A DNA stretch of 64,000 nucleotides from an uncultured virus (IMG/VR IMGVR_UViG_3300019373_000270) (taxonomy: Duplodnaviria > Heunggongvirae > Uroviricota > Caudoviricetes): IMG/VR virus record IMGVR_UViG_3300019373_000270; one strand, given 5' to 3'. Of this stretch, positions 1 to 64,000 are shown in pieces. The notes below the pieces were generated by a model. It was not told where the DNA came from. It saw nothing but the letters and a program-made list of their open reading frames with translations, and did no database searches. The position numbers were made by a program, and so were the translations under genes. Positions within the stretch are counted from its first letter, which is position 1. Every line of letters starts with the position of its first letter.

Positions 1-177
1 TATTAAAGATGCCTCGACAGTTTGGGGCAAAGTTGGATATTCTGTTTGTGGCTATCATTTTTGCCCTGAATGTGATTATTGCCTATTGCCCTGAAAGAGA
101 ATAGGAAGGATGGTCGAAAGATATAGAGAAACTTTTGATTTTGAGGCAAAGGCAAAAATGCTATCCAATTTAACTGA

Positions 178-891
178 TCAAATAATTTTTGATGCAAACC
201 ACATTTTATCGTTGGTAATTAAACTCAAAAGTTCGATGAATTTTTCTATCGTCGTTTGATTGTTATATTCGGAGTATTGAAATCGAACCTGCAAAATTTC
301 TACTTCGCCGGATTCTACATTTCTTTGTTCAATAACAGAAACTACTTTAACTCCCAGATACTTATTCCGGATATTATCATAAATGGAAATATATCTATCA
401 TCAACCATTAAATGTTGACTGTAGGAGCAAGGGCTTTCATGTGTATCAACAAAGATCTTGTCATCGGGATTCCCTTGTAAATGAAAATGCTTTTGTTGAG
501 CATTATTATCATTGTTGTAAAAAGATAAAGTCCCGGCTGAATTTGCTGAGCATATCTTATAATATATGACATTAGAATCGTTGCTGTGTACAAACTGCAT
601 TTTTTTAGCTTCTTGTAAAAAATCCGGCAAACAAAAAGTTATAATACCACTATGTACGTTATCGGAATGGTCGCTGACAGAAACATCCACAAGATACTTT
701 TGAGATAGTTCGCATTTATAATGATTAGTAAATAGCGGAAAAGAATAAGGATTTATTTCACTTGCCATGGACGAGAAAACAGAACACCCAATAGCAGGAT
801 TTTGTGCTTTTATTAGTATGGTGATGCGGTTTTCCAGTTCAGCCCATTTTCCCAGTTTGCCTGCGGGAGAAAATCTAAAATTGTACGCCAT
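178..891 (-). CDS. hypothetical protein
   Basis: 237-aa ORF with upstream AAGGT; no motif recognised. Confidence 0.6.
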   Translation of the reverse strand: MAYNFRFSPAGKLGKWAELENRITILIKAQNPAIGCSVFSSMASEINPYSFPLFTNHYKCELSQKYLVDVSVSDHSDNVHSGIITFCLPDFLQEAKKMQFVHSNDSNVIYYKICSANSAGTLSFYNNDNNAQQKHFHLQGNPDDKIFVDTHESPCSYSQHLMVDDRYISIYDNIRNKYLGVKVVSVIEQRNVESGEVEILQVRFQYSEYNNQTTIEKFIELLSLITNDKMWFASKII

Positions 892-1066
892 TATAATACC
901 TTCTTTTTACATTTTTACTGAACCATGTGGAGTCTGCTTTTTTTCATCTATATAATTATACTAGATTATTTACTTTTAACGAAATACTATTGATTTTTAT
1001 TTCAGTGAATTTTCTGCTATTATAATTATACGTTCAAAAAAATGAAAAAATCGAAAGGAATGGTTC

Positions 1067-3001
1067 ATGATGAACAAACAAATCAACAAACTTTTAGCAG
1101 AAATCCTATCTCTATCAGTCATATTTTCAATGGGAGTAACAGCATCAGCTGAGAATGCGGAAGCAAAATCTCTGTATTCCGAAACGACCGGCATTTATGC
1201 TTCGACTTCTTCTGAAAAGATAGCGATCAGCGACATCTACCTTATGGACACTGAAGATATGAGTTTTAGTTCCATGTATAATCCGGCTACACTTAGAAAC
1301 AATTCTCCTGAATACTGTGGACTGAGAGTGAATCTGACTAAGCAGGCGGATATAACACTTAGCATGACAGCTACCTCAAAAAAAGTAGCGCTGCTTTTTG
1401 TTGATTCAAACGGAAATATTAAAGGGAGATACGATTATACAGGAAAAACTGATGAAACAGGACAGATAAAACTCACGAATGTTTCCTCCGGAACTTATTA
1501 TTGTGTAATACACAATAAAGGTGTAACATCAGATACGACTATCTCTGAGCTGAATATCAGATCCTCCGTTATTTATGACATAACAGATACTAACATGTTA
1601 AAAGCCACAGCCGACTTTTCTAAAAATCCGGCTGTTCCGGAATACATATTCAAATATAACGGAATAGAACTTAAAGAAAACATCGACTATAAGGTTATCA
1701 AAACGTCCGGCAGCAGCAAAAAATATTCAGGAGGAACAGAATACTCTTTTACTGTCGAGATACAGGGAATGGGCAACTATGTAGGAAAAACGACTCGTAT
1801 ATTTACGAATTCCGTAGATGATATAAATAATAAGATCGATTTTACAGAATGCGATATCAGTGAGCCAACTTTTAAAGGCGAGGACCCTGTTTTTACCGTA
1901 AAATACAAAGAAAAAACGCTGACTGAGAATAAGGACTATAAGGTAACGATAAAAACATCGGATGTAACAAAGGCGGGCATTACTTACAGAAGTTACGACT
2001 GCATGTTCATCGGTTTGGGAGATTATGCGGGGAGTTTTTCGTATAAGATCGATAATCATAAAATATCTGATACGACCAAAAAGAGTATAGCTGCATGCAG
2101 TATTACGCCTGTATTTTCGGACGGAGAGTTTGTGAAACTCATAGTCATTGATAATGGGAAAACACTGGTACAAAACACTGATTACACATATACGGTTACT
2201 AAAACCGGCGAAACAGAAAAAGATGGTGTTACTACGGTAAGCTATGAAATAACAGTGTACGGTATCGGCGCGTACATCAGTTCTTGCACAGCAACAGGCA
2301 CTACACAGAAAAACAATAAAATCGTTCTGAATTTCAGTGACTATGCCGTAGGCGACAAGGAGTATACAGGAAGACAGATCACTCCGGACCCTATTTTTAT
2401 AATAAAGGATAAAAACGGAAAAGAGACAACTCTAAAGAAAGATGTAGATTATACTATATCATACGGAGCCAATACAGCGATAGGTTTCCTCGCAGGTAAT
2501 TTTACTGTTACAGGTATTGGAAAGTATACAGGGACCACTTATGTGAGATTCAGTATCGTGCCTGCCAAAATATCTGAAATAAAAGGCGATAATATCGAGG
2601 TTGCTTACACAGGAAAAGCAGTTACACCGTTTAATGATAAGATCCGCCTTTCTGATGGACGAGCTGTTCTGTATGGGGTGGATTATACAGTAGAATATAC
2701 TAATAATATAAACATAGGAACAGCAACAGCAGTGATAAATTTCAAAGGAAACTATCAAGGAAGTGTCACTAAGAAATTCAATATAGTTGACGGCAAAACG
2801 ATACTGCGAGGCGACGTTAACGGCGACGGTGAAGTTAATGTAACCGATGTCGTTTTAGTGGCAGCTAATGTAAAAAACATAAAGGCACTGGACAGCGCTT
2901 CACAAAAGCGAGCAGATGTAAACTATGATGGAGATATAAATGTAACGGATATTATAAAGATAGCAGCACATGTTAAGGGTTTAAAATCCCTTAATAGCTA
3001 A
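1067..3001 (+). CDS. secreted protein with repeated Ig/MBG-like modules and C-terminal type I dockerin
   Basis: Signal peptide (TASA-E); repeated DYxVxY...G.G.Y.G modules; duplicated Ca loops GDVNGDGEVNVTD and ADVNYDGDINVTD...AAHVKG. Confidence 0.85.
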   Translation: MMNKQINKLLAEILSLSVIFSMGVTASAENAEAKSLYSETTGIYASTSSEKIAISDIYLMDTEDMSFSSMYNPATLRNNSPEYCGLRVNLTKQADITLSMTATSKKVALLFVDSNGNIKGRYDYTGKTDETGQIKLTNVSSGTYYCVIHNKGVTSDTTISELNIRSSVIYDITDTNMLKATADFSKNPAVPEYIFKYNGIELKENIDYKVIKTSGSSKKYSGGTEYSFTVEIQGMGNYVGKTTRIFTNSVDDINNKIDFTECDISEPTFKGEDPVFTVKYKEKTLTENKDYKVTIKTSDVTKAGITYRSYDCMFIGLGDYAGSFSYKIDNHKISDTTKKSIAACSITPVFSDGEFVKLIVIDNGKTLVQNTDYTYTVTKTGETEKDGVTTVSYEITVYGIGAYISSCTATGTTQKNNKIVLNFSDYAVGDKEYTGRQITPDPIFIIKDKNGKETTLKKDVDYTISYGANTAIGFLAGNFTVTGIGKYTGTTYVRFSIVPAKISEIKGDNIEVAYTGKAVTPFNDKIRLSDGRAVLYGVDYTVEYTNNINIGTATAVINFKGNYQGSVTKKFNIVDGKTILRGDVNGDGEVNVTDVVLVAANVKNIKALDSASQKRADVNYDGDINVTDIIKIAAHVKGLKSLNS

Positions 3002-3035
3002 GCAGAACATAGAAATATTTCGTGAGACAAATAAT

Positions 3036-3071
3036 AAATGCACCTTTGTTTATAAAACAGAGGTGCATTTT
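3036..3071. terminator. bidirectional intrinsic terminator
   Basis: AAATGCACCT...AGGTGCATTT inverted repeat between convergent genes. Confidence 0.75.
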
Positions 3072-3077
3072 GTAATT

Positions 3078-3485
3078 TTATGAGTTCTGAACGTACCAAT
3101 TATCAAGTTCTAATCCTTCGACTCTTTTGAATTCTCTGGTATTATTTGTAACTACGATCAAACCTTCTGATTTCGCATGAGCAGAGATCAGCATATCCAT
3201 AGTCCCTATCGGCGTACCTTTTTTTCTTAAATCGGCACAAATTTTCCCATACTCAATAGCAGCACCGTCATCAAAGGGAAGCACATCAACTATCGTTAAA
3301 AACTTAGCAAGAGCGATCGTGTTCTTGTTGACATTCACACTTGCCTGTACACCATATTCCAGCTCTGCTAAAGTTATAGATGAAATGCATAATCCTTCCT
3401 GCCAGTGTTCTTTGATTGCATTTATAACATTTGTATTGTTTTTTTGAGCATATATACACATGTTAGTATCCAGCATATATCTCAT
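3078..3485 (-). CDS. vapC: VapC PIN-domain toxin
   Basis: YMLDTN, ISSITLAELEYG, IGTMDMLISAHA and VTNNTREF PIN motifs. Confidence 0.95.
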   Translation of the reverse strand: MRYMLDTNMCIYAQKNNTNVINAIKEHWQEGLCISSITLAELEYGVQASVNVNKNTIALAKFLTIVDVLPFDDGAAIEYGKICADLRKKGTPIGTMDMLISAHAKSEGLIVVTNNTREFKRVEGLELDNWYVQNS

Positions 3486-3718
3486 AATTTTTCTCTCTCA
3501 CTTTCTATTTCTTTGGGCCTTGAGTCAAGCGCTTCAAAATAATCATTTGTAAATTCACTTAAACTCTCAAGAAATGTCGAAAGAGCCTTATCTTTAGGTA
3601 CTAACATTACGCTATCGCCAATTTTGTGTACATACACTTCCGAACCATCGAATCGCATTTCTTTCGGTAAACGGACTGCCTGACTGTTTCCATTTGAAAA
3701 TAATCTTGCTGTCATCAT
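3482..3718 (-). CDS. vapB: VapB/VagC AbrB-type antitoxin
   Basis: LFSNGNSQAVRLPKEMRF; 4-nt overlap with vapC; GGAGGTG RBS. Confidence 0.92.
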   Translation of the reverse strand: MMTARLFSNGNSQAVRLPKEMRFDGSEVYVHKIGDSVMLVPKDKALSTFLESLSEFTNDYFEALDSRPKEIESEREKL

Positions 3719-3738
3719 TACGATCACCTCCTGATATT

Positions 3739-3767
3739 AGTATATACCATAGTATATATTTTGTCAA
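3739..3767 (-). promoter_or_regulatory. canonical sigmaA promoter of vapBC with overlapping palindromic operator
   Basis: TTGACA-17-TATACT on - strand; TATATAC-N4-GTATATA palindrome at 3741-3758. Confidence 0.8.
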
Positions 3768-3899
3768 GCTGTATGAAGATTTTTTTGATATAAATTATCT
3801 TCTAATAGGTAAACGCATTTTTAATTATATATAATTTTTTTGGAATGTAATTTTCTCGTATAATTATACTACAAATAAAAAAAAGAGGGGAATTTTTTT

Positions 3900-4739
3900 A
3901 TGAAGAAAACTTTTTTATATATTACTGCAATGATCATCATAGTTTTTACCTGCATCATCACAGTTTCAGCATCAGAAATTGAACAGCTTGAATTTAACGA
4001 TGAACCTTATGTAATAGTAAATAATAACATTCCGTATTTTTCTGATGAAGAAAAGACAAATGTTTTTCCTTATGAAAAATACGGAGATCTTGATAAACTC
4101 GGAAGATGCACAATCGCTGAGGCTTGTATCGGAAAAGAACTTATGCCTACAGAAGAAAGAGGAAAAATCGGGTACATTAAACCTTCGGGATGGCATAGCG
4201 TAAAATACGATATTGTCGATGGAAAATATCTTTACAACCGATGTCACCTTATCGGATATCAGCTTACTGCAGAAAACGCGAATACAAATAATCTTATAAC
4301 AGGAACCAGGTTTCTTAACATCAACGGGATGCTTCCTTTCGAAAATATGGTTGCCGACTATATAACAGAAACTAATAATCATGTAATATACAGAGTTACA
4401 CCTGAATTTTGTGGAAATGACCTTCTGGCAAAAGGTGTTTTGATCGAAGCGTATTCTATCGAAGACCGGGGAGAAGGAATATGTTTCAATGTTTATTGTT
4501 TCAATGCTCAACCGGGTATTACGATAGACTATGCGACGGGGGAGAGCAGGCTTTATGATGAGAGTCAAACCGATAACTTTCAAAATGCCACAACTTCTGA
4601 ACTGCCGAATATTGAACTAAATGAAATTATACAAGAAAATCAGACTGATGATAACGAAGAACCGGCAGATGCGAAAATAAGTATCGTGATTTTGATAGTT
4701 CTAGTGATCATAATTCTTTCTAAAGCAAATAAAAAGTAA
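3900..4739 (+). CDS. secreted, membrane-anchored DNA/RNA non-specific endonuclease (EndA/streptodornase-like)
   Basis: Signal peptide; LDKLGR, PSGW, YNRCHLIG, NLITGTR and YRVTP motifs; C-terminal TM helix. Confidence 0.9.
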   Translation: MKKTFLYITAMIIIVFTCIITVSASEIEQLEFNDEPYVIVNNNIPYFSDEEKTNVFPYEKYGDLDKLGRCTIAEACIGKELMPTEERGKIGYIKPSGWHSVKYDIVDGKYLYNRCHLIGYQLTAENANTNNLITGTRFLNINGMLPFENMVADYITETNNHVIYRVTPEFCGNDLLAKGVLIEAYSIEDRGEGICFNVYCFNAQPGITIDYATGESRLYDESQTDNFQNATTSELPNIELNEIIQENQTDDNEEPADAKISIVILIVLVIIILSKANKK

Positions 4740-4765
4740 AACTCCTGTCTATCGGGAGTTTTTTT
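4738..4765 (+). terminator. intrinsic terminator
   Basis: AAAACTCCTG-TCTAT-CGGGAGTTTT plus U-tract. Confidence 0.75.
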
Positions 4766-4822
4766 ATTGGTTTGTATTTTCTTGTATAATCTTTTTAGGT
4801 TTATACTTATTGATAGTTGGAG
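4762..4822 (+). promoter_or_regulatory. element-type promoter plus leader box
   Basis: TTTTAT-17-TATAAT(4785); TGATAGTTGGAG at 4811. Confidence 0.7.
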
Positions 4823-4858
4823 TTATAAACTGAATATTTTTTTATGGAGGAATAAAAA

Positions 4859-5545
4859 ATGAGTACTATCGTAAAAGAAATTGAAAGAATCAAAGAAGAG
4901 TACATTCCCGGCACAAGGATCAAAATGATTCAGATGGAAGATAAGTATCATCCGGTACCGCCCGGAACACTCGGAACTGTAACCGATGTAGATGATGTAG
5001 GTACTATCCATACCAGATGGGATAACGGCAGCGGGCTTGGTGTTTGTCTGGAAGTAGACAAAATCGAGATAGTTGAAACCCCCTACGTCTCCAAACTGTT
5101 CAGAACAGGGGAGTTGATCAGCGATAAGCCTCTTAATGAGAATTCCGTTGGGATACCTGCCGGAACGGTTTTTGATGATGAATTTGACATCATTGAAAAT
5201 GATGAAGGAAAAGATTATGGCTATGGGGAGATAAACTTCGTTGAAGGTCAGTATCGTGCTGAATATTACAAGCATCGGCTGCCTGTTAAGCATTTTGACA
5301 CTTATGCTGAAGCAGTAGATGAGATAAGAGAGTGCAGCAACTATTCTGAAGGCGATAAAGAAACTCTGAAAGATGCTATTGATGAATATCTCGACTGGTG
5401 GATGTCTCCTATTTCTGTTAAAGATATGAAAATATCGAACATTCCTGTTTTTTCTCTGACAGATGAAGAAATCAAAAATCTTCTGGACAGAGGATTCAAT
5501 GGAAATAGAATTTTTATTAGGAGAAAAATGAATGAGAACTTTTGA
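4859..5545 (+). CDS. DUF4314-domain protein
   Basis: N-terminal YIPGTRIKMIQMEDKYHPVPPGTLGTVTDVDDVGTIHTRWDNGSGLG. Confidence 0.8.
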   Translation: MSTIVKEIERIKEEYIPGTRIKMIQMEDKYHPVPPGTLGTVTDVDDVGTIHTRWDNGSGLGVCLEVDKIEIVETPYVSKLFRTGELISDKPLNENSVGIPAGTVFDDEFDIIENDEGKDYGYGEINFVEGQYRAEYYKHRLPVKHFDTYAEAVDEIRECSNYSEGDKETLKDAIDEYLDWWMSPISVKDMKISNIPVFSLTDEEIKNLLDRGFNGNRIFIRRKMNENF

Positions 5546-5855
5546 AGAAATAAAATTGAAAGCCGATCAGATTTATCTTAGATGGCTTCTGAACGGTGCT
5601 CACGAAGCTGATGATGAACTGAATTCAGCTAACAGAGAACTTATAAGTGTATTCAAAGAAAAATATCCGGATGCTCTGGGGTACAAGATGTATAATGGGT
5701 TCATCGAGCTTTCTGAAAACACCGGTAATTTCGGAGTGGATTTCATCTTCAGAAAAAATGAAGAAATGATAAAAGAAATAGAAAAAGAAAACGACATTAT
5801 TAAAAAACTTGATATTTTTGAAAAACACAAAGCTATTGCAGTTATCTGGAGTTAA
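5532..5855 (+). CDS. hypothetical protein
   Basis: RBS; coupled to upstream gene. Confidence 0.7.
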   Translation: MRTFEEIKLKADQIYLRWLLNGAHEADDELNSANRELISVFKEKYPDALGYKMYNGFIELSENTGNFGVDFIFRKNEEMIKEIEKENDIIKKLDIFEKHKAIAVIWS

Positions 5856-5868
5856 GGAGGAATTATAA

Positions 5869-6084
5869 ATGGCACTAATTAAAGGAAGGATGATTTGCCC
5901 GAATTGCGGTGCAGATACAACATTTTTGACTTCGGCTCATGTGGCTCAGGAGTGGGTCGTGGATCCAAAAGGTAATTTTGTAAGCTGTTTCGATGATTGT
6001 CTCGAAGTGACAGCCGATCCGGAACCCGATAATATCTGGACCTGCAGAAAATGCGGAGCTGAGGCTGTTTATGAAAACGGTTGA
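5869..6084 (+). CDS. small zinc-ribbon protein
   Basis: CPNC...CRKC; AAGGAGG RBS. Confidence 0.75.
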   Translation: MALIKGRMICPNCGADTTFLTSAHVAQEWVVDPKGNFVSCFDDCLEVTADPEPDNIWTCRKCGAEAVYENG

Positions 6085-6436
6085 TTCAGCGAAAGGCTTA
6101 AAGGTTGGCGATACGGTCTACATTGTTCAAGAGAACTTTTATTACGAAAGAGGTATTGCAGGACCGAAACTGGAATACTGTGTGTATAGTTCGACGATAA
6201 AATGCTTTCGCAAAGGCAGCTATATAGATTTTATCGCTAAGATAGATGCTCCAATCAAGAATAACATTTATGATTGGAAATTATCAGACCTTGATAAACG
6301 CTATATATTCAGGAGTCGCAAAAATGCAGCCTTATTCGCAAAAGAACTTACTGAAAAATACGAGCGTTCAATTTTTTATGATCCTCAAAAGGACTTACCT
6401 CTGAGAAGATCATGGGAGTATTTTATAAACGAATAG
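6071..6436 (+). CDS. hypothetical protein
   Basis: Overlapping operonic ORF with GAGG RBS. Confidence 0.7.
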   Translation: MKTVDSAKGLKVGDTVYIVQENFYYERGIAGPKLEYCVYSSTIKCFRKGSYIDFIAKIDAPIKNNIYDWKLSDLDKRYIFRSRKNAALFAKELTEKYERSIFYDPQKDLPLRRSWEYFINE

Positions 6437-6448
6437 GAGAATTATAAG

Positions 6449-6730
6449 ATGAAAATTAAAGATGAAGCAATTATCAAAACGACAGAAGTTGTAGTATTTC
6501 GGTTTCGTGATGGACCGGGCTACTCAAAATTTGCAGAATATACCGCAGGAAAAGATCCGCATATTTTCGTATGTGATGACAAAAAATTCAAGATCATTAC
6601 AGACGTATATACCCGAGAAGAGGCTATAAGAATAGCAAAAACTGCACCGGGTCTTGCGGGTGTTTCAGCTGCGGAAATAAATAATACAGAACTTATATCC
6701 GAGAATATAATATGGTCATCTTTCAAGTAA
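6449..6730 (+). CDS. hypothetical protein
   Basis: AGGAG RBS. Confidence 0.7.
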   Translation: MKIKDEAIIKTTEVVVFRFRDGPGYSKFAEYTAGKDPHIFVCDDKKFKIITDVYTREEAIRIAKTAPGLAGVSAAEINNTELISENIIWSSFK

Positions 6731-6742
6731 AGGAGAATAAGA

Positions 6743-7255
6743 ATGAGTTATCATAGTTGGTCAGTAGATGGATACGGTTTTGATGTATCCAAAATAATAA
6801 ATAATCTCACTTGTGAAAAGTGGTCGCTGCTCAAAGCAGAACTTCGTCATTTCTGGGAGGAAACAACACCTTACAGCGATGAAAATTATCCTGAAGCGAA
6901 GGTGTTTTTCGATGCACCTGTCGATGCAGACTTTAAGAAAGAAATTGATAAAGCAAGAGAAACTTTTGATGAATATGAAAGTGCTAAATACTGTATATGC
7001 GGATTTGATCCTCTTGTTGCTGACATGTTTACATGGCTCTGGAAAAATAACGGACACGATGAGGTACTGATCACTATAGTCTCTGATGATTTCTATGACA
7101 GCCATGTATACTGGCTCATAAGTCCGGTATACGTCTGGACGAGCGTAGAAAAGTTCAGTTCTCAAGATGCATGCCGTGATGCCATAGTAAAATCAATGAA
7201 GGGATTTGTAACAGAAGACGCTATCGATTTTGAGGAAATTGAACAGGGAGGATAA
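6743..7255 (+). CDS. hypothetical acidic protein
   Basis: AAGGAG RBS; followed by terminator at 7268-7296. Confidence 0.75.
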   Translation: MSYHSWSVDGYGFDVSKIINNLTCEKWSLLKAELRHFWEETTPYSDENYPEAKVFFDAPVDADFKKEIDKARETFDEYESAKYCICGFDPLVADMFTWLWKNNGHDEVLITIVSDDFYDSHVYWLISPVYVWTSVEKFSSQDACRDAIVKSMKGFVTEDAIDFEEIEQGG

Positions 7256-7358
7256 ATATTCAGTGTAAACTGCTGCATCATGCAGCAGTTTTTTTTATAT
7301 AATTTTTTGGATCAAGTAAAATCTGTTATAATAATATAAAAGAAATCAGGTGAATAAC

Positions 7359-8318
7359 ATGACCCAATACATTATTAGAAATAAAACATTAGAAAAATGT
7401 TTATTAAACAAACCGGTGATCGATCTTTCTCTATATACCGAAATAAAATATATATCTGAAAACGCTTTTGAAAAGTGTACTGAAGTCAGTAAAATAATAC
7501 TTCCAAAATCAGTTCGGAAAATAAACGATATGACTTTTTCTAACTGTCGCAGCCTTGAATCAGTAGATATTCCTTCTTCAGCAAAAATAGAAGGCAACCC
7601 CTTTTTAAATACGCCTTTATATAAAAAAACAATGAGGTCAAAGGGATATTTTATAATAAATCATACCCTGATAAATAAAGCTACTGATGATATAGATCCT
7701 AGTGAATTCAATATGTTACGGAGAATAAACTGGTCTGCATATAATTCAGACCAAAAACTTAGAGAACTAAACTTAAGTCAGGCAGTTGATCTCGAATACA
7801 TCGAACCGTATTCATTTTATCAGTGCAGCTCTCTGAGTGCTGTTGTTTTTTCTTCCGAATGTCCATTAAAAACAATAGGAAAACAAACGTTTGCTTTTTG
7901 CGGTAATTTATATCATGTAGACTTACCTGCCTCTATCGAAGACATCAATAAGCAGGCGTTTGCAAAAACAAAATGGCTGGAAAAGCAAATGGATAGAAAT
8001 GGAAATTTGATTTATAATAATATTCTTATTTCAAAGAATGCTATTTCACAACGAGAGTACGTCTTACCTGATACTATCAAATACATCGGTTCGGAGGCTC
8101 TTTCAAGGGAACCATTCAAAAAAGTTTATCTAAACGAAGGATTAAAGAAAATATTCAATAACGGTTTCGCTTATTGCAGCTCTCTGGAAGAAATATATTT
8201 TCCTGATTCAATAAAATACATCGGTATAGGCGCTTTTGAGGGGTGTCATAATCTTAAACTTGAAAATATTTCACTATCTTTTGATGTCATTCTTGATAAT
8301 AATTCATTTGATTTTTAA
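7359..8318 (+). CDS. BspA-type leucine-rich repeat (LRR_5) protein
   Basis: Repeated IxxxAFxxCxxLxxIxLPxSIxxI units; no signal peptide. Confidence 0.85.
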   Translation: MTQYIIRNKTLEKCLLNKPVIDLSLYTEIKYISENAFEKCTEVSKIILPKSVRKINDMTFSNCRSLESVDIPSSAKIEGNPFLNTPLYKKTMRSKGYFIINHTLINKATDDIDPSEFNMLRRINWSAYNSDQKLRELNLSQAVDLEYIEPYSFYQCSSLSAVVFSSECPLKTIGKQTFAFCGNLYHVDLPASIEDINKQAFAKTKWLEKQMDRNGNLIYNNILISKNAISQREYVLPDTIKYIGSEALSREPFKKVYLNEGLKKIFNNGFAYCSSLEEIYFPDSIKYIGIGAFEGCHNLKLENISLSFDVILDNNSFDF

Positions 8319-8471
8319 GAAGATGTTTACTTAAATTTTCATATATAGTATAAGTCTAAATTAATAATTAAATTGGAATTGTTATTTTTATTTTTAGAAA
8401 TTATCTACTATAATAGGAGTACGAAGCTTTCGTAACAACAAACAAATCAAAATTTGAAAGGAGAATTATTT

Positions 8472-8783
8472 ATGAACAATAATTCAATCGCAAAACTGAA
8501 GGTATCCAGAAACACAGATCCTAAGAACCTGGCGTCAGCAATCGTCAATTCTCTCACAAACAAAAGCGAAAGGGTTGAGATCACCGCAATCGGAGCAGCA
8601 GCGACTAATCAGGTAGCAAAAGCTATTGCAATAGCTCGTGGTATGACGATAACAAGAAATAAGGATATTGCTTGTAAAACATCATTCTCAAAATGCGAGC
8701 TTAATATAAAGGACGATGTTGCCGGAACAGACAAGTTAAAAGAAGTAACGGGCATTACGTTTACTTGCTTTTTTGACGACTAA
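8472..8783 (+). CDS. spoVS: stage V sporulation protein S family
   Basis: LKVSRNTDPKNLASAI...VEITAIGAAATNQVAKAIAIARG. Confidence 0.85.
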   Translation: MNNNSIAKLKVSRNTDPKNLASAIVNSLTNKSERVEITAIGAAATNQVAKAIAIARGMTITRNKDIACKTSFSKCELNIKDDVAGTDKLKEVTGITFTCFFDD

Positions 8784-8874
8784 TACAACGAAAAAACATC
8801 TTCTGGCTTCAGAGGATGTTTTTTGTTTTACTGAATTATCTGCTATTATTATAGTATAGAAAAGAGTTGATCTT

Positions 8875-9093
8875 ATGCAATACAAAGCTCACATAGTAAT
8901 AGGGATAGTGACTTCGATCACAGCGGGAATGATTTTCTTGTCAAAAGAAAATATTATCCCGTTGACAGCTGAACTGGCTTTATGCTCTATGTGCAGCTTG
9001 ATAACCTCTCAACTCCCTGATCTTGATTCTCCGACCAGTAACATATCTAACTATTTTCCGTATATGTCCGAATTGATTCGCAATCATATATAA
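8875..9093 (+). pseudogene. N-terminal fragment of a YdjM-like membrane metal-dependent hydrolase
   Basis: KAH...TM...SQLPDLDSPTS, ending before the expected HRxxTHS motif. Confidence 0.6.
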
Positions 9094-9149
9094 TTTTTAT
9101 TTTCTCTCAAAATCTTATATAATATAATAAAATATTGGAGGTAATCAAT

Positions 9150-9542
9150 ATGCTCATAAAAAAAGAACACATAAAAGATGCACTGTCTATTCTTCGTGAA
9201 AACGGAATGGATATCGAAAATGATCTGATCTCATTTTTGGAAGAAGTCGTCGGTATCAAATCAGATTATGCAGATCTTGCAAACATTACGGGAAGTGTAG
9301 CCACTGTCATTATAAATGACAGTGAATTGAAAAGACATCTGGAAAATTCAGATATTTCAGGTATTCAAAAGAACATTGACATACTCAAAGGTGAAATTGA
9401 TACGGATATTTTTGAGGAACATGCGGAAGAATACATATCTGAGGTCATTTCAGAATCTCACAGTATGTTCAGGAGCGAAAACAAGGATGATTATAATGAG
9501 GATGATCGTTCTGATAATAATTATTATGACGATTATAATTGA
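9150..9542 (+). CDS. hypothetical acidic protein
   Basis: GGAGGT RBS. Confidence 0.7.
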   Translation: MLIKKEHIKDALSILRENGMDIENDLISFLEEVVGIKSDYADLANITGSVATVIINDSELKRHLENSDISGIQKNIDILKGEIDTDIFEEHAEEYISEVISESHSMFRSENKDDYNEDDRSDNNYYDDYN

Positions 9543-9580
9543 TCGTCAAATATAAATAATAAATGAAAGGAATTGTTATT

Positions 9581-10270
9581 ATGGCTGACAAGAAGAACAG
9601 TGAAGAAAAAGAAAGAGCTTTTGGTGTTTGGAACGAGACAGGAAAGGAGATATCGTTTGCCAGAGTTTGGCGTGGACATAGATTTTCTGACAAGGAAGTA
9701 AAAGAACTGCTTGAAGGAAAAGACATAACCATCAACAATCTTACAGCAAAGGATAACTCTAAATATGGAGTTATCGGAGGATTGGCTGAACAGGAATATA
9801 ACGGTGTGAGATTTGTAGGTTTCGTCAGAAAGAGTTTTGTGGGAGAAAACAAGGAAAAGAAAGAAAAAGTTTCCGGAGTCTGGGCTGTGACAGGAGAAGA
9901 GATAACCTTTACAAGAGTTGCGTATGGTCACAGATTTACGGACGATGAAGTATCGAAACTTCTGAACGGTGAAACAATAAAGATCGATAACCTTGTATCC
10001 AGAGATAATACACTTTACTCGGTTAAAGGAAAACTGACAAATCAGGAGTATAACGGACATCCTTTTATAGGTTTCGAGAAGGAAGATTCCATTCCTGATT
10101 CATGGTGCAGTCACGTATTCACCGATGAAGAAAAAATGATACTTGAAGCCGGAGGTGAAGTTGAGATAACTGATGCAGTATCTAATAGAACCAAAAATAG
10201 CTTTGCGTGTACCGTTACATACGGAGAAAACGATAAAGGAAAAATGGCTATAATCACAAACTTCAATTAA
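9581..10270 (+). CDS. stand-alone protein made of topoisomerase III C-terminal-like repeats
   Basis: Three internal repeats: RVWRGHRFSDKEVKELLEG, RVAYGHRFTDDEVSKLLNG, SWCSHVFTDEEKMILEAG. Confidence 0.65.
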   Translation: MADKKNSEEKERAFGVWNETGKEISFARVWRGHRFSDKEVKELLEGKDITINNLTAKDNSKYGVIGGLAEQEYNGVRFVGFVRKSFVGENKEKKEKVSGVWAVTGEEITFTRVAYGHRFTDDEVSKLLNGETIKIDNLVSRDNTLYSVKGKLTNQEYNGHPFIGFEKEDSIPDSWCSHVFTDEEKMILEAGGEVEITDAVSNRTKNSFACTVTYGENDKGKMAIITNFN

Positions 10271-10306
10271 AGTACACTTTAACGCCTGATATAAACTATC
10301 GGGCGT

Positions 10307-10367
10307 TTTTGTTTATAATGATTATCTGTTATAATTATTTTAAGTGTTTGATATTGATAATTCGGAG
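10307..10367 (+). promoter_or_regulatory. element-type promoter plus leader box
   Basis: TTTTGT-17-TATAAT(10330); TGATAATTCGGAG at 10355; terminator at 10281-10310. Confidence 0.7.
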
Positions 10368-10441
10368 AGTTTCTTGTAAACTGAATTCGTATTATTGGTG
10401 ATCAGATATTTGAAATAATGATTAATAACGGAGGAATAATT

Positions 10442-11377
10442 ATGGATAACAGAAAGTCTACTTTTGAGTATTTGAGAATACTTAAGGAATTTTCTCAAAT
10501 ACTCAAGAATCAAAGTTATGATGGAAACACTACAAGAATCCCTACATATTGGATGGTTCAGAAGAAAGAAAGAGTTTGGCATATCGATCCGTATGAGGCT
10601 AATGGTGTGCTGATGGGTTTCTGTGACGAACCTAAGGTCTCGGTAGAGGAGTTTAAGGAAATAGTCGAAAGTAAGATCAAAGAGAGCTTTGAAGATCCGG
10701 ATAAGGTCGCTGATTACTGTGACGAGCTGAAGGGTCTTAAGGAGTTTGATGATATCAAGGAATTTTGTGATGACATCAAGGACTACTATGCCTTTGGTAG
10801 CGAGTGGGAAGTTGAAGTCTTAGGTTATAACATCGAGTGGCGTGACATTAAAAATGAAATGTTCTTGACAAAGCGAGATGCAAAAGAATATATCCGTAAG
10901 TTTCACTACAAGTATAGTGAAGACGAAAAACCTTTGCGAACATACGCTTATGTAGCTGAGAATTCGCCGGATCTTTCTTCATTGATAGACGCTTTGAAAA
11001 ATATAAACTGGGATAACATTCAAACAAGTGATTCTGATGATTTTACGAAACCTAATGAAAAAAGGGACCTAATAAGAGTAACAGACCAGTATGGTGATGA
11101 ATTTGGCATAAGAATTCCTGTTAATATAGATATATCTAAAGTAAAGTTCTGGCTAAAAGATGTTGTAACTGATAATATCCCATGGGCGTTCAAACCTGTT
11201 GATCGTATTACATCTAGCGAATACAGTTATCATCTGATGATGTATCCTGAAACTAATGATGAATTTGAAATCTTAATGCCTCAGGCTTTTTCGGAAAGAA
11301 CTGACGATGCTATCTATGAGTGGGTGGAAGAAAGGTTCAAAGACACCAACTATATCGTTATCCACGACGATAAGTGA
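10442..11377 (+). CDS. hypothetical phage/plasmid protein
   Basis: GGAGG RBS; long ORF. Confidence 0.75.
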   Translation: MDNRKSTFEYLRILKEFSQILKNQSYDGNTTRIPTYWMVQKKERVWHIDPYEANGVLMGFCDEPKVSVEEFKEIVESKIKESFEDPDKVADYCDELKGLKEFDDIKEFCDDIKDYYAFGSEWEVEVLGYNIEWRDIKNEMFLTKRDAKEYIRKFHYKYSEDEKPLRTYAYVAENSPDLSSLIDALKNINWDNIQTSDSDDFTKPNEKRDLIRVTDQYGDEFGIRIPVNIDISKVKFWLKDVVTDNIPWAFKPVDRITSSEYSYHLMMYPETNDEFEILMPQAFSERTDDAIYEWVEERFKDTNYIVIHDDK

Positions 11378-11417
11378 ATGTAATTCAGTTTTGCAGCTCT
11401 GCTTTTTGCAGGGCTGT

Positions 11418-11477
11418 TTTTATTGTTATATTTTTTCTATTATAATTTATACAGGATTTAGTATTGATAACTTGGAG
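11418..11477 (+). promoter_or_regulatory. element-type promoter plus leader box
   Basis: TTTTAT-17-TATAAT(11441); TGATAACTTGGAG at 11465; terminator at 11394-11421. Confidence 0.75.
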
Positions 11478-11523
11478 TTTTACTAAATCACTCTACTGTA
11501 ATATATAAGGAGGAAGATTTATA

Positions 11524-12141
11524 ATGGGATGGACAGGAACTACCGCAACATTCTATAAGTACAGAAACGGAAGGAGAACAGTAGACGTAAAAACTGAGTG
11601 TGATGCTCTGTGGTCACATGATAATGGAAGATTTAAGGTAATGAAGTCGGCAATGATCGGCAGCACTTACTATGCTGCTATACAGATTTGTAAGAATTAT
11701 CCTGAAGGAACTACCGAGCATAAGAGTGAAAACCTAGTGGAGATTCCTGAGGATAAAAGAGAAACCTTTGGAGTAGTCATCCTGACTTCTGTAGACATGA
11801 AAGATTATTTTAACTTCAGTTACAAGGAGATAGATGAAACAATGGGTCCATGCGAGGATCATTGCCCTATCGGAATTATTAACCTACTGACTCCAACGAC
11901 AAGTGAGTGGGCCAATCAGTGGAGAGACAGGTGTAGAGAATATGCCAAAAGTAAGAACTCACCTAACAGTCTTTCTAAAGTTCCGATCGGAACAAAGATA
12001 AGATTCACCGAAAATGGAAAAGAAATCATTCTTGAGAAGAGAGCGCCCGCTTATCAGTTCAAAACGCCTTGGTGGTATGAAGCTGCCAGCGGATGCTACT
12101 GTGCTAAAAAGAGGCTTCCGAAGGAATATGAAATAATATAG
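11524..12141 (+). CDS. DUF6927-like mobile-element protein
   Basis: MGW start; YYAA; FSYKEIDETMGP...CP..IINLL.P....A.QWR..C. Confidence 0.65.
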   Translation: MGWTGTTATFYKYRNGRRTVDVKTECDALWSHDNGRFKVMKSAMIGSTYYAAIQICKNYPEGTTEHKSENLVEIPEDKRETFGVVILTSVDMKDYFNFSYKEIDETMGPCEDHCPIGIINLLTPTTSEWANQWRDRCREYAKSKNSPNSLSKVPIGTKIRFTENGKEIILEKRAPAYQFKTPWWYEAASGCYCAKKRLPKEYEII

Positions 12142-12153
12142 GAGAAAATTACA

Positions 12154-12297
12154 ATGTATAAAATTAAGCTCATTTTCAATAACGGAACTGCTGAATATCA
12201 TGGCAGTTATGATAATTACGAAGCAGCATGCAGCGATGCATACAATCTCTTTGCAGAAAATCTGCACAGAGGAGCATATGGCTTTAAAGTGATTTAG
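12154..12297 (+). CDS. 47-aa small protein (not in ORF track)
   Basis: AGGAG RBS; MYKIKLIFNNG...GAYGFKVI; terminator follows. Confidence 0.65.
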   Translation: MYKIKLIFNNGTAEYHGSYDNYEAACSDAYNLFAENLHRGAYGFKVI

Positions 12298-12327
12298 TAA
12301 TTACAAGCCTCGCTATTGCGGGGCTTT

Positions 12328-12387
12328 TTTTATCAAAATACGTTTTCTTCTATAATTATGACAGATTACAATAATTGATAATCGGAG
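12328..12387 (+). promoter_or_regulatory. element-type promoter plus leader box
   Basis: TTTTAT-17-TATAAT(12351); TGATAATCGGAG at 12376. Confidence 0.75.
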
Positions 12388-12416
12388 TCTAAAATTGAGT
12401 CAAAAAGGAGATTATT

Positions 12417-12626
12417 ATGTATTTTATCATGAACGACTACTCTGAATCCGAAATATTTATATGCAGATTCAGAAATGCTGACGAAAACATTGCTTTTCCA
12501 AAAGAGATCAGCAACAACAATTATATCGTAGCAAAGGGTTGTTTCCAAACATACGAAAGTGCGAGGATCAAAGCTATATCTGAAGCATATAATTCCAATT
12601 GGTGTTACAATCCTGAAAGATATTAA
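12417..12626 (+). CDS. hypothetical protein
   Basis: AAGGAG RBS. Confidence 0.65.
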   Translation: MYFIMNDYSESEIFICRFRNADENIAFPKEISNNNYIVAKGCFQTYESARIKAISEAYNSNWCYNPERY

Positions 12627-12641
12627 ATTTGAGGTGAAAAA

Positions 12642-13667
12642 ATGTCAACGAGAATTTATAATGGTTACAAAATGAAAAACCTTTCGATGGGCGATATGGT
12701 CAGTTTTATTAATGAGTTAAGAAACATTACTCAAACTGATTTTTATGATTTTTACTGTAACTGCGTTGTGAAAAGATGCTGCGGTCTTATTTCGGCTTTG
12801 ACAAGGTATAACAGCGAATTTGACGGTTCCGAAGAAAAAATCCAAAAAACTGAAAAGTTGCTGAAATCATGGTATTTTAGCGGACTATCTCACGAAAGAC
12901 TGTATATGGAAAGAGAAATCGATATTGAAAAAATTATTGATAAATTATCATTTCCGTTTGTAGGAGGGATCCTGAATGCTGTGGTCAACACTTTCAAAAC
13001 TGAACACGAATGGACGGAATACTTCCTGTATGATCTAAGATCGAGTATTGCTTTTTTTGAAAATGACAAGAATTCTATTTTATTCATTCCTTACGGCAGC
13101 AATTTTATTAAAGTTCTGTCCGATACACTAAGTAAAAATCCTGATTTTACTAAAAAATACAGTATAATAGAATACGGATACTGGAACAATACCGATCATC
13201 CGGAAGAAATCACAGAAGAAGAATGGGCGGAGCGAGAAAAATCTTGGGATAGAGCATTTAAGAACTCGCTTACGGCTGCACAATGCGCTCTTTGTACGAC
13301 AGATGTTTATGAACCGAGTAATTTGTACTCGATCTTCAGTATGGCGTCTGACGGAAGAAATATAACGATAAATAAGATGATGCCGCCGATCGAAGAAATA
13401 TTACTAAAAGAAGCCGAAAACATGACGGTAGATGAACTGTGTAAGAATGATCAGAGATACGAACCTGATCAACACTCGGGGAAGAATTACAAGATAGCAC
13501 TTGAATACCACGAAAAAATACAAAATAATGATGAAAAATTAAAGGAAATGGTGCAGGATAAAGCAAACGTACTGCTTCGTTTCATAACGGATACGGATGA
13601 AATACTTTCAAAAAACATACTGGATTTTTTACCCAATTATATCGATTACAAAAAGAAACATTCGTGA
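12642..13667 (+). CDS. hypothetical protein (possible paralogue of 38748-39623)
   Basis: GAGGTG RBS; 341 aa. Confidence 0.8.
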   Translation: MSTRIYNGYKMKNLSMGDMVSFINELRNITQTDFYDFYCNCVVKRCCGLISALTRYNSEFDGSEEKIQKTEKLLKSWYFSGLSHERLYMEREIDIEKIIDKLSFPFVGGILNAVVNTFKTEHEWTEYFLYDLRSSIAFFENDKNSILFIPYGSNFIKVLSDTLSKNPDFTKKYSIIEYGYWNNTDHPEEITEEEWAEREKSWDRAFKNSLTAAQCALCTTDVYEPSNLYSIFSMASDGRNITINKMMPPIEEILLKEAENMTVDELCKNDQRYEPDQHSGKNYKIALEYHEKIQNNDEKLKEMVQDKANVLLRFITDTDEILSKNILDFLPNYIDYKKKHS

Positions 13668-13706
13668 AAATGATAGTTGGCTCAAAAAGCTCGTGTAAAC
13701 GGGCTT

Positions 13707-13765
13707 TTTTATTGAATAAGATTTTCATGTATAATTATTGTAGTATTTTTATACGATAAATGGAG
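13707..13765 (+). promoter_or_regulatory. element-type promoter plus leader box
   Basis: TTTTAT-17-TATAAT(13730); CGATAAATGGAG at 13754. Confidence 0.75.
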
Positions 13766-13806
13766 TTTATTATTCAAAAAAATCATAATTTATAAGGAGG
13801 ATAAAA

Positions 13807-14526
13807 ATGATTAAATTTGGTATCACAGAAGCAGGAGATGCCGGCCTAGATTACAGCTGGGCAAACAAACTTTTAGATGGTAATATAATCATCACCAAAC
13901 ATCTTACTGCACAAAACGACATTATTGAATTACTTTTGAAAAATAAAAACAAGATCATTCTTCATGTGACCTGCACAGGCTATGGAGGTACGAAAATGGA
14001 ACCGAACGTTCCAAAGCCTCAAGAAGTATATAATGGAGTAAAAGAACTTATTTCAAGAGGTTTTCCCGAGAAGCAGATAGTCTTAAGAACTGATCCTATA
14101 ATTCCTACTGAAGCAGGTCTTAAAAGAGTAGCCTGGGTATGGGAATTATTCTTTGATACAAACATTGATCGAGTCAGATATTCAGTAATAGACATGTATC
14201 CTCACACAAAAGAACGAATTCGAAAAGTGTTTGGAAAAGTCCCGTTTGAAACTTTTAAAGCACCTGAAGCCATGATGAGTGACGTAAGAGCGATGGTCGA
14301 AAGATATTCGAACTTTTACGATTTTGAAGCATGTGCCGAAGACCTTCCGGGGAAAATAGGCTGCATCAGCGAAAAAGACTATAAGATACTTGGTATCGAT
14401 GTTTTAGGCTTGAAAAGAGGGGGATATCAAAGAAATGGCTGCCTCTGCTGTGCCGGAAAGACTGAATTGCTTAACACGAAGAAAAGATGCCCTTCGGGGT
14501 GTCTTTACTGCTACTGGAAGGACTGA
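13807..14526 (+). CDS. DUF1848-like / spore-photoproduct-lyase-related Fe-S protein
   Basis: TK...TGYG...EPNVP, RTDPII and C-terminal CLC...CPSGCLYCYW. Confidence 0.65.
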   Translation: MIKFGITEAGDAGLDYSWANKLLDGNIIITKHLTAQNDIIELLLKNKNKIILHVTCTGYGGTKMEPNVPKPQEVYNGVKELISRGFPEKQIVLRTDPIIPTEAGLKRVAWVWELFFDTNIDRVRYSVIDMYPHTKERIRKVFGKVPFETFKAPEAMMSDVRAMVERYSNFYDFEACAEDLPGKIGCISEKDYKILGIDVLGLKRGGYQRNGCLCCAGKTELLNTKKRCPSGCLYCYWKD

Positions 14527-14529
14527 AAT

Positions 14530-14820
14530 ATGGGCTTAAAAAAAGTATCAGGTAAAGTTAGAATGACGGAGAAGGAAGAACTTCATTACAGAGAGTCTGT
14601 ATGTTTTGATTGTCCTTATTTCCGAGGTTTTTATCAGGACGACCGCTATGAGGATCGAAAAATTCCACCTTATACACATTATGTATGTGCGAAATACATA
14701 GAAACGTATCCGTCTGTGGACATGATGCCAAAACGTGTATATGGTGATTGCTTCAGAAAAGCATTTTCGGGAGAGTGGATGTCACCAACATTTAATAATA
14801 AAAAGGAGAATAAAAAATGA
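14530..14820 (+). CDS. hypothetical Cys-containing protein
   Basis: CFDCPYF; operonic. Confidence 0.6.
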   Translation: MGLKKVSGKVRMTEKEELHYRESVCFDCPYFRGFYQDDRYEDRKIPPYTHYVCAKYIETYPSVDMMPKRVYGDCFRKAFSGEWMSPTFNNKKENKK

Positions 14821-15152
14821 TGAACAGAACAATATCCAATATGCGTACTTACGCCTATGAATTGTACAAAATTCAGTGGCTGCAAAGAATTTCAACTGAG
14901 AGACATCTCGATGCTCTTAGAAACTATGTCGAAGAAGAGATCCCTGAAAAGTTTGAAATGTATGAAAACTTCGAAGAATACCTCGAAGAAAGAGGATTTG
15001 ACGGAGAAATATATAGCTGTTATGAAGAATTCATTGACAATGAATACAAAGATGAAGACTATATGAAAGAACTTTTCGATAACGAAAAGATCTTTAATTA
15101 TTATAAAAGCATTGATCCGGAGTTTGGTGAGAACGAAGATGAGCAGGAATAA
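14817..15152 (+). CDS. hypothetical acidic protein
   Basis: AAGGAG RBS. Confidence 0.75.
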   Translation: MMNRTISNMRTYAYELYKIQWLQRISTERHLDALRNYVEEEIPEKFEMYENFEEYLEERGFDGEIYSCYEEFIDNEYKDEDYMKELFDNEKIFNYYKSIDPEFGENEDEQE

Positions 15153-15873
15153 TATAAAAACGATCCTAAGTATAGACTTTGATTATTTTCAGGACGTGAC
15201 TCCTGAACTGCTGCGAGAATACCCGGACGGGATCGACGTTTCAACAGAACTTTCTACGGTGATCTGGAGCAGTAAATATTGTTTTAATGGAAAGAGATTA
15301 AAAGAAATAAAGCCTTTGTCGGAAGAGCTTCGCTTACTAAAAAAACTGATAAAAGCTCAGGATCCGCATACAAAAATTTTGATTTCTCAGAGTCATAAAG
15401 ATATTTACAAATGGATCCACGATAATGTAGCCGTCGGAGAAAAAATGTGTCTAATAAATATTGATATGCATCATGATATGTTTAATGAAAATAAACAGCT
15501 CGATTGTGGGAACTGGGTAAAATTTATTATGAACGAATATGGCAGAGAAAATATGGGGTTTAAATGGATCGCTAACCCGGTATCCTTCGAAATGTATGGA
15601 TTCGAAAAAAATGAAGAAGAATCTAAGTTGTTTCATTCCTATATAGGGACGAGCATCAATGATATCGGAATTGAAAAATTTGACATGATTTTCTTATGCA
15701 GATCAGACGCTTGGCTGCCACCGCATCTTGACGATGACTTCAATGATGTGGTAAAACTTATGATAGCTACTTCCTGCGAAGGGAAGATATGTTCAAATGT
15801 AGCTAAACCGAGAGATTATCAAAGATATATTGTTCAAATGGAAAATAGTATGACTCATTTAAGTGAATTATGA
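15139..15873 (+). CDS. UPF0489/arginase-fold-like metal-binding protein
   Basis: LSIDFDYF, SH, NIDMHHD, CGNWV and CRSDAWLPP motifs. Confidence 0.65.
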   Translation: MSRNNIKTILSIDFDYFQDVTPELLREYPDGIDVSTELSTVIWSSKYCFNGKRLKEIKPLSEELRLLKKLIKAQDPHTKILISQSHKDIYKWIHDNVAVGEKMCLINIDMHHDMFNENKQLDCGNWVKFIMNEYGRENMGFKWIANPVSFEMYGFEKNEEESKLFHSYIGTSINDIGIEKFDMIFLCRSDAWLPPHLDDDFNDVVKLMIATSCEGKICSNVAKPRDYQRYIVQMENSMTHLSEL

Positions 15874-15901
15874 TTTTTAGGCTTGCTTTTTAGCAGGCCT
15901 T

Positions 15902-15962
15902 TTTTATTTACCTAAAATTTCAGATATAATCAACATAGGATCTACTTATTGATAATTTGGAG
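15902..15962 (+). promoter_or_regulatory. element-type promoter plus leader box
   Basis: TTTTAT-17-TATAAT(15925); TGATAATTTGGAG at 15950. Confidence 0.75.
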
Positions 15963-16005
15963 TTATAAATAATTAGATTACTTTTATTTAAAGGAGAAAT
16001 GTAAT

Positions 16006-16647
16006 ATGCCAAACTGGTGCAGCACAACTTACAGATTCAGAGGAAGCAGGGAAGAACTTGACCTTCTTAGTAAAAAAATCGTAGAATGGACATCATCATC
16101 TACTATGAAAACTGATTTTGGGGATCCTTGGCTCGGTAATATCGTCATAGGAGCAGGATTTAAAGACCGAATCGATAATGCAGATCCATCACAAAACATC
16201 AGATGCAGAGGAACACTAACTGATATTAGCGATATAAGCTGTGATAACAACGGAGGTTTCTCATTTGATCTTTGGACGGAAACGGCTTGGGTTCCTATGG
16301 CAAAAATGTGGGAACTTGTAATTGAAACTTTAAAACTAAAAACGGTAGGCTTTACTTTTGTCGCAGAGGAGAGTGGTTGTGAAGTATACTGGATATATGA
16401 CCCTCATAACTACGGCGACTTTAAAGATGAAAAAGTCTACATTGACTCATACGGCAATAATAAAGCCGAAGAAATTGGCGGCTACTACACTGAAGAAACG
16501 GCTATAGAGACTTTGAACAAATTCTTTAAAACATCATTCAACAAACTCGATGATTTTTATCCTCTTTGTGAAGAGTATGAAGAAGAGAATGAGGATAGTT
16601 TTATCGGCATTCATGAATTTGAAATCGATAACGTTTTACAAGATTAA
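16006..16647 (+). CDS. DUF1281/YubB-like (MPNWC) mobile-element protein
   Basis: MPNWC start; ETAWVP...EESG motif. Confidence 0.6.
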   Translation: MPNWCSTTYRFRGSREELDLLSKKIVEWTSSSTMKTDFGDPWLGNIVIGAGFKDRIDNADPSQNIRCRGTLTDISDISCDNNGGFSFDLWTETAWVPMAKMWELVIETLKLKTVGFTFVAEESGCEVYWIYDPHNYGDFKDEKVYIDSYGNNKAEEIGGYYTEETAIETLNKFFKTSFNKLDDFYPLCEEYEEENEDSFIGIHEFEIDNVLQD

Positions 16648-16656
16648 GAGGAGGAA

Positions 16657-17031
16657 ATGACAATGAAACACCATGTTTATGTAAGTGATAATTACAATGC
16701 AGAAGATGTAACGGATTTTTATGTCGAAAGCGACGAATCACCCGAATGTATTGTCAAGGCGATTGCGCTGACAGCAATAGTTGATAATGATCTTTCTCCC
16801 GATGAGATCGAGAGCATCAGTTTTGATGCAATGAAAAATCATTATGGCGTACTTATCCAGTGTCGTGATCATCATATCATGGCATGGATGGCGGATGGCA
16901 TTGTTCCGGTTATGGAGATCGACCAGAACTATCTTGAACTTGCGGCAAATATCCCTTCTGATACTTTTTACGGCGATGAAAAAGAAATCGAAGAACTTCT
17001 TTCAAAAATCAATGACATAACGGAGGAATAA
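16657..17031 (+). CDS. hypothetical protein
   Basis: GAGGAGG RBS. Confidence 0.75.
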   Translation: MTMKHHVYVSDNYNAEDVTDFYVESDESPECIVKAIALTAIVDNDLSPDEIESISFDAMKNHYGVLIQCRDHHIMAWMADGIVPVMEIDQNYLELAANIPSDTFYGDEKEIEELLSKINDITEE

Positions 17032-17034
17032 TTT

Positions 17035-17319
17035 ATGGATATAACAAAAACAAACGGCGGGTATCTGATCAAAAGGGAAGGGGTGCCGAATATCTTTCTG
17101 AGTGACCAGGACGCATTTGAGATCATGGAAATTGTCAGAAGAAAATATCACCTTGAAGATGTAAAAGAAAAACTCAAAAACAATGAAAACATCGATGAAA
17201 CGAAAGTGACAGACGAAGAAATCGACGATATTTGTGATGAGTACGAAGATCGGCTCGGAGATGATGACTCCTGGAACTTTATTCTTGACAGTATTATAAA
17301 AGACAGATTAAAAGGATGA
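17035..17319 (+). CDS. hypothetical acidic protein
   Basis: GGAGG RBS. Confidence 0.75.
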   Translation: MDITKTNGGYLIKREGVPNIFLSDQDAFEIMEIVRRKYHLEDVKEKLKNNENIDETKVTDEEIDDICDEYEDRLGDDDSWNFILDSIIKDRLKG

Positions 17320-17326
17320 AGCAACA

Positions 17327-17659
17327 ATGAAATATAAAATTTTTCAAATGAAACATTCAGAACAAACACGAGGCATTATTTTTACTTCCTATGAAACAGC
17401 GATGATAAATAAACCTAACCTGTCATTGAAGGATTATGACATGGTTTATTCCGGAGACGGCGTATTAACGGTTAGAGACGACAGTGATGCACTTGATAAC
17501 CTGTATAATGTGTTTAATGTCAGACATCCGAATGACTTCAAAGGCCGCAGTATGAGCGTTTCAGACATCATCGATCTTGACGGAAGAATGTACTACGTTG
17601 AACCTTTTGGATACAAGAGGATCAGCGAAAACTTTAAAGAAATAACAGAGGGGAACTAA
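17327..17659 (+). CDS. YodL-like protein
   Basis: YKIFQ...YDMVYSG...LDNLYNVFN.RHPNDFKGRSMSVSDII...YYVEPFGY. Confidence 0.85.
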   Translation: MKYKIFQMKHSEQTRGIIFTSYETAMINKPNLSLKDYDMVYSGDGVLTVRDDSDALDNLYNVFNVRHPNDFKGRSMSVSDIIDLDGRMYYVEPFGYKRISENFKEITEGN

Positions 17660-18178
17660 ATGATGAAGAACTTTGCAATAGACATAAGAACTTGCACCGA
17701 AGAAGAAAAAACGAACCTGCTTGCCGAATTCAAGGGACAACTTATCGATATCTTTGAAGATTTTCTTGACAGGAAAGGAATTGTTATACCGAATACTGAA
17801 AGAGATGAAGACGAGGACCTTGATCCTGAGGAATCCGCAAATATTTATGGCAGTGATTATGATGAACTGGCTGACGGACTTATAAATGTTCTTGAACACT
17901 GGGGGCTTATGAAATCTGAGATAACTGTAAACACTCCTGCGGGACAGCTTGTAGCTTATGCAGATACCACTTCAGCCGGAATAATGCTTCGTCCGATGGA
18001 TTACGACCAGGACATTGATGTAGCGTTAGCTGAAGTTCAGAGCGAAGAGCTGCGAAACGGGACAGATATCGGAGAGAACGATGTAGTTTGTTATAAATGG
18101 GATGATCCATTCACAGAAGATTATACCCAAAAAACAATTCTTCGCAGAAAGGATATTGAGCAGGCCTTAAAAGAATAA
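17660..18178 (+). CDS. hypothetical acidic protein
   Basis: Coupled ORF; terminator at 18188-18218. Confidence 0.75.
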   Translation: MMKNFAIDIRTCTEEEKTNLLAEFKGQLIDIFEDFLDRKGIVIPNTERDEDEDLDPEESANIYGSDYDELADGLINVLEHWGLMKSEITVNTPAGQLVAYADTTSAGIMLRPMDYDQDIDVALAEVQSEELRNGTDIGENDVVCYKWDDPFTEDYTQKTILRRKDIEQALKE

Positions 18179-18214
18179 AGTAATCTGATGCTCCCTGTTT
18201 TTGCAGGGAGCATT

Positions 18215-18274
18215 TTTTATGAAAAGGCATTTTCATATATAATAGAGATAGAGTATCTAATTGATAATCCGGAG
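18215..18274 (+). promoter_or_regulatory. element-type promoter plus leader box
   Basis: TTTTAT-17-TATAAT(18238); TGATAATCCGGAG at 18262. Confidence 0.75.
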
Positions 18275-18297
18275 TGAAAACAGTTAGGAGGATAATT

Positions 18298-18567
18298 ATG
18301 GAATTAAAGAAAACAATACTTGATTACGAACGAGCTATTGCTATCGCTGAGGAGTACATCAAGATCAAATGCGATTTCGAAAATCATCCCAATTGGGTGA
18401 TAGACGAGGTCGTTTTCAACACAAAACGAGATAAGTTAGTCGGTTTTATCTGGTTGCAAACCAGCCCCGGTAATTCACAGTTTGTGAAGAACTATCACTG
18501 TCCTTTAAAAAAATTTGAAGCATTCTATAAAAAAAGATTAAGGGGGAATAATTATGGCAAAGTATGA
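18298..18567 (+). CDS. hypothetical protein
   Basis: AGGAGG RBS. Confidence 0.7.
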   Translation: MELKKTILDYERAIAIAEEYIKIKCDFENHPNWVIDEVVFNTKRDKLVGFIWLQTSPGNSQFVKNYHCPLKKFEAFYKKRLRGNNYGKV

Positions 18568-18823
18568 TCCTGCGACTAAAAAGTATGTCTTGGATGATGG
18601 AACAGCTGTTCCGTCAAAAGAAATGACAAAATTGGTCAATATTTTTGAATTCAATAATCGAAAAGAAGAAATTTCGGATATGTATTCTTCAATTTTCAGA
18701 AAAGACATTGATGAACCACTTTTAAGTACAATAACCAAAAAATATATAGAAAAACTAAATAACGAAATACACGAATCCGATATATGTTATGAAACAATAA
18801 GGTCTATTATAAAGGAGGACTAA
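18554..18823 (+). CDS. hypothetical protein
   Basis: Operonic, with RBS. Confidence 0.7.
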   Translation: MAKYDPATKKYVLDDGTAVPSKEMTKLVNIFEFNNRKEEISDMYSSIFRKDIDEPLLSTITKKYIEKLNNEIHESDICYETIRSIIKED

Positions 18824-18827
18824 TTCT

Positions 18828-19103
18828 ATGAGAAACAATACAGCTAATGATAAAGAAAAATATTTCCGTGTGCCTGTTTATTATCAGGTGTGTGAGTATG
18901 TAACTGTAAAAGCAGATGATGAAGAAACGGCTCGTCAGTGGGTCGAGGAACATCAGGACAAGATCCCGACACATTTGACTCCTGAAACTTCGTATATAGA
19001 TGAATCTTTTGAGGTAGAACAGGACCCGAATTGTGTATACCCTGTTGACCCCAATACTATCGAAAAATACTATTCGGCAGATGAGGAGAATGAAAATGAA
19101 TAA
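18828..19103 (+). CDS. hypothetical acidic protein
   Basis: AAGGAGG RBS. Confidence 0.7.
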   Translation: MRNNTANDKEKYFRVPVYYQVCEYVTVKADDEETARQWVEEHQDKIPTHLTPETSYIDESFEVEQDPNCVYPVDPNTIEKYYSADEENENE

Positions 19104-19620
19104 AGTAATAATTGTAATAAATGGAAAAGGCGGCTGCGGAAAAGATACGCTCTGCAACTTTGCATCAGAAAAATATTTTACTCTCAATGTTTCGTCCATT
19201 GACCCTATAAAGAAAATGGCGAAGGTCATTGGCTGGGACGGAGGAAAAACATCAGAAGATAGAAAGTTTCTTGCCGATCTGAAGGCACTTGTTACACAGT
19301 ATAACGATGGTGCCAACGAATACATTCTTAAAAGAGCAAAGGATTTTGCTGATTTTCCCGAATATAAAATAATGTTCGTTCATATCCGTGAGCCTGATAT
19401 GATAGAACATTTCAAAGAAACAGTAAGGCATTGTATCCCCGATATTCCTGTCATTTCGCTTCTGATCCGAAGAAAAGACAAAGAATATATCGTTTACGGC
19501 AATAGAGCTGATGATGACGTAGAAAATTATCAGTACGATAAAGTTTTCGAAAACAACGAATCCATTACTACTGTAAAAAAGAATTTCCTGAAATTACTCG
19601 ATGAGATCCTGACTGACTAA
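19096..19620 (+). CDS. P-loop (deoxy)nucleoside monophosphate kinase-like protein
   Basis: VINGKGGCGKDT Walker A; GWDG.K...RKFL; HIREP. Confidence 0.7.
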   Translation: MNKVIIVINGKGGCGKDTLCNFASEKYFTLNVSSIDPIKKMAKVIGWDGGKTSEDRKFLADLKALVTQYNDGANEYILKRAKDFADFPEYKIMFVHIREPDMIEHFKETVRHCIPDIPVISLLIRRKDKEYIVYGNRADDDVENYQYDKVFENNESITTVKKNFLKLLDEILTD

Positions 19621-19674
19621 TGATTTACCCCTGCATACAGCAGGGGTTTTCTTTTTTATAAATGAATATTTTGG

Positions 19675-19734
19675 TTTTATTTACTTGTATTTTCCTTTAA
19701 AATAATTATAGCAATTATTCGTTGATAATTGGAG
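19675..19734 (+). promoter_or_regulatory. element-type promoter plus leader box
   Basis: TTTTAT-17-TAAAAT(19698); TGATAATTGGAG at 19723. Confidence 0.7.
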
Positions 19735-19755
19735 TTACTATAAAGGAGGATAATT

Positions 19756-20709
19756 ATGGATAATATCAACGTTGTAAAAACACTGCACTTATGGGAGAAA
19801 ATAAACGCAACATTCAAAGGTAAAGTCTTTTATATAAAAGATGTATATGATAAATTTACCGAAGAGAAGAAAGACACGATCCGTGGCCGAATATATGAAC
19901 ACTTAGGAAAAGAATTTCAGCGTATCGGCAGAGGAATTTATTTCGCGGGAACTAAAGATGAAGCTGTAGCTCTGATCGAAGGCGACGGCAGAGATCTTTC
20001 TATGTTTTCAGATAATTCATTTGACTGCATAATAACAGATCATCCGTGGTCAGACGAGAGGGCTAACAAAGGCGGAAACAGAAGTTTTGCGGATTACGAA
20101 ACATTCAAATACACGCCTGATGATTTCAAGGCAAAGGCTCGTGTTCTGAAAGAGGGATGCTTTCTTGTAGAGATGATCCCGGCGGAGAATGAGTCTAATT
20201 ACGAATACCTGTATCAAATCAAGAAAATGGCTGAAGAAGCAGGATTCCAGTATTATGCGAAAGTTCCGTGGACAAAAGGAACTTTTGTGGGGAACACCGG
20301 CAGAAAGGCTAAAAATCAAGAAGATATGATGATCTTCAGCTTAGGTAAAGCACGCAATATGCGACCTGACGCAAAGAAAGATAAAGCTGATCCTTCGGTC
20401 AAACACTATATGTCGGGTGCAGCAGGAATGCTCCCGACAGATTTCAATGTACAGCCGCCGGATAAAAAATCAAGACTTCATCAGGCAGAAAAGCCAGTTG
20501 GACTTGTTGAGCAACTTCTGGAATATCTGACTTTTGAAGGCGAAATGGTTTTGGATCAGTTCGCAGGTTCAGGAGTCGTCGGGGAAGCGTGTATCAAGAA
20601 AAGAAGAGGCTGTGTGCTGATTGAAAAATCAAAAGAATTCATATCAAAGATAATAAAGAGACTTGAACTCTTTGACTGCTCTATAATTTCTGCTCCTGCT
20701 ATAGCATAA
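19756..20709 (+). CDS. orphan beta-class N4-C/N6-A DNA methyltransferase with N-terminal extension
   Basis: DCIITDHPW (motif IV variant), HQAEKP, VLDQFAGSG (motif I). Confidence 0.85.
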   Translation: MDNINVVKTLHLWEKINATFKGKVFYIKDVYDKFTEEKKDTIRGRIYEHLGKEFQRIGRGIYFAGTKDEAVALIEGDGRDLSMFSDNSFDCIITDHPWSDERANKGGNRSFADYETFKYTPDDFKAKARVLKEGCFLVEMIPAENESNYEYLYQIKKMAEEAGFQYYAKVPWTKGTFVGNTGRKAKNQEDMMIFSLGKARNMRPDAKKDKADPSVKHYMSGAAGMLPTDFNVQPPDKKSRLHQAEKPVGLVEQLLEYLTFEGEMVLDQFAGSGVVGEACIKKRRGCVLIEKSKEFISKIIKRLELFDCSIISAPAIA

Positions 20710-20711
20710 CA

Positions 20712-20740
20712 AAAAAGGCTGCCTTTTGACAGCCTTTTTT
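20712..20740. terminator. bidirectional intrinsic terminator
   Basis: AAAAAGGCTG...CAGCCTTTTT between convergent methyltransferase and dnaG. Confidence 0.75.
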
Positions 20741-20751
20741 GTTTAGAAAAA

Positions 20752-21912
20752 TCATATAAAGTTAAATGTTTCTCGAATCGTCCTTTCAGGGTCGTAATTT
20801 TTTCTGAGCGATAATTCTGTGACTTCTTTTAAAAAGCACCTTTGTGCATCGTAATCAGTCAGATCATATTTATCGGCTATTCGACTCATTCTAAAGTAAA
20901 TCGGATCTTTGGTTGAGTTTTTTATTAGCTCATAAAATTTTTGTGACCCGAATTCCTTTATATATTCGTCAGGATCTTTCGCTTCAGACATGAATACAAT
21001 ATATGTTTCAAGTCCTGCTTTTTCAAGTATGTCTATGGCCTTATCCGCAGCGTTTTTTCCTGCTTCGTCGTTATCATAACATATGATGACTTTATCCGAA
21101 TACTTCTTCAACAAAGCTGCCTGATTCTCTGTAAGAGAAGTTCCACAGCTTGCTATGGCAGTCCTAAAGCCTGCTTGATGGAGAGAAATAACGTCAAGAT
21201 TTCCTTCACAAAGGATAGGCGTTTCTCCGCAGCATATCTTCTTCATAGCAAAATTCAGTGAAAACAGGTAATTGTTTTTGCTGTAACAAGGGGTGTTTTT
21301 GGAGTTTAAGTACTTAAAATTATTGTCTCCATCCAGTTTTCTGCCTCCAAATCCTATAATATTCCCGTTTAGATCTATAAAAGGGAAAACGGCTCGATTA
21401 TTAAAAAAATCAATTATTTCGTCATTTTTAGATACGGTTATCAACGAGCCTTGAAGCAGCTCCTCGATAGTGTACCCCAATTTAAGCATGTATTCTTTCA
21501 ATGAAAAATAATTTTTATCAGCGTATCCCATTCTGAAGTTACAGATGGTTTTTACTGTAAGTTTTCTTTTATTGATCAGATAGTCAAGACATGCTGTATC
21601 TTTTTTTGAAAAAAGATTTTTATAAAAGAAGTTCGCCGCATCATAGTTCATCTTGTAAATTTTTTGTAAATTGTATGGCTTTTTGGCAACGTTTCTGTCT
21701 CCGACTGCATTTTTATAATGCACGTTATATTTGTGCATAAAATCAGCCTGATCACCGTTACTGCCGCAGTTAAAACAATGGAAACAGTTCTCACCTTCAA
21801 AAACGTAGAACTGAACAGCTCCGCAAAAAGGGCATTTACCTCGGTATAATCTATCACCGACTTGTTTTAAGTTTGTTTTTATTGAAATGATTTTCAGTAT
21901 CTTATTTTTCAT
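20752..21912 (-). CDS. dnaG: DNA primase (short form lacking the C-terminal helicase-binding domain)
   Basis: CPFC/CFNC Zn finger; FNNRAVFP; GFGGR; KYLNS; TOPRIM motifs EGNLDV, YDND.AG and KDPDE; start moved to the ATG with an AAGGAG RBS. Confidence 0.92.
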   Translation of the reverse strand: MKNKILKIISIKTNLKQVGDRLYRGKCPFCGAVQFYVFEGENCFHCFNCGSNGDQADFMHKYNVHYKNAVGDRNVAKKPYNLQKIYKMNYDAANFFYKNLFSKKDTACLDYLINKRKLTVKTICNFRMGYADKNYFSLKEYMLKLGYTIEELLQGSLITVSKNDEIIDFFNNRAVFPFIDLNGNIIGFGGRKLDGDNNFKYLNSKNTPCYSKNNYLFSLNFAMKKICCGETPILCEGNLDVISLHQAGFRTAIASCGTSLTENQAALLKKYSDKVIICYDNDEAGKNAADKAIDILEKAGLETYIVFMSEAKDPDEYIKEFGSQKFYELIKNSTKDPIYFRMSRIADKYDLTDYDAQRCFLKEVTELSLRKNYDPERTIRETFNFI

Positions 21913-21955
21913 TTTCATTACTCCTTTTGCCGAAAGTGAATTCTTCAAACATTCA

Positions 21956-22013
21956 CTCCCGTTTTCAATTTTATCTTCAAATAAATTATACCAGAAAATA
22001 AAAATCAATAAAA
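21956..22013 (-). promoter_or_regulatory. element-type promoter plus variant leader box for dnaG
   Basis: Minus strand: TTTTAT-17-TATAAT with TTTTC, then TGAAAACGGGAG. Confidence 0.65.
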
Positions 22014-22028
22014 ATATACTTTTTTTGT

Positions 22029-22087
22029 TTTTATCTGACTGAATTTTCTTATACAATAGATTCAGAGATAATAATTGATAATTGGAG
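22029..22087 (+). promoter_or_regulatory. element-type promoter plus leader box with no adjacent ORF
   Basis: TTTTAT-17-TACAAT(22052); TGATAATTGGAG at 22076. Confidence 0.65.
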
Positions 22088-22385
22088 ATTGTTAATTGTT
22101 GCTCTATATCGATGTAATTTTTAAACTTCTTCGATACTAACTTTCCGTTACAAGGTCTTCTGACCATTATAATACATTTTACCTTCTATAATTCTTCCGC
22201 TTTCGGAAGTATACATAAAATTTTTCATTTCAAATTTCCCTCTTTCTTTTCAATTCTTTTCAATCACGATGATTTACCTCATTGTCATCGTGTAATATAT
22301 ATCACTTATCATATTTATTTTTCAAATTTACGGAGTACATACACGGCGCAGTTGTGTGTGTACTCCCGAAAGGAGTATTTTACAT

Positions 22386-22637
22386 ATGAACGTTATATTT
22401 CTTACGAAAACTATAGATGATCGATTCTCAATACTGGAACTCGGCAGTGATGCCGAGTCCATGAAGAACCTTTTAAAGAGGCATGTTTCACGTTTTCTTG
22501 ACAAGAAGGCAAATGTAACTGCCACAAAGTCCGAAGAAAGTGCTGCATTCGTTTCCTACACTGATCCAAAGGGGAATGAACATACCGCTTCTTTCAATTT
22601 GGTATCAGGGAATACCGATGAATTTTTCAGAAGATGA
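22386..22637 (+). CDS. hypothetical protein
   Basis: AAGGAG RBS; terminator at 22644-22678. Confidence 0.65.
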   Translation: MNVIFLTKTIDDRFSILELGSDAESMKNLLKRHVSRFLDKKANVTATKSEESAAFVSYTDPKGNEHTASFNLVSGNTDEFFRR

Positions 22638-22674
22638 GCAACAAAAACGCCTTCCTGAACATACAGGGAGGTGT

Positions 22675-22733
22675 TTTTATTTGCCTAAATTTTCAGTTAT
22701 AATCTTATTAGTGGTATGAACTGATAACGGGAG
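22675..22733 (+). promoter_or_regulatory. element-type promoter plus leader box
   Basis: TTTTAT-17-TATAAT(22698); TGATAACGGGAG at 22722. Confidence 0.75.
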
Positions 22734-22766
22734 CTTTTCATATCCGAAATAATTTAAAGAAAGGTA

Positions 22767-23129
22767 ATGATGATGAACATAAATAGTACTAGACGAATTA
22801 GAAGAGGTCAGGTGTATTATGCTGACCTCGGAAACGGTATGGGGTCCGAGATGGCAGGAGAAAGGCCTGTTGTTATTATTCAAAACAATATGGGTAATAA
22901 GTATTCTCCGACTGTAACGGTCGTACCTCTTACATCGAGATTAAAAAACGATCAGCCAACGCATTTTTATATCAAAGCAGGTACAGCAAATCTTAGCAGA
23001 GATAGTGTAGTGCTTGCTGAAGGAATAAGAACAATATCGAAAGACCGTTTGAAATACTATATAGGAGATTTTGACGAACCATTCATGAACAAACTGGACG
23101 ATTCTGTCCGGATACAACTAGGATTATAG
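22767..23129 (+). CDS. mazF: PemK/MazF-family endoribonuclease, orphan
   Basis: RRGQVYYADL..GMGSEMAGERPVVIIQNNMGNKYSPTVTVVPLTS...IRTISKDRL. Confidence 0.88.
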   Translation: MMMNINSTRRIRRGQVYYADLGNGMGSEMAGERPVVIIQNNMGNKYSPTVTVVPLTSRLKNDQPTHFYIKAGTANLSRDSVVLAEGIRTISKDRLKYYIGDFDEPFMNKLDDSVRIQLGL

Positions 23130-23141
23130 GAGGAATTAAAA

Positions 23142-23540
23142 ATGGCCAGAGGAATTTACAAAAATAAATTTATCCCAAGACAGGACGCACTGGGAGACTG
23201 TTATTATTGTCCAAAATGCAAGAGACCATTATACATAACAGAAACTCCGGGCTATTTCGGACAATGCTTCCATTGTGATGAAGATTTCTACATGATAGAG
23301 ACTCTGCAGGAAGGGATCGAATGCGGAGTCCTTGTCGGGAGACCGCTAAACGGAATAACGATCAACGGCGGCATTGAGTATCTGCTGGATGAAAACAACA
23401 AAAGAGCTGTTTTTGATTCTCCCGAAGATGCAAAAGCATTTTTGATCAAAAACGGAGTGTCTGACTCAGAGACGGAATTATTTTATTACGTAGATGCCGC
23501 AATGCAAGCTGAAATTGAAGCAGATAAAGCTGAATCATAG
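23142..23540 (+). CDS. zinc-finger hypothetical protein
   Basis: CPKC...CFHC; AGGAGG RBS. Confidence 0.7.
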   Translation: MARGIYKNKFIPRQDALGDCYYCPKCKRPLYITETPGYFGQCFHCDEDFYMIETLQEGIECGVLVGRPLNGITINGGIEYLLDENNKRAVFDSPEDAKAFLIKNGVSDSETELFYYVDAAMQAEIEADKAES

Positions 23541-23550
23541 GAGAAACATA

Positions 23551-24159
23551 ATGGATATCAATGAATTATTGTCGAACAAATATTCGTTAAACGAAAAGGA
23601 TATTGAAGAAGCACTTCGTAACGAAGAAATATTGGAAATGTCAAAGAATATAGATGATCTTACGCTGAATGAAAAGGATGAACAATTAAGAGAAAAAATA
23701 TATTCTTATCTTTCCAGAAGAGAAGGGAACGGTATTTATGTTTCTGTTTACAGAGGCGTAGACAAGTATCGCTGTAAAAAGGAGGGAATAAGGAATATAA
23801 AAAATATTGCCGAAGATGTACTATTCAGAGTGAAGAAAGCAGGTCTTGAACCGGATGATTACTTATCTATCTCGAATGAGATACTTTTAAAATACAAAGA
23901 ATATAAGTATGTAATACCCGAAAAAATAGCGCAGAACCTACGATTTATGTTTGATGTCAATTACGGTGGGTGCGAAGGTATGTATTATGACTTATTCTTG
24001 CTAGACAACAACAAGGTAGCAGAAACACATATGTCGTATATGATAACAGGGAAAACACTATGTACAGATGATAAAAGCTTCTTGAAAATGAGCTATATGG
24101 GTTCATATATAAACCTGTTACTAAAAAGTGATGGATACAAGATAAATATTTCGGAATGA
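23551..24159 (+). CDS. hypothetical protein
   Basis: AGGAG RBS; terminator at 24163-24191. Confidence 0.75.
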   Translation: MDINELLSNKYSLNEKDIEEALRNEEILEMSKNIDDLTLNEKDEQLREKIYSYLSRREGNGIYVSVYRGVDKYRCKKEGIRNIKNIAEDVLFRVKKAGLEPDDYLSISNEILLKYKEYKYVIPEKIAQNLRFMFDVNYGGCEGMYYDLFLLDNNKVAETHMSYMITGKTLCTDDKSFLKMSYMGSYINLLLKSDGYKINISE

Positions 24160-24271
24160 TCAAAAAGAGTCTCGTGATGAGACTCTTTTTTATTGCTTTG
24201 AATTTTCATATAAAATATTAGCAGAAGAAAAATAAACCACAAAACGAGTGTGTAAAGAAAGGATGTTGAGT

Positions 24272-24478
24272 ATGTTTAAATGTTCCGGTTCTTATAGGAG
24301 AAGTAATTACAGACAAATGAAAAAAGATGCTTATAAGAAAAAGCATATCGAAGAGATAAGGGCCGAAGCTGAGAGCAGAAGAGACAAGTGTTACGAAAAG
24401 AAACACGGACGTTTTTCTTCTGAGAAAATATGCTTGACGCAAGCTGAATACATTAATAAATATTTTGCGGTATACTAG
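24272..24478 (+). CDS. small basic hypothetical protein
   Basis: AAGGA RBS. Confidence 0.55.
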   Translation: MFKCSGSYRRSNYRQMKKDAYKKKHIEEIRAEAESRRDKCYEKKHGRFSSEKICLTQAEYINKYFAVY

Positions 24479-24496
24479 AGAAAGGATAAGATTTTT

Positions 24497-24832
24497 ATGG
24501 CAGGATACAATTATAAAAGAAATATGAGCAATAACGCAGTTGATGCTTATGCAATGGGAGCAAAACCGTATAATGAATGGAGTTTTGCTGATATATTCAA
24601 TGAAATACTAGACGATTATGACCCTGAGAATCATTGTTTTGATATAAATAAATTGGCAAATGTATCTCTCGAAGTATTAAAAATGTGTTTTCTTTCTTAT
24701 TCGTCATGGCATCATACGACCAAACAATATAAAGAAACTGAGTTTTACTTTGTAGATAAAAAGAAAATGCTGACGCTTACAGATGAAGATATAGATAAAT
24801 ACATTGATTATGCTTCAAGGGATAACATCTAA
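24497..24832 (+). CDS. conserved-looking phage/plasmid hypothetical protein
   Basis: MAGY...SNNAVDAY..G.KP..W...WHHT...TEFY. Confidence 0.7.
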   Translation: MAGYNYKRNMSNNAVDAYAMGAKPYNEWSFADIFNEILDDYDPENHCFDINKLANVSLEVLKMCFLSYSSWHHTTKQYKETEFYFVDKKKMLTLTDEDIDKYIDYASRDNI

Positions 24833-24843
24833 CTATATATAAT

Positions 24844-24902
24844 TTTTATTGACATGTTTTTTCTTATATAATTATAGTACAGTCATTTATCGATAACAGG
24901 AG
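24844..24902 (+). promoter_or_regulatory. element-type promoter plus leader box
   Basis: TTTTAT-17-TATAAT(24867); CGATAACAGGAG at 24891. Confidence 0.75.
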
Positions 24903-24919
24903 TTTAAAGGAGGAACATT

Positions 24920-25525
24920 ATGAAAACAACAAAGGCTGCAATAATTATTGGAATAACCACTGTCATGACAGCGATCCTGCTCTGTCCAACGCACGAAAAC
25001 AGTACGGATATACGAGAGGACTGCAAGCCCGTGATAAATAATAGTGATATATCTATAAAGAATGTTTCTTATGATGATACCACTATCTACGAACTTGATG
25101 AGAGTATACCAGCAAAAGGAACAGACTGGTATACATACATGGATCTCGATGCTATAACGGATCAAGATTCGGAACAATACAATAGGAAATCACGTTATTG
25201 GCTGGACGAATCGGGTATCTGGTGCAGCAACAACGATTATGTAGTTGCTATGGGGAACGGATTCGGTAAAATTGGCGAAAGATACATGATAACCACGGAC
25301 CGTGGAAACAGATTTTCTGTTGTTATCGGAGATCATAAATCTGATATTGACACCGATCTGCATAATCATTATTCTTTAACTTACGTTAATGGAGAACCAA
25401 AATTTAATGTTATAGAATTTATTGTAGATACAGATACGCTAAATGAAAACGTAAAAGAATCAGGAAATATCGGAGATTATTATTTCATTACAGGAAATAT
25501 AACAAATATAGAGAAAATTTCTTAA
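24920..25525 (+). CDS. secreted or anchored protein, possible 3D/DPBB-like cell-wall domain
   Basis: N-terminal hydrophobic segment; YVVAMG...IG.....TD.G....V.IGD.K. Confidence 0.55.
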   Translation: MKTTKAAIIIGITTVMTAILLCPTHENSTDIREDCKPVINNSDISIKNVSYDDTTIYELDESIPAKGTDWYTYMDLDAITDQDSEQYNRKSRYWLDESGIWCSNNDYVVAMGNGFGKIGERYMITTDRGNRFSVVIGDHKSDIDTDLHNHYSLTYVNGEPKFNVIEFIVDTDTLNENVKESGNIGDYYFITGNITNIEKIS

Positions 25526-25562
25526 TGTTCTCTACGCCGTTAAATTGTTTTGACGGCGTTTT

Positions 25563-25621
25563 TTTTATTAGCTTGAATTTTCGATTATAATATGGATAAG
25601 TTCAGATGGTGATGACTGGAG
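25563..25621 (+). promoter_or_regulatory. element-type promoter plus leader box for nrdD
   Basis: TTTTAT-17-TATAAT(25586); TGATGACTGGAG at 25610. Confidence 0.75.
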
Positions 25622-25660
25622 CCATTAGAACTGGATATTATTATAAAGGAGGACATAATT

Positions 25661-27970
25661 ATGTCGAATGTAAAATTTATTATTAAAAGAGATGGAAAAA
25701 GAGTTCCTTTTAACGCAAGTAAAATAGCAACAGCTATGGATAAAGCATTTGCTGAAACTAAAGAAAAGATCAAAACAAATCATACCACAAGTATGATGGC
25801 AGAAGATATCAAAGAAAAAATCAAAGATGAAATCGTTGATATTGAAGTAGTACAGGATCTGGTAGAAAAAACACTGATGAAAAACGGTTACATAAAAACC
25901 GCAAAGGTTTATATTCTTTACAGAGAAGAAAGGTCGAGAGTAAGAGATAAGAATTCCAGATTAATGAAAACACTTAACGACATGGTTATTCAGGATGCTA
26001 AAGATAACGATACTCTTCGTGAAAATGCTAATGTCGATGGAAATACCCCTATGGGGTCAATGCTGAAGTATGGTTCGGAAACAGCTAAGGAGTATGTAAA
26101 AATGTACATGCTCAGACCTGAGATAGCTAAAGCTCATGCTGATGGAGATATTCATATTCATGATATGGATTTTTATCCTACCGGCACAACGACCTGTTCT
26201 CAGATAGACCTTACAAAACTTTTTGAAAATGGTTTTTCTACGGGACACGGATTCCTGAGAAAGCCTAATTCGATAGCTTCCTACGCTGCACTGACAGCTA
26301 TAGCTATTCAGGCGAACCAGAACGATCAGCATGGAGGACAGAGTATACCGAACCTTGATAGAATGCTGACACCCGGAATAATTTGCAGCTTTAAGAAAAA
26401 TATAAAAAACAATCTTATAAGTTCGCTGACGATCATTGAGGAAATGGATACAGATGATGCAGAAAAGAAAGCGAATGAACTCATATCTGAAATAGAGAAA
26501 ACAATAGAATTTAAATTTGAAAACAAAGTCAGCATCATCTCCTTCATTAACAAGTCAGGTGTTGGAGGACATGGAACTCCAATAGTCGAAAAAGCTATCC
26601 GGGATACGGACAAGCAAACCTATCAGGCTATGGAAGGACTCGTCCATAATCTCAACACTATGAACTCCAGAGCGGGAGCGCAGGTCCCATTTAGCTCCAT
26701 CAACTACGGCACTGATACTTCTGAAGAAGGAAGAATGCTGGTAAGGAATCTTCTTCTTGCGACTGAAGCGGGATTAGGAAACGGCGAAACTCCAATATTC
26801 CCGATCCATATATTCAGATGTAAGCATGGGATAAATCTTGATGAAGGAGATCCTAACTATGATCTCTTTAAACTCGCTTGCAGAGTATCTGCAAAAAGAC
26901 TTTTCCCAAACTTTAGTTTCCAGGATGCTCCTTTTAATGCTCAGTATTATAAAGAGGGTCATCCGGAAACTGAAATCACATACATGGGTTGCAGAACTCG
27001 TGTAATAGGTAACGTAAATGGTCCTGAGATAGCTTATGGAAGAGGTAATCTTTCGTTTACCTCTATCAATCTGCCGAGAATCGGTATAGAAGCTAATGGT
27101 AATTGGGATAAATTCTATAAATTACTTGACGAAAAACTTGAACTCGTCAGGGATCAGCTCCTTGAAAGGTTCGAGTATCAGTGTTCAAAGCGTCCATACA
27201 ACTTCCCATTTCAGATCCAACAAGGTGTATGGCTTGGTGGTGAAAAACTGAAACCCGAAGATGGGCTGAGAGAAGTCTTGAAAAACGGAACTCTTACGGT
27301 CGGTTTTATAGGTCTTGCAGAATGCTTAAAAGCTATGATGGGTGTTCATCATGGCGAATCGGACGAAGCACAGGAAAAGGGTCTCGAAATAATAGGTCAT
27401 ATGAGAACTTTTACCGATAACACTACAAAGGATACAGGACTCAACTTTTCACTTATTGCAACTCCTGCTGAGGGGCTGTCGGGACGCTTTACAAGGATCG
27501 ATAAGAAAAAGTACGGCGAGATCCCCGGTGTAACAGACCGGGACTACTATACAAATTCTATGCATGTACCTGTTTATTACAATATCTCTGCTTTCGATAA
27601 GATAAGAAAAGAAGCTCCTTATCATGCACTTTGCAACGGGGGTCATATTGCTTACATTGAACTCGACGGAGACCCTACAAAGAATTTAGCTGCTTTTGAA
27701 AAGGTGGTAAAGGCTATGGATGCTGCCGGAATAGGGTATGGCGCTATCAACCATCCTGTTGACAGAGATCCTTGCTGTGGATTTAGCGGTATTATAGGAG
27801 ATACTTGCCCGAAGTGTGGAAGGAAAGCGTTTTATAATACGAAAGGAGAATATAACGGAATAAATTTCGACAGGATAAGAAGAATAACAGGATACCTTGT
27901 CGGAACGCTTGAAAAGTTCAATGACGGAAAGAGGGCTGAAGAAGCAGACCGGATCAAGCATAAAGTATAA
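25661..27970 (+). CDS. nrdD: anaerobic (class III) ribonucleoside-triphosphate reductase with ATP cone
   Basis: IIKRDG ATP cone; IHIHDMDFY; RAGAQVPFSS; YMGCRT; ATPAEG; YTNS; RRITGYL glycyl-radical motif. Confidence 0.97.
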   Translation: MSNVKFIIKRDGKRVPFNASKIATAMDKAFAETKEKIKTNHTTSMMAEDIKEKIKDEIVDIEVVQDLVEKTLMKNGYIKTAKVYILYREERSRVRDKNSRLMKTLNDMVIQDAKDNDTLRENANVDGNTPMGSMLKYGSETAKEYVKMYMLRPEIAKAHADGDIHIHDMDFYPTGTTTCSQIDLTKLFENGFSTGHGFLRKPNSIASYAALTAIAIQANQNDQHGGQSIPNLDRMLTPGIICSFKKNIKNNLISSLTIIEEMDTDDAEKKANELISEIEKTIEFKFENKVSIISFINKSGVGGHGTPIVEKAIRDTDKQTYQAMEGLVHNLNTMNSRAGAQVPFSSINYGTDTSEEGRMLVRNLLLATEAGLGNGETPIFPIHIFRCKHGINLDEGDPNYDLFKLACRVSAKRLFPNFSFQDAPFNAQYYKEGHPETEITYMGCRTRVIGNVNGPEIAYGRGNLSFTSINLPRIGIEANGNWDKFYKLLDEKLELVRDQLLERFEYQCSKRPYNFPFQIQQGVWLGGEKLKPEDGLREVLKNGTLTVGFIGLAECLKAMMGVHHGESDEAQEKGLEIIGHMRTFTDNTTKDTGLNFSLIATPAEGLSGRFTRIDKKKYGEIPGVTDRDYYTNSMHVPVYYNISAFDKIRKEAPYHALCNGGHIAYIELDGDPTKNLAAFEKVVKAMDAAGIGYGAINHPVDRDPCCGFSGIIGDTCPKCGRKAFYNTKGEYNGINFDRIRRITGYLVGTLEKFNDGKRAEEADRIKHKV

Positions 27971-28106
27971 AAAACGATATAATATGTCATAACTACAAGT
28001 TTATTCAGTTTTTAATGCTCTGCTTTAATGCAGGGCATTTTTTTATTTGAAAATTTTCTTATATAATAATAGTAGTCTTAATAAAGACGGAAGGGAAGTG
28101 GTCAAA

Positions 28107-28361
28107 ATGGCAGCAAAGAAATTAATGACAAAAGTAATTTTTGAAGTGGGTGACATGCAGATAAATGTAAGAAACATCATGGACTCTGTCAAAATTGCGT
28201 GGGTCAATGCGGGAAATAAGTCTAAAGATCTTGAAGAACTTACTATTTATGTCAAGGCGGAAGACCGAAAGGCTTATTTTGTTGGAAATGGCGGAGCTGT
28301 AAAAGGAAGTGTTACTTTATGTAATGCTGATGATCTGTCGAATAGCGTTAAGTTCGATTAA
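28107..28361 (+). CDS. DUF6465-like protein
   Basis: LTIYVKAEDRKAYFVGNG. Confidence 0.7.
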   Translation: MAAKKLMTKVIFEVGDMQINVRNIMDSVKIAWVNAGNKSKDLEELTIYVKAEDRKAYFVGNGGAVKGSVTLCNADDLSNSVKFD

Positions 28362-28531
28362 AAAAATTAAACCATATATAATTTTTTTCTTCGAAGATAA
28401 TCTGCTATAATAATAATGTAAGCATTTTTCAATAAGTATTTTGCTTGCGCCTTACGTCTGTTTTATTTCAGACAGTACCCGTTCATGACGGAGAAAACTA
28501 TATATTTTTAATTACGAAAGGAAGAACCCAA

Positions 28532-29104
28532 ATGAAGACAAGAAGAATACTGGCAATTGTTGCCGCAATGAGCATGATCATATCGTTTGGAGCAATGACT
28601 GCTAATGCAAGCTCGGACATTATCGAGGACCTGCCCATCGAAACTTTACCTACAGACGAGGTTCCTGTGGAGGAAGATCCCGCAGAAGATGCACCGGTCG
28701 AAGATGAACCGATAGACACACCATCTGACAACAGCTCTGAAACTGAGAACACTCCTGCTGCTGATACTCCTGCAGATAACACTCCTGCAGATGATGTTCC
28801 TTTTGATGCTGCACCCACTGAAAGCGGGGACTCGGAGCCAACTGAGGAAAGTGAGAAGCCTACAGATAGTTCTCAGAACGATGTTCCTGTGGCAGCAGGA
28901 TCTGAAACTGAGATCAAGGATTCAAGTACCGGTAAGGTATCCGAATCAAGTTCAAAAACCGAATCAAAGAATTCATCCGGTAATTCTTCGGTAAAGGCAG
29001 AAAGTAAGTCGGCAAATAATCCTGAAACAGGCGCAGCTACCATGAGTTTCGGTCTGGCGGCAATTGCTGCAGGTGCAATGATCGTAAGCAAGAAGAGAAA
29101 CTAA
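28532..29104 (+). CDS. sortase-anchored (NPxTG) acidic, disordered surface protein
   Basis: Signal peptide (ANA-S); P/D/E/S-rich body; NPETG, TM helix and KKRN tail. Confidence 0.85.
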   Translation: MKTRRILAIVAAMSMIISFGAMTANASSDIIEDLPIETLPTDEVPVEEDPAEDAPVEDEPIDTPSDNSSETENTPAADTPADNTPADDVPFDAAPTESGDSEPTEESEKPTDSSQNDVPVAAGSETEIKDSSTGKVSESSSKTESKNSSGNSSVKAESKSANNPETGAATMSFGLAAIAAGAMIVSKKRN

Positions 29105-29120
29105 GAATTCTTTTGTGCTG

Positions 29121-29189
29121 AGTAGGCTGGTTCATTGGGAGAACGTGTAGAATATACAAAATAGCGGGTTCGATCCCCGCTGCCTACCT
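29121..29189 (+). ncRNA. tRNA-like RNA with shrunken anticodon arm
   Basis: Acceptor AGTAGGC/GCCTACC; D arm GTTC-ATTGGGA-GAAC; TGTA-GAATA-TACA; T arm AGCGGG-TTCGATC-CCCGCT. Confidence 0.7.
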
Positions 29190-29259
29190 GTAGTAGTTAT
29201 ACTCTCATACTACTTATAATTTCTTTTCGACACCCCGGTTATTATTATAACCGGAACAA

Positions 29260-29313
29260 CGGATCGTTTCTCATCGGAGAGAATGTATACAGGTTCGACT
29301 CCTGCCGATCCGA
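29260..29313 (+). ncRNA. 54-nt tRNA-like RNA lacking the anticodon arm
   Basis: Perfect acceptor CGGATCG/CGATCCG; D arm TCTC-ATCGGA-GAGA; 6-nt linker; T arm CAGG-TTCGACT-CCTG. Confidence 0.7.
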
Positions 29314-29345
29314 TTTTGATCTATAACTACGTTTTGGAGGAAGAA

Positions 29346-30233
29346 ATGTTTTTTAAAAAAAGAAAAAATATGATCAATGATATAAAGCTAAATATTTATA
29401 CTAAGGATACATTTCTTGATATTTATCCTGATAAAACAGTTTCTGACTGGGAAAAATGCTATAGGCCTTATAATATTGACAGATTTTTACTTCTGAATCT
29501 TTTTTCACTAGCTAAAAATTATGATTTTTCCGAAACATCAAAAATATCATTGTATACCATAGACGATGAATACATTAGCTGGTTAAAATCAAATTCATTG
29601 GAACACAATACAAACAACCTTCAAAAATATAATAATTCGATTTCTGAGCAAGATTGCATAAGGTTGTCACAAAAGAATAATTCTCTGGTTCAGATAGATG
29701 TGAAATTTTTGGAGATCGAGCTGAAAAATAAAAGTCAAACCGGTTTTTATAATGGCACTAAACTGAATAAAGATCAGATCGCTGCTTTATCATCATTCCT
29801 ATCAGATAATTACGAAACTTCAAGTATTTATCTGCCGGGATATATTATACCTAAAGATAATGTAATAAATGAGATGCCTAAGATACGAAATATTGGGATC
29901 GCTCATTTCATCGATGATATCGACGTCAGCATAGCATCTTACGAAAAATGTGTTGCTTCAGCCGAAAATACGTTCTCACTTTTTATCCCTTATGAAAATA
30001 CGTTCTCACTTTTTATCCCTTATTTTACGTGCAAGACTTTGCCTCCGATTTTGTCATGCAACAAAATATTCAAAAAGAAAGAACGTTCGGATACATGTAT
30101 TACTAACAAAAATCTATTTGATATAATGACAAAATATTTTTGTTATGAGGGAGACCTCGTTGTATCCAAACTCAATCTAATTCAACGATTTACCATGTAT
30201 GATAAGTATGTTTCGCTGTTTGATCAAAGCTGA
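29346..30233 (+). CDS. hypothetical protein
   Basis: GGAGG RBS; the ORF-track start at 29283 lies inside the tRNA-like element. Confidence 0.7.
   Translation: MFFKKRKNMINDIKLNIYTKDTFLDIYPDKTVSDWEKCYRPYNIDRFLLLNLFSLAKNYDFSETSKISLYTIDDEYISWLKSNSLEHNTNNLQKYNNSISEQDCIRLSQKNNSLVQIDVKFLEIELKNKSQTGFYNGTKLNKDQIAALSSFLSDNYETSSIYLPGYIIPKDNVINEMPKIRNIGIAHFIDDIDVSIASYEKCVASAENTFSLFIPYENTFSLFIPYFTCKTLPPILSCNKIFKKKERSDTCITNKNLFDIMTKYFCYEGDLVVSKLNLIQRFTMYDKYVSLFDQS
29964..30023 (+). repeat. exact 30-bp in-frame tandem duplication
   Basis: GAAAATACGTTCTCACTTTTTATCCCTTAT twice (ENTFSLFIPY twice). Confidence 0.95.
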
Positions 30234-30272
30234 AACAAATCAAATAAAAAAACGAAAAAAGGAGTAATTTTT

Positions 30273-30560
30273 ATGGCACAAATCAAGGAAAACAAGTTTT
30301 TGAATCTGGAAGCTGTCGGAACTGTCGGTTTCAATAACGATACTGACAGCAAGAGTATCTCTGTAAGAATATCTTCCAATTCCGAAAATGCAGACGAAGA
30401 ACTTAACATGTTTGAAGCTGCTGTTCAGGGTTATTTTATGAAGATACTTCCTGCGATAGTTCCTGAGCAGAGAAAGAAAGCTGTTATGCAGTACATTGAA
30501 AGAACAAGAACAATGCTTATCAATAGCTTTGTTGAAGATGTGATCGAGGAGGAAAGATAA
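30273..30560 (+). CDS. hypothetical protein
   Basis: AAGGAG RBS. Confidence 0.75.
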   Translation: MAQIKENKFLNLEAVGTVGFNNDTDSKSISVRISSNSENADEELNMFEAAVQGYFMKILPAIVPEQRKKAVMQYIERTRTMLINSFVEDVIEEER

Positions 30561-30561
30561 A

Positions 30562-30978
30562 ATGAATAGTATGATGAATTCGATAGAAGCAGCTGAGATA
30601 TCCGAAAAGGATTTTGAAGCATTGATAAAGAGCGCAAACACTCACAAACTGGCGATCAAAACATCTGCAGAAGCTGATTTTAACGAAAAGGAAGAAATGT
30701 CGGCTGAAGTCGAAGTAACAATGAGCCATAATGATATTACAAACAGTTTCTATCTTATGGAAGCGTTAACACTGAGAACTTTTGATAAGATCATAAAATT
30801 TGTTAAGCCGGAAATGAAATATGAATACATTTCGGATCACTTAGACAGAATGAGAACTTATCTTATGTCTCAGATCGAGAACTTAGAAGAGAAAGAGACT
30901 CTTCCGCTGAACTTTGATACTCCGGATAATATGAAGGAAGCAATAGGGAGTATAATGGAAAGGTTTGGTGAACGATGA
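30562..30978 (+). CDS. hypothetical protein (paralogue of 30273-30560)
   Basis: GAGGAGG RBS. Confidence 0.75.
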   Translation: MNSMMNSIEAAEISEKDFEALIKSANTHKLAIKTSAEADFNEKEEMSAEVEVTMSHNDITNSFYLMEALTLRTFDKIIKFVKPEMKYEYISDHLDRMRTYLMSQIENLEEKETLPLNFDTPDNMKEAIGSIMERFGER

Positions 30979-31301
30979 ACGAAAGAAGAGATCTTTTAGC
31001 TAATCCGGAACTTATTTTTTCCTCAAAATCAGACATTCACACCAGGCTGAGAAACGGACTGGAAGAGGTATATCTTTTTGACGGATCGATAAACTCAAGC
31101 ATTTCTCAGATATTCGACATACGAAATTATTTACTGTCATTAAAACAAATGATCTGTGATATCAGCCTTACTGTTCGTTTATCAGAATTCTATATTCTTA
31201 TTTTTCCTATGTTATTCAATGCAGCTCCCGGTAGCTACAACAGATTTTCCCCGACCAATATCAAGTATTCCTATTATGCCAGAAAAGCGATAGGAAGGTA
31301 A
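30975..31301 (+). CDS. hypothetical protein
   Basis: ATGA overlap; terminator at 31307-31334. Confidence 0.6.
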   Translation: MNERRDLLANPELIFSSKSDIHTRLRNGLEEVYLFDGSINSSISQIFDIRNYLLSLKQMICDISLTVRLSEFYILIFPMLFNAAPGSYNRFSPTNIKYSYYARKAIGR

Positions 31302-31340
31302 ATGTTATCCCCGATTTTTTATCGGGGATTTTTTGTTTAT

Positions 31341-31399
31341 TTTTATCTGATTGAATTTTCGTATATAATCAGTAATGAGAGCGATATTGATGGCTGGAG
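31341..31399 (+). promoter_or_regulatory. element-type promoter plus leader box for ssb
   Basis: TTTTAT-17-TATAAT(31364); TGATGGCTGGAG at 31388. Confidence 0.7.
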
Positions 31400-31486
31400 A
31401 AGTGTTGGATCAAGAAAATACACTTATAACCACTTATCGAACTCATATACGAATTTTTAATATTATACTCAAGGAGGAAAAACATT

Positions 31487-31936
31487 ATGGCGTTAAATTT
31501 AATGACAATTATGGGAAGAATTACAAAGGATCTTGAAATGAGACAGGTCAACGGCGGCAACGCTGCTGTAAATTTTACAGTAGCGGTGGACAGAAACTAT
31601 AAGAATAAAGACGGCTCTACTACAACCGACTTTGTTCCTTGTCAGGCATATGGCAAGACGGCAGAGTTTATCTGCAAGTACTTCGGTAAAGGCAGAATGA
31701 TAAACTGTGTGGGTTCTTTCAGGAGCAACCCTTACACCGACAAAAACGGCGAAAGCAGAACAATCTACTGTATGCAGGTAGAGACTGCGAATTTCACAGG
31801 TGAGCCGAAGAAGGATTCCCCACAGGAAAATCCCACAGCACCGGCACCCTCGGGTAATACTGAATACCCTCCGCTCGGAGATTTCAGCAGCTTTGAGGAC
31901 TTCGGCAGTTTTGATGCCGGAGAAGATATATTCTAA
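31487..31936 (+). CDS. ssb: single-stranded DNA-binding protein
   Basis: GRITKDLE, FTVAVDR, TDFVPC.AYGKTAE, KG; acidic C-terminus EDIF. Confidence 0.95.
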   Translation: MALNLMTIMGRITKDLEMRQVNGGNAAVNFTVAVDRNYKNKDGSTTTDFVPCQAYGKTAEFICKYFGKGRMINCVGSFRSNPYTDKNGESRTIYCMQVETANFTGEPKKDSPQENPTAPAPSGNTEYPPLGDFSSFEDFGSFDAGEDIF

Positions 31937-32019
31937 CTCTAAAAGATCCAACGAAAGAGCTGTCATTGTGATAGCTCTTTTTTTTGCGATTTTTTTTAAT
32001 CATTAGGAGGAATTAACTT

Positions 32020-32361
32020 ATGAACGATTACACATTCACGTTTTCATTAATACAGGGTGTATTAGCAGCCGGAGAAAATTTTGGCGGCAACGTCGGAGCT
32101 TATGCAAGTTACGATGAACATCATAAATACTCTGACGACAATCCCGATGCTATCGATTTCTATGTCGATAGACTTAGAATAGCAAGAATGCAGAGAATGG
32201 ACGAAACAACTTATGAACTGATATATAAGGCAGCTAATCCGTTGGCTGTTGTTTCAGAAGATATGCTTTCCGTTTCTGAACGTGCAAACATCACCAGAGT
32301 GTGCAAAGAACTCATGGGGTGTGATGTTGTCGAATCGGATAAAAGAATCTATATTAATTAA
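32020..32361 (+). CDS. hypothetical protein
   Basis: AGGAGG RBS. Confidence 0.75.
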   Translation: MNDYTFTFSLIQGVLAAGENFGGNVGAYASYDEHHKYSDDNPDAIDFYVDRLRIARMQRMDETTYELIYKAANPLAVVSEDMLSVSERANITRVCKELMGCDVVESDKRIYIN

Positions 32362-32376
32362 AAAGGAGAATAACAT

Positions 32377-32748
32377 ATGGGAAGAAAGTCGAAAAGGCAA
32401 TTAGCCAAAGAAGAATACGAAAAGTACGAAACTGAGTGGCTGAAAAGTCACGATGAAAATACTGTAAACAAAAAGTATGCAACGAAGGTTATTTTACATT
32501 GCAGAGAGGAATTGCAAATAGAGGATACATCAAATTATTTTATAGCAAGCCTTCTTGCCGGTGCCTTGTACTCAAAAAACGAGGGGACTGATTTTTATAA
32601 AGGCGATCTGCTTCGATTGTATGAAGTCATGCCGAAAGATAAAGTGGACACTTATGTTTACGGCAAATTTGAAAACGATTATGACCGAATGGCAGCAAAC
32701 TTCAAGTATAATGAACTTGAATATGTAAATAAATATCGTTTCAAATAA
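32377..32748 (+). CDS. hypothetical protein
   Basis: AAGGAG RBS; terminator at 32772-32796. Confidence 0.75.
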   Translation: MGRKSKRQLAKEEYEKYETEWLKSHDENTVNKKYATKVILHCREELQIEDTSNYFIASLLAGALYSKNEGTDFYKGDLLRLYEVMPKDKVDTYVYGKFENDYDRMAANFKYNELEYVNKYRFK

Positions 32749-32865
32749 ATGTTTCTTGATCCTTGATGTTACGACCTGCTCCGGCAGGTCTTTTTTATTT
32801 ATATATAATTTTTTATCGACTAAAAAAACGTATATAATTATAATATAAGTATTCGAAAAGGAGAT

Positions 32866-34776
32866 ATGATCATGGCTAATAAGAAAAGAAATCCTGCTAA
32901 AAGGGTAAAACGGGAACGAAATATTGAATTTGATTTTTCAATAAATGACATTTACATGAAAATGATAGATGATTTTATTGAAAACTTCGTCGTTCCTCAG
33001 TTAAATAATAAGCATAAGTTCCCCGATTTTTATTCCATAAAAAAGAATTATTTATTTAAAGGGAAACATAAAATAGGAAATGTCGATTGCTATTTAGAAA
33101 CTACGTTGTCATACATGAATATGATATTGTCAGGAAAAAACGAAGGGTCGGCACAGATTGAAAACAGGATAGAAAACATATGTACTGTTTTGTGTAAAGA
33201 TAAGAAACTCTCGGAAAGAACTCTTGCTGATGAATTATTAGATCAACTTCCATGGCTGGGAGTTTACCGTTTCGGCCGACTGGATCCGATGGATAATATA
33301 TTTATGGGGAATTCAATAACATTGTTTGCGCTCCTGAGGATATTGTCTGACAAAAACTATATAGATTATTGCAAATATCTGTATTTACTACTGGCATTTT
33401 TTACTGTCAACAAAAATAATCTTTCATCTGTGATTGCCTTTTCAAAAAGAGAAGGGAAAAATCTTTCTGATATGCCTGAAATTCTTTATATGGAAAGTGC
33501 TTTTTATGTTTTCATTGATTTTACTGAGTTTTTCATCACTCAGGCAAGAGATAAAAAGTTCATATCTGATGAAGAATATACTCATCTGCATAACGGGATG
33601 ATAGAAGAATTCGGTGCTGATACTTACATGTATTCCGAAGATACACTCGAAGATTTTATTATTAATAATTATGCTGGAAAGGCAAATTATTCTCGATTTG
33701 ATTATAGTGATGAATATCTTAAAAATAAAAATACGGATTTTATTTTTATGGACAGGCTTTTTGATGACTCTGCTATTTCAGGGGAATACGTTTGTAACAT
33801 CAAAAGAGATCTCAATCGAATTGAATATTCGCTTGAAGACAAGGACGACAAACGATATAGTTTTTCTTTTAAGATAAATAAGGACCTTCCTGTGAGTAAA
33901 GAGATTGAAAGCTATTCAAAGAAGATCAGCTATATGAATATCGTTCTGAGTGATTTGGATGACGCTAATAAAGAATCTTTGTCTACAGCATATATAAGCA
34001 ATTTAAAACTCATAATGACATTTTTCAAATATAATAAATTTACCATGACGTTATTTGACAGAAATAAAAAGCTCGAAGAGTCGATACAGAAAGAAAAAGA
34101 AAGAACCGAGAAATACAGATCTTATTCCAGAGAACTCAAGCAGAAAATTACTTCTGTTCAAAAACAGATGGATGAATATGATGAGAACAGGCTGGTTAAA
34201 TTACAGTCAGAGATAAATAAAAAAACATCCGAAGTAAGTAAGCTGACATCTTCACTTTCCGAACTCAGACAAGAATTTGACCGCAAAAATGATAAAGATG
34301 ATAAAATAAAAGAAAAAATAAGGTCACTCAGCGAAGAAAACATAAAGCTGCGAGAAAAAATACTTGAACTTGAAAATAGACTAAGAAAAAATACCAGGGC
34401 AACTGAAAATGAAGCATCAGCTCTGCCGGAAACTAAGGAAAGGTCTGATACTGAAGAACTATACTCAGAGGAGAATCTAAAGATCGCTCGTGAAGTTAGA
34501 TTTGCATTTTTTGTACCGAAGTCATATGATACAGCTAAACTGAAGAAATTATTTTCGACTTCTAAATTTTTCTGTGTGGAAGAAAGAGGTTTTACTATTG
34601 GCAGCTCTACTGATGCTGTTGTACATTGTATTAAATTCAATAGCCATGCAACTACGTTCAAGATCGATAAACAATGCAGAGAACTCCGTATCCCATGTAT
34701 AAGAGTTAATTCGCTGGGCATTGACAGATTTTTCAGAGAAACGATAGAAGGATACAAGAAAACCATTGATGTATAA
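32866..34776 (+). CDS. coiled-coil protein with C-terminal DUF2325-like domain
   Basis: Long heptad region, then DAVVHCIKFNSH....K..C....IP. Confidence 0.65.
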   Translation: MIMANKKRNPAKRVKRERNIEFDFSINDIYMKMIDDFIENFVVPQLNNKHKFPDFYSIKKNYLFKGKHKIGNVDCYLETTLSYMNMILSGKNEGSAQIENRIENICTVLCKDKKLSERTLADELLDQLPWLGVYRFGRLDPMDNIFMGNSITLFALLRILSDKNYIDYCKYLYLLLAFFTVNKNNLSSVIAFSKREGKNLSDMPEILYMESAFYVFIDFTEFFITQARDKKFISDEEYTHLHNGMIEEFGADTYMYSEDTLEDFIINNYAGKANYSRFDYSDEYLKNKNTDFIFMDRLFDDSAISGEYVCNIKRDLNRIEYSLEDKDDKRYSFSFKINKDLPVSKEIESYSKKISYMNIVLSDLDDANKESLSTAYISNLKLIMTFFKYNKFTMTLFDRNKKLEESIQKEKERTEKYRSYSRELKQKITSVQKQMDEYDENRLVKLQSEINKKTSEVSKLTSSLSELRQEFDRKNDKDDKIKEKIRSLSEENIKLREKILELENRLRKNTRATENEASALPETKERSDTEELYSEENLKIAREVRFAFFVPKSYDTAKLKKLFSTSKFFCVEERGFTIGSSTDAVVHCIKFNSHATTFKIDKQCRELRIPCIRVNSLGIDRFFRETIEGYKKTIDV

Positions 34777-34880
34777 CTGAAAGTGAAAACGAGGAAATCG
34801 AACGTGAATTTCCTCGTTTCTATTTACTTGAATTTTCAGCTATAATAATACAAACGGTTTATTTTGAAAGGAGTTTGGTT

Positions 34881-36035
34881 ATGAACAAAAGAATACTTAT
34901 AATTTTGTCGTCAGTAATTACATTAATGTCTTTCACTTCTTGTGAAGTAGACTCTAAGGATGTTATCGATCAGAAGTATTCCGTAGAGGCTGTAAATCTT
35001 ACGAAAAACACGGCTGTAACAGGAGTGGATTTTTATGTTCCTGATGAGCATCTAAATTCCGATGATAAAGAGATAGTAAGTAATGATAATGAATACTACC
35101 TCAAGGATAAGAGTTTTATCATGAAAGTAAAAAGGATATCGGATCTTCCCGATAGCGATGATACAGCTGTTTTATCGTCTTTCTTTTCACAGCAATTTTC
35201 GGAAAATATTACTGTTCAGAAAGAAATAAGTGAAGATAAAATGAAATGTACAGCAAAAATAGACGAAGAAGAAAAATATGGATATATTAAGACTGTAAAT
35301 GATGAATATGCCATAATATGTGTATGTAAAGATGAGAATACAGCTGAAACTATTGCGGATAGCTTGAAAGAGTCTAAGACTAAACGGAAATCGACCGCAA
35401 AAACTGAGATCATAAATGTTGACAGCGATATTGCTGCTTATGTAAACGGAGTTGAAGTCGGTTCCGCAGTATCTTTAAAGGATATACAAAACGACTTTTC
35501 TCAAATGGGGGCAAATTTCGATAAAATGAAAGATGAACTATCAGACATAAACGGTTCATCAATTGAGGATATAAATCATAAAGTTGTGATGCAGTTTAAT
35601 GCTGTTGATTCAGCCGGCAGGGAAGTACAGCAGGCTTATCTTACATCGGTTACGGCTTACAGAAGTGCAGTTGATCAGTATAACGTTGCATTGAGTAACG
35701 GGATTGATCTCAATTCCACAAAAGAAGAGATCAGGAAAGCTCTGAATGTAGATCTGTCACCGGAATGGGAAAAAATCGTTATAAATAATCAAAGTAAGAC
35801 TTCAGGCATAAGGCAGATAATAATAGAGTACAATAACGAAAAAGACGGAATCGAAGCGATAATAATCAATGATACAGAACAAGTAAAAGATGAAGTAGCC
35901 GGCAGGGAAGCTGTGAGAGATGAAGCCCAAAAAAATATTGAACAAGAGCCGACTGAAATACCGGAAGGAACTTTTGGAGATAGTCCCGAGAAAGAAGTCT
36001 CCCCTGAACTTGGGTTGCAAGGGATAAGCAAGTAA
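34881..36035 (+). CDS. lipoprotein
   Basis: MNKRILIILSSVITLMSFTS-C lipobox. Confidence 0.75.
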   Translation: MNKRILIILSSVITLMSFTSCEVDSKDVIDQKYSVEAVNLTKNTAVTGVDFYVPDEHLNSDDKEIVSNDNEYYLKDKSFIMKVKRISDLPDSDDTAVLSSFFSQQFSENITVQKEISEDKMKCTAKIDEEEKYGYIKTVNDEYAIICVCKDENTAETIADSLKESKTKRKSTAKTEIINVDSDIAAYVNGVEVGSAVSLKDIQNDFSQMGANFDKMKDELSDINGSSIEDINHKVVMQFNAVDSAGREVQQAYLTSVTAYRSAVDQYNVALSNGIDLNSTKEEIRKALNVDLSPEWEKIVINNQSKTSGIRQIIIEYNNEKDGIEAIIINDTEQVKDEVAGREAVRDEAQKNIEQEPTEIPEGTFGDSPEKEVSPELGLQGISK

Positions 36036-36064
36036 AAAAGACCGCACTTATGTGCGGCCTTTTT
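36035..36064. terminator. bidirectional intrinsic terminator
   Basis: AAAAAGACCGCAC-TTAT-GTGCGGCCTTTTT. Confidence 0.75.
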
Positions 36065-36072
36065 GATATTAA

Positions 36073-37092
36073 TTATTCATCTTCATCACTCTTGCTTTGA
36101 CCTTCTGAGAAAAAATCCGCAATCTCCCGGAGCTTATGAGAATCATCAAGAATGTTATCACCGATCTCATCACAGAAATCACATGCATCCTCTGTCGATA
36201 CTGAAACCATATTCCATTCTTCCTTCAGACGGGCGAGCGAAGATGCTCTCTGACCGTAAGTCTGCAGCTTGGGGTCACGTGATATAAGCAATTCTCCGTT
36301 TTTTGCGTACTTGCCGACAATAAAAGCAGAAATCTTTTTGCCTTTATTTAATCTCACATACAGACCGTATGTGTTCATTAAATTAGCGATCTGGCTGTCG
36401 CTGTACTTTATACCGTTGATGAAGCCGTACTTGTGCTGAAGTACGAATCTTTCGGCGGCAGGAAGCTTGTCAAGTGCTTTTTCAACGTCAGATTTCATGT
36501 ACTGCTGATCAACATATTCGTCACAGTTTGCAGTCAGATCAGGTATAGCGTAGTTGAAATTAACATCGTCGATAGACTGTGCGTCGTTCTGACGGCTGCC
36601 CATGATACAGCGTTCAATGGTGGTAGTAGGTATATCTTCTCCTCTGGAAACGAGGATGAACGAACGGATCTCTTCCGAACTTGGACAGTAATTACCGCCC
36701 TTTGTAGCCTGGATCTCTGATATAGCCGTCTTAACCTTCTTTTCGTTTATCAAGTAGTGGTTAGAACTGTTACTGCTTGATCTATTTATCTCATCAAGTA
36801 TTGCTGCTCTGATCTGAGACACAGCATAGGTATGGAATTGCGCACCGCTTGCGGGGTTGTAGCGCTTGGCTGCGAAGAAAATACCACAGCGGCCTGCCTG
36901 CACCAGCTCATCCCATGTTGTCTTCTTATTGGCAGAGAAATGCTTCAATGTGGAAGCGATAAGACCGATGTTCTTTTCCAGCAGAACAGTTATCGCAAGC
37001 TCTTTCTCATGCGCAGTATATCTCTCATTTGCGTTCTGATAAATTTCTACAAGATCTTCGTTACTATAAGACCTTATCTCTTCCTTTGTCAT
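36073..37092 (-). CDS. divergent sigma70-family RNA polymerase sigma factor
   Basis: Region 2: NIGLI...DELVQAG..G...AAKRYNP..GAQFHTYA...IR..I; region 4: ALDKLPAAERFVL..KYG. Confidence 0.88.
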   Translation of the reverse strand: MTKEEIRSYSNEDLVEIYQNANERYTAHEKELAITVLLEKNIGLIASTLKHFSANKKTTWDELVQAGRCGIFFAAKRYNPASGAQFHTYAVSQIRAAILDEINRSSSNSSNHYLINEKKVKTAISEIQATKGGNYCPSSEEIRSFILVSRGEDIPTTTIERCIMGSRQNDAQSIDDVNFNYAIPDLTANCDEYVDQQYMKSDVEKALDKLPAAERFVLQHKYGFINGIKYSDSQIANLMNTYGLYVRLNKGKKISAFIVGKYAKNGELLISRDPKLQTYGQRASSLARLKEEWNMVSVSTEDACDFCDEIGDNILDDSHKLREIADFFSEGQSKSDEDE

Positions 37093-37118
37093 AATTATAC
37101 TCTCTCCTTTTCTTTTTG

Positions 37119-37385
37119 TTATTTACGAACCTTTAAATAATCAGTCACTCTTGGAATCATGCCGCCTAATTCTGCAAGCAGAATATAAGACGACAGTTCT
37201 ATCTTATTTTTAGCCTCCTCAATACAATTGAGAATCGGTAATACTTGCGACTCAGGGACGGCTATTTTGGTCAATGACACAAAATCATTGAATATATCTA
37301 CTGTATTTTTTTCTGACATATCATAGCTCAATGCAAATACAGTAAATGCATCAGCAGTGTAATCATCGAACAAACGTTTCACCAC
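37119..37385 (-). CDS. small hypothetical protein upstream of the sigma gene
   Basis: 88-aa ORF between the sigmaA promoter and the sigma gene. Confidence 0.5.
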   Translation of the reverse strand: MVKRLFDDYTADAFTVFALSYDMSEKNTVDIFNDFVSLTKIAVPESQVLPILNCIEEAKNKIELSSYILLAELGGMIPRVTDYLKVRK

Positions 37386-37417
37386 CCAATTATATTTTTT
37401 TCTTCTTCGACAATTTA

Positions 37418-37446
37418 ATTATAACATATTTTTTTTAAAAATTCAA
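37418..37446 (-). promoter_or_regulatory. canonical extended sigmaA promoter for the sigma-factor operon
   Basis: Minus strand TTGAAT-17-TATAAT with TGn extension. Confidence 0.7.
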
Positions 37447-37572
37447 GAGTTGAAGCAAAAAAAATTTTTATATAATATAAATTTCAAAAAAAATAGTACT
37501 CAATATTTTCGAGTTCCTCTTTTTTTAGTTTTGAAAAATAATCTGTTATAATTATATAAATAACAAAAGGAG

Positions 37573-38730
37573 ATGTTGTATTTGTCGAAAATACAAAAAG
37601 TATTTTGCGTTAATTGCGGCAATAAATTTGAATGCCGTGAGGATAGATTCCCGGTGTGCAAGTGCGGTCATACCATACCGCTGTTTGATAACGAAATGCG
37701 CTATGTTAAAATTGACTGTTCTGATGATGATTACGACTCGGATGCTTTTTATAATACTCAATCCGAGCTGATAATTTACGACAACGGAAGCGAAACTAAA
37801 ATCAATGAAAACGACTATATCACCCTTATAAATACTCTTCCGGAACTTAAATTTTACCGAGAAGATGACGTTTGCAGCCTGCTTCTTGCAGATCTGCCAT
37901 TCGACAGGGAAAAACTACAGGATTATACTGCTGCTGAGATATATCTTCATCATATATTCTGCGAAAGATCAACGGTTTATAACTGTCTTTTCGGGATGGG
38001 TGAAACAGAAGCTGCCAAAGCTATGATCCACAACAAAATTCTAATGAACTTTAATAATAAAGCTCAGGAAATATATTTTAGAGAAACCATCACTGTTTAT
38101 CTCGAAGAAAAAACAGGAGTGACTATGATCATAGCAATAGAATGTTGTTTAAACCGATACGATGTTGCCTTTTGCGATACTTTGTCAGGCGCTGAATTAT
38201 CTGTACACGACTTTAAAACTCTTGTCAGAGACACGGGTTTTGACAAGGATACGCTGTGCAGATATTTAAAGGAAACGTCAAGCGTTTTTATTAAAGGTGA
38301 AGATGCAATAAAGATGATAAAAGAATATGATTTTCTAAAAAAAGAGCATAAGTTACTATCTGTAAGTTTTGATGAAAATAACCCTGTTTATCACAACCAC
38401 CATCTTGCATCGATATCTTATAATATCTATTTAAAAAACGGATTACTGGAATACCGTAAGTATTGCAGTAAGTACAGGAGGACTTATGATGCGATGCAAA
38501 TAGATGATTATAACATCAAGCTGCTTAATGGCAAGGAAATAACCGAGCTTCCCGCAGGTATACTTCCAAATGGTACAACAGCCCCGGCAATAGGTGTTTA
38601 TGATAACAACACACTTGTATCACTGCTTGCCAATTCTAATAATCATATTTACATCAAAGGAGATCAAAGCGATAAGGTCAAAAAAGCTGTCAATAAGTTT
38701 TTAGACTCGACAGATGGGATAAACATTTAA
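37573..38730 (+). CDS. hypothetical protein with N-terminal Zn ribbon
   Basis: CVNC...CKC; AAGGAG RBS. Confidence 0.75.
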   Translation: MLYLSKIQKVFCVNCGNKFECREDRFPVCKCGHTIPLFDNEMRYVKIDCSDDDYDSDAFYNTQSELIIYDNGSETKINENDYITLINTLPELKFYREDDVCSLLLADLPFDREKLQDYTAAEIYLHHIFCERSTVYNCLFGMGETEAAKAMIHNKILMNFNNKAQEIYFRETITVYLEEKTGVTMIIAIECCLNRYDVAFCDTLSGAELSVHDFKTLVRDTGFDKDTLCRYLKETSSVFIKGEDAIKMIKEYDFLKKEHKLLSVSFDENNPVYHNHHLASISYNIYLKNGLLEYRKYCSKYRRTYDAMQIDDYNIKLLNGKEITELPAGILPNGTTAPAIGVYDNNTLVSLLANSNNHIYIKGDQSDKVKKAVNKFLDSTDGINI

Positions 38731-38747
38731 AGAAAGAGGTACAAAAA

Positions 38748-39623
38748 ATGAATTTTTATGGTTTTAAATTGAATACAAGAAATCTTGATGGTGCAGAAAA
38801 AGTAATAGACCAGATCAAATGTCTGATACACGATCATGCACAGAAGACTTACAGAGAGCTGCTCGCTCACGAAATACAAATACTTACGGATGAATGTGTT
38901 CTTGGGCTTCATGACAATGACAAAATCAACTGTATTTACGATGCTGCAACAGAACTCTTACAGAAGAAGATAGCTGTTGCGATCACTAAGGGTCTTGATA
39001 CAGAGTATAATTTCAGCGTTGCCGCCAATGTATTTACTTATAATAAGGATATCTATATTCAGCTTGCAACATACAATTTTTTCTTTTACCAAACTGTTCT
39101 GGATATAAAAGATATAGCTGACTTATCTATCCATAACGCTGTCGAGCAGCAGGAAAAAGCAAAGAGAGTAAAACTCTGGGAGGAAATAGTAGACAAGTAT
39201 AAAGATCATTCTTGTTTTATCGTTAAAATATTCCCTTTGAATGAACCTTTTATAAAGCCTGATTTTAAGGACCTCAAGTTTGATACTCCAATACAGAGAG
39301 CGGATGTGCTTGCCAGACATAGAGTTATGAATCAGTATCTATCATTTTATGCCGGTGGAGGTAATATCCAGCCTGAAAAGCTGATGGAATACTACGAGCA
39401 GGCTTTTATGAAGCTTGATACACCGGAAGGTGGAGAACTCAGAGAACAGTACAAGAATGACCTTCTGCGTTTTCTCCCGGTGATCGAAGAGAAAATCGTT
39501 ATGACAAAAATGACCGATGAAGCACCTATCAATAAGCAGCTCAAAGATCTGCTTGAGTATGAACCTAATGATAATAATACAAATATGTCGGAAACAACAG
39601 GGACTGAGGAGGCAAGTACATGA
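38748..39623 (+). CDS. hypothetical protein
   Basis: GAGGT RBS. Confidence 0.8.
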   Translation: MNFYGFKLNTRNLDGAEKVIDQIKCLIHDHAQKTYRELLAHEIQILTDECVLGLHDNDKINCIYDAATELLQKKIAVAITKGLDTEYNFSVAANVFTYNKDIYIQLATYNFFFYQTVLDIKDIADLSIHNAVEQQEKAKRVKLWEEIVDKYKDHSCFIVKIFPLNEPFIKPDFKDLKFDTPIQRADVLARHRVMNQYLSFYAGGGNIQPEKLMEYYEQAFMKLDTPEGGELREQYKNDLLRFLPVIEEKIVMTKMTDEAPINKQLKDLLEYEPNDNNTNMSETTGTEEAST

Positions 39624-41296
39624 ATGAAGTAATAATCGTGCGCCCTGATAAGTGTGTGGGCTGCAACGCCTGTGTGAGAAACTGTCCTGCACCTGAAGCA
39701 AACATCACACGTCAGATAGATGGTGGAAAATTCATTACAACTGTAAACCCCGAAAGATGTATAACATGTGGCGAATGTGTGAGGACCTGCAATCACGGGG
39801 CGAGAGATTATATTGACGATACTGACGAGTTTATGAGTGAATTATCCCGCAGAAAAATGATAATTCTTGCAACTCCTGCGATCAAGACTGTATACCCCGG
39901 ACACTGGAAAGGAATACTGGATCACTTTAAGAAGAAAGGCTGCCTGGTATATGATGTTTCGTTTGGTGCGGACATTTGCACGTGGGCGCATTTACGTTCA
40001 ATTACAGCAGGAAATGTAGGGAATCTCATTACCCAGCCTTGTGCTGCAATTGTCAAGTATATTGAGATCTACCAGCCAATGCTGCTTAAGAACCTTTCTC
40101 CAATCCACAGCCCTATATCCTGTGCTGCGATTTTTATCAGAAAATATTTAAAAAGGAACGAACCGATAGCTGTTTTGTCACCTTGTATTGCCAAAAAGAC
40201 AGAATTTTCAGAAACCGGTACCGTTAATTATAATGTAACCTTTAATAAACTCAACGACTATTTTGAAAAAAATAATATAAGAATACTTCCAAACAGTACA
40301 GATAATTTTGAATATGAGTTCGAAAACACTCAGGGGCAAGTTGGTGCTGTTTATCCCAGACCGGGTGGACTCAGAGACAATTTATGGCTGCATGATCCTG
40401 ACATAAACATTACAACATCTGAGGGTGTACATAAGGTCTACCCCGAACTTGATATGTATGCACAGATGCCTGAATCTAAGCATCCGGAAGTGTTTGATGT
40501 GCTGTCATGCGAGTTCGGCTGTAATGTAGGTCCCGCCTCAGGAAACAAACAGACTGTATTTGACGTAATGGCTTCAATGAGAGAGATCGAAAGGGAATCA
40601 AAGAAAAAAAGAAAAACCGGACTATTCAAAACAGGTGAAGATAAACTTTTCAAAAAGTTTGATGAAGAACTTATTATATCGGATTTTATACGAAACTACA
40701 GACAGTACGTTCCTACACCTATCCCATCGGATAAAGATCTTGAACCTATTTTTGATAAAATGGGCAAGCATACGCCCGAAGATAAACGCTATGACTGTCA
40801 TGCCTGCGGATATACCTCTTGCAAGGCAATGGCTACAGCTATCTACCGAGGTCTTAATACTCCCGATAACTGCTCAGTTCATGCAAAGTCCGTTCTTATC
40901 TCAAGACACAGCGCACTCGCTGAGCAGCATGAAAAACTTGCAGATATAACAGATAAGTGCCTGGATCTTTCCAACAAACTGATAAAAGATCTCGATGATA
41001 TAACTCAAAGTATCTCCACTATCGGAGATGCCTCTGAAAAAACAGATGAAAGAGCCGGAACAGTCCACGATCTGCTTGAGAACGTTGTGTCTTTTTGCGA
41101 GAGCAGCGATTCAATGGACGCTGATTCCATTGAAAAACTTATCACTATCCTAAAAACCACGATCTCAGCTTTTGATACTCTCAATGATAATATTATAATA
41201 ACGAACACAAACTCTGCTAAAATTAAAGAATCTATTACCGAAATAACCGATTTTGTATCCGAAATAAATAAAACACTGGCTCTGACAAGCCAATAA
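39620..41296 (+). CDS. [FeFe]-hydrogenase-like sensory protein (2x4Fe-4S, H-domain-like, FeS motif, MCP-like helical tail)
   Basis: CVGCNACVRNCP and CITCGECVRTC; ITQPCAAI, SPCIAKKTE, DVLSCEFGCNVG; DCHACGYTSC. Confidence 0.85.
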   Translation: MNEVIIVRPDKCVGCNACVRNCPAPEANITRQIDGGKFITTVNPERCITCGECVRTCNHGARDYIDDTDEFMSELSRRKMIILATPAIKTVYPGHWKGILDHFKKKGCLVYDVSFGADICTWAHLRSITAGNVGNLITQPCAAIVKYIEIYQPMLLKNLSPIHSPISCAAIFIRKYLKRNEPIAVLSPCIAKKTEFSETGTVNYNVTFNKLNDYFEKNNIRILPNSTDNFEYEFENTQGQVGAVYPRPGGLRDNLWLHDPDINITTSEGVHKVYPELDMYAQMPESKHPEVFDVLSCEFGCNVGPASGNKQTVFDVMASMREIERESKKKRKTGLFKTGEDKLFKKFDEELIISDFIRNYRQYVPTPIPSDKDLEPIFDKMGKHTPEDKRYDCHACGYTSCKAMATAIYRGLNTPDNCSVHAKSVLISRHSALAEQHEKLADITDKCLDLSNKLIKDLDDITQSISTIGDASEKTDERAGTVHDLLENVVSFCESSDSMDADSIEKLITILKTTISAFDTLNDNIIITNTNSAKIKESITEITDFVSEINKTLALTSQ

Positions 41297-41336
41297 TGCA
41301 TTACAAAAAGAAAGACTCTGCTGCCGGGTCTTTCTT

Positions 41337-41395
41337 TTTTATTCTTCTGAATTTTCGCCTATAATATTTTTAGTATATTTAATTGATAAATGGAG
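41337..41395 (+). promoter_or_regulatory. element-type promoter plus leader box (also serves as RBS)
   Basis: TTTTAT-17-TATAAT(41360); TGATAAATGGAG at 41384. Confidence 0.7.
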
Positions 41396-41404
41396 GAACC
41401 AAAA

Positions 41405-43576
41405 ATGATAACTGAAAAAATTATGGGAAAATATCAAAATTATATCTACCGTGATTTGGAAAGCGGATTTTCAATTTTCAGGGTGAGACCGCAGTTATCT
41501 GCCAATATTGCGGATAAAATGAAAGGAGGATTCATTATATGCAAGGGAGTGCTTGCCACTGTAAATACTGAGATCCCGCTTGAATTCTCAGGCACATGGG
41601 AATCAAACGATCATGGCTGGACTTTCTGCGTTATGGATTATACAGAGAAATCATGGGATGATATGATAACCGTAGATTTTCTAAAAAGTATAAAAGGCAT
41701 CAGCGATGCTGTTGCCAAAAAAATAATCGATGAATTTGAAGATTTTTTTACCGAGATCAAACACCCCGGTGCGTCAGCCAGACTTTCTATGGTATCCGGC
41801 GTAACGGCAGACAAATGTCAGCAAATTATTAAAGAAATAACAGATCAAGCTGATAAAAGAAAAATAATGAAATACCTGTTTCTTCACGGGGCAAAAATGC
41901 TTCACGTAGATCGGCTTTATGCCAACTACGGCGTTGAAGGAATAGAAAAACTAAAAAAAGAACCGTATGAGATCGGACTGCAAATAGGGCTGTCACTAAA
42001 AGCCTGCGACTCTATCGCTTTGTCACAGCAAAGAGACATGAAGGATCAAAAACGTATAAAGGCATACATAGAAAACTATCTTCAAGCACAAATGATGTCA
42101 GGAAATATTTATATCAAAGAAGCTCAGTTGGTCCCTGAAGTCTTGAAAGTTTTAAATTTTGATACATCAGGCAGTGACAGTTTCAGAATTCTTCTAGCAT
42201 TGAAAGGCTCTGACGATGTTTGCTACGTCGAAGACACCGACGGATCAAAAATATACCTGAAATATCTGAAAAAAGCCGAAGATAATCTAGCTGAACAGAT
42301 AATCAGGCTGCAATCTGCCGGACTAAAAACAAATTATACCGACGAGTATGCTGATTATGCTGAATCGATCGCAGGTTTCAAGTTCGCACCGGAGCAAAGA
42401 GGGGCGTTCAGGCTTCTGAGAAAAACAGGTATAGGGATACTTACAGGTGGACCCGGAACAGGCAAAACCACTACTGTAAAGGGTATTATCGATGCTTATG
42501 AGAAAATGTATCCAAATAATAAAATAAAACTATGTGCGCCAACAGGAAGGGCAGCGCAAAGGATGACCGAATCTACAGGAAGACCTTCGACAACTATTCA
42601 CCGACTCCTTGAATACAGACCTTTTGAAGGCAAAGAGTCTGATATAAGGTGTAAAAACGAATACGATCCCATTGATGCTGATTTTATAATCGTGGATGAA
42701 GTAAGTATGCTCGATTGTCAGCTTGCTTCTTTGTTCTTTTCGGCTGTCAAGTCGGGAGCATTAGTGATCATGGTCGGAGATATACATCAGCTGCAATCAG
42801 TCGGAGCAGGTGATGTTCTTAACGACATGATAAAATGTCAGATGATACCTGTCGAAAGACTGATAAAAACATACCGTCAGGCATCAGACAGCAATATAAT
42901 CAAGAATGCGAACGAAATAAATAACGGACATGATCATCTAAAGTTCGCGGATGACTTTGAAGTATATCAGACGCAGAATATCACAGAAAAAATCGTAGAA
43001 ATAGTGAAAGAGTATCATAGATCTGATGAACTCTTCTATGCACAGATCTTATCTCCGTCACACAAGAACGACGGTGGTGTTACAGAGATAAACAATCGGC
43101 TGCAGGAGGAACTTAATCCGGGCATAGTTCCCGAATTGGTCTATGGACGCAATAGAAAATTTAAACTTCATGACAAAATCATCATGATAAAAAACAATCC
43201 CGAAAAGGGATATTATAATGGTGATGTTGGCTACATCACCGAAATAAGAGATGAAGAGATTAATGTAAAGATACAGGATCAGGAAATCAGATTGAGTAAA
43301 GCGAATATAGATGATGTCAGACTGGCATACGCTATGACGATCCATAAGAGCCAAGGTTCTGAATTTCCGGTCACTATCATTTCTTTACCTAATTCGGGCA
43401 TGTTAAAAAGAAACCTTCTTTACACAGCTGTTACACGCGCTAAAAACAAAGTGATAATCGTACAGCAGCAGGGTTCTATATCTATGGCTGTAAAAAGAAA
43501 TGAGGTAGGAAAAAGAAACACAACACTCGTTGAAAAATTACACGATATAATGATCGAGAGATGTCTCGAACTATAA
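41405..43576 (+). CDS. recD2: RecD2-family SF1B helicase (copy 1)
   Basis: GGPGTGKTT, APTGRAA, TIHRLL, DEVSM, GDIHQL, AYAMTIHKSQGSE, YTAVTRAK. Confidence 0.92.
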   Translation: MITEKIMGKYQNYIYRDLESGFSIFRVRPQLSANIADKMKGGFIICKGVLATVNTEIPLEFSGTWESNDHGWTFCVMDYTEKSWDDMITVDFLKSIKGISDAVAKKIIDEFEDFFTEIKHPGASARLSMVSGVTADKCQQIIKEITDQADKRKIMKYLFLHGAKMLHVDRLYANYGVEGIEKLKKEPYEIGLQIGLSLKACDSIALSQQRDMKDQKRIKAYIENYLQAQMMSGNIYIKEAQLVPEVLKVLNFDTSGSDSFRILLALKGSDDVCYVEDTDGSKIYLKYLKKAEDNLAEQIIRLQSAGLKTNYTDEYADYAESIAGFKFAPEQRGAFRLLRKTGIGILTGGPGTGKTTTVKGIIDAYEKMYPNNKIKLCAPTGRAAQRMTESTGRPSTTIHRLLEYRPFEGKESDIRCKNEYDPIDADFIIVDEVSMLDCQLASLFFSAVKSGALVIMVGDIHQLQSVGAGDVLNDMIKCQMIPVERLIKTYRQASDSNIIKNANEINNGHDHLKFADDFEVYQTQNITEKIVEIVKEYHRSDELFYAQILSPSHKNDGGVTEINNRLQEELNPGIVPELVYGRNRKFKLHDKIIMIKNNPEKGYYNGDVGYITEIRDEEINVKIQDQEIRLSKANIDDVRLAYAMTIHKSQGSEFPVTIISLPNSGMLKRNLLYTAVTRAKNKVIIVQQQGSISMAVKRNEVGKRNTTLVEKLHDIMIERCLEL

Positions 43577-45771
43577 GAAAGGCTGAAGAAAAAATGACAA
43601 TAACAGGAAAAATAGATAAAATTTTTGCGATTAGAGGAGACTGGGCATCTTTATTGGTGTCCGGTATCCCTGACGAAGAAAAAACAAAGGCAGGCTTTGC
43701 TTTATCTACGAAGCAAATAATTTTTGCCGGGATGATCTCTAATCCGGTAGAAGGCTGTGCTATGAACTTTACAGGTGATTGGGTCAATCATCCTAAGTAC
43801 GGTGTTCAGTTTAAGGTCACATACTCATCTCCTGTATTGAACGATACAAGTTCTCTTTTTAAGTATCTGACTTCAGGGTTTATAAAGGGATGCGGCGAAA
43901 AAAATGCTGAAATGATAATCGAAAAATTCGGAGATAAAACGATAGATGTTATCAGTAATGATTATGAAAAACTTACCGAAATACCTAAGATCGGAATTAA
44001 AAAAGCAAAAACGATACATGATTCATATATCAAAACTTGCGGAATGATGCATGTGATGAATCTGTTTAAAGGTCAGATAACGCAAAATAAATGTATGAAA
44101 ATACATGATACGTATGGCGGCAAAGCTGAAAAAGTAATAAAAGAAAACCCTTATCAGCTTATATGCGATATAAGAGGGTTCGGATTTAAGACCGTTGACG
44201 AACTTGCTGTCAATTCAGGGATAGACTTGAATGACCCCAGAAGAATAAAGGCAGCTATAATCCACACTCTTGACACTATCAGCAACGACCAGGGGCATTG
44301 CTATATTTTACTTGACGAACTGGGAGATAACATCAGGAGTCTTGTAGATAATATTGACGTTTCTGATGACGTTATAATCAGCGAAATAAAGAAGCTGTAT
44401 AAGGAAGAAAAAATTATTCTTGAAAAAGAAGATGATTCTACAATCCGAGTTTATTTGAAAGAACTTTACGATGCAGAAGATGCTCTGGCTTATAAGATCA
44501 GCAGCATGAAGAGAAGAAGAAACACGGTGTATAAAGAAGATATCATCGATGCTGTCATTGACACGATAACCGAAGATAGCACGAATCCTGATTTTGAGTT
44601 TGAACCCCTTCAGATCGAAGCGGTAAAAACATCACTGAGAAATCATGTAAGCATCATTACCGGAGGTCCCGGAACAGGTAAAACAACTATAATAAACGCA
44701 GTTGCAAAATCTGCACTTGCTATGGATTACGGAGTTATCTTACTGGCACCCACAGGAAGAGCCTCAAGAAAACTTGCAGAAAGTACAGAAATGGCTGCAT
44801 TCACGATAGCAAAATACGTCGTGACTTCTGGATACGTTATAGATGAAGTCACAAGAGCAAAAAAACACAAATTGTACATTGTGGATGAAACATCTATGAT
44901 AGATATCGAAAATGCAGCTAAGCTGTTCTCCTTGATAAGAGAAACAGATACCGTAGTACTGGTCGGAGATATAGACCAGCTTCCTTCGATCGGGGCAGGC
45001 AATTTCTTCCGTGACCTTGTATATTCCGGTCTTGTACCTAAGACAAAACTCACTTTTACTCACAGATTTAAAGGTTCCATCGCTGAAAATGCCAAAAACA
45101 TAAATCACGGTTCCTGTAAACTGAAAGAGGACAGTGAATTCGAAATAATAAAGGTAAAAGATCCTATGAAAAGACAGGAACTTGTTTTGAGTAAATACTA
45201 TGATGAACTTAGAAAAGCAGGAGGAAATTATAGGAGAATACAGATAATCGTGCCAATGAGACAACGAGGAGATACATCTACCAACGTATTGAACAAAATA
45301 ATACGCGATAGAGTCAACCCTTTAAAACCTAAGCAGCCGGTTTTTGGCGCAAAACAGTTTAGAGTAGGAGACAGAGTGATGCAAACGTCAAATAATTCCG
45401 AACTGGAAGTAGCAAACGGCGACTGCGGTATCGTGTGTGCCATTGATACTGAGAATTCCACAATGGATGTAATAATGGATGTCGGAGGCAGAAAAACTTA
45501 CGACAGTCTGCAATCGTCAGATCTTGTTATCGCATACGCAATTACAGTTCACAAGAGCCAAGGTTCAGAGTATATGACAGTGATATCCGCCTATGGAACT
45601 TCGGACTATGTTATGCTTCAGCGAAACCTGCTCTATACAGCTGTTACACGCGCTAAAAATAAAATGATACTGATCGCAGACCCGGCTGCTATTTACAGAG
45701 CAGTAAACAATATAGAACCTATAATCAGAAATACTTCGATCAATGAAAAAATTGCGAAGTACGACAAGTGA
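43561..45771 (+). CDS. recD2: RecD2-family SF1B helicase (copy 2)
   Basis: HPKYGVQF, GGPGTGKTT, DETSM, GDIDQLPSIG, AYAITVHKSQGSE. Confidence 0.92.
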   Translation: MSRTIRKAEEKMTITGKIDKIFAIRGDWASLLVSGIPDEEKTKAGFALSTKQIIFAGMISNPVEGCAMNFTGDWVNHPKYGVQFKVTYSSPVLNDTSSLFKYLTSGFIKGCGEKNAEMIIEKFGDKTIDVISNDYEKLTEIPKIGIKKAKTIHDSYIKTCGMMHVMNLFKGQITQNKCMKIHDTYGGKAEKVIKENPYQLICDIRGFGFKTVDELAVNSGIDLNDPRRIKAAIIHTLDTISNDQGHCYILLDELGDNIRSLVDNIDVSDDVIISEIKKLYKEEKIILEKEDDSTIRVYLKELYDAEDALAYKISSMKRRRNTVYKEDIIDAVIDTITEDSTNPDFEFEPLQIEAVKTSLRNHVSIITGGPGTGKTTIINAVAKSALAMDYGVILLAPTGRASRKLAESTEMAAFTIAKYVVTSGYVIDEVTRAKKHKLYIVDETSMIDIENAAKLFSLIRETDTVVLVGDIDQLPSIGAGNFFRDLVYSGLVPKTKLTFTHRFKGSIAENAKNINHGSCKLKEDSEFEIIKVKDPMKRQELVLSKYYDELRKAGGNYRRIQIIVPMRQRGDTSTNVLNKIIRDRVNPLKPKQPVFGAKQFRVGDRVMQTSNNSELEVANGDCGIVCAIDTENSTMDVIMDVGGRKTYDSLQSSDLVIAYAITVHKSQGSEYMTVISAYGTSDYVMLQRNLLYTAVTRAKNKMILIADPAAIYRAVNNIEPIIRNTSINEKIAKYDK

Positions 45772-45863
45772 TCTTTCTGTATCAGTTATCATTCAAGAGA
45801 CCGAAAACGGTCTCTTTTTTTTTGACGGAATTTTCTGATATAATAATAATCAGGAGGGATATT

Positions 45864-47189
45864 ATGATACTGTTCAATCCGCTTAGAAAAAGAGAACTTG
45901 AAGACTATAAAGATAAGTTCTTCAACAAAACAAAAACAGAAGTAAAAAGAGGAACGAAATATGCGGTGAATAAAGCCGAAAAAATATCCGACAATATTAC
46001 GAAATTTAGCTTATCGAGAAGAACAAAAAAATCTTTGCTTATAATCACCTCTGTTGTAACGGTCTTTTTGTTATCGGTATATATTCCCTCGTGGTTCACC
46101 GGAGCAGAAAAAGAAGAGTACTATTCACTGCCTATCGATCCAAAAGCAATTGATTTTAATAAAAATGCAGGAAATAATTATCCTGATGAAGATTTTGATG
46201 ATGATGGATTGAAAAACTCCGCTGAAATTTTATTTAAAACAAATGTATTTTGTGAAGATACAGATAATGATGGAATAAACGATAAGCTTGAACTGGAATT
46301 AAAGACCGGACCTCTGAAAAAGAACTCACTTATACAATTTATTAAGGATAAAGATAAAAATGAAGGAAAAAATATAAGTGATCCTTATAAAGATGAAGAT
46401 GTCATTCTGTGGGCTGACTCGTATGAAGACAAAACTGACGGATATGTTATAAAAGACAAAAACGGATATTTGATCAGAAATTATAAAGGATGGGCGCAGT
46501 TTCCTGAAACTATACATAAATACGTGTATAATTATGATGAAAAAAATCAGAAATTAAAGACTCTCAAATATAGGGAAAACGAAGACGCATACTATATAGA
46601 AGAGGATAGCTATATTGTTATTCTGGATCATAAGCCCGAATACAAGTATAGATTTTCTGCATTTGGGACTAACTATATAATAAAAAATAGTTTCTGGGGT
46701 AATACTCTTTCTTTCATTCTGCCAAGTAAAGGGAAAACATATATGAAATGCCAGAAGATACCACTGTTAGGGTTTACTGATATAAACACCATAACAGATC
46801 CGAACGTTTTAAAATACACTAATGATTACAGGGAAAGAATGACCAAAAATACAAATACTTCTGACGATCTTTCATCCGTAATGAAGATGATCGAGAAAAA
46901 TAAATGTGTATACGTATCTTTATTTGATCCGTCAGAAGGGGAGAGTGTAGGAATAGTGTACGGTTACACGCCAGAAGGAAATCTGCTTGTGGCCGATCCT
47001 GAAACAGGGGATCACTCCGGCGAAATTAAAATTACGTTAAAAGCTAAAAAATGCTTAACTGATGAAAAAAAGATAAGCAAACACATATATTTTGATTTTA
47101 TCGGTTTGGGATTCGATTCACAAAAAGGGGACAGGATCAATTTCTTTGGCACTGAAACATCAGACGAGTATATAGAGTATTTTTCATAG
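45864..47189 (+). CDS. membrane-anchored protein with DxDxDG Ca-binding repeats
   Basis: One TM helix; DFDDDGL and DTDNDGI. Confidence 0.7.
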   Translation: MILFNPLRKRELEDYKDKFFNKTKTEVKRGTKYAVNKAEKISDNITKFSLSRRTKKSLLIITSVVTVFLLSVYIPSWFTGAEKEEYYSLPIDPKAIDFNKNAGNNYPDEDFDDDGLKNSAEILFKTNVFCEDTDNDGINDKLELELKTGPLKKNSLIQFIKDKDKNEGKNISDPYKDEDVILWADSYEDKTDGYVIKDKNGYLIRNYKGWAQFPETIHKYVYNYDEKNQKLKTLKYRENEDAYYIEEDSYIVILDHKPEYKYRFSAFGTNYIIKNSFWGNTLSFILPSKGKTYMKCQKIPLLGFTDINTITDPNVLKYTNDYRERMTKNTNTSDDLSSVMKMIEKNKCVYVSLFDPSEGESVGIVYGYTPEGNLLVADPETGDHSGEIKITLKAKKCLTDEKKISKHIYFDFIGLGFDSQKGDRINFFGTETSDEYIEYFS

Positions 47190-47217
47190 CACTAAAAGGA
47201 AGGAAATGACTCCTTCC

Positions 47218-47277
47218 TTTTATTATTATTAATTTTTATATATAATATTTATAAGAACATTTTTTTGAGAACTGGAG
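47218..47277 (+). promoter_or_regulatory. element-type promoter plus variant leader box
   Basis: TTTTAT-17-TATAAT(47241); TGAGAACTGGAG at 47266. Confidence 0.6.
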
Positions 47278-47286
47278 GGGATAAAA

Positions 47287-48090
47287 ATGAAACTGATCAC
47301 AAATCTTGAAGATATGAAAGATGCTTGCGACCTGGTCGATCTCGCAAGAGAGTTGGACGTAGATATGCAGCGCTCAGGAAATCACTGGGCAATAAGATGT
47401 CCTAATCACTACGGTGGACAATACGATAAACATATCGGAAACTGTTACATAAATAAAAACCACAGATCATTTGTCTGCAAAAGTTGTGGTAACAAAGGCG
47501 ATGCACTTACACTCATCCAGCAGGCAACATCATGTAGTTTTATAGAATCAGTCAAATTTCTGTCTGATTTTGTTGGAATGCAGATTTCTTACATTGAAGA
47601 AGGAAAGGAGTATACTTCAGACGAAGGAGAAAAAACAACTATAAGACGCATTCTGTCAGCTAAGGATCAGGAATTTTTAGAAATAAAAAATTCTGCCGTA
47701 TATGGCATCAGTGAACTTATAGAACCTGATGATTTTGATTCAGCCTCCGAAGAAAACGGTACGCCTGTAATTTCCGATGACAAGTTGTTTTTTTATTATA
47801 CAAGGAAAACACTTGTAACAAATCCTCTTAAAAAAATCGCATCAGGAAATTACCAATTGTATCAAAAAATCGTAGAAAATGCGATTTTCAAAAAATACGA
47901 AAAATTAAAGAAAGTTGCAGAAATATGGAGTGATTCACCCTATTCAAGTGAATCTTATGAAGTGATAAAAAAGGAGTTTGAAAAACTTCGTACCATATAT
48001 GTAAGTATGGGCGGAGAATCATCGAAGATCAAGATTCCCGAACCAAAACAGGAACCAGATATACTTTCGAACATATTATCTTCTTTGTGA
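47287..48090 (+). CDS. CHC2 (primase-type) zinc-finger protein without TOPRIM domain
   Basis: CPNH...FVCKSCGNKGDAL......SF.ESVKFL. Confidence 0.75.
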   Translation: MKLITNLEDMKDACDLVDLARELDVDMQRSGNHWAIRCPNHYGGQYDKHIGNCYINKNHRSFVCKSCGNKGDALTLIQQATSCSFIESVKFLSDFVGMQISYIEEGKEYTSDEGEKTTIRRILSAKDQEFLEIKNSAVYGISELIEPDDFDSASEENGTPVISDDKLFFYYTRKTLVTNPLKKIASGNYQLYQKIVENAIFKKYEKLKKVAEIWSDSPYSSESYEVIKKEFEKLRTIYVSMGGESSKIKIPEPKQEPDILSNILSSL

Positions 48091-48130
48091 TCAGAGACCG
48101 AAGCGTTTTCTTTCAAAACAGAAAGCGCTT

Positions 48131-48190
48131 TTTTGTTGTGAAGAATTTTCACTTATAATTATATATAGAATTCCTAAAAGATGACTGGAG
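48131..48190 (+). promoter_or_regulatory. element-type promoter plus variant leader box for dnaE
   Basis: TTTTGT-17-TATAAT(48154); AGATGACTGGAG at 48179. Confidence 0.6.
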
Positions 48191-48198
48191 GTATAAAA

Positions 48199-51100
48199 AT
48201 GGGAATAATTAAAACTTTATTACTACACAATCATACGGACAATTCTGTGAAAGATGGGGCGCAGACTCCGAAAGAACTTGTACAAAGAGCAAAAGAACTC
48301 GATGCACCTGCTGTAACGTTAACGGATCATGGTGTGCTCACAGGAATATTCGAGTTTATGAATGCCTGCGAAGAAGCAGGTATAAAAGGAATACCCGGTG
48401 TAGAAGCTTATATAAAGGAAGATGACGATGAAATAAGAAAACATCTTATCATTCTGGCAAAAGATGCACAGGGATACAAAGCAATTGAAAAAGCAGTAAC
48501 AGAGAGTAATCAAAGGCTTGTCAAAATACCGTCAATGGGAAAAGATATCCCAACAATGAATAAAACTATTCTGGAAAAGTGGTTCGGCGCAGGCTCTATG
48601 GGGCATGATCACACGATAGCAACATCGGCATGTGTACAGGGTGTCATCGCATCTGAACTCACCCGTAACAATAAACATCAGAAACAGATAGAAAAAGCTC
48701 TTGAAAAAAGAAAAGGGTATTACAATCCCAGTTCATCGATTTTTATCAATATTTCTAAAGAGCTTGATGATATGACAGAAAATGAAAAGATTCTGAAAGA
48801 AAAACAGAAAGAACTAAAAAAAGAAGCTAATTTAGCAACAAAAAAGGCCGAAAATTACATGAAGAAAAAGGAAGGAAGTCCCGATTATGATGAGGCGAAA
48901 GTGGCTTATGATAATCTTATCGCCAGAAAGGAACTTGCAGCTAAAGAACTTGTAACAGTCCAATCCGAACTGGCTGTCATCAAAAAGCACATAAGTGAAA
49001 TAAAGAACAAACTGAAGCCCATAAAGGACAGCTTTGCGAACTATCAGAAGTATGACAGTATAATCAAAGAGCATGAAGCAAAATTGCTCGATGAAAAATG
49101 TCTAATGGAGAAAGCAAGAAAAGAAGCGGTCTACTATCGGGAATTGTTCGGAAAGGACAACTTCTTTATGGAACTCCAGTTTCATGGCTATGAAGATGAA
49201 CAATATGTTTTTCCACGGCTTTGCAGTATCGCAAAAACCTTAGGTATACCTTGTGTGCCTGCCAACGATGCACACTATACAAGGAAGGAGGATGCAAGAA
49301 GGAGAGAAATGCTTGTTGCTGACTCCTTCAAAAAAACGATCTCGGTCATGAACGAAAGAGATTGTCAGCTTTACATCAAATCGGATGAAGAACTGTCAGA
49401 CGCTCTTTGTCAGATACTTAGCAAGTCGGACGTTGAGCAGGCTTTCGAAAATCTCAGACTTATAGCTGACAACTGTAATGTTGTTCTTCCCAAAGAGCAT
49501 CATTATCCTGTCTATCATCTTCCCGAAGGTGAAACGGATTCGTCATATATAAGGAAACTGGTCCTTGAGGGTATAGAAAAAAGGTACCCCGGCGGAAAAG
49601 CACCTGACGGAACGGTATGGGATCAGGAACATATAGACAGAATGGAATCTGAACTTAAAATCATAGATAAAATGGGATACAATCATTATCATCTTGTTGT
49701 GCAGGATTATTTGAACTACGGCAGACAGCTTGGATATAACTGCCCGGAGGGAGTAGGCTATACCATAGGACCCGGCAGAGGTTCTGCTGTCGGCTCATTG
49801 GTTTGCTACCTTCTTGGCATTACTGATCTTGACCCTATAAAATATAATCTCTTCTTTGAGAGATACCTTAATCCTGAACGTGTATCAATGCCGGATATAG
49901 ATGCGGACTTTGCAAATTTTGTTCGTGAAGACTGCATCGATTATATGAGAGAAAAATACGGAGTTGAAGGTGTTTGCGGTGTTACCACTAAAGGAACACT
50001 TGGCATCAAAGCAGCTATCCTGCTTGCAGGACGAGTAAACCCTAAGACTCATGATGATGTTCAGAGAGTTCGCGCAATATCTAAGCTGGTACCTAAAGGT
50101 GCAAAGCATTTTACAGACCAAATCGATACAGAAAGTAAGGGTGATGTTAAGAATTTCATGCTCAATAAATATCCCGCAGGATCCATTGAAGCTCAAATAA
50201 TCGAGGATGCTTCAACCATTGAAGGTTTGACAGTCAGCTTCGGACGGCATGCAGCTGCGGTTATCATTTCCGATACCGGTAATGTTTCCGATCAGGTCGC
50301 ACTGATAAATACAGGCGGTGCCTGGGCTGTACAGTGTACCAAAGAAGAGGCAGAAGCGGAAGTCGGTTTATTGAAGATGGACTTCCTGGGGTTGATCAAT
50401 CTTGATATCATAACCGCCGCACTGAGGAAGATCTATCGCAACACCAGACGAAAGATAAATATGAACACTGATGTTCATTTTGAAGATGATGTTTTCAGAA
50501 ACATTTTCTCCACAGGTAATACCGATGCAGTGTTCCAGTTTTCTTCTTCCGGAATGAAGCAAATGCTGAAAGAATTTAAACCTTCATCTTTTGAAGATCT
50601 TATACTGCTTGTTGCTGCTTACAGACCCGGTCCCATGCAGTATCTTGCAGATATAATAGCTGTAAAACACGGGAATAAGCCTGAAACTTATGCTATACCT
50701 GAACTCAGACCTATTCTTAACGGCACATACGGCAAAACAGTTTATCAGGAGCAGGTCCAGGAGATCTTTAAAAAATTAGCGGGCTATTCTCTAGGACAGG
50801 CTGACCTTGTTAGACGAGCAATGTCTAAGAAAAAACTGATAGAACTTGCAAAAGAAAGAGAGTCTTTTTTACACGGTGATCCCGAAAGAGGAATAAAAGG
50901 CTGTATTGCTAACGGAATAAATGAAGCTGATGCCAATAAGCTCTTTGACGAAATGATGGATTTTGCATCTTACGCATTCAATAAGAGTCATGCAGCCGCT
51001 TATGCTTATGTGGCTTATCAAACAGCGTGGCTGAAGTACCACTATCCGACCGAATACATGGCAGCGGTCATGGAAAACTCTAAATACGACAAACTGCCTA

Positions 51101-52236
51101 TGTACATTTATAACAGCAGAGATATGGATCTCACCGTCAAAATACCCGACATCAACAAATCGGATGTAGGATTTATAGCCGATAAAGATGCTATACTTTT
51201 CGGCTTTAGAGGCATGAAGGGTGTTGGTGATGTAGATATCTCTTCGATAATCGATGAAAGAAAGAAAGGTGAATTTAAATCATTCAAGAATTTTATATCG
51301 AGGACAAATCCCTCGATCGATACGCTCAAAAATCTCATATTTGGCGGTGCTTTTGACTGTTTCGGGCATGCAAGAAAATCTTTGTTTGATTTCGGAGAAA
51401 AACTCAGGGACAATAAAAGCAAGCGTGAAACCGTTCTGAGCAAAATAGAAACTATCAAATCTAAACCTGCCGAAGAGATAACAGAAAAGGATAAGAAGAA
51501 AATAAAGGAGCTGGAACATACACATGAAGAACTGAAGAACGAGTATAAGAATATGATATGCGAACAGGGTTATGAGGATAAGATAGGCAGACTTGCAGCT
51601 GAAAGAGAGATACTTGGTACTTTTATAAGCGATCACCCTATAAACAGCTATAAGCTGTGCGATTTCGCTAAGATCAAGGATCTTCAGCCCGGAAAGGATA
51701 TTGCGGTCTGTGGATTGATAACGGATCTTCGCGTACTCAACAAAAAAAGTACAGGAGAGAAATTCTGCAGCTTTGCTTTGGATGATGGAACGAATACGAT
51801 CCAAACAACTGTTTTTACTAAGGCTTATGAAAAATTCGGTGAAAAACTCGTAGAGAACGAAGTCGTTTGTCTTATCGGAACAGTAAAAGAAGAAGTAGTA
51901 CAGTCGTTCAGCTTGAATGATGATGAAACTGCCGAAGAAGAAAAGGTACTTAAATTCTATGCCAATAATATAGGAAAAAAGCCAATAAAAAGACAGCATT
52001 CTATCTTGCTTGTTCTTCGTACTTCGGCTATGATCTTAACTAAAGAAGTAGATGGAAGAGTGCTAATTGACTATATAAAAGAAAATTATGAATCACCAAA
52101 TGGTGTAGGATACAATCTTTTGATTTTTGATGAATCATCTTCTTCGATAAGAAGATTTAGCGAAGGGATGATAGTAAAGTCATCAATCCTGATCGACAAA
52201 AACCTCAAAACTTTGAAAACAAATATAATGGAATAA
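48199..52236 (+). CDS. dnaE: DNA polymerase III alpha subunit with coiled-coil insertion in the PHP domain
   Basis: LHNHT..S.KDG, TDHG, GPGRGSAVGS, SMPDIDADF, KMDFLGL, YAFNKSHA, OB fold. Confidence 0.97.
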   Translation: MGIIKTLLLHNHTDNSVKDGAQTPKELVQRAKELDAPAVTLTDHGVLTGIFEFMNACEEAGIKGIPGVEAYIKEDDDEIRKHLIILAKDAQGYKAIEKAVTESNQRLVKIPSMGKDIPTMNKTILEKWFGAGSMGHDHTIATSACVQGVIASELTRNNKHQKQIEKALEKRKGYYNPSSSIFINISKELDDMTENEKILKEKQKELKKEANLATKKAENYMKKKEGSPDYDEAKVAYDNLIARKELAAKELVTVQSELAVIKKHISEIKNKLKPIKDSFANYQKYDSIIKEHEAKLLDEKCLMEKARKEAVYYRELFGKDNFFMELQFHGYEDEQYVFPRLCSIAKTLGIPCVPANDAHYTRKEDARRREMLVADSFKKTISVMNERDCQLYIKSDEELSDALCQILSKSDVEQAFENLRLIADNCNVVLPKEHHYPVYHLPEGETDSSYIRKLVLEGIEKRYPGGKAPDGTVWDQEHIDRMESELKIIDKMGYNHYHLVVQDYLNYGRQLGYNCPEGVGYTIGPGRGSAVGSLVCYLLGITDLDPIKYNLFFERYLNPERVSMPDIDADFANFVREDCIDYMREKYGVEGVCGVTTKGTLGIKAAILLAGRVNPKTHDDVQRVRAISKLVPKGAKHFTDQIDTESKGDVKNFMLNKYPAGSIEAQIIEDASTIEGLTVSFGRHAAAVIISDTGNVSDQVALINTGGAWAVQCTKEEAEAEVGLLKMDFLGLINLDIITAALRKIYRNTRRKINMNTDVHFEDDVFRNIFSTGNTDAVFQFSSSGMKQMLKEFKPSSFEDLILLVAAYRPGPMQYLADIIAVKHGNKPETYAIPELRPILNGTYGKTVYQEQVQEIFKKLAGYSLGQADLVRRAMSKKKLIELAKERESFLHGDPERGIKGCIANGINEADANKLFDEMMDFASYAFNKSHAAAYAYVAYQTAWLKYHYPTEYMAAVMENSKYDKLPMYIYNSRDMDLTVKIPDINKSDVGFIADKDAILFGFRGMKGVGDVDISSIIDERKKGEFKSFKNFISRTNPSIDTLKNLIFGGAFDCFGHARKSLFDFGEKLRDNKSKRETVLSKIETIKSKPAEEITEKDKKKIKELEHTHEELKNEYKNMICEQGYEDKIGRLAAEREILGTFISDHPINSYKLCDFAKIKDLQPGKDIAVCGLITDLRVLNKKSTGEKFCSFALDDGTNTIQTTVFTKAYEKFGEKLVENEVVCLIGTVKEEVVQSFSLNDDETAEEEKVLKFYANNIGKKPIKRQHSILLVLRTSAMILTKEVDGRVLIDYIKENYESPNGVGYNLLIFDESSSSIRRFSEGMIVKSSILIDKNLKTLKTNIME

Positions 52237-52340
52237 TTATTCTCACTAAAACGGGACCGAACGATCGGTTCCGTTTTTTTATTCAAGAAATTTTCTGCTA
52301 TAATTAAATTATAAAAATAAAGTGAAAGAAGGTGTAACAG

Positions 52341-52835
52341 ATGAGAAAAATGATAATTTTCAGTCTGATAGCATTGACATTATGTGTAAGTTCATGCGGC
52401 AACTCTAATAAGCCGGTGACTTCTGACAATTCCGGTAACGAATATTATACCCAAACAAACATGTCTGCGTTAGAATATTCGATGTACATAGCTAATAAGA
52501 TATCAGTCGCTACCGGACAGCTTAACACTCACATGACTAAGATCAGAAATGTCGCCAATGGTTCTTGTACTTATGAGGACGAGATAAGCGCCATCGAATC
52601 CTCTATCAAGATCCTTAAGGAAGATAAGATAGATCTGAACTATGTATATCCGCCTGACAGTTATGCTTCAACGAGAGACAATGCTTTGCAGTACTGGCAG
52701 GATGCGATAGATAAGCTCAGTGAAGTATCTGATGAGCTTTCAGATGATGATATTACAACAGAAAGAGCAACCGAACTGTCTTCCGATCTTTCTGATATCT
52801 TTACATCTATACAGTCACTTAATTTTGTCGTTTGA
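52341..52835 (+). CDS. lipoprotein
   Basis: LCVSS-C lipobox; helical body. Confidence 0.75.
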   Translation: MRKMIIFSLIALTLCVSSCGNSNKPVTSDNSGNEYYTQTNMSALEYSMYIANKISVATGQLNTHMTKIRNVANGSCTYEDEISAIESSIKILKEDKIDLNYVYPPDSYASTRDNALQYWQDAIDKLSEVSDELSDDDITTERATELSSDLSDIFTSIQSLNFVV

Positions 52836-52913
52836 TCACAAATACATTGCCGAGAATGTAAAAAAAACTGCTGTTTTCTCGGACAAAGAACAGCAATAAA
52901 TGAGGTGTTTTTT

Positions 52914-53747
52914 ATGGCAAAGGGCAATTATGTTATGTTTTGCGGACAAATCTTAAATGACCCGCAGATCAAAATGAATCAAAACTCGGAAATTTTCCAG
53001 GGTCGTTTCGTTATGAAAGTCTTGCGACGTTTTGTCGATGAAAATCGAAGGATCGAATTTTCAGATCCTATCATCGTAACAGGTAATCCGAGCGTTGCTA
53101 AGCTGATGATAAATTTCAAAAAATGGGATATCTGCATGATGAAAGGTGTCATCACGACCATGAACGTAACACGAAGCTGGATCTGTCCGGAGTGTGAATA
53201 TACTAATCAGCCCGTAGGTATGTACACACTTATCACTCCGATTTTTCTTGAAAAAATCATGGATATGTCAAAAGCTTTTGCAACTTCGAATGAAAGAGAC
53301 CAGCTTATCGAAGCTGAAGGCATCAAAATACTCAAGGCTCACAACGAAATATCCAATATAGTACATGTACTTGGTACGGTTTGTAAAATGACGGAACTGT
53401 ATGATAACGGAACGACCGCTACACTGAACTTCCAGCTCGCAGTTAACCGCAGTTATAGACTCATCGAAGGCGACCCGGATATCAGAACTGATTATCCTTG
53501 GGTAAGGCTGCATGGTGATGCTGCACGTGAAGCGGCCAGAGTGCTTGGTGTAAATTCAACCGTATTTATAGACGGTTCGTTATTCACAAAAATGGTGCAG
53601 AAAAAAACTTTTTGTGAAAACTGCGGACACGAACATATTATTAACGAACTTGTGTCAGAAATACATCCGTATTCTGTGGAATATCTGCATAACTGTAATA
53701 TTCCGAACGATGAATACACAGAAGATTACAGTGACTTTCCCGGATAA
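52914..53747 (+). CDS. tandem OB-fold SSB-like protein with two Zn ribbons
   Basis: NYVMFCGQI and NIVHVLGTVCK...FQLAVNR...RTDYPWV..HG; CPEC and CENC. Confidence 0.7.
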   Translation: MAKGNYVMFCGQILNDPQIKMNQNSEIFQGRFVMKVLRRFVDENRRIEFSDPIIVTGNPSVAKLMINFKKWDICMMKGVITTMNVTRSWICPECEYTNQPVGMYTLITPIFLEKIMDMSKAFATSNERDQLIEAEGIKILKAHNEISNIVHVLGTVCKMTELYDNGTTATLNFQLAVNRSYRLIEGDPDIRTDYPWVRLHGDAAREAARVLGVNSTVFIDGSLFTKMVQKKTFCENCGHEHIINELVSEIHPYSVEYLHNCNIPNDEYTEDYSDFPG

Positions 53748-53765
53748 TTGAAAGGACGTGTAAAA

Positions 53766-54602
53766 ATGGCTAATCTTCTTAACGAAAGATTATCTGACGA
53801 TAATGATATTCCAAAGAAAAAGAAACCTAAAAAACAGAAAAAGAAAAAAGCACAAGTTCAGGGACAGATAATAAAACCGATTTCCAAAAATGAAATATTA
53901 GAAAAAAGCAAGGCTGAAGAATCCCTATTTGATGAAAAATTAGAATCTTTAACTATGGAAGATTTTGTCAAAGAACAAAAACAGCTATCGAGAAGTAAGA
54001 GAAAATATTATTTCACAAAAATATTTATGTGTTTTCTGTGTGGATATTTACTGTTCCTTATCTATGGCGTTATGGTTACAACGTATGATTACGATGAAAA
54101 CGGGAACGTATCTGCTCAAATTATGTCGAAAAAAGACATAGAAGATCAAAATGAATATTCCACATTGCTTGGATACTATATGGATGCAAGAGGATTGTAC
54201 GAGAAGATACTCGTCTTGAATTATAGATATGATCAAGGTCAGGAAGAACAACTTGACCTCGTGCCTGAATACGAACTGCTTCTTGAAGATGCCAACAAAC
54301 TGATCGTTCAGCTAAGAGCAGTCGATCCGTCAAAAGAATATTCACCGGCTTATGCCTTGCTTATAAACTGGGTCGATACTGATATGGCATCTTACTTACA
54401 GGAAATATCTGCGGCTATATCACAGAACAATCCTGAACACATGCAGAATGCCATAAACGATAAAACAAGAACGTACAATGATTGTTATCAGCTGACTGCT
54501 AATATGATCAGTCTTGGAGAACGCATCAAGGGTGTCAGTGTTTCTGAACTTAAAGAGTGGTCTCCTGAAGAATTTATAAAAGAAGAAATGGGTGATGTAT
54601 AA
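53766..54602 (+). CDS. bitopic membrane protein
   Basis: Lys-rich N-terminus, single TM (IFMCFLCGYLLFLIYGVMV), helical body. Confidence 0.75.
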   Translation: MANLLNERLSDDNDIPKKKKPKKQKKKKAQVQGQIIKPISKNEILEKSKAEESLFDEKLESLTMEDFVKEQKQLSRSKRKYYFTKIFMCFLCGYLLFLIYGVMVTTYDYDENGNVSAQIMSKKDIEDQNEYSTLLGYYMDARGLYEKILVLNYRYDQGQEEQLDLVPEYELLLEDANKLIVQLRAVDPSKEYSPAYALLINWVDTDMASYLQEISAAISQNNPEHMQNAINDKTRTYNDCYQLTANMISLGERIKGVSVSELKEWSPEEFIKEEMGDV

Positions 54603-56122
54603 TGTCTGCATATAACGATCTCTTAAATAAGTACAATGTACTTGTAGCTAAATGTCAGTCGCTGCAAGAAACTATCATCAGCAAGGAAGAACAATGGAAA
54701 AATATGAGTGATGAATTTGCGGTTGTTAATGATAATGCAAGAAAATTGTGTACTCTTATCTTAGCAAAAGATAAGAGTCAGATCAACTTAGGCACAGGCA
54801 GCGGCGCATGGGGATTGCTGCAAACAAGGGACTTGATCCTGCAATCGATCGAAAGTTATAAAAAGTATAACAGCGATAGATCGCTTGCTCTCCAGCAGCT
54901 TCTGGATTTTGCAGAAGAAAAACAGCATCTTATCGATGGCCTGATGGATGAGCTGGAGTATTATAAGAATAACAGTGGAAAAAACGCTGATGATTACGAA
55001 GAAGAAAAAAAGGAAAAAGAAAAAGAAGCGGATCTGTCTGAGGCATTAGACAGTACGGATTATGAAGTAAAACAAAAAATAAAAGATAATAACATCAATA
55101 TAGAGCTTATCGACAACGAATCAGCTGTCAGCGACCTTATTGTTGATGCTATGAACGAACTGGATACTTTTATCCCGACTGAAAAATCAATTCCTATCAA
55201 GGATTCTAACGGAAAAATAGCACTGGCTAGAGAACAAAAAAGGCAAAAGGAAGTAGTTAAGAAATTTGCAGCTGAAATGGATATCGGAAAAATAATGAAT
55301 GACCTTTCTTCTATTCAAAAGGAAATAATCACTATAATCGGGGAAAAAGGTCTGTCCGAGAATCTGGAGATCGTCCAGGAACTTTACAACGCCGAAAGTA
55401 ATAAAACTAAAACAAAAGACAGCATCTCTGCTATGATCTATACAGCAGAGAGAGAAATGCAGGCGATGGGGATCATTACTTCTGAAAACATTTCTATTCC
55501 TCTCCAGGGAAAAACCAATGTAAAAATAATTCGAATGACGGAACTGGGAAACAGACTGTATAGCTTGATGCATAATAAGAAGCCGTGTATTGCTGAAGCA
55601 AACAGACTTCTGGCAGATCATGATAATATTCATCACGGCTATGGTATCAAAGCGATCTCTCAGGGGATACAGAATTCTGAGTTATACTTGCGTGTTAATA
55701 TGGACTGCAGAAAAGACCCGCTGATCGTTGACGAAAATAAAAACAGAAATGTAACATATATTCCGGATATTATAGCGATATACAAAGATGGAGGCTATAA
55801 GTGTTTTTTCGAGTACGAAAGAGGGTTTAGCTCAGAAGGAACTATTATTGAAAAATGCAATAAAATGTGCCATTTTACACGAAACATGTATTTTCTAACA
55901 AACAATAACAATAATGCTGAGACTCTTGCTAAACACCTTACAAAATGGAAAAAAGAAGCTGCTAAAAGAAAGATCAAAACGAAGATATATCTTTCTACAG
56001 CAAAGACTTTTCAGGCAAATAACTTTGATGTAAAGAAAAAATGGCAGTTTTTCTGGGGCGATAATGATGTTGAACCGGTAACAGAAAATAAGAATGTAAA
56101 AGTCGAACTCCCGGATAAGTGA
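54602..56122 (+). CDS. coiled-coil, wHTH and PD-(D/E)xK protein, replication-relaxation-like
   Basis: RMTELG, H.H, YIPDII...FFEYERG......K. Confidence 0.6.
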   Translation: MSAYNDLLNKYNVLVAKCQSLQETIISKEEQWKNMSDEFAVVNDNARKLCTLILAKDKSQINLGTGSGAWGLLQTRDLILQSIESYKKYNSDRSLALQQLLDFAEEKQHLIDGLMDELEYYKNNSGKNADDYEEEKKEKEKEADLSEALDSTDYEVKQKIKDNNINIELIDNESAVSDLIVDAMNELDTFIPTEKSIPIKDSNGKIALAREQKRQKEVVKKFAAEMDIGKIMNDLSSIQKEIITIIGEKGLSENLEIVQELYNAESNKTKTKDSISAMIYTAEREMQAMGIITSENISIPLQGKTNVKIIRMTELGNRLYSLMHNKKPCIAEANRLLADHDNIHHGYGIKAISQGIQNSELYLRVNMDCRKDPLIVDENKNRNVTYIPDIIAIYKDGGYKCFFEYERGFSSEGTIIEKCNKMCHFTRNMYFLTNNNNNAETLAKHLTKWKKEAAKRKIKTKIYLSTAKTFQANNFDVKKKWQFFWGDNDVEPVTENKNVKVELPDK

Positions 56123-56175
56123 TTTTATATCGTTCGTAATTTTCTTATATAATAAAATTTAAGGAGGATGATATT

Positions 56176-56355
56176 ATGGCTGAGATCATACATTCATTTC
56201 AGGCGTTTAATATAAATGCGTTCAATCATTTGTACTATATGATGTCGCAGAATATAAGCATCGCTATTATTCTGGTGTCGGCAGTTGCAACAACCGTTAT
56301 GTCACTTAAAGACACTGTACTTTTGTCTGTAAGAGATGAACAACATATCATTTAA
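56176..56355 (+). CDS. 59-aa membrane protein (not in ORF track)
   Basis: AAGGAGG RBS; TM ISIAIILVSAVATTVM; element-type promoter at 56148. Confidence 0.7.
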   Translation: MAEIIHSFQAFNINAFNHLYYMMSQNISIAIILVSAVATTVMSLKDTVLLSVRDEQHII

Positions 56356-56372
56356 CAGGGAAGTGATAATAT

Positions 56373-56888
56373 ATGCAGGGAGTAAAAAGAGAAGTCTATA
56401 AACAGAGTATGACTGCACAGGAAGCAACAGCTTACATAAAAGCAGTCGGTTATCCTGTTATGGTACTACTTTTATCTATGTTTACCATAAGCCTTTTCGC
56501 ACAGTTCGGGACAAGACTTATAGCACCTATGACAGCGGCCATGTGGGTATTAGGTGTCCTTGAGTCAATTATTATCCGATCAATGAGAAAAGAAATAATC
56601 AAACAAACTCTGGCTTTTATCGGGATCTATCAGATAACACTGCTTGCGTGGAGGCAGGCGATAAAGATCGTATCAAATGTTACATCTGAACAGATCATGG
56701 CATCTTATAATCAGGTCATCACTCTAAGTCAATCTTCGGCACTCCCCGGTTATCTCCAGAATGCCTTGTGGATGACCGCCGTTGGAGTGCCTGTCGGTTA
56801 TATATGTATGCAAGGTAAAAGACTGGTAACATTTAACAAAAAGACAGACAAAGATAAAGCACTGCGTCAGTATCGTTCTATCAGATAA
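56373..56888 (+). CDS. polytopic membrane protein
   Basis: About four hydrophobic segments. Confidence 0.8.
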   Translation: MQGVKREVYKQSMTAQEATAYIKAVGYPVMVLLLSMFTISLFAQFGTRLIAPMTAAMWVLGVLESIIIRSMRKEIIKQTLAFIGIYQITLLAWRQAIKIVSNVTSEQIMASYNQVITLSQSSALPGYLQNALWMTAVGVPVGYICMQGKRLVTFNKKTDKDKALRQYRSIR

Positions 56889-57048
56889 GTCTGTTTCGAA
56901 ACTGTACGGTGAGAACAATCGGATCAGTATAATCTATGTCTCGTAAATCCGGTAATGTATGGAAAAATGAGAAATATCTGTCAGCGATGACGGATGCTCA
57001 GCAGTCAAAGCTGAAGTGTTCAATGGCTTTCAGAGAGGAGTATGAATT

Positions 57049-60000
57049 ATGGCTTTGTCGGTTTTTGATATCAAAGAAATATTGCGTCCCAGAATTTCAA
57101 CTATGCCGTCCGACGATTTCAGGATCATTGATTCATGGGTTGAAGTTGACCAAAATTCTTCGAAATCGGTTCCCAAAAGACCGATAAAATACCTTTGTTA
57201 TAAAATAGAGGTGATAAATCCCGGCAGCGGTGAAAAAAATACCGTTTATAAAGCGCTGAAATTTTACAGGGTTAAAAGACTCCCTAAATCAGCAAAAGAA
57301 TCCAAAGCATTTATGGACATGCATTCTCAGGTTCTTGCAGCTTTGTACGAGAACGAGATCGACTTTGTGACCATTATTGCAAATATAATGGATCCGCCTT
57401 TGGGATTGTTATTCCTGTACGGTGTTCAGGGTGTCTCAAAAAACCTTGATGACGCAAAGATGATAGCAGATACTGACTATGTGTCTTTGGGAGCAGCTCT
57501 TCAAGGTACTTATAAAGTACTGCATATGCAGCATATAGAGCAGCAGGAAACAGAATGGCTCAGGCAGAAGATGTTCAATATGGACTACATGACGGCTGTG
57601 AGAGGCATACCTAAGGCTAATTCGCAAGGCGTTAATGTTTCTAAAACAACGATGGATAACAAACAGCAGAACGCTGACGGTTCGGGTACCCTTGAAGAGA
57701 TAATTCTCGGTATGTCTGATTATGAGTATGTTATCCAGATCTTATCCACTCCTGTAAAAATGGATACTCTGGCTGCATGGAGTGTTGCTAACCAGATGAA
57801 TATGACAGAATGGAATGAGCAGCTGCAAGGTACAAAGAACCTTAACTTCTCATTGAGTATCCCCATGATGTACATGGCAAATACATCAAATTCAAAAGGT
57901 TGGAATCAGGCGTATTCTGATTCTTCTACCGTTTCGCATGGAACAGGACACTCCTTCAATACGGGTTACGGAGAAAATCTCAGTAATGGTATCAGCATGA
58001 ATTACGGTCAGGCTGTTGGTCAGTCAACCGGACATACATTTTCAAATACCATCTCTAATACAGAGTCAATAACTCAGAGCGTGAGTCAGGGACAATCTTT
58101 AACGCACAGCGTAGGAGAAAGCCTCGGATTATCGCAAGGTCACACACAAGGATTTACTCAGGGTGTTTCCGAAAACTATGGTCATAACACATCTAACAGT
58201 CTTAACCATAGTATAAGCAATAATGTATCCAACAGTTTCGGTATCAGTCAGAATCACGGATATTCTCATGGAACATCTGTTAATATCGGTGAAAGTGTAA
58301 GTCAGGGTGCCGGTATATCCGAAGGATACGGATCGAGCATTTCTCAGAACTCCAGTCATTCCATTAATCAAGGTTCCAGTTTTAACAGTTCTGCTTCCCA
58401 GTCACAGGGATTTAGTCAGAGCCAGTCTTATAATCAATCCTTTGGTCAATCATCTTCCATGTCCAATTCACTATCAAGCGGCAGGTCGATGAATTTTGGT
58501 CAAGGAGAAAGCTGGAACACCGGTCAGAGTTTTACTCACGGTGCTTCACAGACTGCATCTCAAGGAATCAGTTTCGGTGAAAGTGCAAATGTCGGCAATA
58601 GCTGGAATACTTCCAACGGAATTACAGAAGGATATTCATCGGGAACATCAAGCAGTCACGGAATGAGTGCCGGGAATAGTCTGGGTGATGGAACTTCTTT
58701 TAGTACATCCAACAGTTCAGGTCATAATTCCGGAGGCAACATTAATTTTAGTGTTGGTCCGGTCTCTTCTGGAAGTTCTTCCGGTGATAGTACATCGTCC
58801 GGAACCACGAACGGTGATAGCATTAATATCTCTGTAAACATGGGTGAAAATGGCGGATATGGATTTTCTGAATCCAATAGTGTTTCTAACAGTTCGTCAT
58901 TCAGCGAAGGCGGTTCTTTTTCACATGGACAGAACTGGGGAGCAAGTTCTTCTCTTTCTCAGGGGCTGTCAGTCAGTGAAGGCTTGAGCGTCGGTCACGG
59001 CGGTTCGATAAATCAATCCTATGGTTTTAATGCGTCACAGTCTCAGGGTATAACTAACGGACAATCATTTTCTCAGTCTATTGGTACAGGACAGTCATTG
59101 TCCAGTACACAAGGAATATCCAACGGCTGGGGACAAAGTTACTCACTGGGCGAATCTTCGGGTATGGGAGCATCTCAAAGTCAAAATCAGGGCTTTTCAC
59201 AGAACTACGGCTCAAGTTCGACCTTTAGTCAAGGTCAGAGTGAATCTATATCCGAATCTGTTGGTACATCTCAGAGTCAGTCGGTAGGTTCTGGCGAATC
59301 GTGGGGACTTGGACAATCGGAAGGTTTCTCCGAAAGTATGGGATATTCAAGGTCTGCCTCTGATTCTCTTTCACGTTCTGTTTCTAATTCTATATCGAGT
59401 TCGGACAGCTACGGTCAGTCCTATTCTCAGTCACAAGGATATTCTCAGGGTATAAGCCGAGGAATGTCTGTAGGAGAAACATCTTCACAGTCATATACCC
59501 AAAATGTATCACAAGGCTCATCTATGAGTTCGGGAACAAGCAAGTCCGTATCTCAGGGACAAAGTATATCCGACAGCTTAGGCAGAAGTCTTGGTCAGTC
59601 GATGGGAACGTCCGGTGCTTTTGCTACATCTACAGGCGGATCAATGGGTCTTGGACCGTCGATCAGCTACGGCAAGTCTTACCAGTGGCTTGATCAGCAA
59701 GTCAAGGATATTTTGGAAATCCTTGATTATGAGAATGAAAGATTAAAGAATGCATTAAAAGGCAATGGTGCATTTTATACTTATGTATATATTGCCTGCG
59801 CATCACAAGATGCATTGGCGGCTGCAAAAGCACTCGCCAAATCATCTTGGCAGAATGATCATGCTCTCAGAATGCCGCTTCAAGTCCTTGATCTTGAATC
59901 GGAAGAACAAAGACATCTGCTTTACCACTTTGCCGCATTCTCAGCAGACATCACTAGAACTTCGGTTTCAGGCGTGTCTGAGTATAAATACGCAACAGTA

Positions 60001-61482
60001 CTGCTCCCCAGTGAACTTGTTGCGTATACTCATCCTCCGAGAGCTTCGGAAGGCGGTATATACAGTGATGTAAATGATGTTCCAAAATTTGCTGTACCTT
60101 CGATGATGCAGGGCGAGATCTACATGGGTACAGTGCTTTCATCGGAACGATTTACTATCAATAATGGATATTCAACTCCATTTGACTATAGAATAGATGA
60201 ATCCATGCTTATGCATGGTTATTTCACAGGTCAGTCGAGATCGGGTAAAACAGTTGCGGCGATGCGTTTTATAGCTGAACTTTCAAGAGCGAGAAGAAAA
60301 ACCACGGGTAAAAGGTTCAGGATCGTCTGCATGGATCCTAAGTCTGACTGGCGTTCTCTCGCAAGGTTCGTTGAACCTGAGCGATTTAACTTCTACAGCC
60401 TTGGCAATCCGAATTTCCATCCAATACACTTTAATCCGTGTAAGATACCTTACGGTGTTTATCCGCAAAAATGGGTTGACGGAATGATAGATATTTTCTG
60501 TCGTGCCTACGGGTTGCTCGAACGTGGTAAGCAAATGATGGCTGATACTATATATGCACTGTATAAAAAGGCCGGAGTCTTTGAAGCTATGGACAAGGCT
60601 GACTGGAAAAACACCGTTCCGGAACTTTCTAAAAAGGTTACGTTTAAGAAAATATATAAACATATGGAATCTTTGAAAATCGCACTTGATGATCCGAAGA
60701 ACCCCAGAGGAAGAGCCGGCAACGATCAGCGAGATGCTTTTGCAAGAATATTGGATAGACTCTCGGTGTTTGACCGTGAATATTCGATAGAAGCGAGACT
60801 TTTCGGTGGGGAAGACGGAATGGGTATCGACGATTTGATAGGTGCTGATGATATAACAGTGCTTGAATCGTCCGGACTCGAATCGACTTTCTCAAACTTT
60901 ATCTTCGGTATTATCACATCGGGATTCTATCAGTATGCTAAGGCTCAGGAAGGCGGATATAAGGCACTCGACCAGTACGAAACCATTCTGGTCATTGAGG
61001 AGGCAAATAAGGTACTGACGGGCAGTGATACAGCAGGTACAGGCGGCGGACAGTCGCTTGGAATGAGCGGTCAGTCCGAATTTGAGGAAATTCTTGACCA
61101 GTCAGCAGGATACGGACTGTTTGTTATAGCGATCACACAAAAAATCGCAGATATGCCTTCGTCTATCATGGCTAATGCCGGACTTGTGTTTGCCGGTAGA
61201 CTTAAGCGTGCTGATGATATTACTGTCGTTGTCCGTACTATTGCGAGAGAAGAAAGATACGAGGACCGTGATCTTGTAAAATGGTTCCCGAGATCTCCTA
61301 CAGGATGGTTTGTTTGCCAAACATCAAGGGGTTATGACTTCCTTGATGCAGAACCGGTACTTGTAAAAATAGCTGCTCTCAATTTCGACCCGCCCACGAA
61401 TGACGAGATAGACGAAATTCTTATACAGAAAAAGATAAATATCATGCTCAACAGACAAGAACAGGTACCGGTCAACGCTTAA
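57049..61482 (+). CDS. giant HerA/VirB4/FtsK-like ATPase with ~600-aa alternating Ser/Gly insert
   Basis: Walker A GQSRSGKT, DPK.DW, Walker B ILVIEEAN, ITQ; insert at aa ~261-880. Confidence 0.85.
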   Translation: MALSVFDIKEILRPRISTMPSDDFRIIDSWVEVDQNSSKSVPKRPIKYLCYKIEVINPGSGEKNTVYKALKFYRVKRLPKSAKESKAFMDMHSQVLAALYENEIDFVTIIANIMDPPLGLLFLYGVQGVSKNLDDAKMIADTDYVSLGAALQGTYKVLHMQHIEQQETEWLRQKMFNMDYMTAVRGIPKANSQGVNVSKTTMDNKQQNADGSGTLEEIILGMSDYEYVIQILSTPVKMDTLAAWSVANQMNMTEWNEQLQGTKNLNFSLSIPMMYMANTSNSKGWNQAYSDSSTVSHGTGHSFNTGYGENLSNGISMNYGQAVGQSTGHTFSNTISNTESITQSVSQGQSLTHSVGESLGLSQGHTQGFTQGVSENYGHNTSNSLNHSISNNVSNSFGISQNHGYSHGTSVNIGESVSQGAGISEGYGSSISQNSSHSINQGSSFNSSASQSQGFSQSQSYNQSFGQSSSMSNSLSSGRSMNFGQGESWNTGQSFTHGASQTASQGISFGESANVGNSWNTSNGITEGYSSGTSSSHGMSAGNSLGDGTSFSTSNSSGHNSGGNINFSVGPVSSGSSSGDSTSSGTTNGDSINISVNMGENGGYGFSESNSVSNSSSFSEGGSFSHGQNWGASSSLSQGLSVSEGLSVGHGGSINQSYGFNASQSQGITNGQSFSQSIGTGQSLSSTQGISNGWGQSYSLGESSGMGASQSQNQGFSQNYGSSSTFSQGQSESISESVGTSQSQSVGSGESWGLGQSEGFSESMGYSRSASDSLSRSVSNSISSSDSYGQSYSQSQGYSQGISRGMSVGETSSQSYTQNVSQGSSMSSGTSKSVSQGQSISDSLGRSLGQSMGTSGAFATSTGGSMGLGPSISYGKSYQWLDQQVKDILEILDYENERLKNALKGNGAFYTYVYIACASQDALAAAKALAKSSWQNDHALRMPLQVLDLESEEQRHLLYHFAAFSADITRTSVSGVSEYKYATVLLPSELVAYTHPPRASEGGIYSDVNDVPKFAVPSMMQGEIYMGTVLSSERFTINNGYSTPFDYRIDESMLMHGYFTGQSRSGKTVAAMRFIAELSRARRKTTGKRFRIVCMDPKSDWRSLARFVEPERFNFYSLGNPNFHPIHFNPCKIPYGVYPQKWVDGMIDIFCRAYGLLERGKQMMADTIYALYKKAGVFEAMDKADWKNTVPELSKKVTFKKIYKHMESLKIALDDPKNPRGRAGNDQRDAFARILDRLSVFDREYSIEARLFGGEDGMGIDDLIGADDITVLESSGLESTFSNFIFGIITSGFYQYAKAQEGGYKALDQYETILVIEEANKVLTGSDTAGTGGGQSLGMSGQSEFEEILDQSAGYGLFVIAITQKIADMPSSIMANAGLVFAGRLKRADDITVVVRTIAREERYEDRDLVKWFPRSPTGWFVCQTSRGYDFLDAEPVLVKIAALNFDPPTNDEIDEILIQKKINIMLNRQEQVPVNA

Positions 61483-61497
61483 CTAAACCATATAGAA

Positions 61498-61530
61498 AAA
61501 TATCCCGGCTCTGTTGTCGGGATATTTCTG
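61498..61530 (+). terminator. intrinsic terminator
   Basis: AAATATCCCGGC...GTCGGGATATTT. Confidence 0.7.
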
Positions 61531-61594
61531 TTTTTTTAAATCAAGAATTTACTGCTATAATTATATATATCAGTAAAAAAAGGAGAGATTCTAA

Positions 61595-62341
61595 ATGACA
61601 AAATCACGTAAAATACTGATTCTTTTAGTTCTGGCATTTATTTCTGCCATAGTTTCCGGTTATCTCATCTATACGTATTGCAATTCGACTAAAGGATTCA
61701 TTTACGTCTATAATGACAACTACAAAGCCGGAACAAAAATCGAGAAAAATATGTTTTCTGCGATGAAGGTTGATGATCAAATTATAAAAACGGGACAAAA
61801 GGGAAGTCTTGACACCTACTATATCACAGGAGAACATTTCTCTAAAGTGTGTGAAGGTAATGAGTATCTTTTGGACGATGTTGTAAAGGATCAGCCGCTT
61901 ACGTTTGTTGATCTGGCTCTCGCCAGTGGAACAAGCATCGAAAGATCTTTATCCGGTAACGGTATGGCTGTAACTATCCCTATCTCAGGTACGGCAGCTG
62001 TTACAGATGATCTTAGAGTCGGTTCTGTGGTAAATATCTACACAAGTGATGCCAGCGGAACTAAACTGATTTTTGAAAACATGCGTATAATAGCCAGAAA
62101 CGACGATAAAACAATATCTAAAGTGACTTTTGAAACATCTCCCGATGATACACTTGATCTGATAAATGCAACAAACAATAAAAGATTGTATTTCTCGCTG
62201 GTGTCACCTGTCGTTGATGAAAATGCCCACACAGGGTATGTTGTTAGTAAAGACGATGATTCTTCGAGTAATACTTCTGACGACCCGGACTACACCGAAG
62301 AAGTTGAACTGCCCGAAGATGATTTACCTCAAACAAACTGA
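61595..62341 (+). CDS. cpaB: Tad/Flp pilus assembly protein, CpaB/RcpC-like (SAF domain)
   Basis: N-terminal TM; KAGTKI; MAVTIPI.......LRVGSVVNI; LIFENMRII. Confidence 0.7.
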   Translation: MTKSRKILILLVLAFISAIVSGYLIYTYCNSTKGFIYVYNDNYKAGTKIEKNMFSAMKVDDQIIKTGQKGSLDTYYITGEHFSKVCEGNEYLLDDVVKDQPLTFVDLALASGTSIERSLSGNGMAVTIPISGTAAVTDDLRVGSVVNIYTSDASGTKLIFENMRIIARNDDKTISKVTFETSPDDTLDLINATNNKRLYFSLVSPVVDENAHTGYVVSKDDDSSSNTSDDPDYTEEVELPEDDLPQTN

Positions 62342-62364
62342 TACACAATTATGGAGGGATTAAT

Positions 62365-63897
62365 TTGAAAAAAGTACTGATAGTAGATAACAGACCTGCT
62401 TATTACCAGAGCATTACAAGCCGAATAGAAATAAGCGATGAACTGGAAATAGATGCAGAAGTTTTTCTGTATACAAATAATTCGGAATTTCAGGAGTATA
62501 TCACGAAAAATCATTATGATATTATTGCAATTGCAAGCGGTGTAGTCGCTGCTGATGATTTTCTAATGCCTAATGGACAGAATATTTACGGGTATCTCGA
62601 AAGAAAAAACACGGATAACACTGTTTTTACCAACAACGGCATAACTGATCTCGGATACTACAATGATTCTTACGGATTACTCCAAAAACTTGAATCATTA
62701 GAAAAAAATGTTAATGTTTCCGAGATAAAAGCGCCAGACATAAAAGGGGCTAAACAGGAACTGCCTGTCGAAATAAAGAATGATGTTCCGGCGGTAAAAA
62801 AAGAAGAAATAAAAGAAACTGTAAACGATAGTGAACCATCTAAAGCGGTTTTTTGCTCAAATTGCGGAGCGAAACTTCTGCCCGAAACTAAATTTTGTCA
62901 CTTATGCGGTACACCTGTATCAGCAGCGAATAGTGCAGAAACTATCAGGCTTGCCGCAGAGAAAAGAGAAAATAACACTGAAAATATAAATGAACTGGTC
63001 AATATGGATATTGCACCAAGCCGTCATAAGTGCAAGATAGTATCTACGTATGCAGCAAAAGGCGGAGTCGGTAAAACCACCATAGCTGCAAATCTTGCAG
63101 TACTTCTCGCTCTCACATCGACTGACAGGCGCAGAACAAAAGTTTGTATAGTCGATTTTAATATAGACTTCGGAGATGTACGCACTACCTTGAATTTTTC
63201 CCATAAAGGAAAAACAATGGTAGACTGGCTTGCTGACATAGATCTGAAAAGCAGCACCGGGATCGACTCCAAAGATATAAATTATACCAAAGAAGAGATC
63301 GAAAACTTTCTTCAGAAAAAAGTATTTAAAAAGTCTTTGAAAAATAATGAGGTCGAAATATACGGATTGATAGCACCTCTTATTCATAAAGACTCCATGG
63401 GAATATCGGAGAAAAGTTTTGAAATAATGCTGCGAAACCTCAAGGAAAACGGAGACTTCGATTACATTATCTGTGATACAGGTAATAATACAAGAGATTC
63501 CTCTTTTACAGCTCTTGACATGGCGGATACAATATTTCTTATTGCTACTCAGGACGTAACGACCGTTAACTGCAATGACAGCTTTCTAAAAACAATGGAT
63601 GAGATAGCCGACTTCGACAAGAGTAAAGTATATCTGGTTATCAATAATATAATTTCCGCAAAAGAAACCGGGGTATCTGTCAAAGATATCGAAGAGGCTG
63701 TACGAGATTTTATATGTATAGCGAGAATAAGAAGATATCCCGGTATCATTCTTGCAAACAACAAAGGTATTCCCGCTGTCTTTGACTCAGGCTCACAATT
63801 TACGAAGGAGCTGTCCGGTATAGTTTCGGTTATAACGGATGAAAATCTTGAAATAAAACCTAAGAAAAAGGGTATATTATCTATTTTTAAAAAGTAG
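62365..63897 (+). CDS. CpaE/TadZ-like MinD/ParA ATPase with receiver-like N-terminus and zinc ribbon
   Basis: KKVLIVD; CSNCG...CHLCG; AKGGVGKTT; VDFNIDFGDV; DYIICDTG. Confidence 0.8.
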   Translation: MKKVLIVDNRPAYYQSITSRIEISDELEIDAEVFLYTNNSEFQEYITKNHYDIIAIASGVVAADDFLMPNGQNIYGYLERKNTDNTVFTNNGITDLGYYNDSYGLLQKLESLEKNVNVSEIKAPDIKGAKQELPVEIKNDVPAVKKEEIKETVNDSEPSKAVFCSNCGAKLLPETKFCHLCGTPVSAANSAETIRLAAEKRENNTENINELVNMDIAPSRHKCKIVSTYAAKGGVGKTTIAANLAVLLALTSTDRRRTKVCIVDFNIDFGDVRTTLNFSHKGKTMVDWLADIDLKSSTGIDSKDINYTKEEIENFLQKKVFKKSLKNNEVEIYGLIAPLIHKDSMGISEKSFEIMLRNLKENGDFDYIICDTGNNTRDSSFTALDMADTIFLIATQDVTTVNCNDSFLKTMDEIADFDKSKVYLVINNIISAKETGVSVKDIEEAVRDFICIARIRRYPGIILANNKGIPAVFDSGSQFTKELSGIVSVITDENLEIKPKKKGILSIFKK

Positions 63898-63905
63898 GTG
63901 ACAAA

Positions 63906-64000
63906 ATGGGACTGCTTGAAAAAAGAATAAGCAAAATCGAGCGAGAAAAACAAAACGTTGCCGATAAAGTACAATCCGAAGCGGTCACGCTTGATAAAGC
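63906..64000 (+). CDS. partial CDS (position suggests CpaF/TadA)
   Basis: AGGTG RBS; MGLLEKR...; truncated by the window end. Confidence 0.5.
   Translation, partial: MGLLEKRISKIEREKQNVADKVQSEAVTLDK

Follow-up and report, generated by a model that had tools for sequence, protein, structure and literature searches.

Cutting marks with the shape of a tRNA are textbook knowledge in organelles and in a small number of nuclear RNAs of vertebrates. One of the latter is mascRNA (MALAT1/MEN-beta), which folds like a tRNA at the transcript's 3' terminus and is CCA-tailed after excision by RNase P and RNase Z; it keeps a stem resembling the anticodon arm, and the cut is immediately preceded by a protective structure. 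Minihelices are sufficient for RNase P, RNase Z and the CCA-adding enzyme, and tmRNA carries the G3:U70 alanine mark. The tRNA-like domain of tmRNA is described in PMC3929946 as the upper half of a tRNA, with acceptor and T arm, a reduced D region and no anticodon. According to PMC10731613, bacterial RNase P measures the 12-bp helix while its S-domain contacts the D- and T-loops; the same source lists as bacterial substrates other than tRNA the his operon mRNA, the M3 RNA of phage phi80, the C4 RNA of P1/P7, the 4.5S precursor and the pbuE riboswitch. The t-elements of plant mitochondria are non-canonical tRNA-like folds with the T arm GGTTCRANYCC, which adjoin mRNA ends in longer transcripts (Forner et al., 2007, PMC1920247). 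They are thought to direct cuts by RNase P and RNase Z, some being released with C/A tails, and their borders are mapped transcript ends with added C and A (PMC1920247).

Here we describe two elements of related shape, TLS1 and TLS2, in a stretch of 64,000 nucleotides (64 kb) that is called the window in the following. Its genes identify the window as a megaplasmid of Ruminococcus that is akin to pRUMAL01 of R. albus 7; the DnaE proteins of the two share 84% identity and the gene order agrees. Genes for a primase, NrdD, SSB, two RecD2-type helicases, DnaE and a PemK/MazF toxin are found in the region, nearly all of them on the + strand. A blastn search with the region retrieved no match from phages and only the NPXTG gene of pRUMAL01 from plasmids. 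Among viral contigs neither relatives of the flanking proteins nor matches to a TLS sequence pattern were detected. A 3-kb stretch of the region is present, completely or in part, in twenty public runs, of which the labelled ones derive mainly from sheep and bovine gut.

The elements are part of a row of + strand features in the order DUF6465 gene, NPXTG gene, TLS1, H1, H2, TLS2 and three cassette genes (Table 1). The stop codon of the NPXTG gene is located 16 nt upstream of TLS1, and the gap from 29105 to 29345 contains four folded + strand units, namely the two elements and the hairpins H1 and H2. An initial sequence-only reading had described TLS1 and TLS2 arm by arm, and all of its structural statements match the sequence and the folds, including the statement that neither element encodes CCA. 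The hairpin which it had placed between them (H2) is real in the fold and is joined by a second one, H1. In TLS1 the 6-bp acceptor and the 6-bp T stem add up to a 12-bp stack. The T arm of TLS2 has the loop TTCGACT on a stem of 4 bp plus one A.C position; U8 is present and A29313 serves as discriminator. The fold z-scores of the elements are modest on their own (-2.18 and -1.96), and that of the hairpin region 29190-29259 is -4.13.

Table 1. Features of the TLS1/TLS2 locus and of the related minihelix on pRUMAL01. Positions refer to the window unless stated otherwise; the last column gives the identity between the window and the relative L047.
Feature	Position	Strand	Basis or remark	Identity with L047
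PemK/MazF toxin gene	22767-23129		6 kb from the elements	
NPXTG gene, Ruminococcus-type cell-wall-anchored protein	28445..29104	+	NCBIfam NF033846 Rumino_NPXTG, E 9.5e-07	68% (3' coding part)
TLS1, three-armed tRNA mimic	29121..29189	+	fold; Rfam tRNA-Sec 18.5 bits	arms 83% and 88%; middle 50%, with indels
TLS1 acceptor, 6 bp	29122-29127/29182-29187	+	plus A.C at 29121/29188	
TLS1 D stem, 4 bp	29130-29133/29141-29144	+	GGG in loop	
TLS1 mini hairpin replacing the anticodon arm	29146-29158	+	4-bp stem, 5-nt loop; not conserved	
TLS1 T stem, 6 bp	29163-29168/29176-29181	+	loop 29169-29175 = TTCGATC	
H1 hairpin	29190..29213	+	fold; 6-bp stem, conserved 11-12-nt loop	89% (aligned part)
H2 hairpin	29235..29254	+	fold; 8-bp stem, ends 5 nt before TLS2	80%
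TLS2, tRNA mimic without the entire anticodon arm	29260..29313	+	fold; Rfam tRNA 26.9 bits	
TLS2 acceptor, perfect 7 bp	29260-29266/29306-29312	+		
TLS2 D stem, 4 bp	29269-29272/29279-29282	+	GG in loop	
TLS2, 6 nt only in place of anticodon and variable arms	29283-29288	+		
Spacers				61-64%
First cassette gene, 295 aa	29346..30233	+	GGAGG 5 nt before ATG	
Two small cassette genes, 138 aa and 108 aa	30562..31301	+	ORF list; no significant family	
Terminator-type hairpin with T run, closing the cassette	31309..31335	+	alignment A5	
45-nt acceptor/T-arm minihelix of pRUMAL01	record 293274-293318 (L018 1983-2027)		Rfam tRNA, sub-threshold, 26 bits	

With canonical tRNAs (RF00005) the elements share the acceptor stem, the D arm with GG, the T arm and the discriminator; unlike these, they have an anticodon arm which is either deleted (TLS2) or reduced to 4 bp with a 5-nt loop (TLS1), so that decoding is lost. 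Like the tRNA-like domain of tmRNA as outlined above, they keep the upper half of a tRNA without an anticodon. However, the two halves of tmRNA enclose a tag reading frame and pseudoknots, neither of which belongs to TLS1 or TLS2, and the G3:U70 alanine mark is absent from both. The hairpin 4-5 nt in front of TLS2, and likewise of the pRUMAL01 minihelix, recalls the structure upstream of mascRNA, although TLS1 and TLS2 are unrelated to the latter in sequence and reside on a bacterial plasmid. The resemblance to t-elements lies in position and motif: TLS1 and TLS2 both match GGTTCRANYCC, are intergenic on the gene strand and occupy 3'-UTR and 5'-leader positions. In contrast to the organellar t-elements with their mapped ends, they are located on a bacterial plasmid, are known from sequence and folds, and have no sequence relationship to them. 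The source cited for RNase P also provides a precedent in operon mRNAs and phage RNAs that are cut at tRNA-like helices (PMC10731613); the substrates named there are mostly simple hairpins without T loop or elbow, whereas TLS1 and TLS2 keep the full elbow. Elements of this kind on bacterial plasmids were not found in the literature searched, which yielded only hairpin-type RNase P substrates and the organelle t-elements.

The Rfam tRNA model covered TLS2 completely, left the 17 positions of the anticodon arm as deletions and gave 26.9 bits, the gathering score being 29 bits; the corresponding E-value is 0.0022 for a search of 601 nt and 0.23 for the entire window. For TLS1 the best Rfam score, against tRNA-Sec, was just 18.5 bits. 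ARAGORN, which the sequence-only reading had proposed as a check, called neither element a tRNA; it reported no tRNA gene and no tmRNA across the 64-kb window. No Rfam family reached its gathering score within the window. The tmRNA family gave no significant match, only a partial one of 10.8 bits, and the mascRNA family gave none. Held against the features of a tRNA gene, the elements have the acceptor stem, the D arm with GG and the T arm with the T-loop motif; TLS1, TLS2 and the copy of TLS1 in the relative L047 all stay below the gathering score and lack an anticodon arm of 5 bp with a 7-nt loop. By score, TLS1 and TLS2 are thus outside tRNA, tmRNA and any other Rfam family. Two calls on the minus strand, an Rfam match named 'Plastid-ycf2' and a terminator-like structure at 29181-29163, were rejected as artefacts of the T arm.

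Since TLS1, TLS2 and the pRUMAL01 minihelix, as three element types, gave no consistent MAFFT alignment, a descriptor script was used instead of a covariance model. It demanded an acceptor/T stack of 12 bp in which no more than a single non-pair was allowed, together with the T-loop motif, up to 40 nt of interior and a D arm with GG. The scan found exactly two elements in the window, TLS1 and TLS2, and none in 300 block shuffles; after removal of the D-arm requirement 0.23 matches per shuffle were obtained.

Metagenome relatives were collected as four loci (L046-L049) in a scan with the SSB alignment. L046 and L047 are identical over this stretch and therefore count as one diverged comparison sequence; their flanking genes are ~71% identical to those of the window (about 29% diverged). 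They show the order DUF6465 gene, NPXTG gene, TLS1, H1, H2, terminator and SSB, with TLS1 at the same site after the NPXTG-anchor gene. No tRNA-like element was detected in L048 and L049, whose SSBs are 46-47% identical, and no further plasmid homologs of the L047 stretch were found. The L047 copy of TLS1 aligns with the Rfam tRNA model from end to end at 27.6 bits, with 7 nt for the 17 anticodon-arm positions. Its arms agree with those of the window in 43 of 50 positions according to the segment table and in 44 of 51 according to alignment A6 (about 84-86%), and at a divergence of 29% a stretch of 51 nt would show no more than seven differences with a probability of 0.009.

In TLS1 the acceptor, D and T stems comprise 16 pairs, and every one of them is kept in both sequences. 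The 32 stem nucleotides contain three substitutions, each of which preserves pairing, among them a compensatory change from C-G to U-A in the T stem and a change from C-G to U.G in the acceptor. L047 has no mini anticodon hairpin but a 12-nt linker instead, which indicates that the loss of decoding predates the split and that the arms have remained intact since. H1 is present in L047 with another stem sequence and register, and the RNAalifold consensus of H2 contains one change from C-G to U.G. Both wobble changes, in the TLS1 acceptor and in H2, result in G.U on the + strand and would give A.C on the other strand, which fits an RNA read from the gene strand. A pairing shuffle control (234/500, only two distinct sequences being compared) was uninformative because L046 and L047 are identical here. 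Near-identical copies from other runs have TLS1 and TLS2 unchanged and are too close to be informative; one of them, contig X9, has 39 differences in 3001 nt, none of which falls in 28900-29358, the differences being strongly clustered elsewhere.

Taken as a comparison of two sequences, these data suggest selection on the shape of TLS1 in its retained arms. The earlier proposal that shape is selected and decoding lost thus finds support for TLS1 in the L047 comparison, but selection is not supported for TLS2, which is a singleton. Intact tRNAs at this site in relatives, which would have spoken against the proposal, did not turn up: L047/L046 have a reduced element and pRUMAL01 has nothing. The comparison also bears on the explanation that both elements are decaying pseudogenes, i.e., functionless leftovers of plasmid tRNAs that lost their anticodon arms by internal deletion. 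This we regard as unlikely. The arms of TLS1 are better conserved than the adjacent coding sequence (86% vs 68-71%, P ~0.009), and all stem changes preserve pairing while the middle diverged freely with indels; neutral decay would be expected to strike the stems too. Moreover, three separate elements, the pRUMAL01 minihelix included, keep a perfect or near-perfect 12-bp stack and the T loop and lost only the decoding part. The explanation is nevertheless favoured by scores below the Rfam tRNA cut-off throughout, by the silence of ARAGORN, by the singleton state of TLS2 with an A.C in its T stem, and by several properties of pRUMAL01.

At the syntenic site pRUMAL01 carries a frameshifted NPXTG gene, a 44-nt spacer, a terminator hairpin and the SSB gene; TLS1, H1, TLS2 and the three genes of 29346-31301 are missing. 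The lack of TLS1 and H1 implies that the element is dispensable there, and the loss of TLS1 agrees with decay. In the frameshifted gene (L001 7245-7555) the part with the signal peptide stops at 7490, and another frame encodes the anchor. Real tRNA genes are part of this plasmid family, which likewise suits a pseudogene origin: ARAGORN and the descriptor scan gave 15 tRNAs on pRUMAL01, 14 of them in one array, and the Rfam tRNA model, run over the whole plasmid, gave 14 tRNAs and a match of 45 nt. None of the 15 tRNAs qualified as a parent of TLS1 or TLS2.

The 45-nt match is a two-armed minihelix without D arm and without anticodon arm, composed of a perfect 7-bp acceptor and a 5-bp T arm with a 13-nt linker. 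It is situated in the 3' region of an HU gene, with a real tRNA-Lys just upstream of that gene; a strong hairpin ends 4 nt before the minihelix, comparable to H2, which ends 5 nt before TLS2, and a run of eight T follows downstream. Its T arm is the same as that of a tRNA-Leu of the array, a further point in favour of a pseudogene. The descriptor scan of the 420-kb pRUMAL01 revealed no other reduced elements apart from a weak and probably chance match at 113758. TLS2 and the minihelix are singletons, as homologs were not found in the phage, plasmid and viral collections, and the HU/minihelix stretch had no further plasmid homologs. All elements, the minihelix included, occupy 3'-UTR or intercistronic positions on the gene strand. 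Apart from these features, pRUMAL01 has several TnpB genes and a weak match to HEARO, an IscB-type guide RNA (L001 21809-22036), of 42.9 bits, the family's gathering score being 83.

The window and L047 are homologous up to 29259 and again from just after ~31335, at the conserved SSB promoter block, where homology to pRUMAL01 resumes as well. TLS2, three genes and a terminator make up the intervening segment of 2.07 kb, which is absent from L047 and pRUMAL01, and TLS2 is its first feature, exactly at the left edge (29259/29260). The 295-aa protein of the first cassette gene had no match in Pfam, NCBIfam, PADLOC or PHROGs, and only two protein clusters were found for it, so that it is nearly an orphan; its Atlas model is poor and the AF2 pLDDT is 30.8. 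The gene is an orphan that evolves fast. It includes a perfect 30-nt tandem duplication (29964-30023). Compared with contig X9 it shows 26 differences, distributed over codon positions 1/2/3 as 11/8/7 without an excess at third positions. The block of SSB promoter and 5' leader (window ~31345-31486, L047 5860-5997, L001 7620-7759) is much better conserved than neighbouring DNA in the three plasmids.

The position of TLS2 at the point where L047 homology ends could be read as a sign of a role at the DNA level, either as a hot spot for recombination or integration of the type in which tRNA genes serve as att sites, or as a signal for single-strand initiation of the replicon. The replication genes around it (primase, SSB, DnaE and RecD2-type helicases) and the row of hairpins in the region would be in line with this. 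We consider such a role very improbable. An integrase was found neither in 29346-31301 nor next to the cassette, and TLS2 has no direct repeat at the right edge (31200-31400). The idea of att-site remnants, raised by the sequence-only reading as what might undo its own interpretation, finds no backing either, since no att-type repeat flanks the region, and remnants of this kind normally retain the 3' part of a tRNA only, whereas both acceptor strands are present here. Furthermore, the two wobble substitutions are tolerated only as + strand RNA, and conservation of the T loop and of the GG has no rationale in DNA.

We favour the reading that TLS1 and TLS2 are RNA-level tRNA mimics at which RNase P and RNase Z sever the operon transcript, following the principle of the t-elements of plant mitochondria, and assign it a probability of about 0.45, i.e., somewhat less than one half. 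Processing signals had already been among the suggestions of the sequence-only reading, and this remains the best of them in view of the L047 conservation and of the elbow, though it is something that we infer. The minihelix of pRUMAL01, as an independent third case, and the placement of all elements on the gene strand count in its favour; the singleton state of TLS2 and of the minihelix, the loss of TLS1 from pRUMAL01, the reliance on one diverged sequence and the sub-threshold Rfam scores count against it. According to this model both elements would be derived from tRNA genes. They would have retained for the enzymes the 12-bp acceptor/T-arm stack and the elbow of D-loop and T-loop, and with the loss of the anticodon arm they would no longer decode. 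Both would be transcribed within one + strand operon RNA; a sigma-70-type promoter upstream of TLS1 or TLS2 was not found. RNase P would then cut at the 5' side of each element and RNase Z after each discriminator, the latter because no CCA is encoded. The NPXTG message would thereby be detached from the one that follows it, and small tRNA-like RNAs to which CCA can be added would be set free. An influence on message stability may follow, and the hairpins upstream of the cuts may protect the new 3' ends. In a variant of the model, each element would be cut once only and the mimic would stay on the message as a folded cap, at the 3' end in the case of TLS1 and at the 5' end in the case of TLS2.

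Contigs from RNA libraries touch upon the transcription step. One of them (X15) extends from within the NPXTG gene as far as TLS1 without a gap (28914-29179), which we take as a weak hint of co-transcription of the two. It bears Illumina adapters at both ends, terminates within the T stem of TLS1 and may represent one short library fragment; it crosses the expected RNase P site at the 5' border of TLS1 uncut. Other contigs of these libraries cover neighbouring genes. Depth was 3-6, carry-over of DNA may be involved, and none of the contigs covered 29180-29862, which includes TLS2.

If the mimics are processed, bacterial mobile elements would use the tRNA-maturation enzymes of their host to divide operon transcripts and to set message ends, and would make small tRNA-shaped RNAs from these transcripts. 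Sites could then be predicted by a simple rule, a 12-bp stack plus elbow without anticodon arm, and sub-threshold 'tRNA' matches beside genes should not be dismissed as pseudogenes. The elements would also offer a compact and portable processing signal for the engineering of Firmicutes.

The released RNAs might instead act in trans, as sponge, decoy or cofactor for a partner that recognises tRNAs, such as a toxin, a modification enzyme, the CCA-adding enzyme, EF-Tu or a synthetase (in non-ribosomal use). Intact elbow and acceptor ends and the conservation of TLS1, H1 and H2 as a single block would be compatible with this, as would the PemK/MazF toxin gene on the plasmid and the fast-evolving cassette of unknown function behind TLS2. 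However, a linked partner gene is missing, the acceptor stems display neither G3:U70 nor another anticodon-independent identity mark, and no own promoter was found. The RNA libraries contained no abundant small RNA from this locus, a result to be read with the usual loss of small RNAs from such libraries. Decoys immune to anticodon nucleases such as VapC or PrrC, the other suggestion of the sequence-only reading, find no support: no gene for such a nuclease lies beside the elements, and an RNA that lacks the anticodon loop would make a poor and implausible decoy, as it gives these nucleases nothing to bind. On balance, action in trans appears quite unlikely, less so than a DNA-level role and more so than decay.

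A more far-reaching version of the processing model is in our view quite unlikely. It would have Ruminococcus megaplasmids possess a 'tRNA punctuation' system of their own, consisting of three-armed and two-armed mimics kept by selection, at which RNase P, RNase Z and the CCA-adding enzyme of the host cut operon RNAs and tail the products. The CCA-tailed products would act in trans on a tRNA-binding partner, and new cassettes would bring their own mimic as a portable signal for processing and expression.

A pattern scan of genome contigs gave 16 matches, all of them with the shortest gap, and 15 of these are ordinary tRNA-Val or tRNA-Pro genes. The remaining one is located on the minus strand of a Tannerella MAG contig (L005 2540-2620); it combines a good T arm with a hairpin of the anticodon type, but its ends fail to form a paired acceptor stem, and ARAGORN did not call it. 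In the window, tandem genes for RecD2-type helicases at 41390-45771 are followed by those for a CHC2 zinc-finger protein and DnaE, a module common to pRUMAL01.

What the first reader, a model, noticed from the sequence alone, without database searches (positions are those of the whole stretch)
57829..59688. A ~600-residue symmetric beta-hairpin inside a HerA/VirB4-like ATPase: candidate self-built DNA conduit
Seen in sequence: residues ~261-880 alternate almost strictly small (S/G/T/N) and bulky. The only prolines are P272 (nt 57862), P571 (58759) and P870 (59656), exactly 299 residues apart. Small residues sit at even positions before G570-P571 and at odd positions after it. This is the register of one antiparallel hairpin with a two-residue turn and all small residues on one face. 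The tip (NINFSVGPV) is hydrophobic and the base strands (LNFSLSIP / GLGPSISY) mirror each other. It is not a nucleotide tandem repeat, so equal arm length looks selected. Established: HerA/VirB4/FtsK ATPases are usually hexameric DNA or secretion motors, and beta-pore toxins (alpha-hemolysin, aerolysin, anthrax PA) build barrels from per-subunit hairpins with Ser/Thr/Gly-rich lumens. Inference: six hairpins could form a 12-stranded barrel up to ~100 nm long (300 x 0.33 nm, less with tilt) attached to the motor, long enough to cross Gram-positive envelopes. This would be an unusual transfer channel.
Basis: partly seen in the sequence, partly recalled or inferred. Interest (0 to 1): 0.92.

Follow-up and report, generated by a model that had tools for sequence, protein, structure and literature searches.

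The report
Ultra-long beta-hairpin in a motor ATPase
A clostridial plasmid protein carries a 600-residue insert whose two halves match each other residue for residue like the two strands of one hairpin about 0.1 micrometre long, attached to a DNA-pump-type ATPase at the head of a pilus operon, and nothing of that size is known.

Summary
ORF 57049-61482 (1477 aa) belongs to NCBIfam NF033849 'serine-rich protein', which has no described function.

Residues about 263-876 alternate S/G/N/T with any residue. The phase flips once, at the centre.

Pairing residue i with 1139-i gives 0 Gly-Gly pairs of 143 (14.2 expected, P=5e-10) and 0 Asn/Thr-Asn/Thr pairs. Thirteen of 15 His face an Asp or Glu.

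The same rule (i+j = anchor sum - 3) gives zero Gly-Gly in 108 of 117 homologues with inserts of 358-842 residues. Arm lengths correlate at r=0.97. Near-identical strains differ by paired indels (24+24, 36+36).

So the insert is one two-stranded antiparallel ribbon with about 300 residues per arm. The turn is V569-G570, not G570-P571.

The C-domain has a VirB4/HerA/DndH fold (Z 27-31). A conserved cassette runs from a small membrane protein through this gene to the Tad pilus genes, on megaplasmid-like elements.

The hollow 12-stranded DNA barrel is not supported. There is only one strand register, the small face shows strict size complementarity, and there is no hydrophobic belt. It is not excluded either.

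AlphaFold2 gave no confident structure for the insert. The function is inferred only.

The parts
57049..61482 (+). ORF of 1477 aa, member of NCBIfam NF033849 'serine-rich protein'
   Evidence: ORF; 1563.4 bits, cutoff 650; 642 homologues with E<=1e-10 among 7999 candidates scored
57049..57834 (+). N-terminal globular domain (residues 1-262), alpha/beta, no named family
   Evidence: Pfam 0 families. PDB phmmer found nothing below E 0.38. In the AF2 model of homologue P0026 the domain has pLDDT mostly 80-94. It aligns with the N-half of TrwK/VirB4 only at rmsd about 16 A.
57835..58752 (+). N-arm of the ribbon (residues 263-568); small residues at even positions; base strand NLNFSLSIP at 57838-57864
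58753..58758 (+). Turn V569-G570, the centre of register i+j=1139, inside tip motif NINFSVGPV (58738-58764)
   Evidence: In homologues the centre computed from the anchors alone falls on a tip motif such as ..GGS[IV][ST]P|FG[ILV]GGN...
58759..59676 (+). C-arm of the ribbon (residues 571-876); small residues at odd positions; base strand GLGPSISY at 59647-59670
59677..60105 (+). Middle helical/beta region (residues 877-1019) between the ribbon and the ATPase core
   Evidence: AF2 model of P0026, residues 397-525, pLDDT mostly 70-92
60106..61479 (+). P-loop ATPase domain with a VirB4/HerA/DndH-C-like fold; Walker A GQSRSGKT at 60229-60252; Walker B ILVIEE at 60985-61002
   Evidence: motifs; Foldseek: TrwK/VirB4 8rtd E 3e-14, DndH-C 7es4, HerA 4d2i; VIA Z 30.8 to 7es4, 28.8 to VirB4 4ag5, 26.9 to HerA 4d2i; phmmer to HerA 8wiv, E 0.051
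56373..56888 (+). 171-aa small membrane protein with several hydrophobic stretches, the conserved gene directly upstream
   Evidence: sequence; hydrophobic stretches read by eye. tblastn finds it directly upstream in 18 of 26 related loci.
52905..56122 (+). Conserved upstream genes: SSB-like 280 aa, 284-aa protein with one hydrophobic helix, 506-aa protein of unknown family
   Evidence: SSB domain, E 3e-9; synteny; Atlas lead to Replic_Relax at 0.77, below the 0.9 mark
61595..62341 (+). CpaB/RcpC-like protein, first gene of the Tad cassette
   Evidence: RcpC E 0.0033, 17.8 bits, below the cutoff of 28.8; synteny
62365..63897 (+). TadZ/ParA-like ATPase with a zinc ribbon
   Evidence: AAA_31 5e-11, ParA 1.3e-7, Zn_Ribbon_1 1.5e-7. 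Downstream homologues occur in 21 of 26 loci. In R. albus pRUMAL01 and Alkaliphilus pB6464 it is followed by CpaF, two TadB/C-type genes, pilin and an A24 peptidase.

Best explanation
SHOWN. Residues about 263-876 are one continuous two-stranded antiparallel beta-ribbon. Residue i of the N-arm lies opposite residue 1139-i of the C-arm, and the turn is V569-G570. One face is made only of S/G/N/T and obeys size complementarity. Gly is never opposite Gly. Asn or Thr is never opposite Asn or Thr. Asn prefers Gly. The other face carries ordinary cross-strand pairs such as His-Asp/Glu, Glu-Lys, Val-Val and Thr-Thr. Evolution keeps the two arms matched residue for residue while the total length varies 2.4-fold.

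INFERRED. With a strand rise of about 0.33 nm per residue (recalled), each arm spans up to about 100 nm. The constrained small face evolves 2.4 times more slowly than the outer face. It is most likely buried, by ribbons of neighbouring subunits of the oligomeric VirB4/HerA-type ATPase packing small face to small face. The result would be a stiff rod projecting from the motor rather than an open pipe.

The motor and the small membrane protein encoded just upstream head a Tad (Flp) pilus operon. The operon sits on megaplasmid-like elements that also carry SSB, primase, helicases and Pol III alpha. I therefore read the rod as the reach or stalk element of an undescribed pilus-linked DNA-transfer machine of Gram-positive anaerobes. 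Its conserved hydrophobic-Gly tip would be the contact site.

My odds: antiparallel ribbon 0.9; buried small face or bundling 0.5; role in DNA transfer 0.3.
For: Window protein:
- 0 of 143 Gly-Gly pairs at i+j=1139, with 14.2 expected; P=5.4e-10.
- 25 Gly-Gly pairs at 1137 against 14.2 expected.
- 0 Asn/Thr-Asn/Thr pairs.
- 13 of 15 His have Asp or Glu at the direct or -2 diagonal partner.

Family:
- Zero Gly-Gly at a+b-3 in 108 of 117 homologues with spans of 300 or more. Expected counts are 5-18 each.
- Pooled over 66 proteins: GG 0/646 expected, NN 1/61, TN 0/59, TT 8/68, GN 487/162, NG 569/244. On the outer face: HD 160/16, EK 48/20, VV 136/73, TT 169/99.
- Mutual information peaks only at d=-3 and d=-5 on the small face (0.227 and 0.134 bits) and at d=-1 and d=+1 on the outer face. 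Background is about 0.012.
- All 93 even spans have exactly one phase switch. All 24 odd spans have none. The switch lies within 3 residues of mid-span in 79 of 93. Arm lengths correlate at r=0.972, range 178-419.
- Paired indels occur between near-identical proteins: 24+24 at mirrored places (P0119 vs P0113) and 36+36 (P0119 vs P0110).
- An anchor-free scan in distant relatives gives 0/6.9 at c and 18/7.0 at c-2 in Neobacillus, and 0/4.8 in Alkaliphilus.
- The small face changes at 0.126 per site and the outer face at 0.308 between close homologues.
- Two independent DNA runs assemble the whole gene with no indel.

Motor and context:
- ATPase fold.
- Synteny with Tad genes.
Against: - AlphaFold2 gave no structure for the insert. 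The window's residues 251-890 folded alone gave mean pLDDT 34.1 with no strands. The insert of P0026 stayed below pLDDT 50 even with a 69-sequence alignment.
- Nine of 117 homologues break the Gly-Gly rule. Seven of them are in one clade and carry unpaired indels, such as 24+0 in P0118, which represents a cluster of 1104 sequences. They may be mis-assemblies or tolerated bulges.
- Double substitutions at partner sites are in excess (81 against 28 expected). The excess is as large at shifted registers (56-80), so that test is not register-specific.
- Sliding 80-residue windows find the register in only 3 of 6 windows of the window protein.
- Burial and bundling rest on inference from pair statistics. 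A lone coiled ribbon with a concave small face could give similar rules.
- The protein has no signal peptide (read by eye), no membrane segment and no LPXTG. Any passage of the rod out of the cytoplasm has no known route.
- No function has been tested anywhere.
Confidence: 0.55

Rival explanations
1. First reader's model. Six hairpins of a hexameric motor join edge to edge into a hollow 12-stranded barrel up to about 100 nm long. Its Ser/Gly-lined lumen conducts DNA across the envelopes.
For: - The hairpin itself is real.
- The VirB4/HerA fold is that of ring-forming motors (that they form rings is recalled).
- A small polar face resembles the lumen of beta-pore stems (recalled).
- The neighbouring genes are DNA-handling genes and a pilus operon.
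Against: - Only one N-arm/C-arm register exists in 301 offsets: z=-25 at d=-3 and +23 at d=-5. The next strongest values are flanking echoes at -7 and -1. A barrel of hairpins needs a second, inter-subunit register.
- On the small face Thr-Thr, Asn-Asn and Gly-Gly are all excluded, while Thr-Thr is enriched on the outer face. A lumen of about 1 nm filled with water would not impose this.
- The outer-face hydrophobic fraction is 0.23-0.45 everywhere except the base strands (0.88), so there is no membrane belt.
- The insert has a net charge of about -20.
Confidence: 0.12
2. A cytoplasmic reach arm. The topology is that of SMC/Rad50: globular parts joined by a long antiparallel arm with a binding tip. 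Here the arm is built from a beta-ribbon instead of a coiled coil. It would tether or capture plasmid DNA or partner proteins about 100 nm from the membrane-bound motor.
For: - Both flanking domains are predicted soluble, and there is no export signal.
- The arms come back to one base.
- The tip motif is conserved.
- Arm length is conserved through paired indels, as in coiled-coil arms (the SMC/Rad50 comparison is recalled).
- SSB, primase, helicases and Pol III alpha lie next to the gene.
Against: - The ATPase core is not split between the two ends of the arm (Walker A at residue 1061, Walker B at 1313).
- The composition is almost free of Lys and Arg (7 of 597) and has no Cys. That looks more like extracellular fibrous proteins (recalled).
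- The conserved neighbours are membrane and pilus proteins.
Confidence: 0.2
3. An intermolecular cross-beta or silk-like material. Arms of many molecules pair with each other into sheets or fibres, forming a functional amyloid-like matrix rather than a defined hairpin per subunit.
For: Alternation of small residues recalls silk and steric zippers (recalled). The statistics show that N-arm and C-arm pair antiparallel but cannot tell whether the two arms belong to one chain.
Against: - The register is fixed to the two anchors of the same chain, and the computed centre falls on a turn motif.
- All 93 even spans have one central switch.
- The base strands are predicted as paired strands next to the globular domains.
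Confidence: 0.05
4. A disordered serine-rich linker or glycosylated spacer, as in serine-rich repeat adhesins, with no fixed structure.
For: AlphaFold2 pLDDT of 34 and below 50 for the insert. Low-complexity composition. A weak NCBIfam hit to ClfA, 20.3 bits.
Against: - The exact mirrored register, size complementarity, His-acid pairs and paired indels have no explanation in a disordered chain.
- The ClfA score is far below its cutoff of 1150.
- There is no LPXTG.
- No SecA2/Y2-type or glycosyltransferase genes appear in the annotated neighbourhoods.
Confidence: 0.03

Closest known systems
NCBIfam NF033849 'ser_rich_anae_1' (serine-rich protein)
   Same: The window protein is a full-length member: 1563 bits against a cutoff of 650. 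Homologues carry that name in R. albus, Anaerostipes, Lachnoclostridium and Alkaliphilus.
   Different: The family has only a descriptive name. Six literature searches found no structure, register rule or function (listings and abstract starts only).
VirB4 (TrwK) of type IV secretion, and HerA / DndH-C / TrwB of the FtsK-HerA group of P-loop ATPases
   Same: The fold of the C-domain: VIA Z 30.8 (7es4 DndH-C), 28.8 (4ag5 VirB4), 26.9 (4d2i HerA), 24.1 (1e9s TrwB). Walker A and Walker B are present. A small membrane protein is encoded just upstream, as VirB3 is for VirB4 (that comparison is recalled).
   Different: No Pfam family reaches E 0.01, neither DUF87 nor the VirB4 families. No recognised type IV secretion genes lie nearby. 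A 600-residue ribbon is inserted between the N-domain and the rest. The structure matches cannot tell VirB4 from HerA or DndH.
Stems of beta-barrel pore-forming toxins (alpha-hemolysin, aerolysin, anthrax protective antigen)
   Same: A per-subunit antiparallel hairpin with strict two-residue alternation and small polar residues on one face (recalled for the toxins; here).
   Different: Toxin hairpins have tens of residues per arm (recalled), against about 300 here. They have a hydrophobic outer belt, which this insert lacks. They need a second inter-subunit register, which is not seen. This protein is not a secreted monomer.
SMC / Rad50 / SbcC antiparallel coiled-coil arms
   Same: The topology: globular parts at the base, a long antiparallel arm, a conserved tip, and arm length kept by matched changes in both halves (recalled for SMC/Rad50; here).
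   Different: The arm is a beta-ribbon, not a coiled coil. The ATPase is of the HerA/VirB4 type and is not split by the arm. There is no sequence relation.
Silk fibroin crystalline repeats and steric-zipper cross-beta spines
   Same: Alternation of very small residues puts a flat small face on a beta-sheet that can pack tightly (recalled).
   Different: The insert is not a short tandem repeat at DNA or protein level. It is a single defined hairpin per chain, with a fixed register set by two globular anchors.
Serine-rich repeat glycoprotein adhesins (Fap1, GspB, PsrP, ClfA-type SD repeats)
   Same: Serine-rich low-complexity composition.
   Different: No LPXTG. ClfA scores 20 bits against a cutoff of 1150. 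The flanks are cytoplasmic-type domains. The strict register is incompatible with a disordered glycosylated stalk.

Membership tests
NCBIfam NF033849 ser_rich_anae_1 | Whole-protein score above the curated cutoff (650 bits) | tested here: met
   1563.4 bits. The N-domain alone scores 293 bits over profile positions 1-216. The C-domain alone scores 900 bits over positions 591-1163.
FtsK-HerA group / VirB4-like P-loop ATPases | Walker A and Walker B motifs | tested here: met
   GQSRSGKT at residues 1061-1068 and ILVIEE at 1313-1318
FtsK-HerA group / VirB4-like P-loop ATPases | Fold of the ATPase domain | tested here: met
   On the AF2 model of homologue P0026 (72% identical in this domain): Foldseek E 3e-14 to 1e-10; VIA Z 30.8, 28.8 and 26.9, rmsd 3.0-3.2 A over 324-349 residues
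HerA (Pfam DUF87 PF01935 / HerA_C) | Match to the Pfam family models | tested here: not met
   0 Pfam families at E<=0.01 for the whole protein or the C-domain. The only sequence links are phmmer E 0.051 to HerA 8wiv, tblastn E 4e-15 at 22.6% identity to a DUF87-annotated plasmid protein, and Atlas feature neighbours carrying DUF87.
VirB4 of type IV secretion systems | Match to VirB4 family models and co-occurrence with other T4SS genes (VirB3/6/8, coupling protein, relaxase) | tested here: not met
   No Pfam VirB4 family hit. The annotated neighbourhoods in pRUMAL01 and pB6464 list Tad genes and no T4SS genes. The match to full-length TrwK is Z 20.9 at rmsd 16.5 A.
Ring (hexamer) formation of HerA/VirB4 motors | Oligomeric ring | not tested
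   No oligomer of the ATPase domain was modelled. Ring formation is assumed from the relatives (recalled).
Beta-barrel pore-forming toxin stem | Amphipathic hairpin with alternating pattern | tested here: met
   Strict two-residue alternation with one central switch
Beta-barrel pore-forming toxin stem | Hydrophobic outward-facing belt long enough to span a membrane | tested here: not met
   The outer-face hydrophobic fraction is 0.23-0.45 in all 10-residue bins from base or tip, except the base strands at 0.88.
Beta-barrel pore-forming toxin stem | Second, inter-subunit strand register closing a barrel | tested here: not met
   The scan of d=-301..301 shows one register only. The absence of a statistical trace does not prove the absence of the contact.
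Serine-rich repeat adhesins / MSCRAMM | Cell-wall sorting signal, family model, accessory secretion genes | tested here: not met
   No LPXTG. ClfA scores 20.3 bits against a cutoff of 1150. No such genes appear in the neighbourhoods.
Beta-solenoid / beta-helix | Repeat period of one coil (parallel register i to i+L) | tested here: not met
   The same-arm Gly-Gly ratio against shift shows only a period of 4 and no coil-length peak up to 60. There are no tandem repeats.
Tad (Flp) pilus operon | CpaB/RcpC, TadZ, CpaF/TadA, TadB, TadC, pilin and prepilin peptidase in one cluster | tested here: met
   The window holds the CpaB-like and TadZ-like genes before it ends. The syntenic pRUMAL01 and pB6464 continue with CpaF, two TadB/C-type genes, an Flp pilin (annotated in pB6464) and an A24 peptidase. 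TadZ-like occurs in 21 of 26 loci and CpaF in 16 of 26.

The most novel reading that the evidence does not exclude
Ribbons from the subunits of one VirB4/HerA-type ring assemble into a single fibre or tube about 0.1 micrometre long. It is threaded tip-first through the membrane partner and the thick Gram-positive wall. It serves as the self-built stalk, guide or conduit of a new, Tad-pilus-linked conjugation machine of gut and rumen Clostridia. If so, a motor would build its own envelope-spanning channel from a loop of its own chain.
Probability: 0.15. Interest if true: 0.97.

Novelty: categorically new. Interest (0 to 1): 0.88.

Why it matters
A single beta-hairpin with about 300 residues per arm, kept in exact register across hundreds of sequences, is to my knowledge without precedent. 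My six searches of the held library found no description of it.

It would be a new kind of protein rod. It is a beta-ribbon counterpart of the SMC/Rad50 coiled-coil arm, with simple and readable packing rules: Gly never opposite Gly, Asn with Gly, His with Asp or Glu. Protein designers could use those rules.

The rod is attached to a VirB4/HerA-type motor at the head of Tad pilus operons on megaplasmid-like elements. These elements are common in rumen and gut Clostridia (642 homologues; sheep, bovine and other gut metagenomes from 12 studies).

It may therefore expose an undescribed route of DNA transfer in Gram-positive anaerobes. How DNA crosses their thick wall is an open question.

It also shows that AlphaFold2's low confidence on low-complexity sequence can hide strongly constrained structure.

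Tried and rejected
- **AlphaFold2, window residues 251-890 alone.** pLDDT 34.1 and no strands. This is no evidence either way for a low-complexity single sequence.
- **AlphaFold2, short homologue P0026 with alignment A1.** The domains are good. The insert is below pLDDT 50, and only the base strands 263-268 and 386-391 are predicted. P0026 and P0027 may be collapsed assemblies. P0027 breaks the Gly rule (4 pairs, 4.3 expected).
- **Complex prediction, four copies of tip segment residues 510-629.** Verdict 'no answer', score 0.01. This says nothing for or against bundling.
- **Sliding-window register search in the window protein.** Noisy: the correct offset won in 3 of 6 windows.
- **Hydrophobicity correlation between the arms.** It peaks at 1143 with r=0.44 but is weak.
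- **Double-substitution (compensatory change) test.** The excess is not register-specific.
- **mRNA or DNA palindrome as the cause of the mirror pattern.** Rejected. No inverted repeat joins the arms, and the Asn-Gly preference does not fit codon complementarity (inference).
- **Insert-less relatives.** The 'shorter' search returned fragments only. The most distant relative seen, a 999-aa protein of Pontibacillus, has a shorter alternating insert that is too short to test.
- **Phage origin.** No tblastn match in the phage collection. There are only weak PHROG hits to the ATPase core.
- **Own genome.** None is held.
- **RNA.** Contigs from an RNA library cover parts of the gene. This does not show transcription.
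Full report
**The object.** The finding lies inside one ORF, 57049..61482 on the + strand, 1477 aa. Pfam names nothing in it, whole or as separate N- and C-domains. NCBIfam places it firmly in NF033849 'ser_rich_anae_1, serine-rich protein' with 1563 bits against a cutoff of 650. That family has no function attached.

A search with the C-domain found 642 relatives at E<=1e-10 among 7999 candidates scored. The best 120 were 983-1719 aa long. Where they are named at all they are called 'serine-rich protein', in Ruminococcus albus, Anaerostipes caccae and Lachnoclostridium phocaeense.

Between P235 and P943 the only prolines are P272, P571 and P870, 299 residues apart. S/G/T/N occupy 15 of 15 even positions per 30-residue window from 341 to 550, and 15 of 15 odd positions from 581 to 850. 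On the small face 144 of 148 N-arm residues and 147 of 149 C-arm residues are S/G/N/T. The other face is mixed: Q, H, N, F, I, T, S, V, Y, E.

The DNA is not repetitive. There is one weak 24-nt x 1.9 array, and only short imperfect repeats, with no inverted repeat joining the arms.

**The register test.** If the two halves are strands of one hairpin, residue i must have a fixed partner c-i. I scanned c.

In the window's own translation, c=1139 gives 0 Gly-Gly pairs among 143 small-face pairs. The arms hold 44 and 46 Gly, so 14.2 pairs are expected. The hypergeometric P is 5.4e-10. At c=1137 there are 25 pairs and at c=1141 there are 7. None of the other 60 odd offsets gives fewer than 7 (done on P0001).

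No Asn or Thr faces an Asn or Thr at c=1139. On the outer face, 13 of 15 His have Asp or Glu at the direct (1139) or diagonal (1137) partner. By my estimate about 2.6 would be expected by chance.

Searches used P0001, which differs from the window protein at 6 residues, one of them in the insert. One search repeated the key counts on the window translation.

**The family obeys the same rule whatever its length.** I mapped two anchors, the equivalents of P272 (a) and P870 (b), by local alignment of the conserved flanks. This worked in 119 of 120 proteins.
- Among the 117 with spans of 300 or more (min 358, median 487, max 842), 108 have zero Gly-Gly pairs at i+j=a+b-3. Between 5 and 18 are expected in each.
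- All 93 even spans have exactly one phase switch and all 24 odd spans have none. This is what a fixed phase at both anchors demands.
- The switch is within 3 residues of mid-span in 79 of 93 and within 6 in 88 of 93.
- N-arm and C-arm lengths correlate at r=0.972 over 178-419 residues.
- In a non-redundant set of 68 inserts (5-mer overlap filter, spans of 300 or more), the Gly-Gly correlation peaks at the same offset in 59 of 68.
- Mutual information stands out only at d=-3 (0.227 bit) and d=-5 (0.134) on the small face, and at d=-1 (0.077) and d=+1 (0.045) on the outer face. Background is about 0.012.

**Pair preferences.** These were pooled over 66 proteins. For that set I left out P0057, P0093 and P0104, the three of the 68 with non-zero counts (2, 1 and 3 pairs), and added P0110. 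With them the pooled Gly-Gly count would be about 6, not 0.

Direct pairs on the small face, observed against expected:

| Pair | Observed | Expected |
|---|---|---|
| GG | 0 | 646 |
| NN | 1 | 61 |
| TN | 0 | 59 |
| NT | 6 | 71 |
| TT | 8 | 68 |
| SN | 60 | 256 |
| GN | 487 | 162 |
| NG | 569 | 244 |

SG and GS are enriched as well.

Direct pairs on the outer face:

| Pair | Observed | Expected |
|---|---|---|
| HD | 160 | 16 |
| EK | 48 | 20 |
| VV | 136 | 73 |
| TT | 169 | 99 |
| LL | 39 | 15 |

The outer face thus shows ordinary antiparallel cross-strand preferences. The small face shows a size window: never two Gly, never two larger residues. Thr-Thr is favoured on one face and forbidden on the other. 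This is why I infer that the small face is sterically confined.

Between close homologues of equal span (16 independent pairs), the small face changes at 0.126 per site and the outer face at 0.308.

**Paired indels.** In one clade the inserts are identical except for indels.
- P0113 lacks 24 residues at 133-156 from the N anchor and 24 at 134-157 from the C anchor, relative to P0119.
- P0110 lacks 36+36. Gap placement is ambiguous there, but its Gly-Gly count stays 0.
- P0001 and P0003 differ by 8 residues about 95 from the N base and 2+6 residues 99-107 from the C base.

Against this, the same clade holds unpaired variants. P0118 has 24+0, P0115-P0117 have 12+24, P0112 has 28+24, P0109 has 44+32 and P0104 has 24+114. 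These break the Gly rule, with 3-16 pairs. P0118 represents a cluster of 1104 sequences. I cannot tell mis-assembly of short reads from tolerated bulges.

For the window's own gene, two independent DNA runs assembled all 4434 bases in one contig. They show 35 and 52 substitutions and no indel.

**The tip.** The centre computed from the anchors alone, (a+b-3)/2, lands on a recognisable turn in most proteins. Examples are ..GGSITP|FGLGGN.. and ..GA|FGIG... In the window the turn is V569-G570, inside NINFSVGPV.

**Distant relatives.** An anchor-free scan finds the same signature in Neobacillus (51% identical C-domain): 0 Gly-Gly pairs against 6.9 expected at c, and 18 against 7.0 at c-2. In Alkaliphilus (44%) it finds 0 against 4.8. 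A 999-aa DUF87-annotated protein of a Pontibacillus plasmid (22.6% identity, E 4e-15) has a shorter alternating insert that is too short to test.

**One register only.** A scan of 301 offsets (d=-301 to 301) gives z=-25.4 at d=-3 and +23.2 at d=-5, with echoes at -7 and -1 (z=-11 and -9). Nothing else exceeds |z|=7. Same-arm shifts show a period of 4 in Gly placement and no coil-length period.

So I see no trace of the second, inter-subunit register that a closed barrel of hairpins would need. I also see no sign of a solenoid.

The outer face is 23-45% hydrophobic in all 10-residue bins except the base strands (88%). Basic residues fall from 5-12% in the first 60 or so residues from the base to about 2% further out.

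**Structure prediction.** AlphaFold2 on the window's residues 251-890 alone gave pLDDT 34.1 and no strands.

The 983-aa homologue P0026, run with a 69-sequence alignment (A1), gave mean pLDDT 72.6. The N-domain and ATPase domain are good. The insert is below pLDDT 50, and only the base strands are predicted. The prediction therefore neither supports nor refutes the ribbon. I count it as evidence against.

**The motor.** On the P0026 model, Foldseek's best matches are TrwK/VirB4 of R388 (8rtd, E 3e-14), DndH-C (7es4), HerA (4d2i) and SIR2-HerA (8wld).

| Structure | VIA Z | rmsd and aligned residues |
|---|---|---|
| DndH-C | 30.8 | 3.0 A, 349 |
| VirB4 4ag5 | 28.8 | 3.1 A, 347 |
| HerA 4d2i | 26.9 | 3.2 A, 324 |
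| TrwB | 24.1 | not recorded here |
| Full-length TrwK | 20.9 | 16.5 A, 608 |

Walker A (GQSRSGKT, residues 1061-1068) and Walker B (ILVIEE, 1313-1318) are intact. 'HerA/VirB4-like' is right at fold level. Membership in any one of those families is not shown.

**Context.** The window is syntenic with R. albus 7 megaplasmid pRUMAL01 (420 kb), whose copy is 89% identical in the C-domain. A 436-kb Alkaliphilus plasmid holds a 44% relative.

In both plasmids the gene order is SSB, two unknown genes, a small membrane protein, the serine-rich protein, a CpaB-like gene, a TadZ-like ATPase, CpaF, two TadB/C-type genes, a pilin and an A24 peptidase.

Across 26 loci (2 plasmids and 24 genome contigs of Lachnospiraceae, Oscillospiraceae, Blautia, Anaerostipes, Ruminiclostridium, Acutalibacter, Fusicatenibacter and Neobacillus):
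- The 171-aa membrane protein is found directly upstream in 18.
- A TadZ-like gene is found downstream in 21, and CpaF in 16.
- Of the 5 loci without TadZ, 3 end at the gene. The other 2 (L012, L016) have 7 kb or more of downstream sequence without a hit.

Upstream in the window lie Pol III alpha, two RecD2-like helicases, a primase zinc finger and SSB. Further upstream are a DnaG-type primase, NrdD, a methylase, PIN and PemK toxins, DUF4314 and DUF3945. There is no phage match.

It called the insert disordered. My counts contradict that point.

**Reading.**

Shown: an antiparallel, residue-exact pairing of two arms of about 300 residues; a confined small face; a VirB4/HerA-type ATPase; and a conserved link to a small membrane protein and a Tad operon on mobile megaplasmid-like DNA.

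Inferred:
- The length is about 100 nm, from a strand rise of about 0.33 nm per residue (recalled).
- The small face is buried by ribbon-ribbon packing within the motor oligomer, giving a rod. A lone coiled ribbon with a concave small face is an alternative.
- The role is a reach or stalk element in pilus-linked DNA transfer.

Whether the rod stays in the cytoplasm or crosses the envelope is open.
- For outside: the near-absence of Lys and Arg away from the base, the lack of Cys, and the use of His-acid pairs hint at an extracellular milieu.
- For inside: there is no export signal or membrane segment.

**Literature.** Six full-text searches returned nothing on this family, on such a hairpin, or on a Tad-linked VirB4/HerA motor in Clostridia. 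I saw only listings and abstract starts. I opened no paper and no supplements. Subscription journals are not covered. Statements about toxin stems, SMC/Rad50, silk and VirB3 are recalled and come from no call.

Noticed in passing
window 37573-53747 and 1-37000: The whole window looks like a megaplasmid-type mobile element syntenic with R. albus 7 pRUMAL01. It carries Pol III alpha, two RecD2-like helicases, two primase-type genes, two SSB genes, NrdD, a DNA methylase, DUF4314 and DUF3945. It also carries a dockerin protein (1067-3001) and a BspA-type LRR protein (7350-8318).
   Followed up: partly
window 54602-56122: The conserved 506-aa upstream protein has no family in Pfam, NCBIfam or PHROGs. 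A weak Atlas lead (0.77, below the mark) points to Replic_Relax. It could be the DNA-processing partner.
   Followed up: partly
window 57862-59658 (insert): His is used as the positive partner of cross-strand ion pairs: 13 of 15 His face Asp or Glu. In the family HD is 160 against 16 expected. Lys and Arg are almost absent (7 of 597), and 6 of the 7 lie within about 100 residues of the base. This may reflect pH-sensitive stability or avoidance of trypsin-like proteases in gut or rumen fluid.
   Followed up: partly
proteins P0104-P0119 (relatives, not in the window): Near-identical strains differ only by indels in multiples of 4-12 residues in the arms. Paired variants keep the Gly rule and unpaired ones break it. 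These are either assembly artefacts in an internally repetitive clade or snapshots of how arm length evolves.
   Followed up: partly
window 39620-41296: An Fe-only-hydrogenase-like protein with ferredoxin-type clusters is encoded among the replication genes of the element.
   Followed up: no
window 3078-3485 (-) and 22767-23129 (+): A PIN-domain protein and a PemK/MazF-type toxin gene, probably toxin-antitoxin modules that stabilise the element.
   Followed up: no
loci L012 and L025: Contigs holding the gene are binned into MAGs labelled Methanocorpusculum and Bacteroides. Since all other carriers are Bacillota, these are probably mis-binned mobile-element contigs.
   Followed up: no
window 57049-61482: Contigs of a metatranscriptome library of a mixed culture (X19) cover parts of the gene, including the tip (58493-58863). 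This does not show transcription, since DNA can be present in such libraries.
   Followed up: partly
window 58001-60000: G+C is 0.44 in the insert against about 0.33-0.40 in most of the window, as expected from Ser/Gly codons.
   Followed up: no
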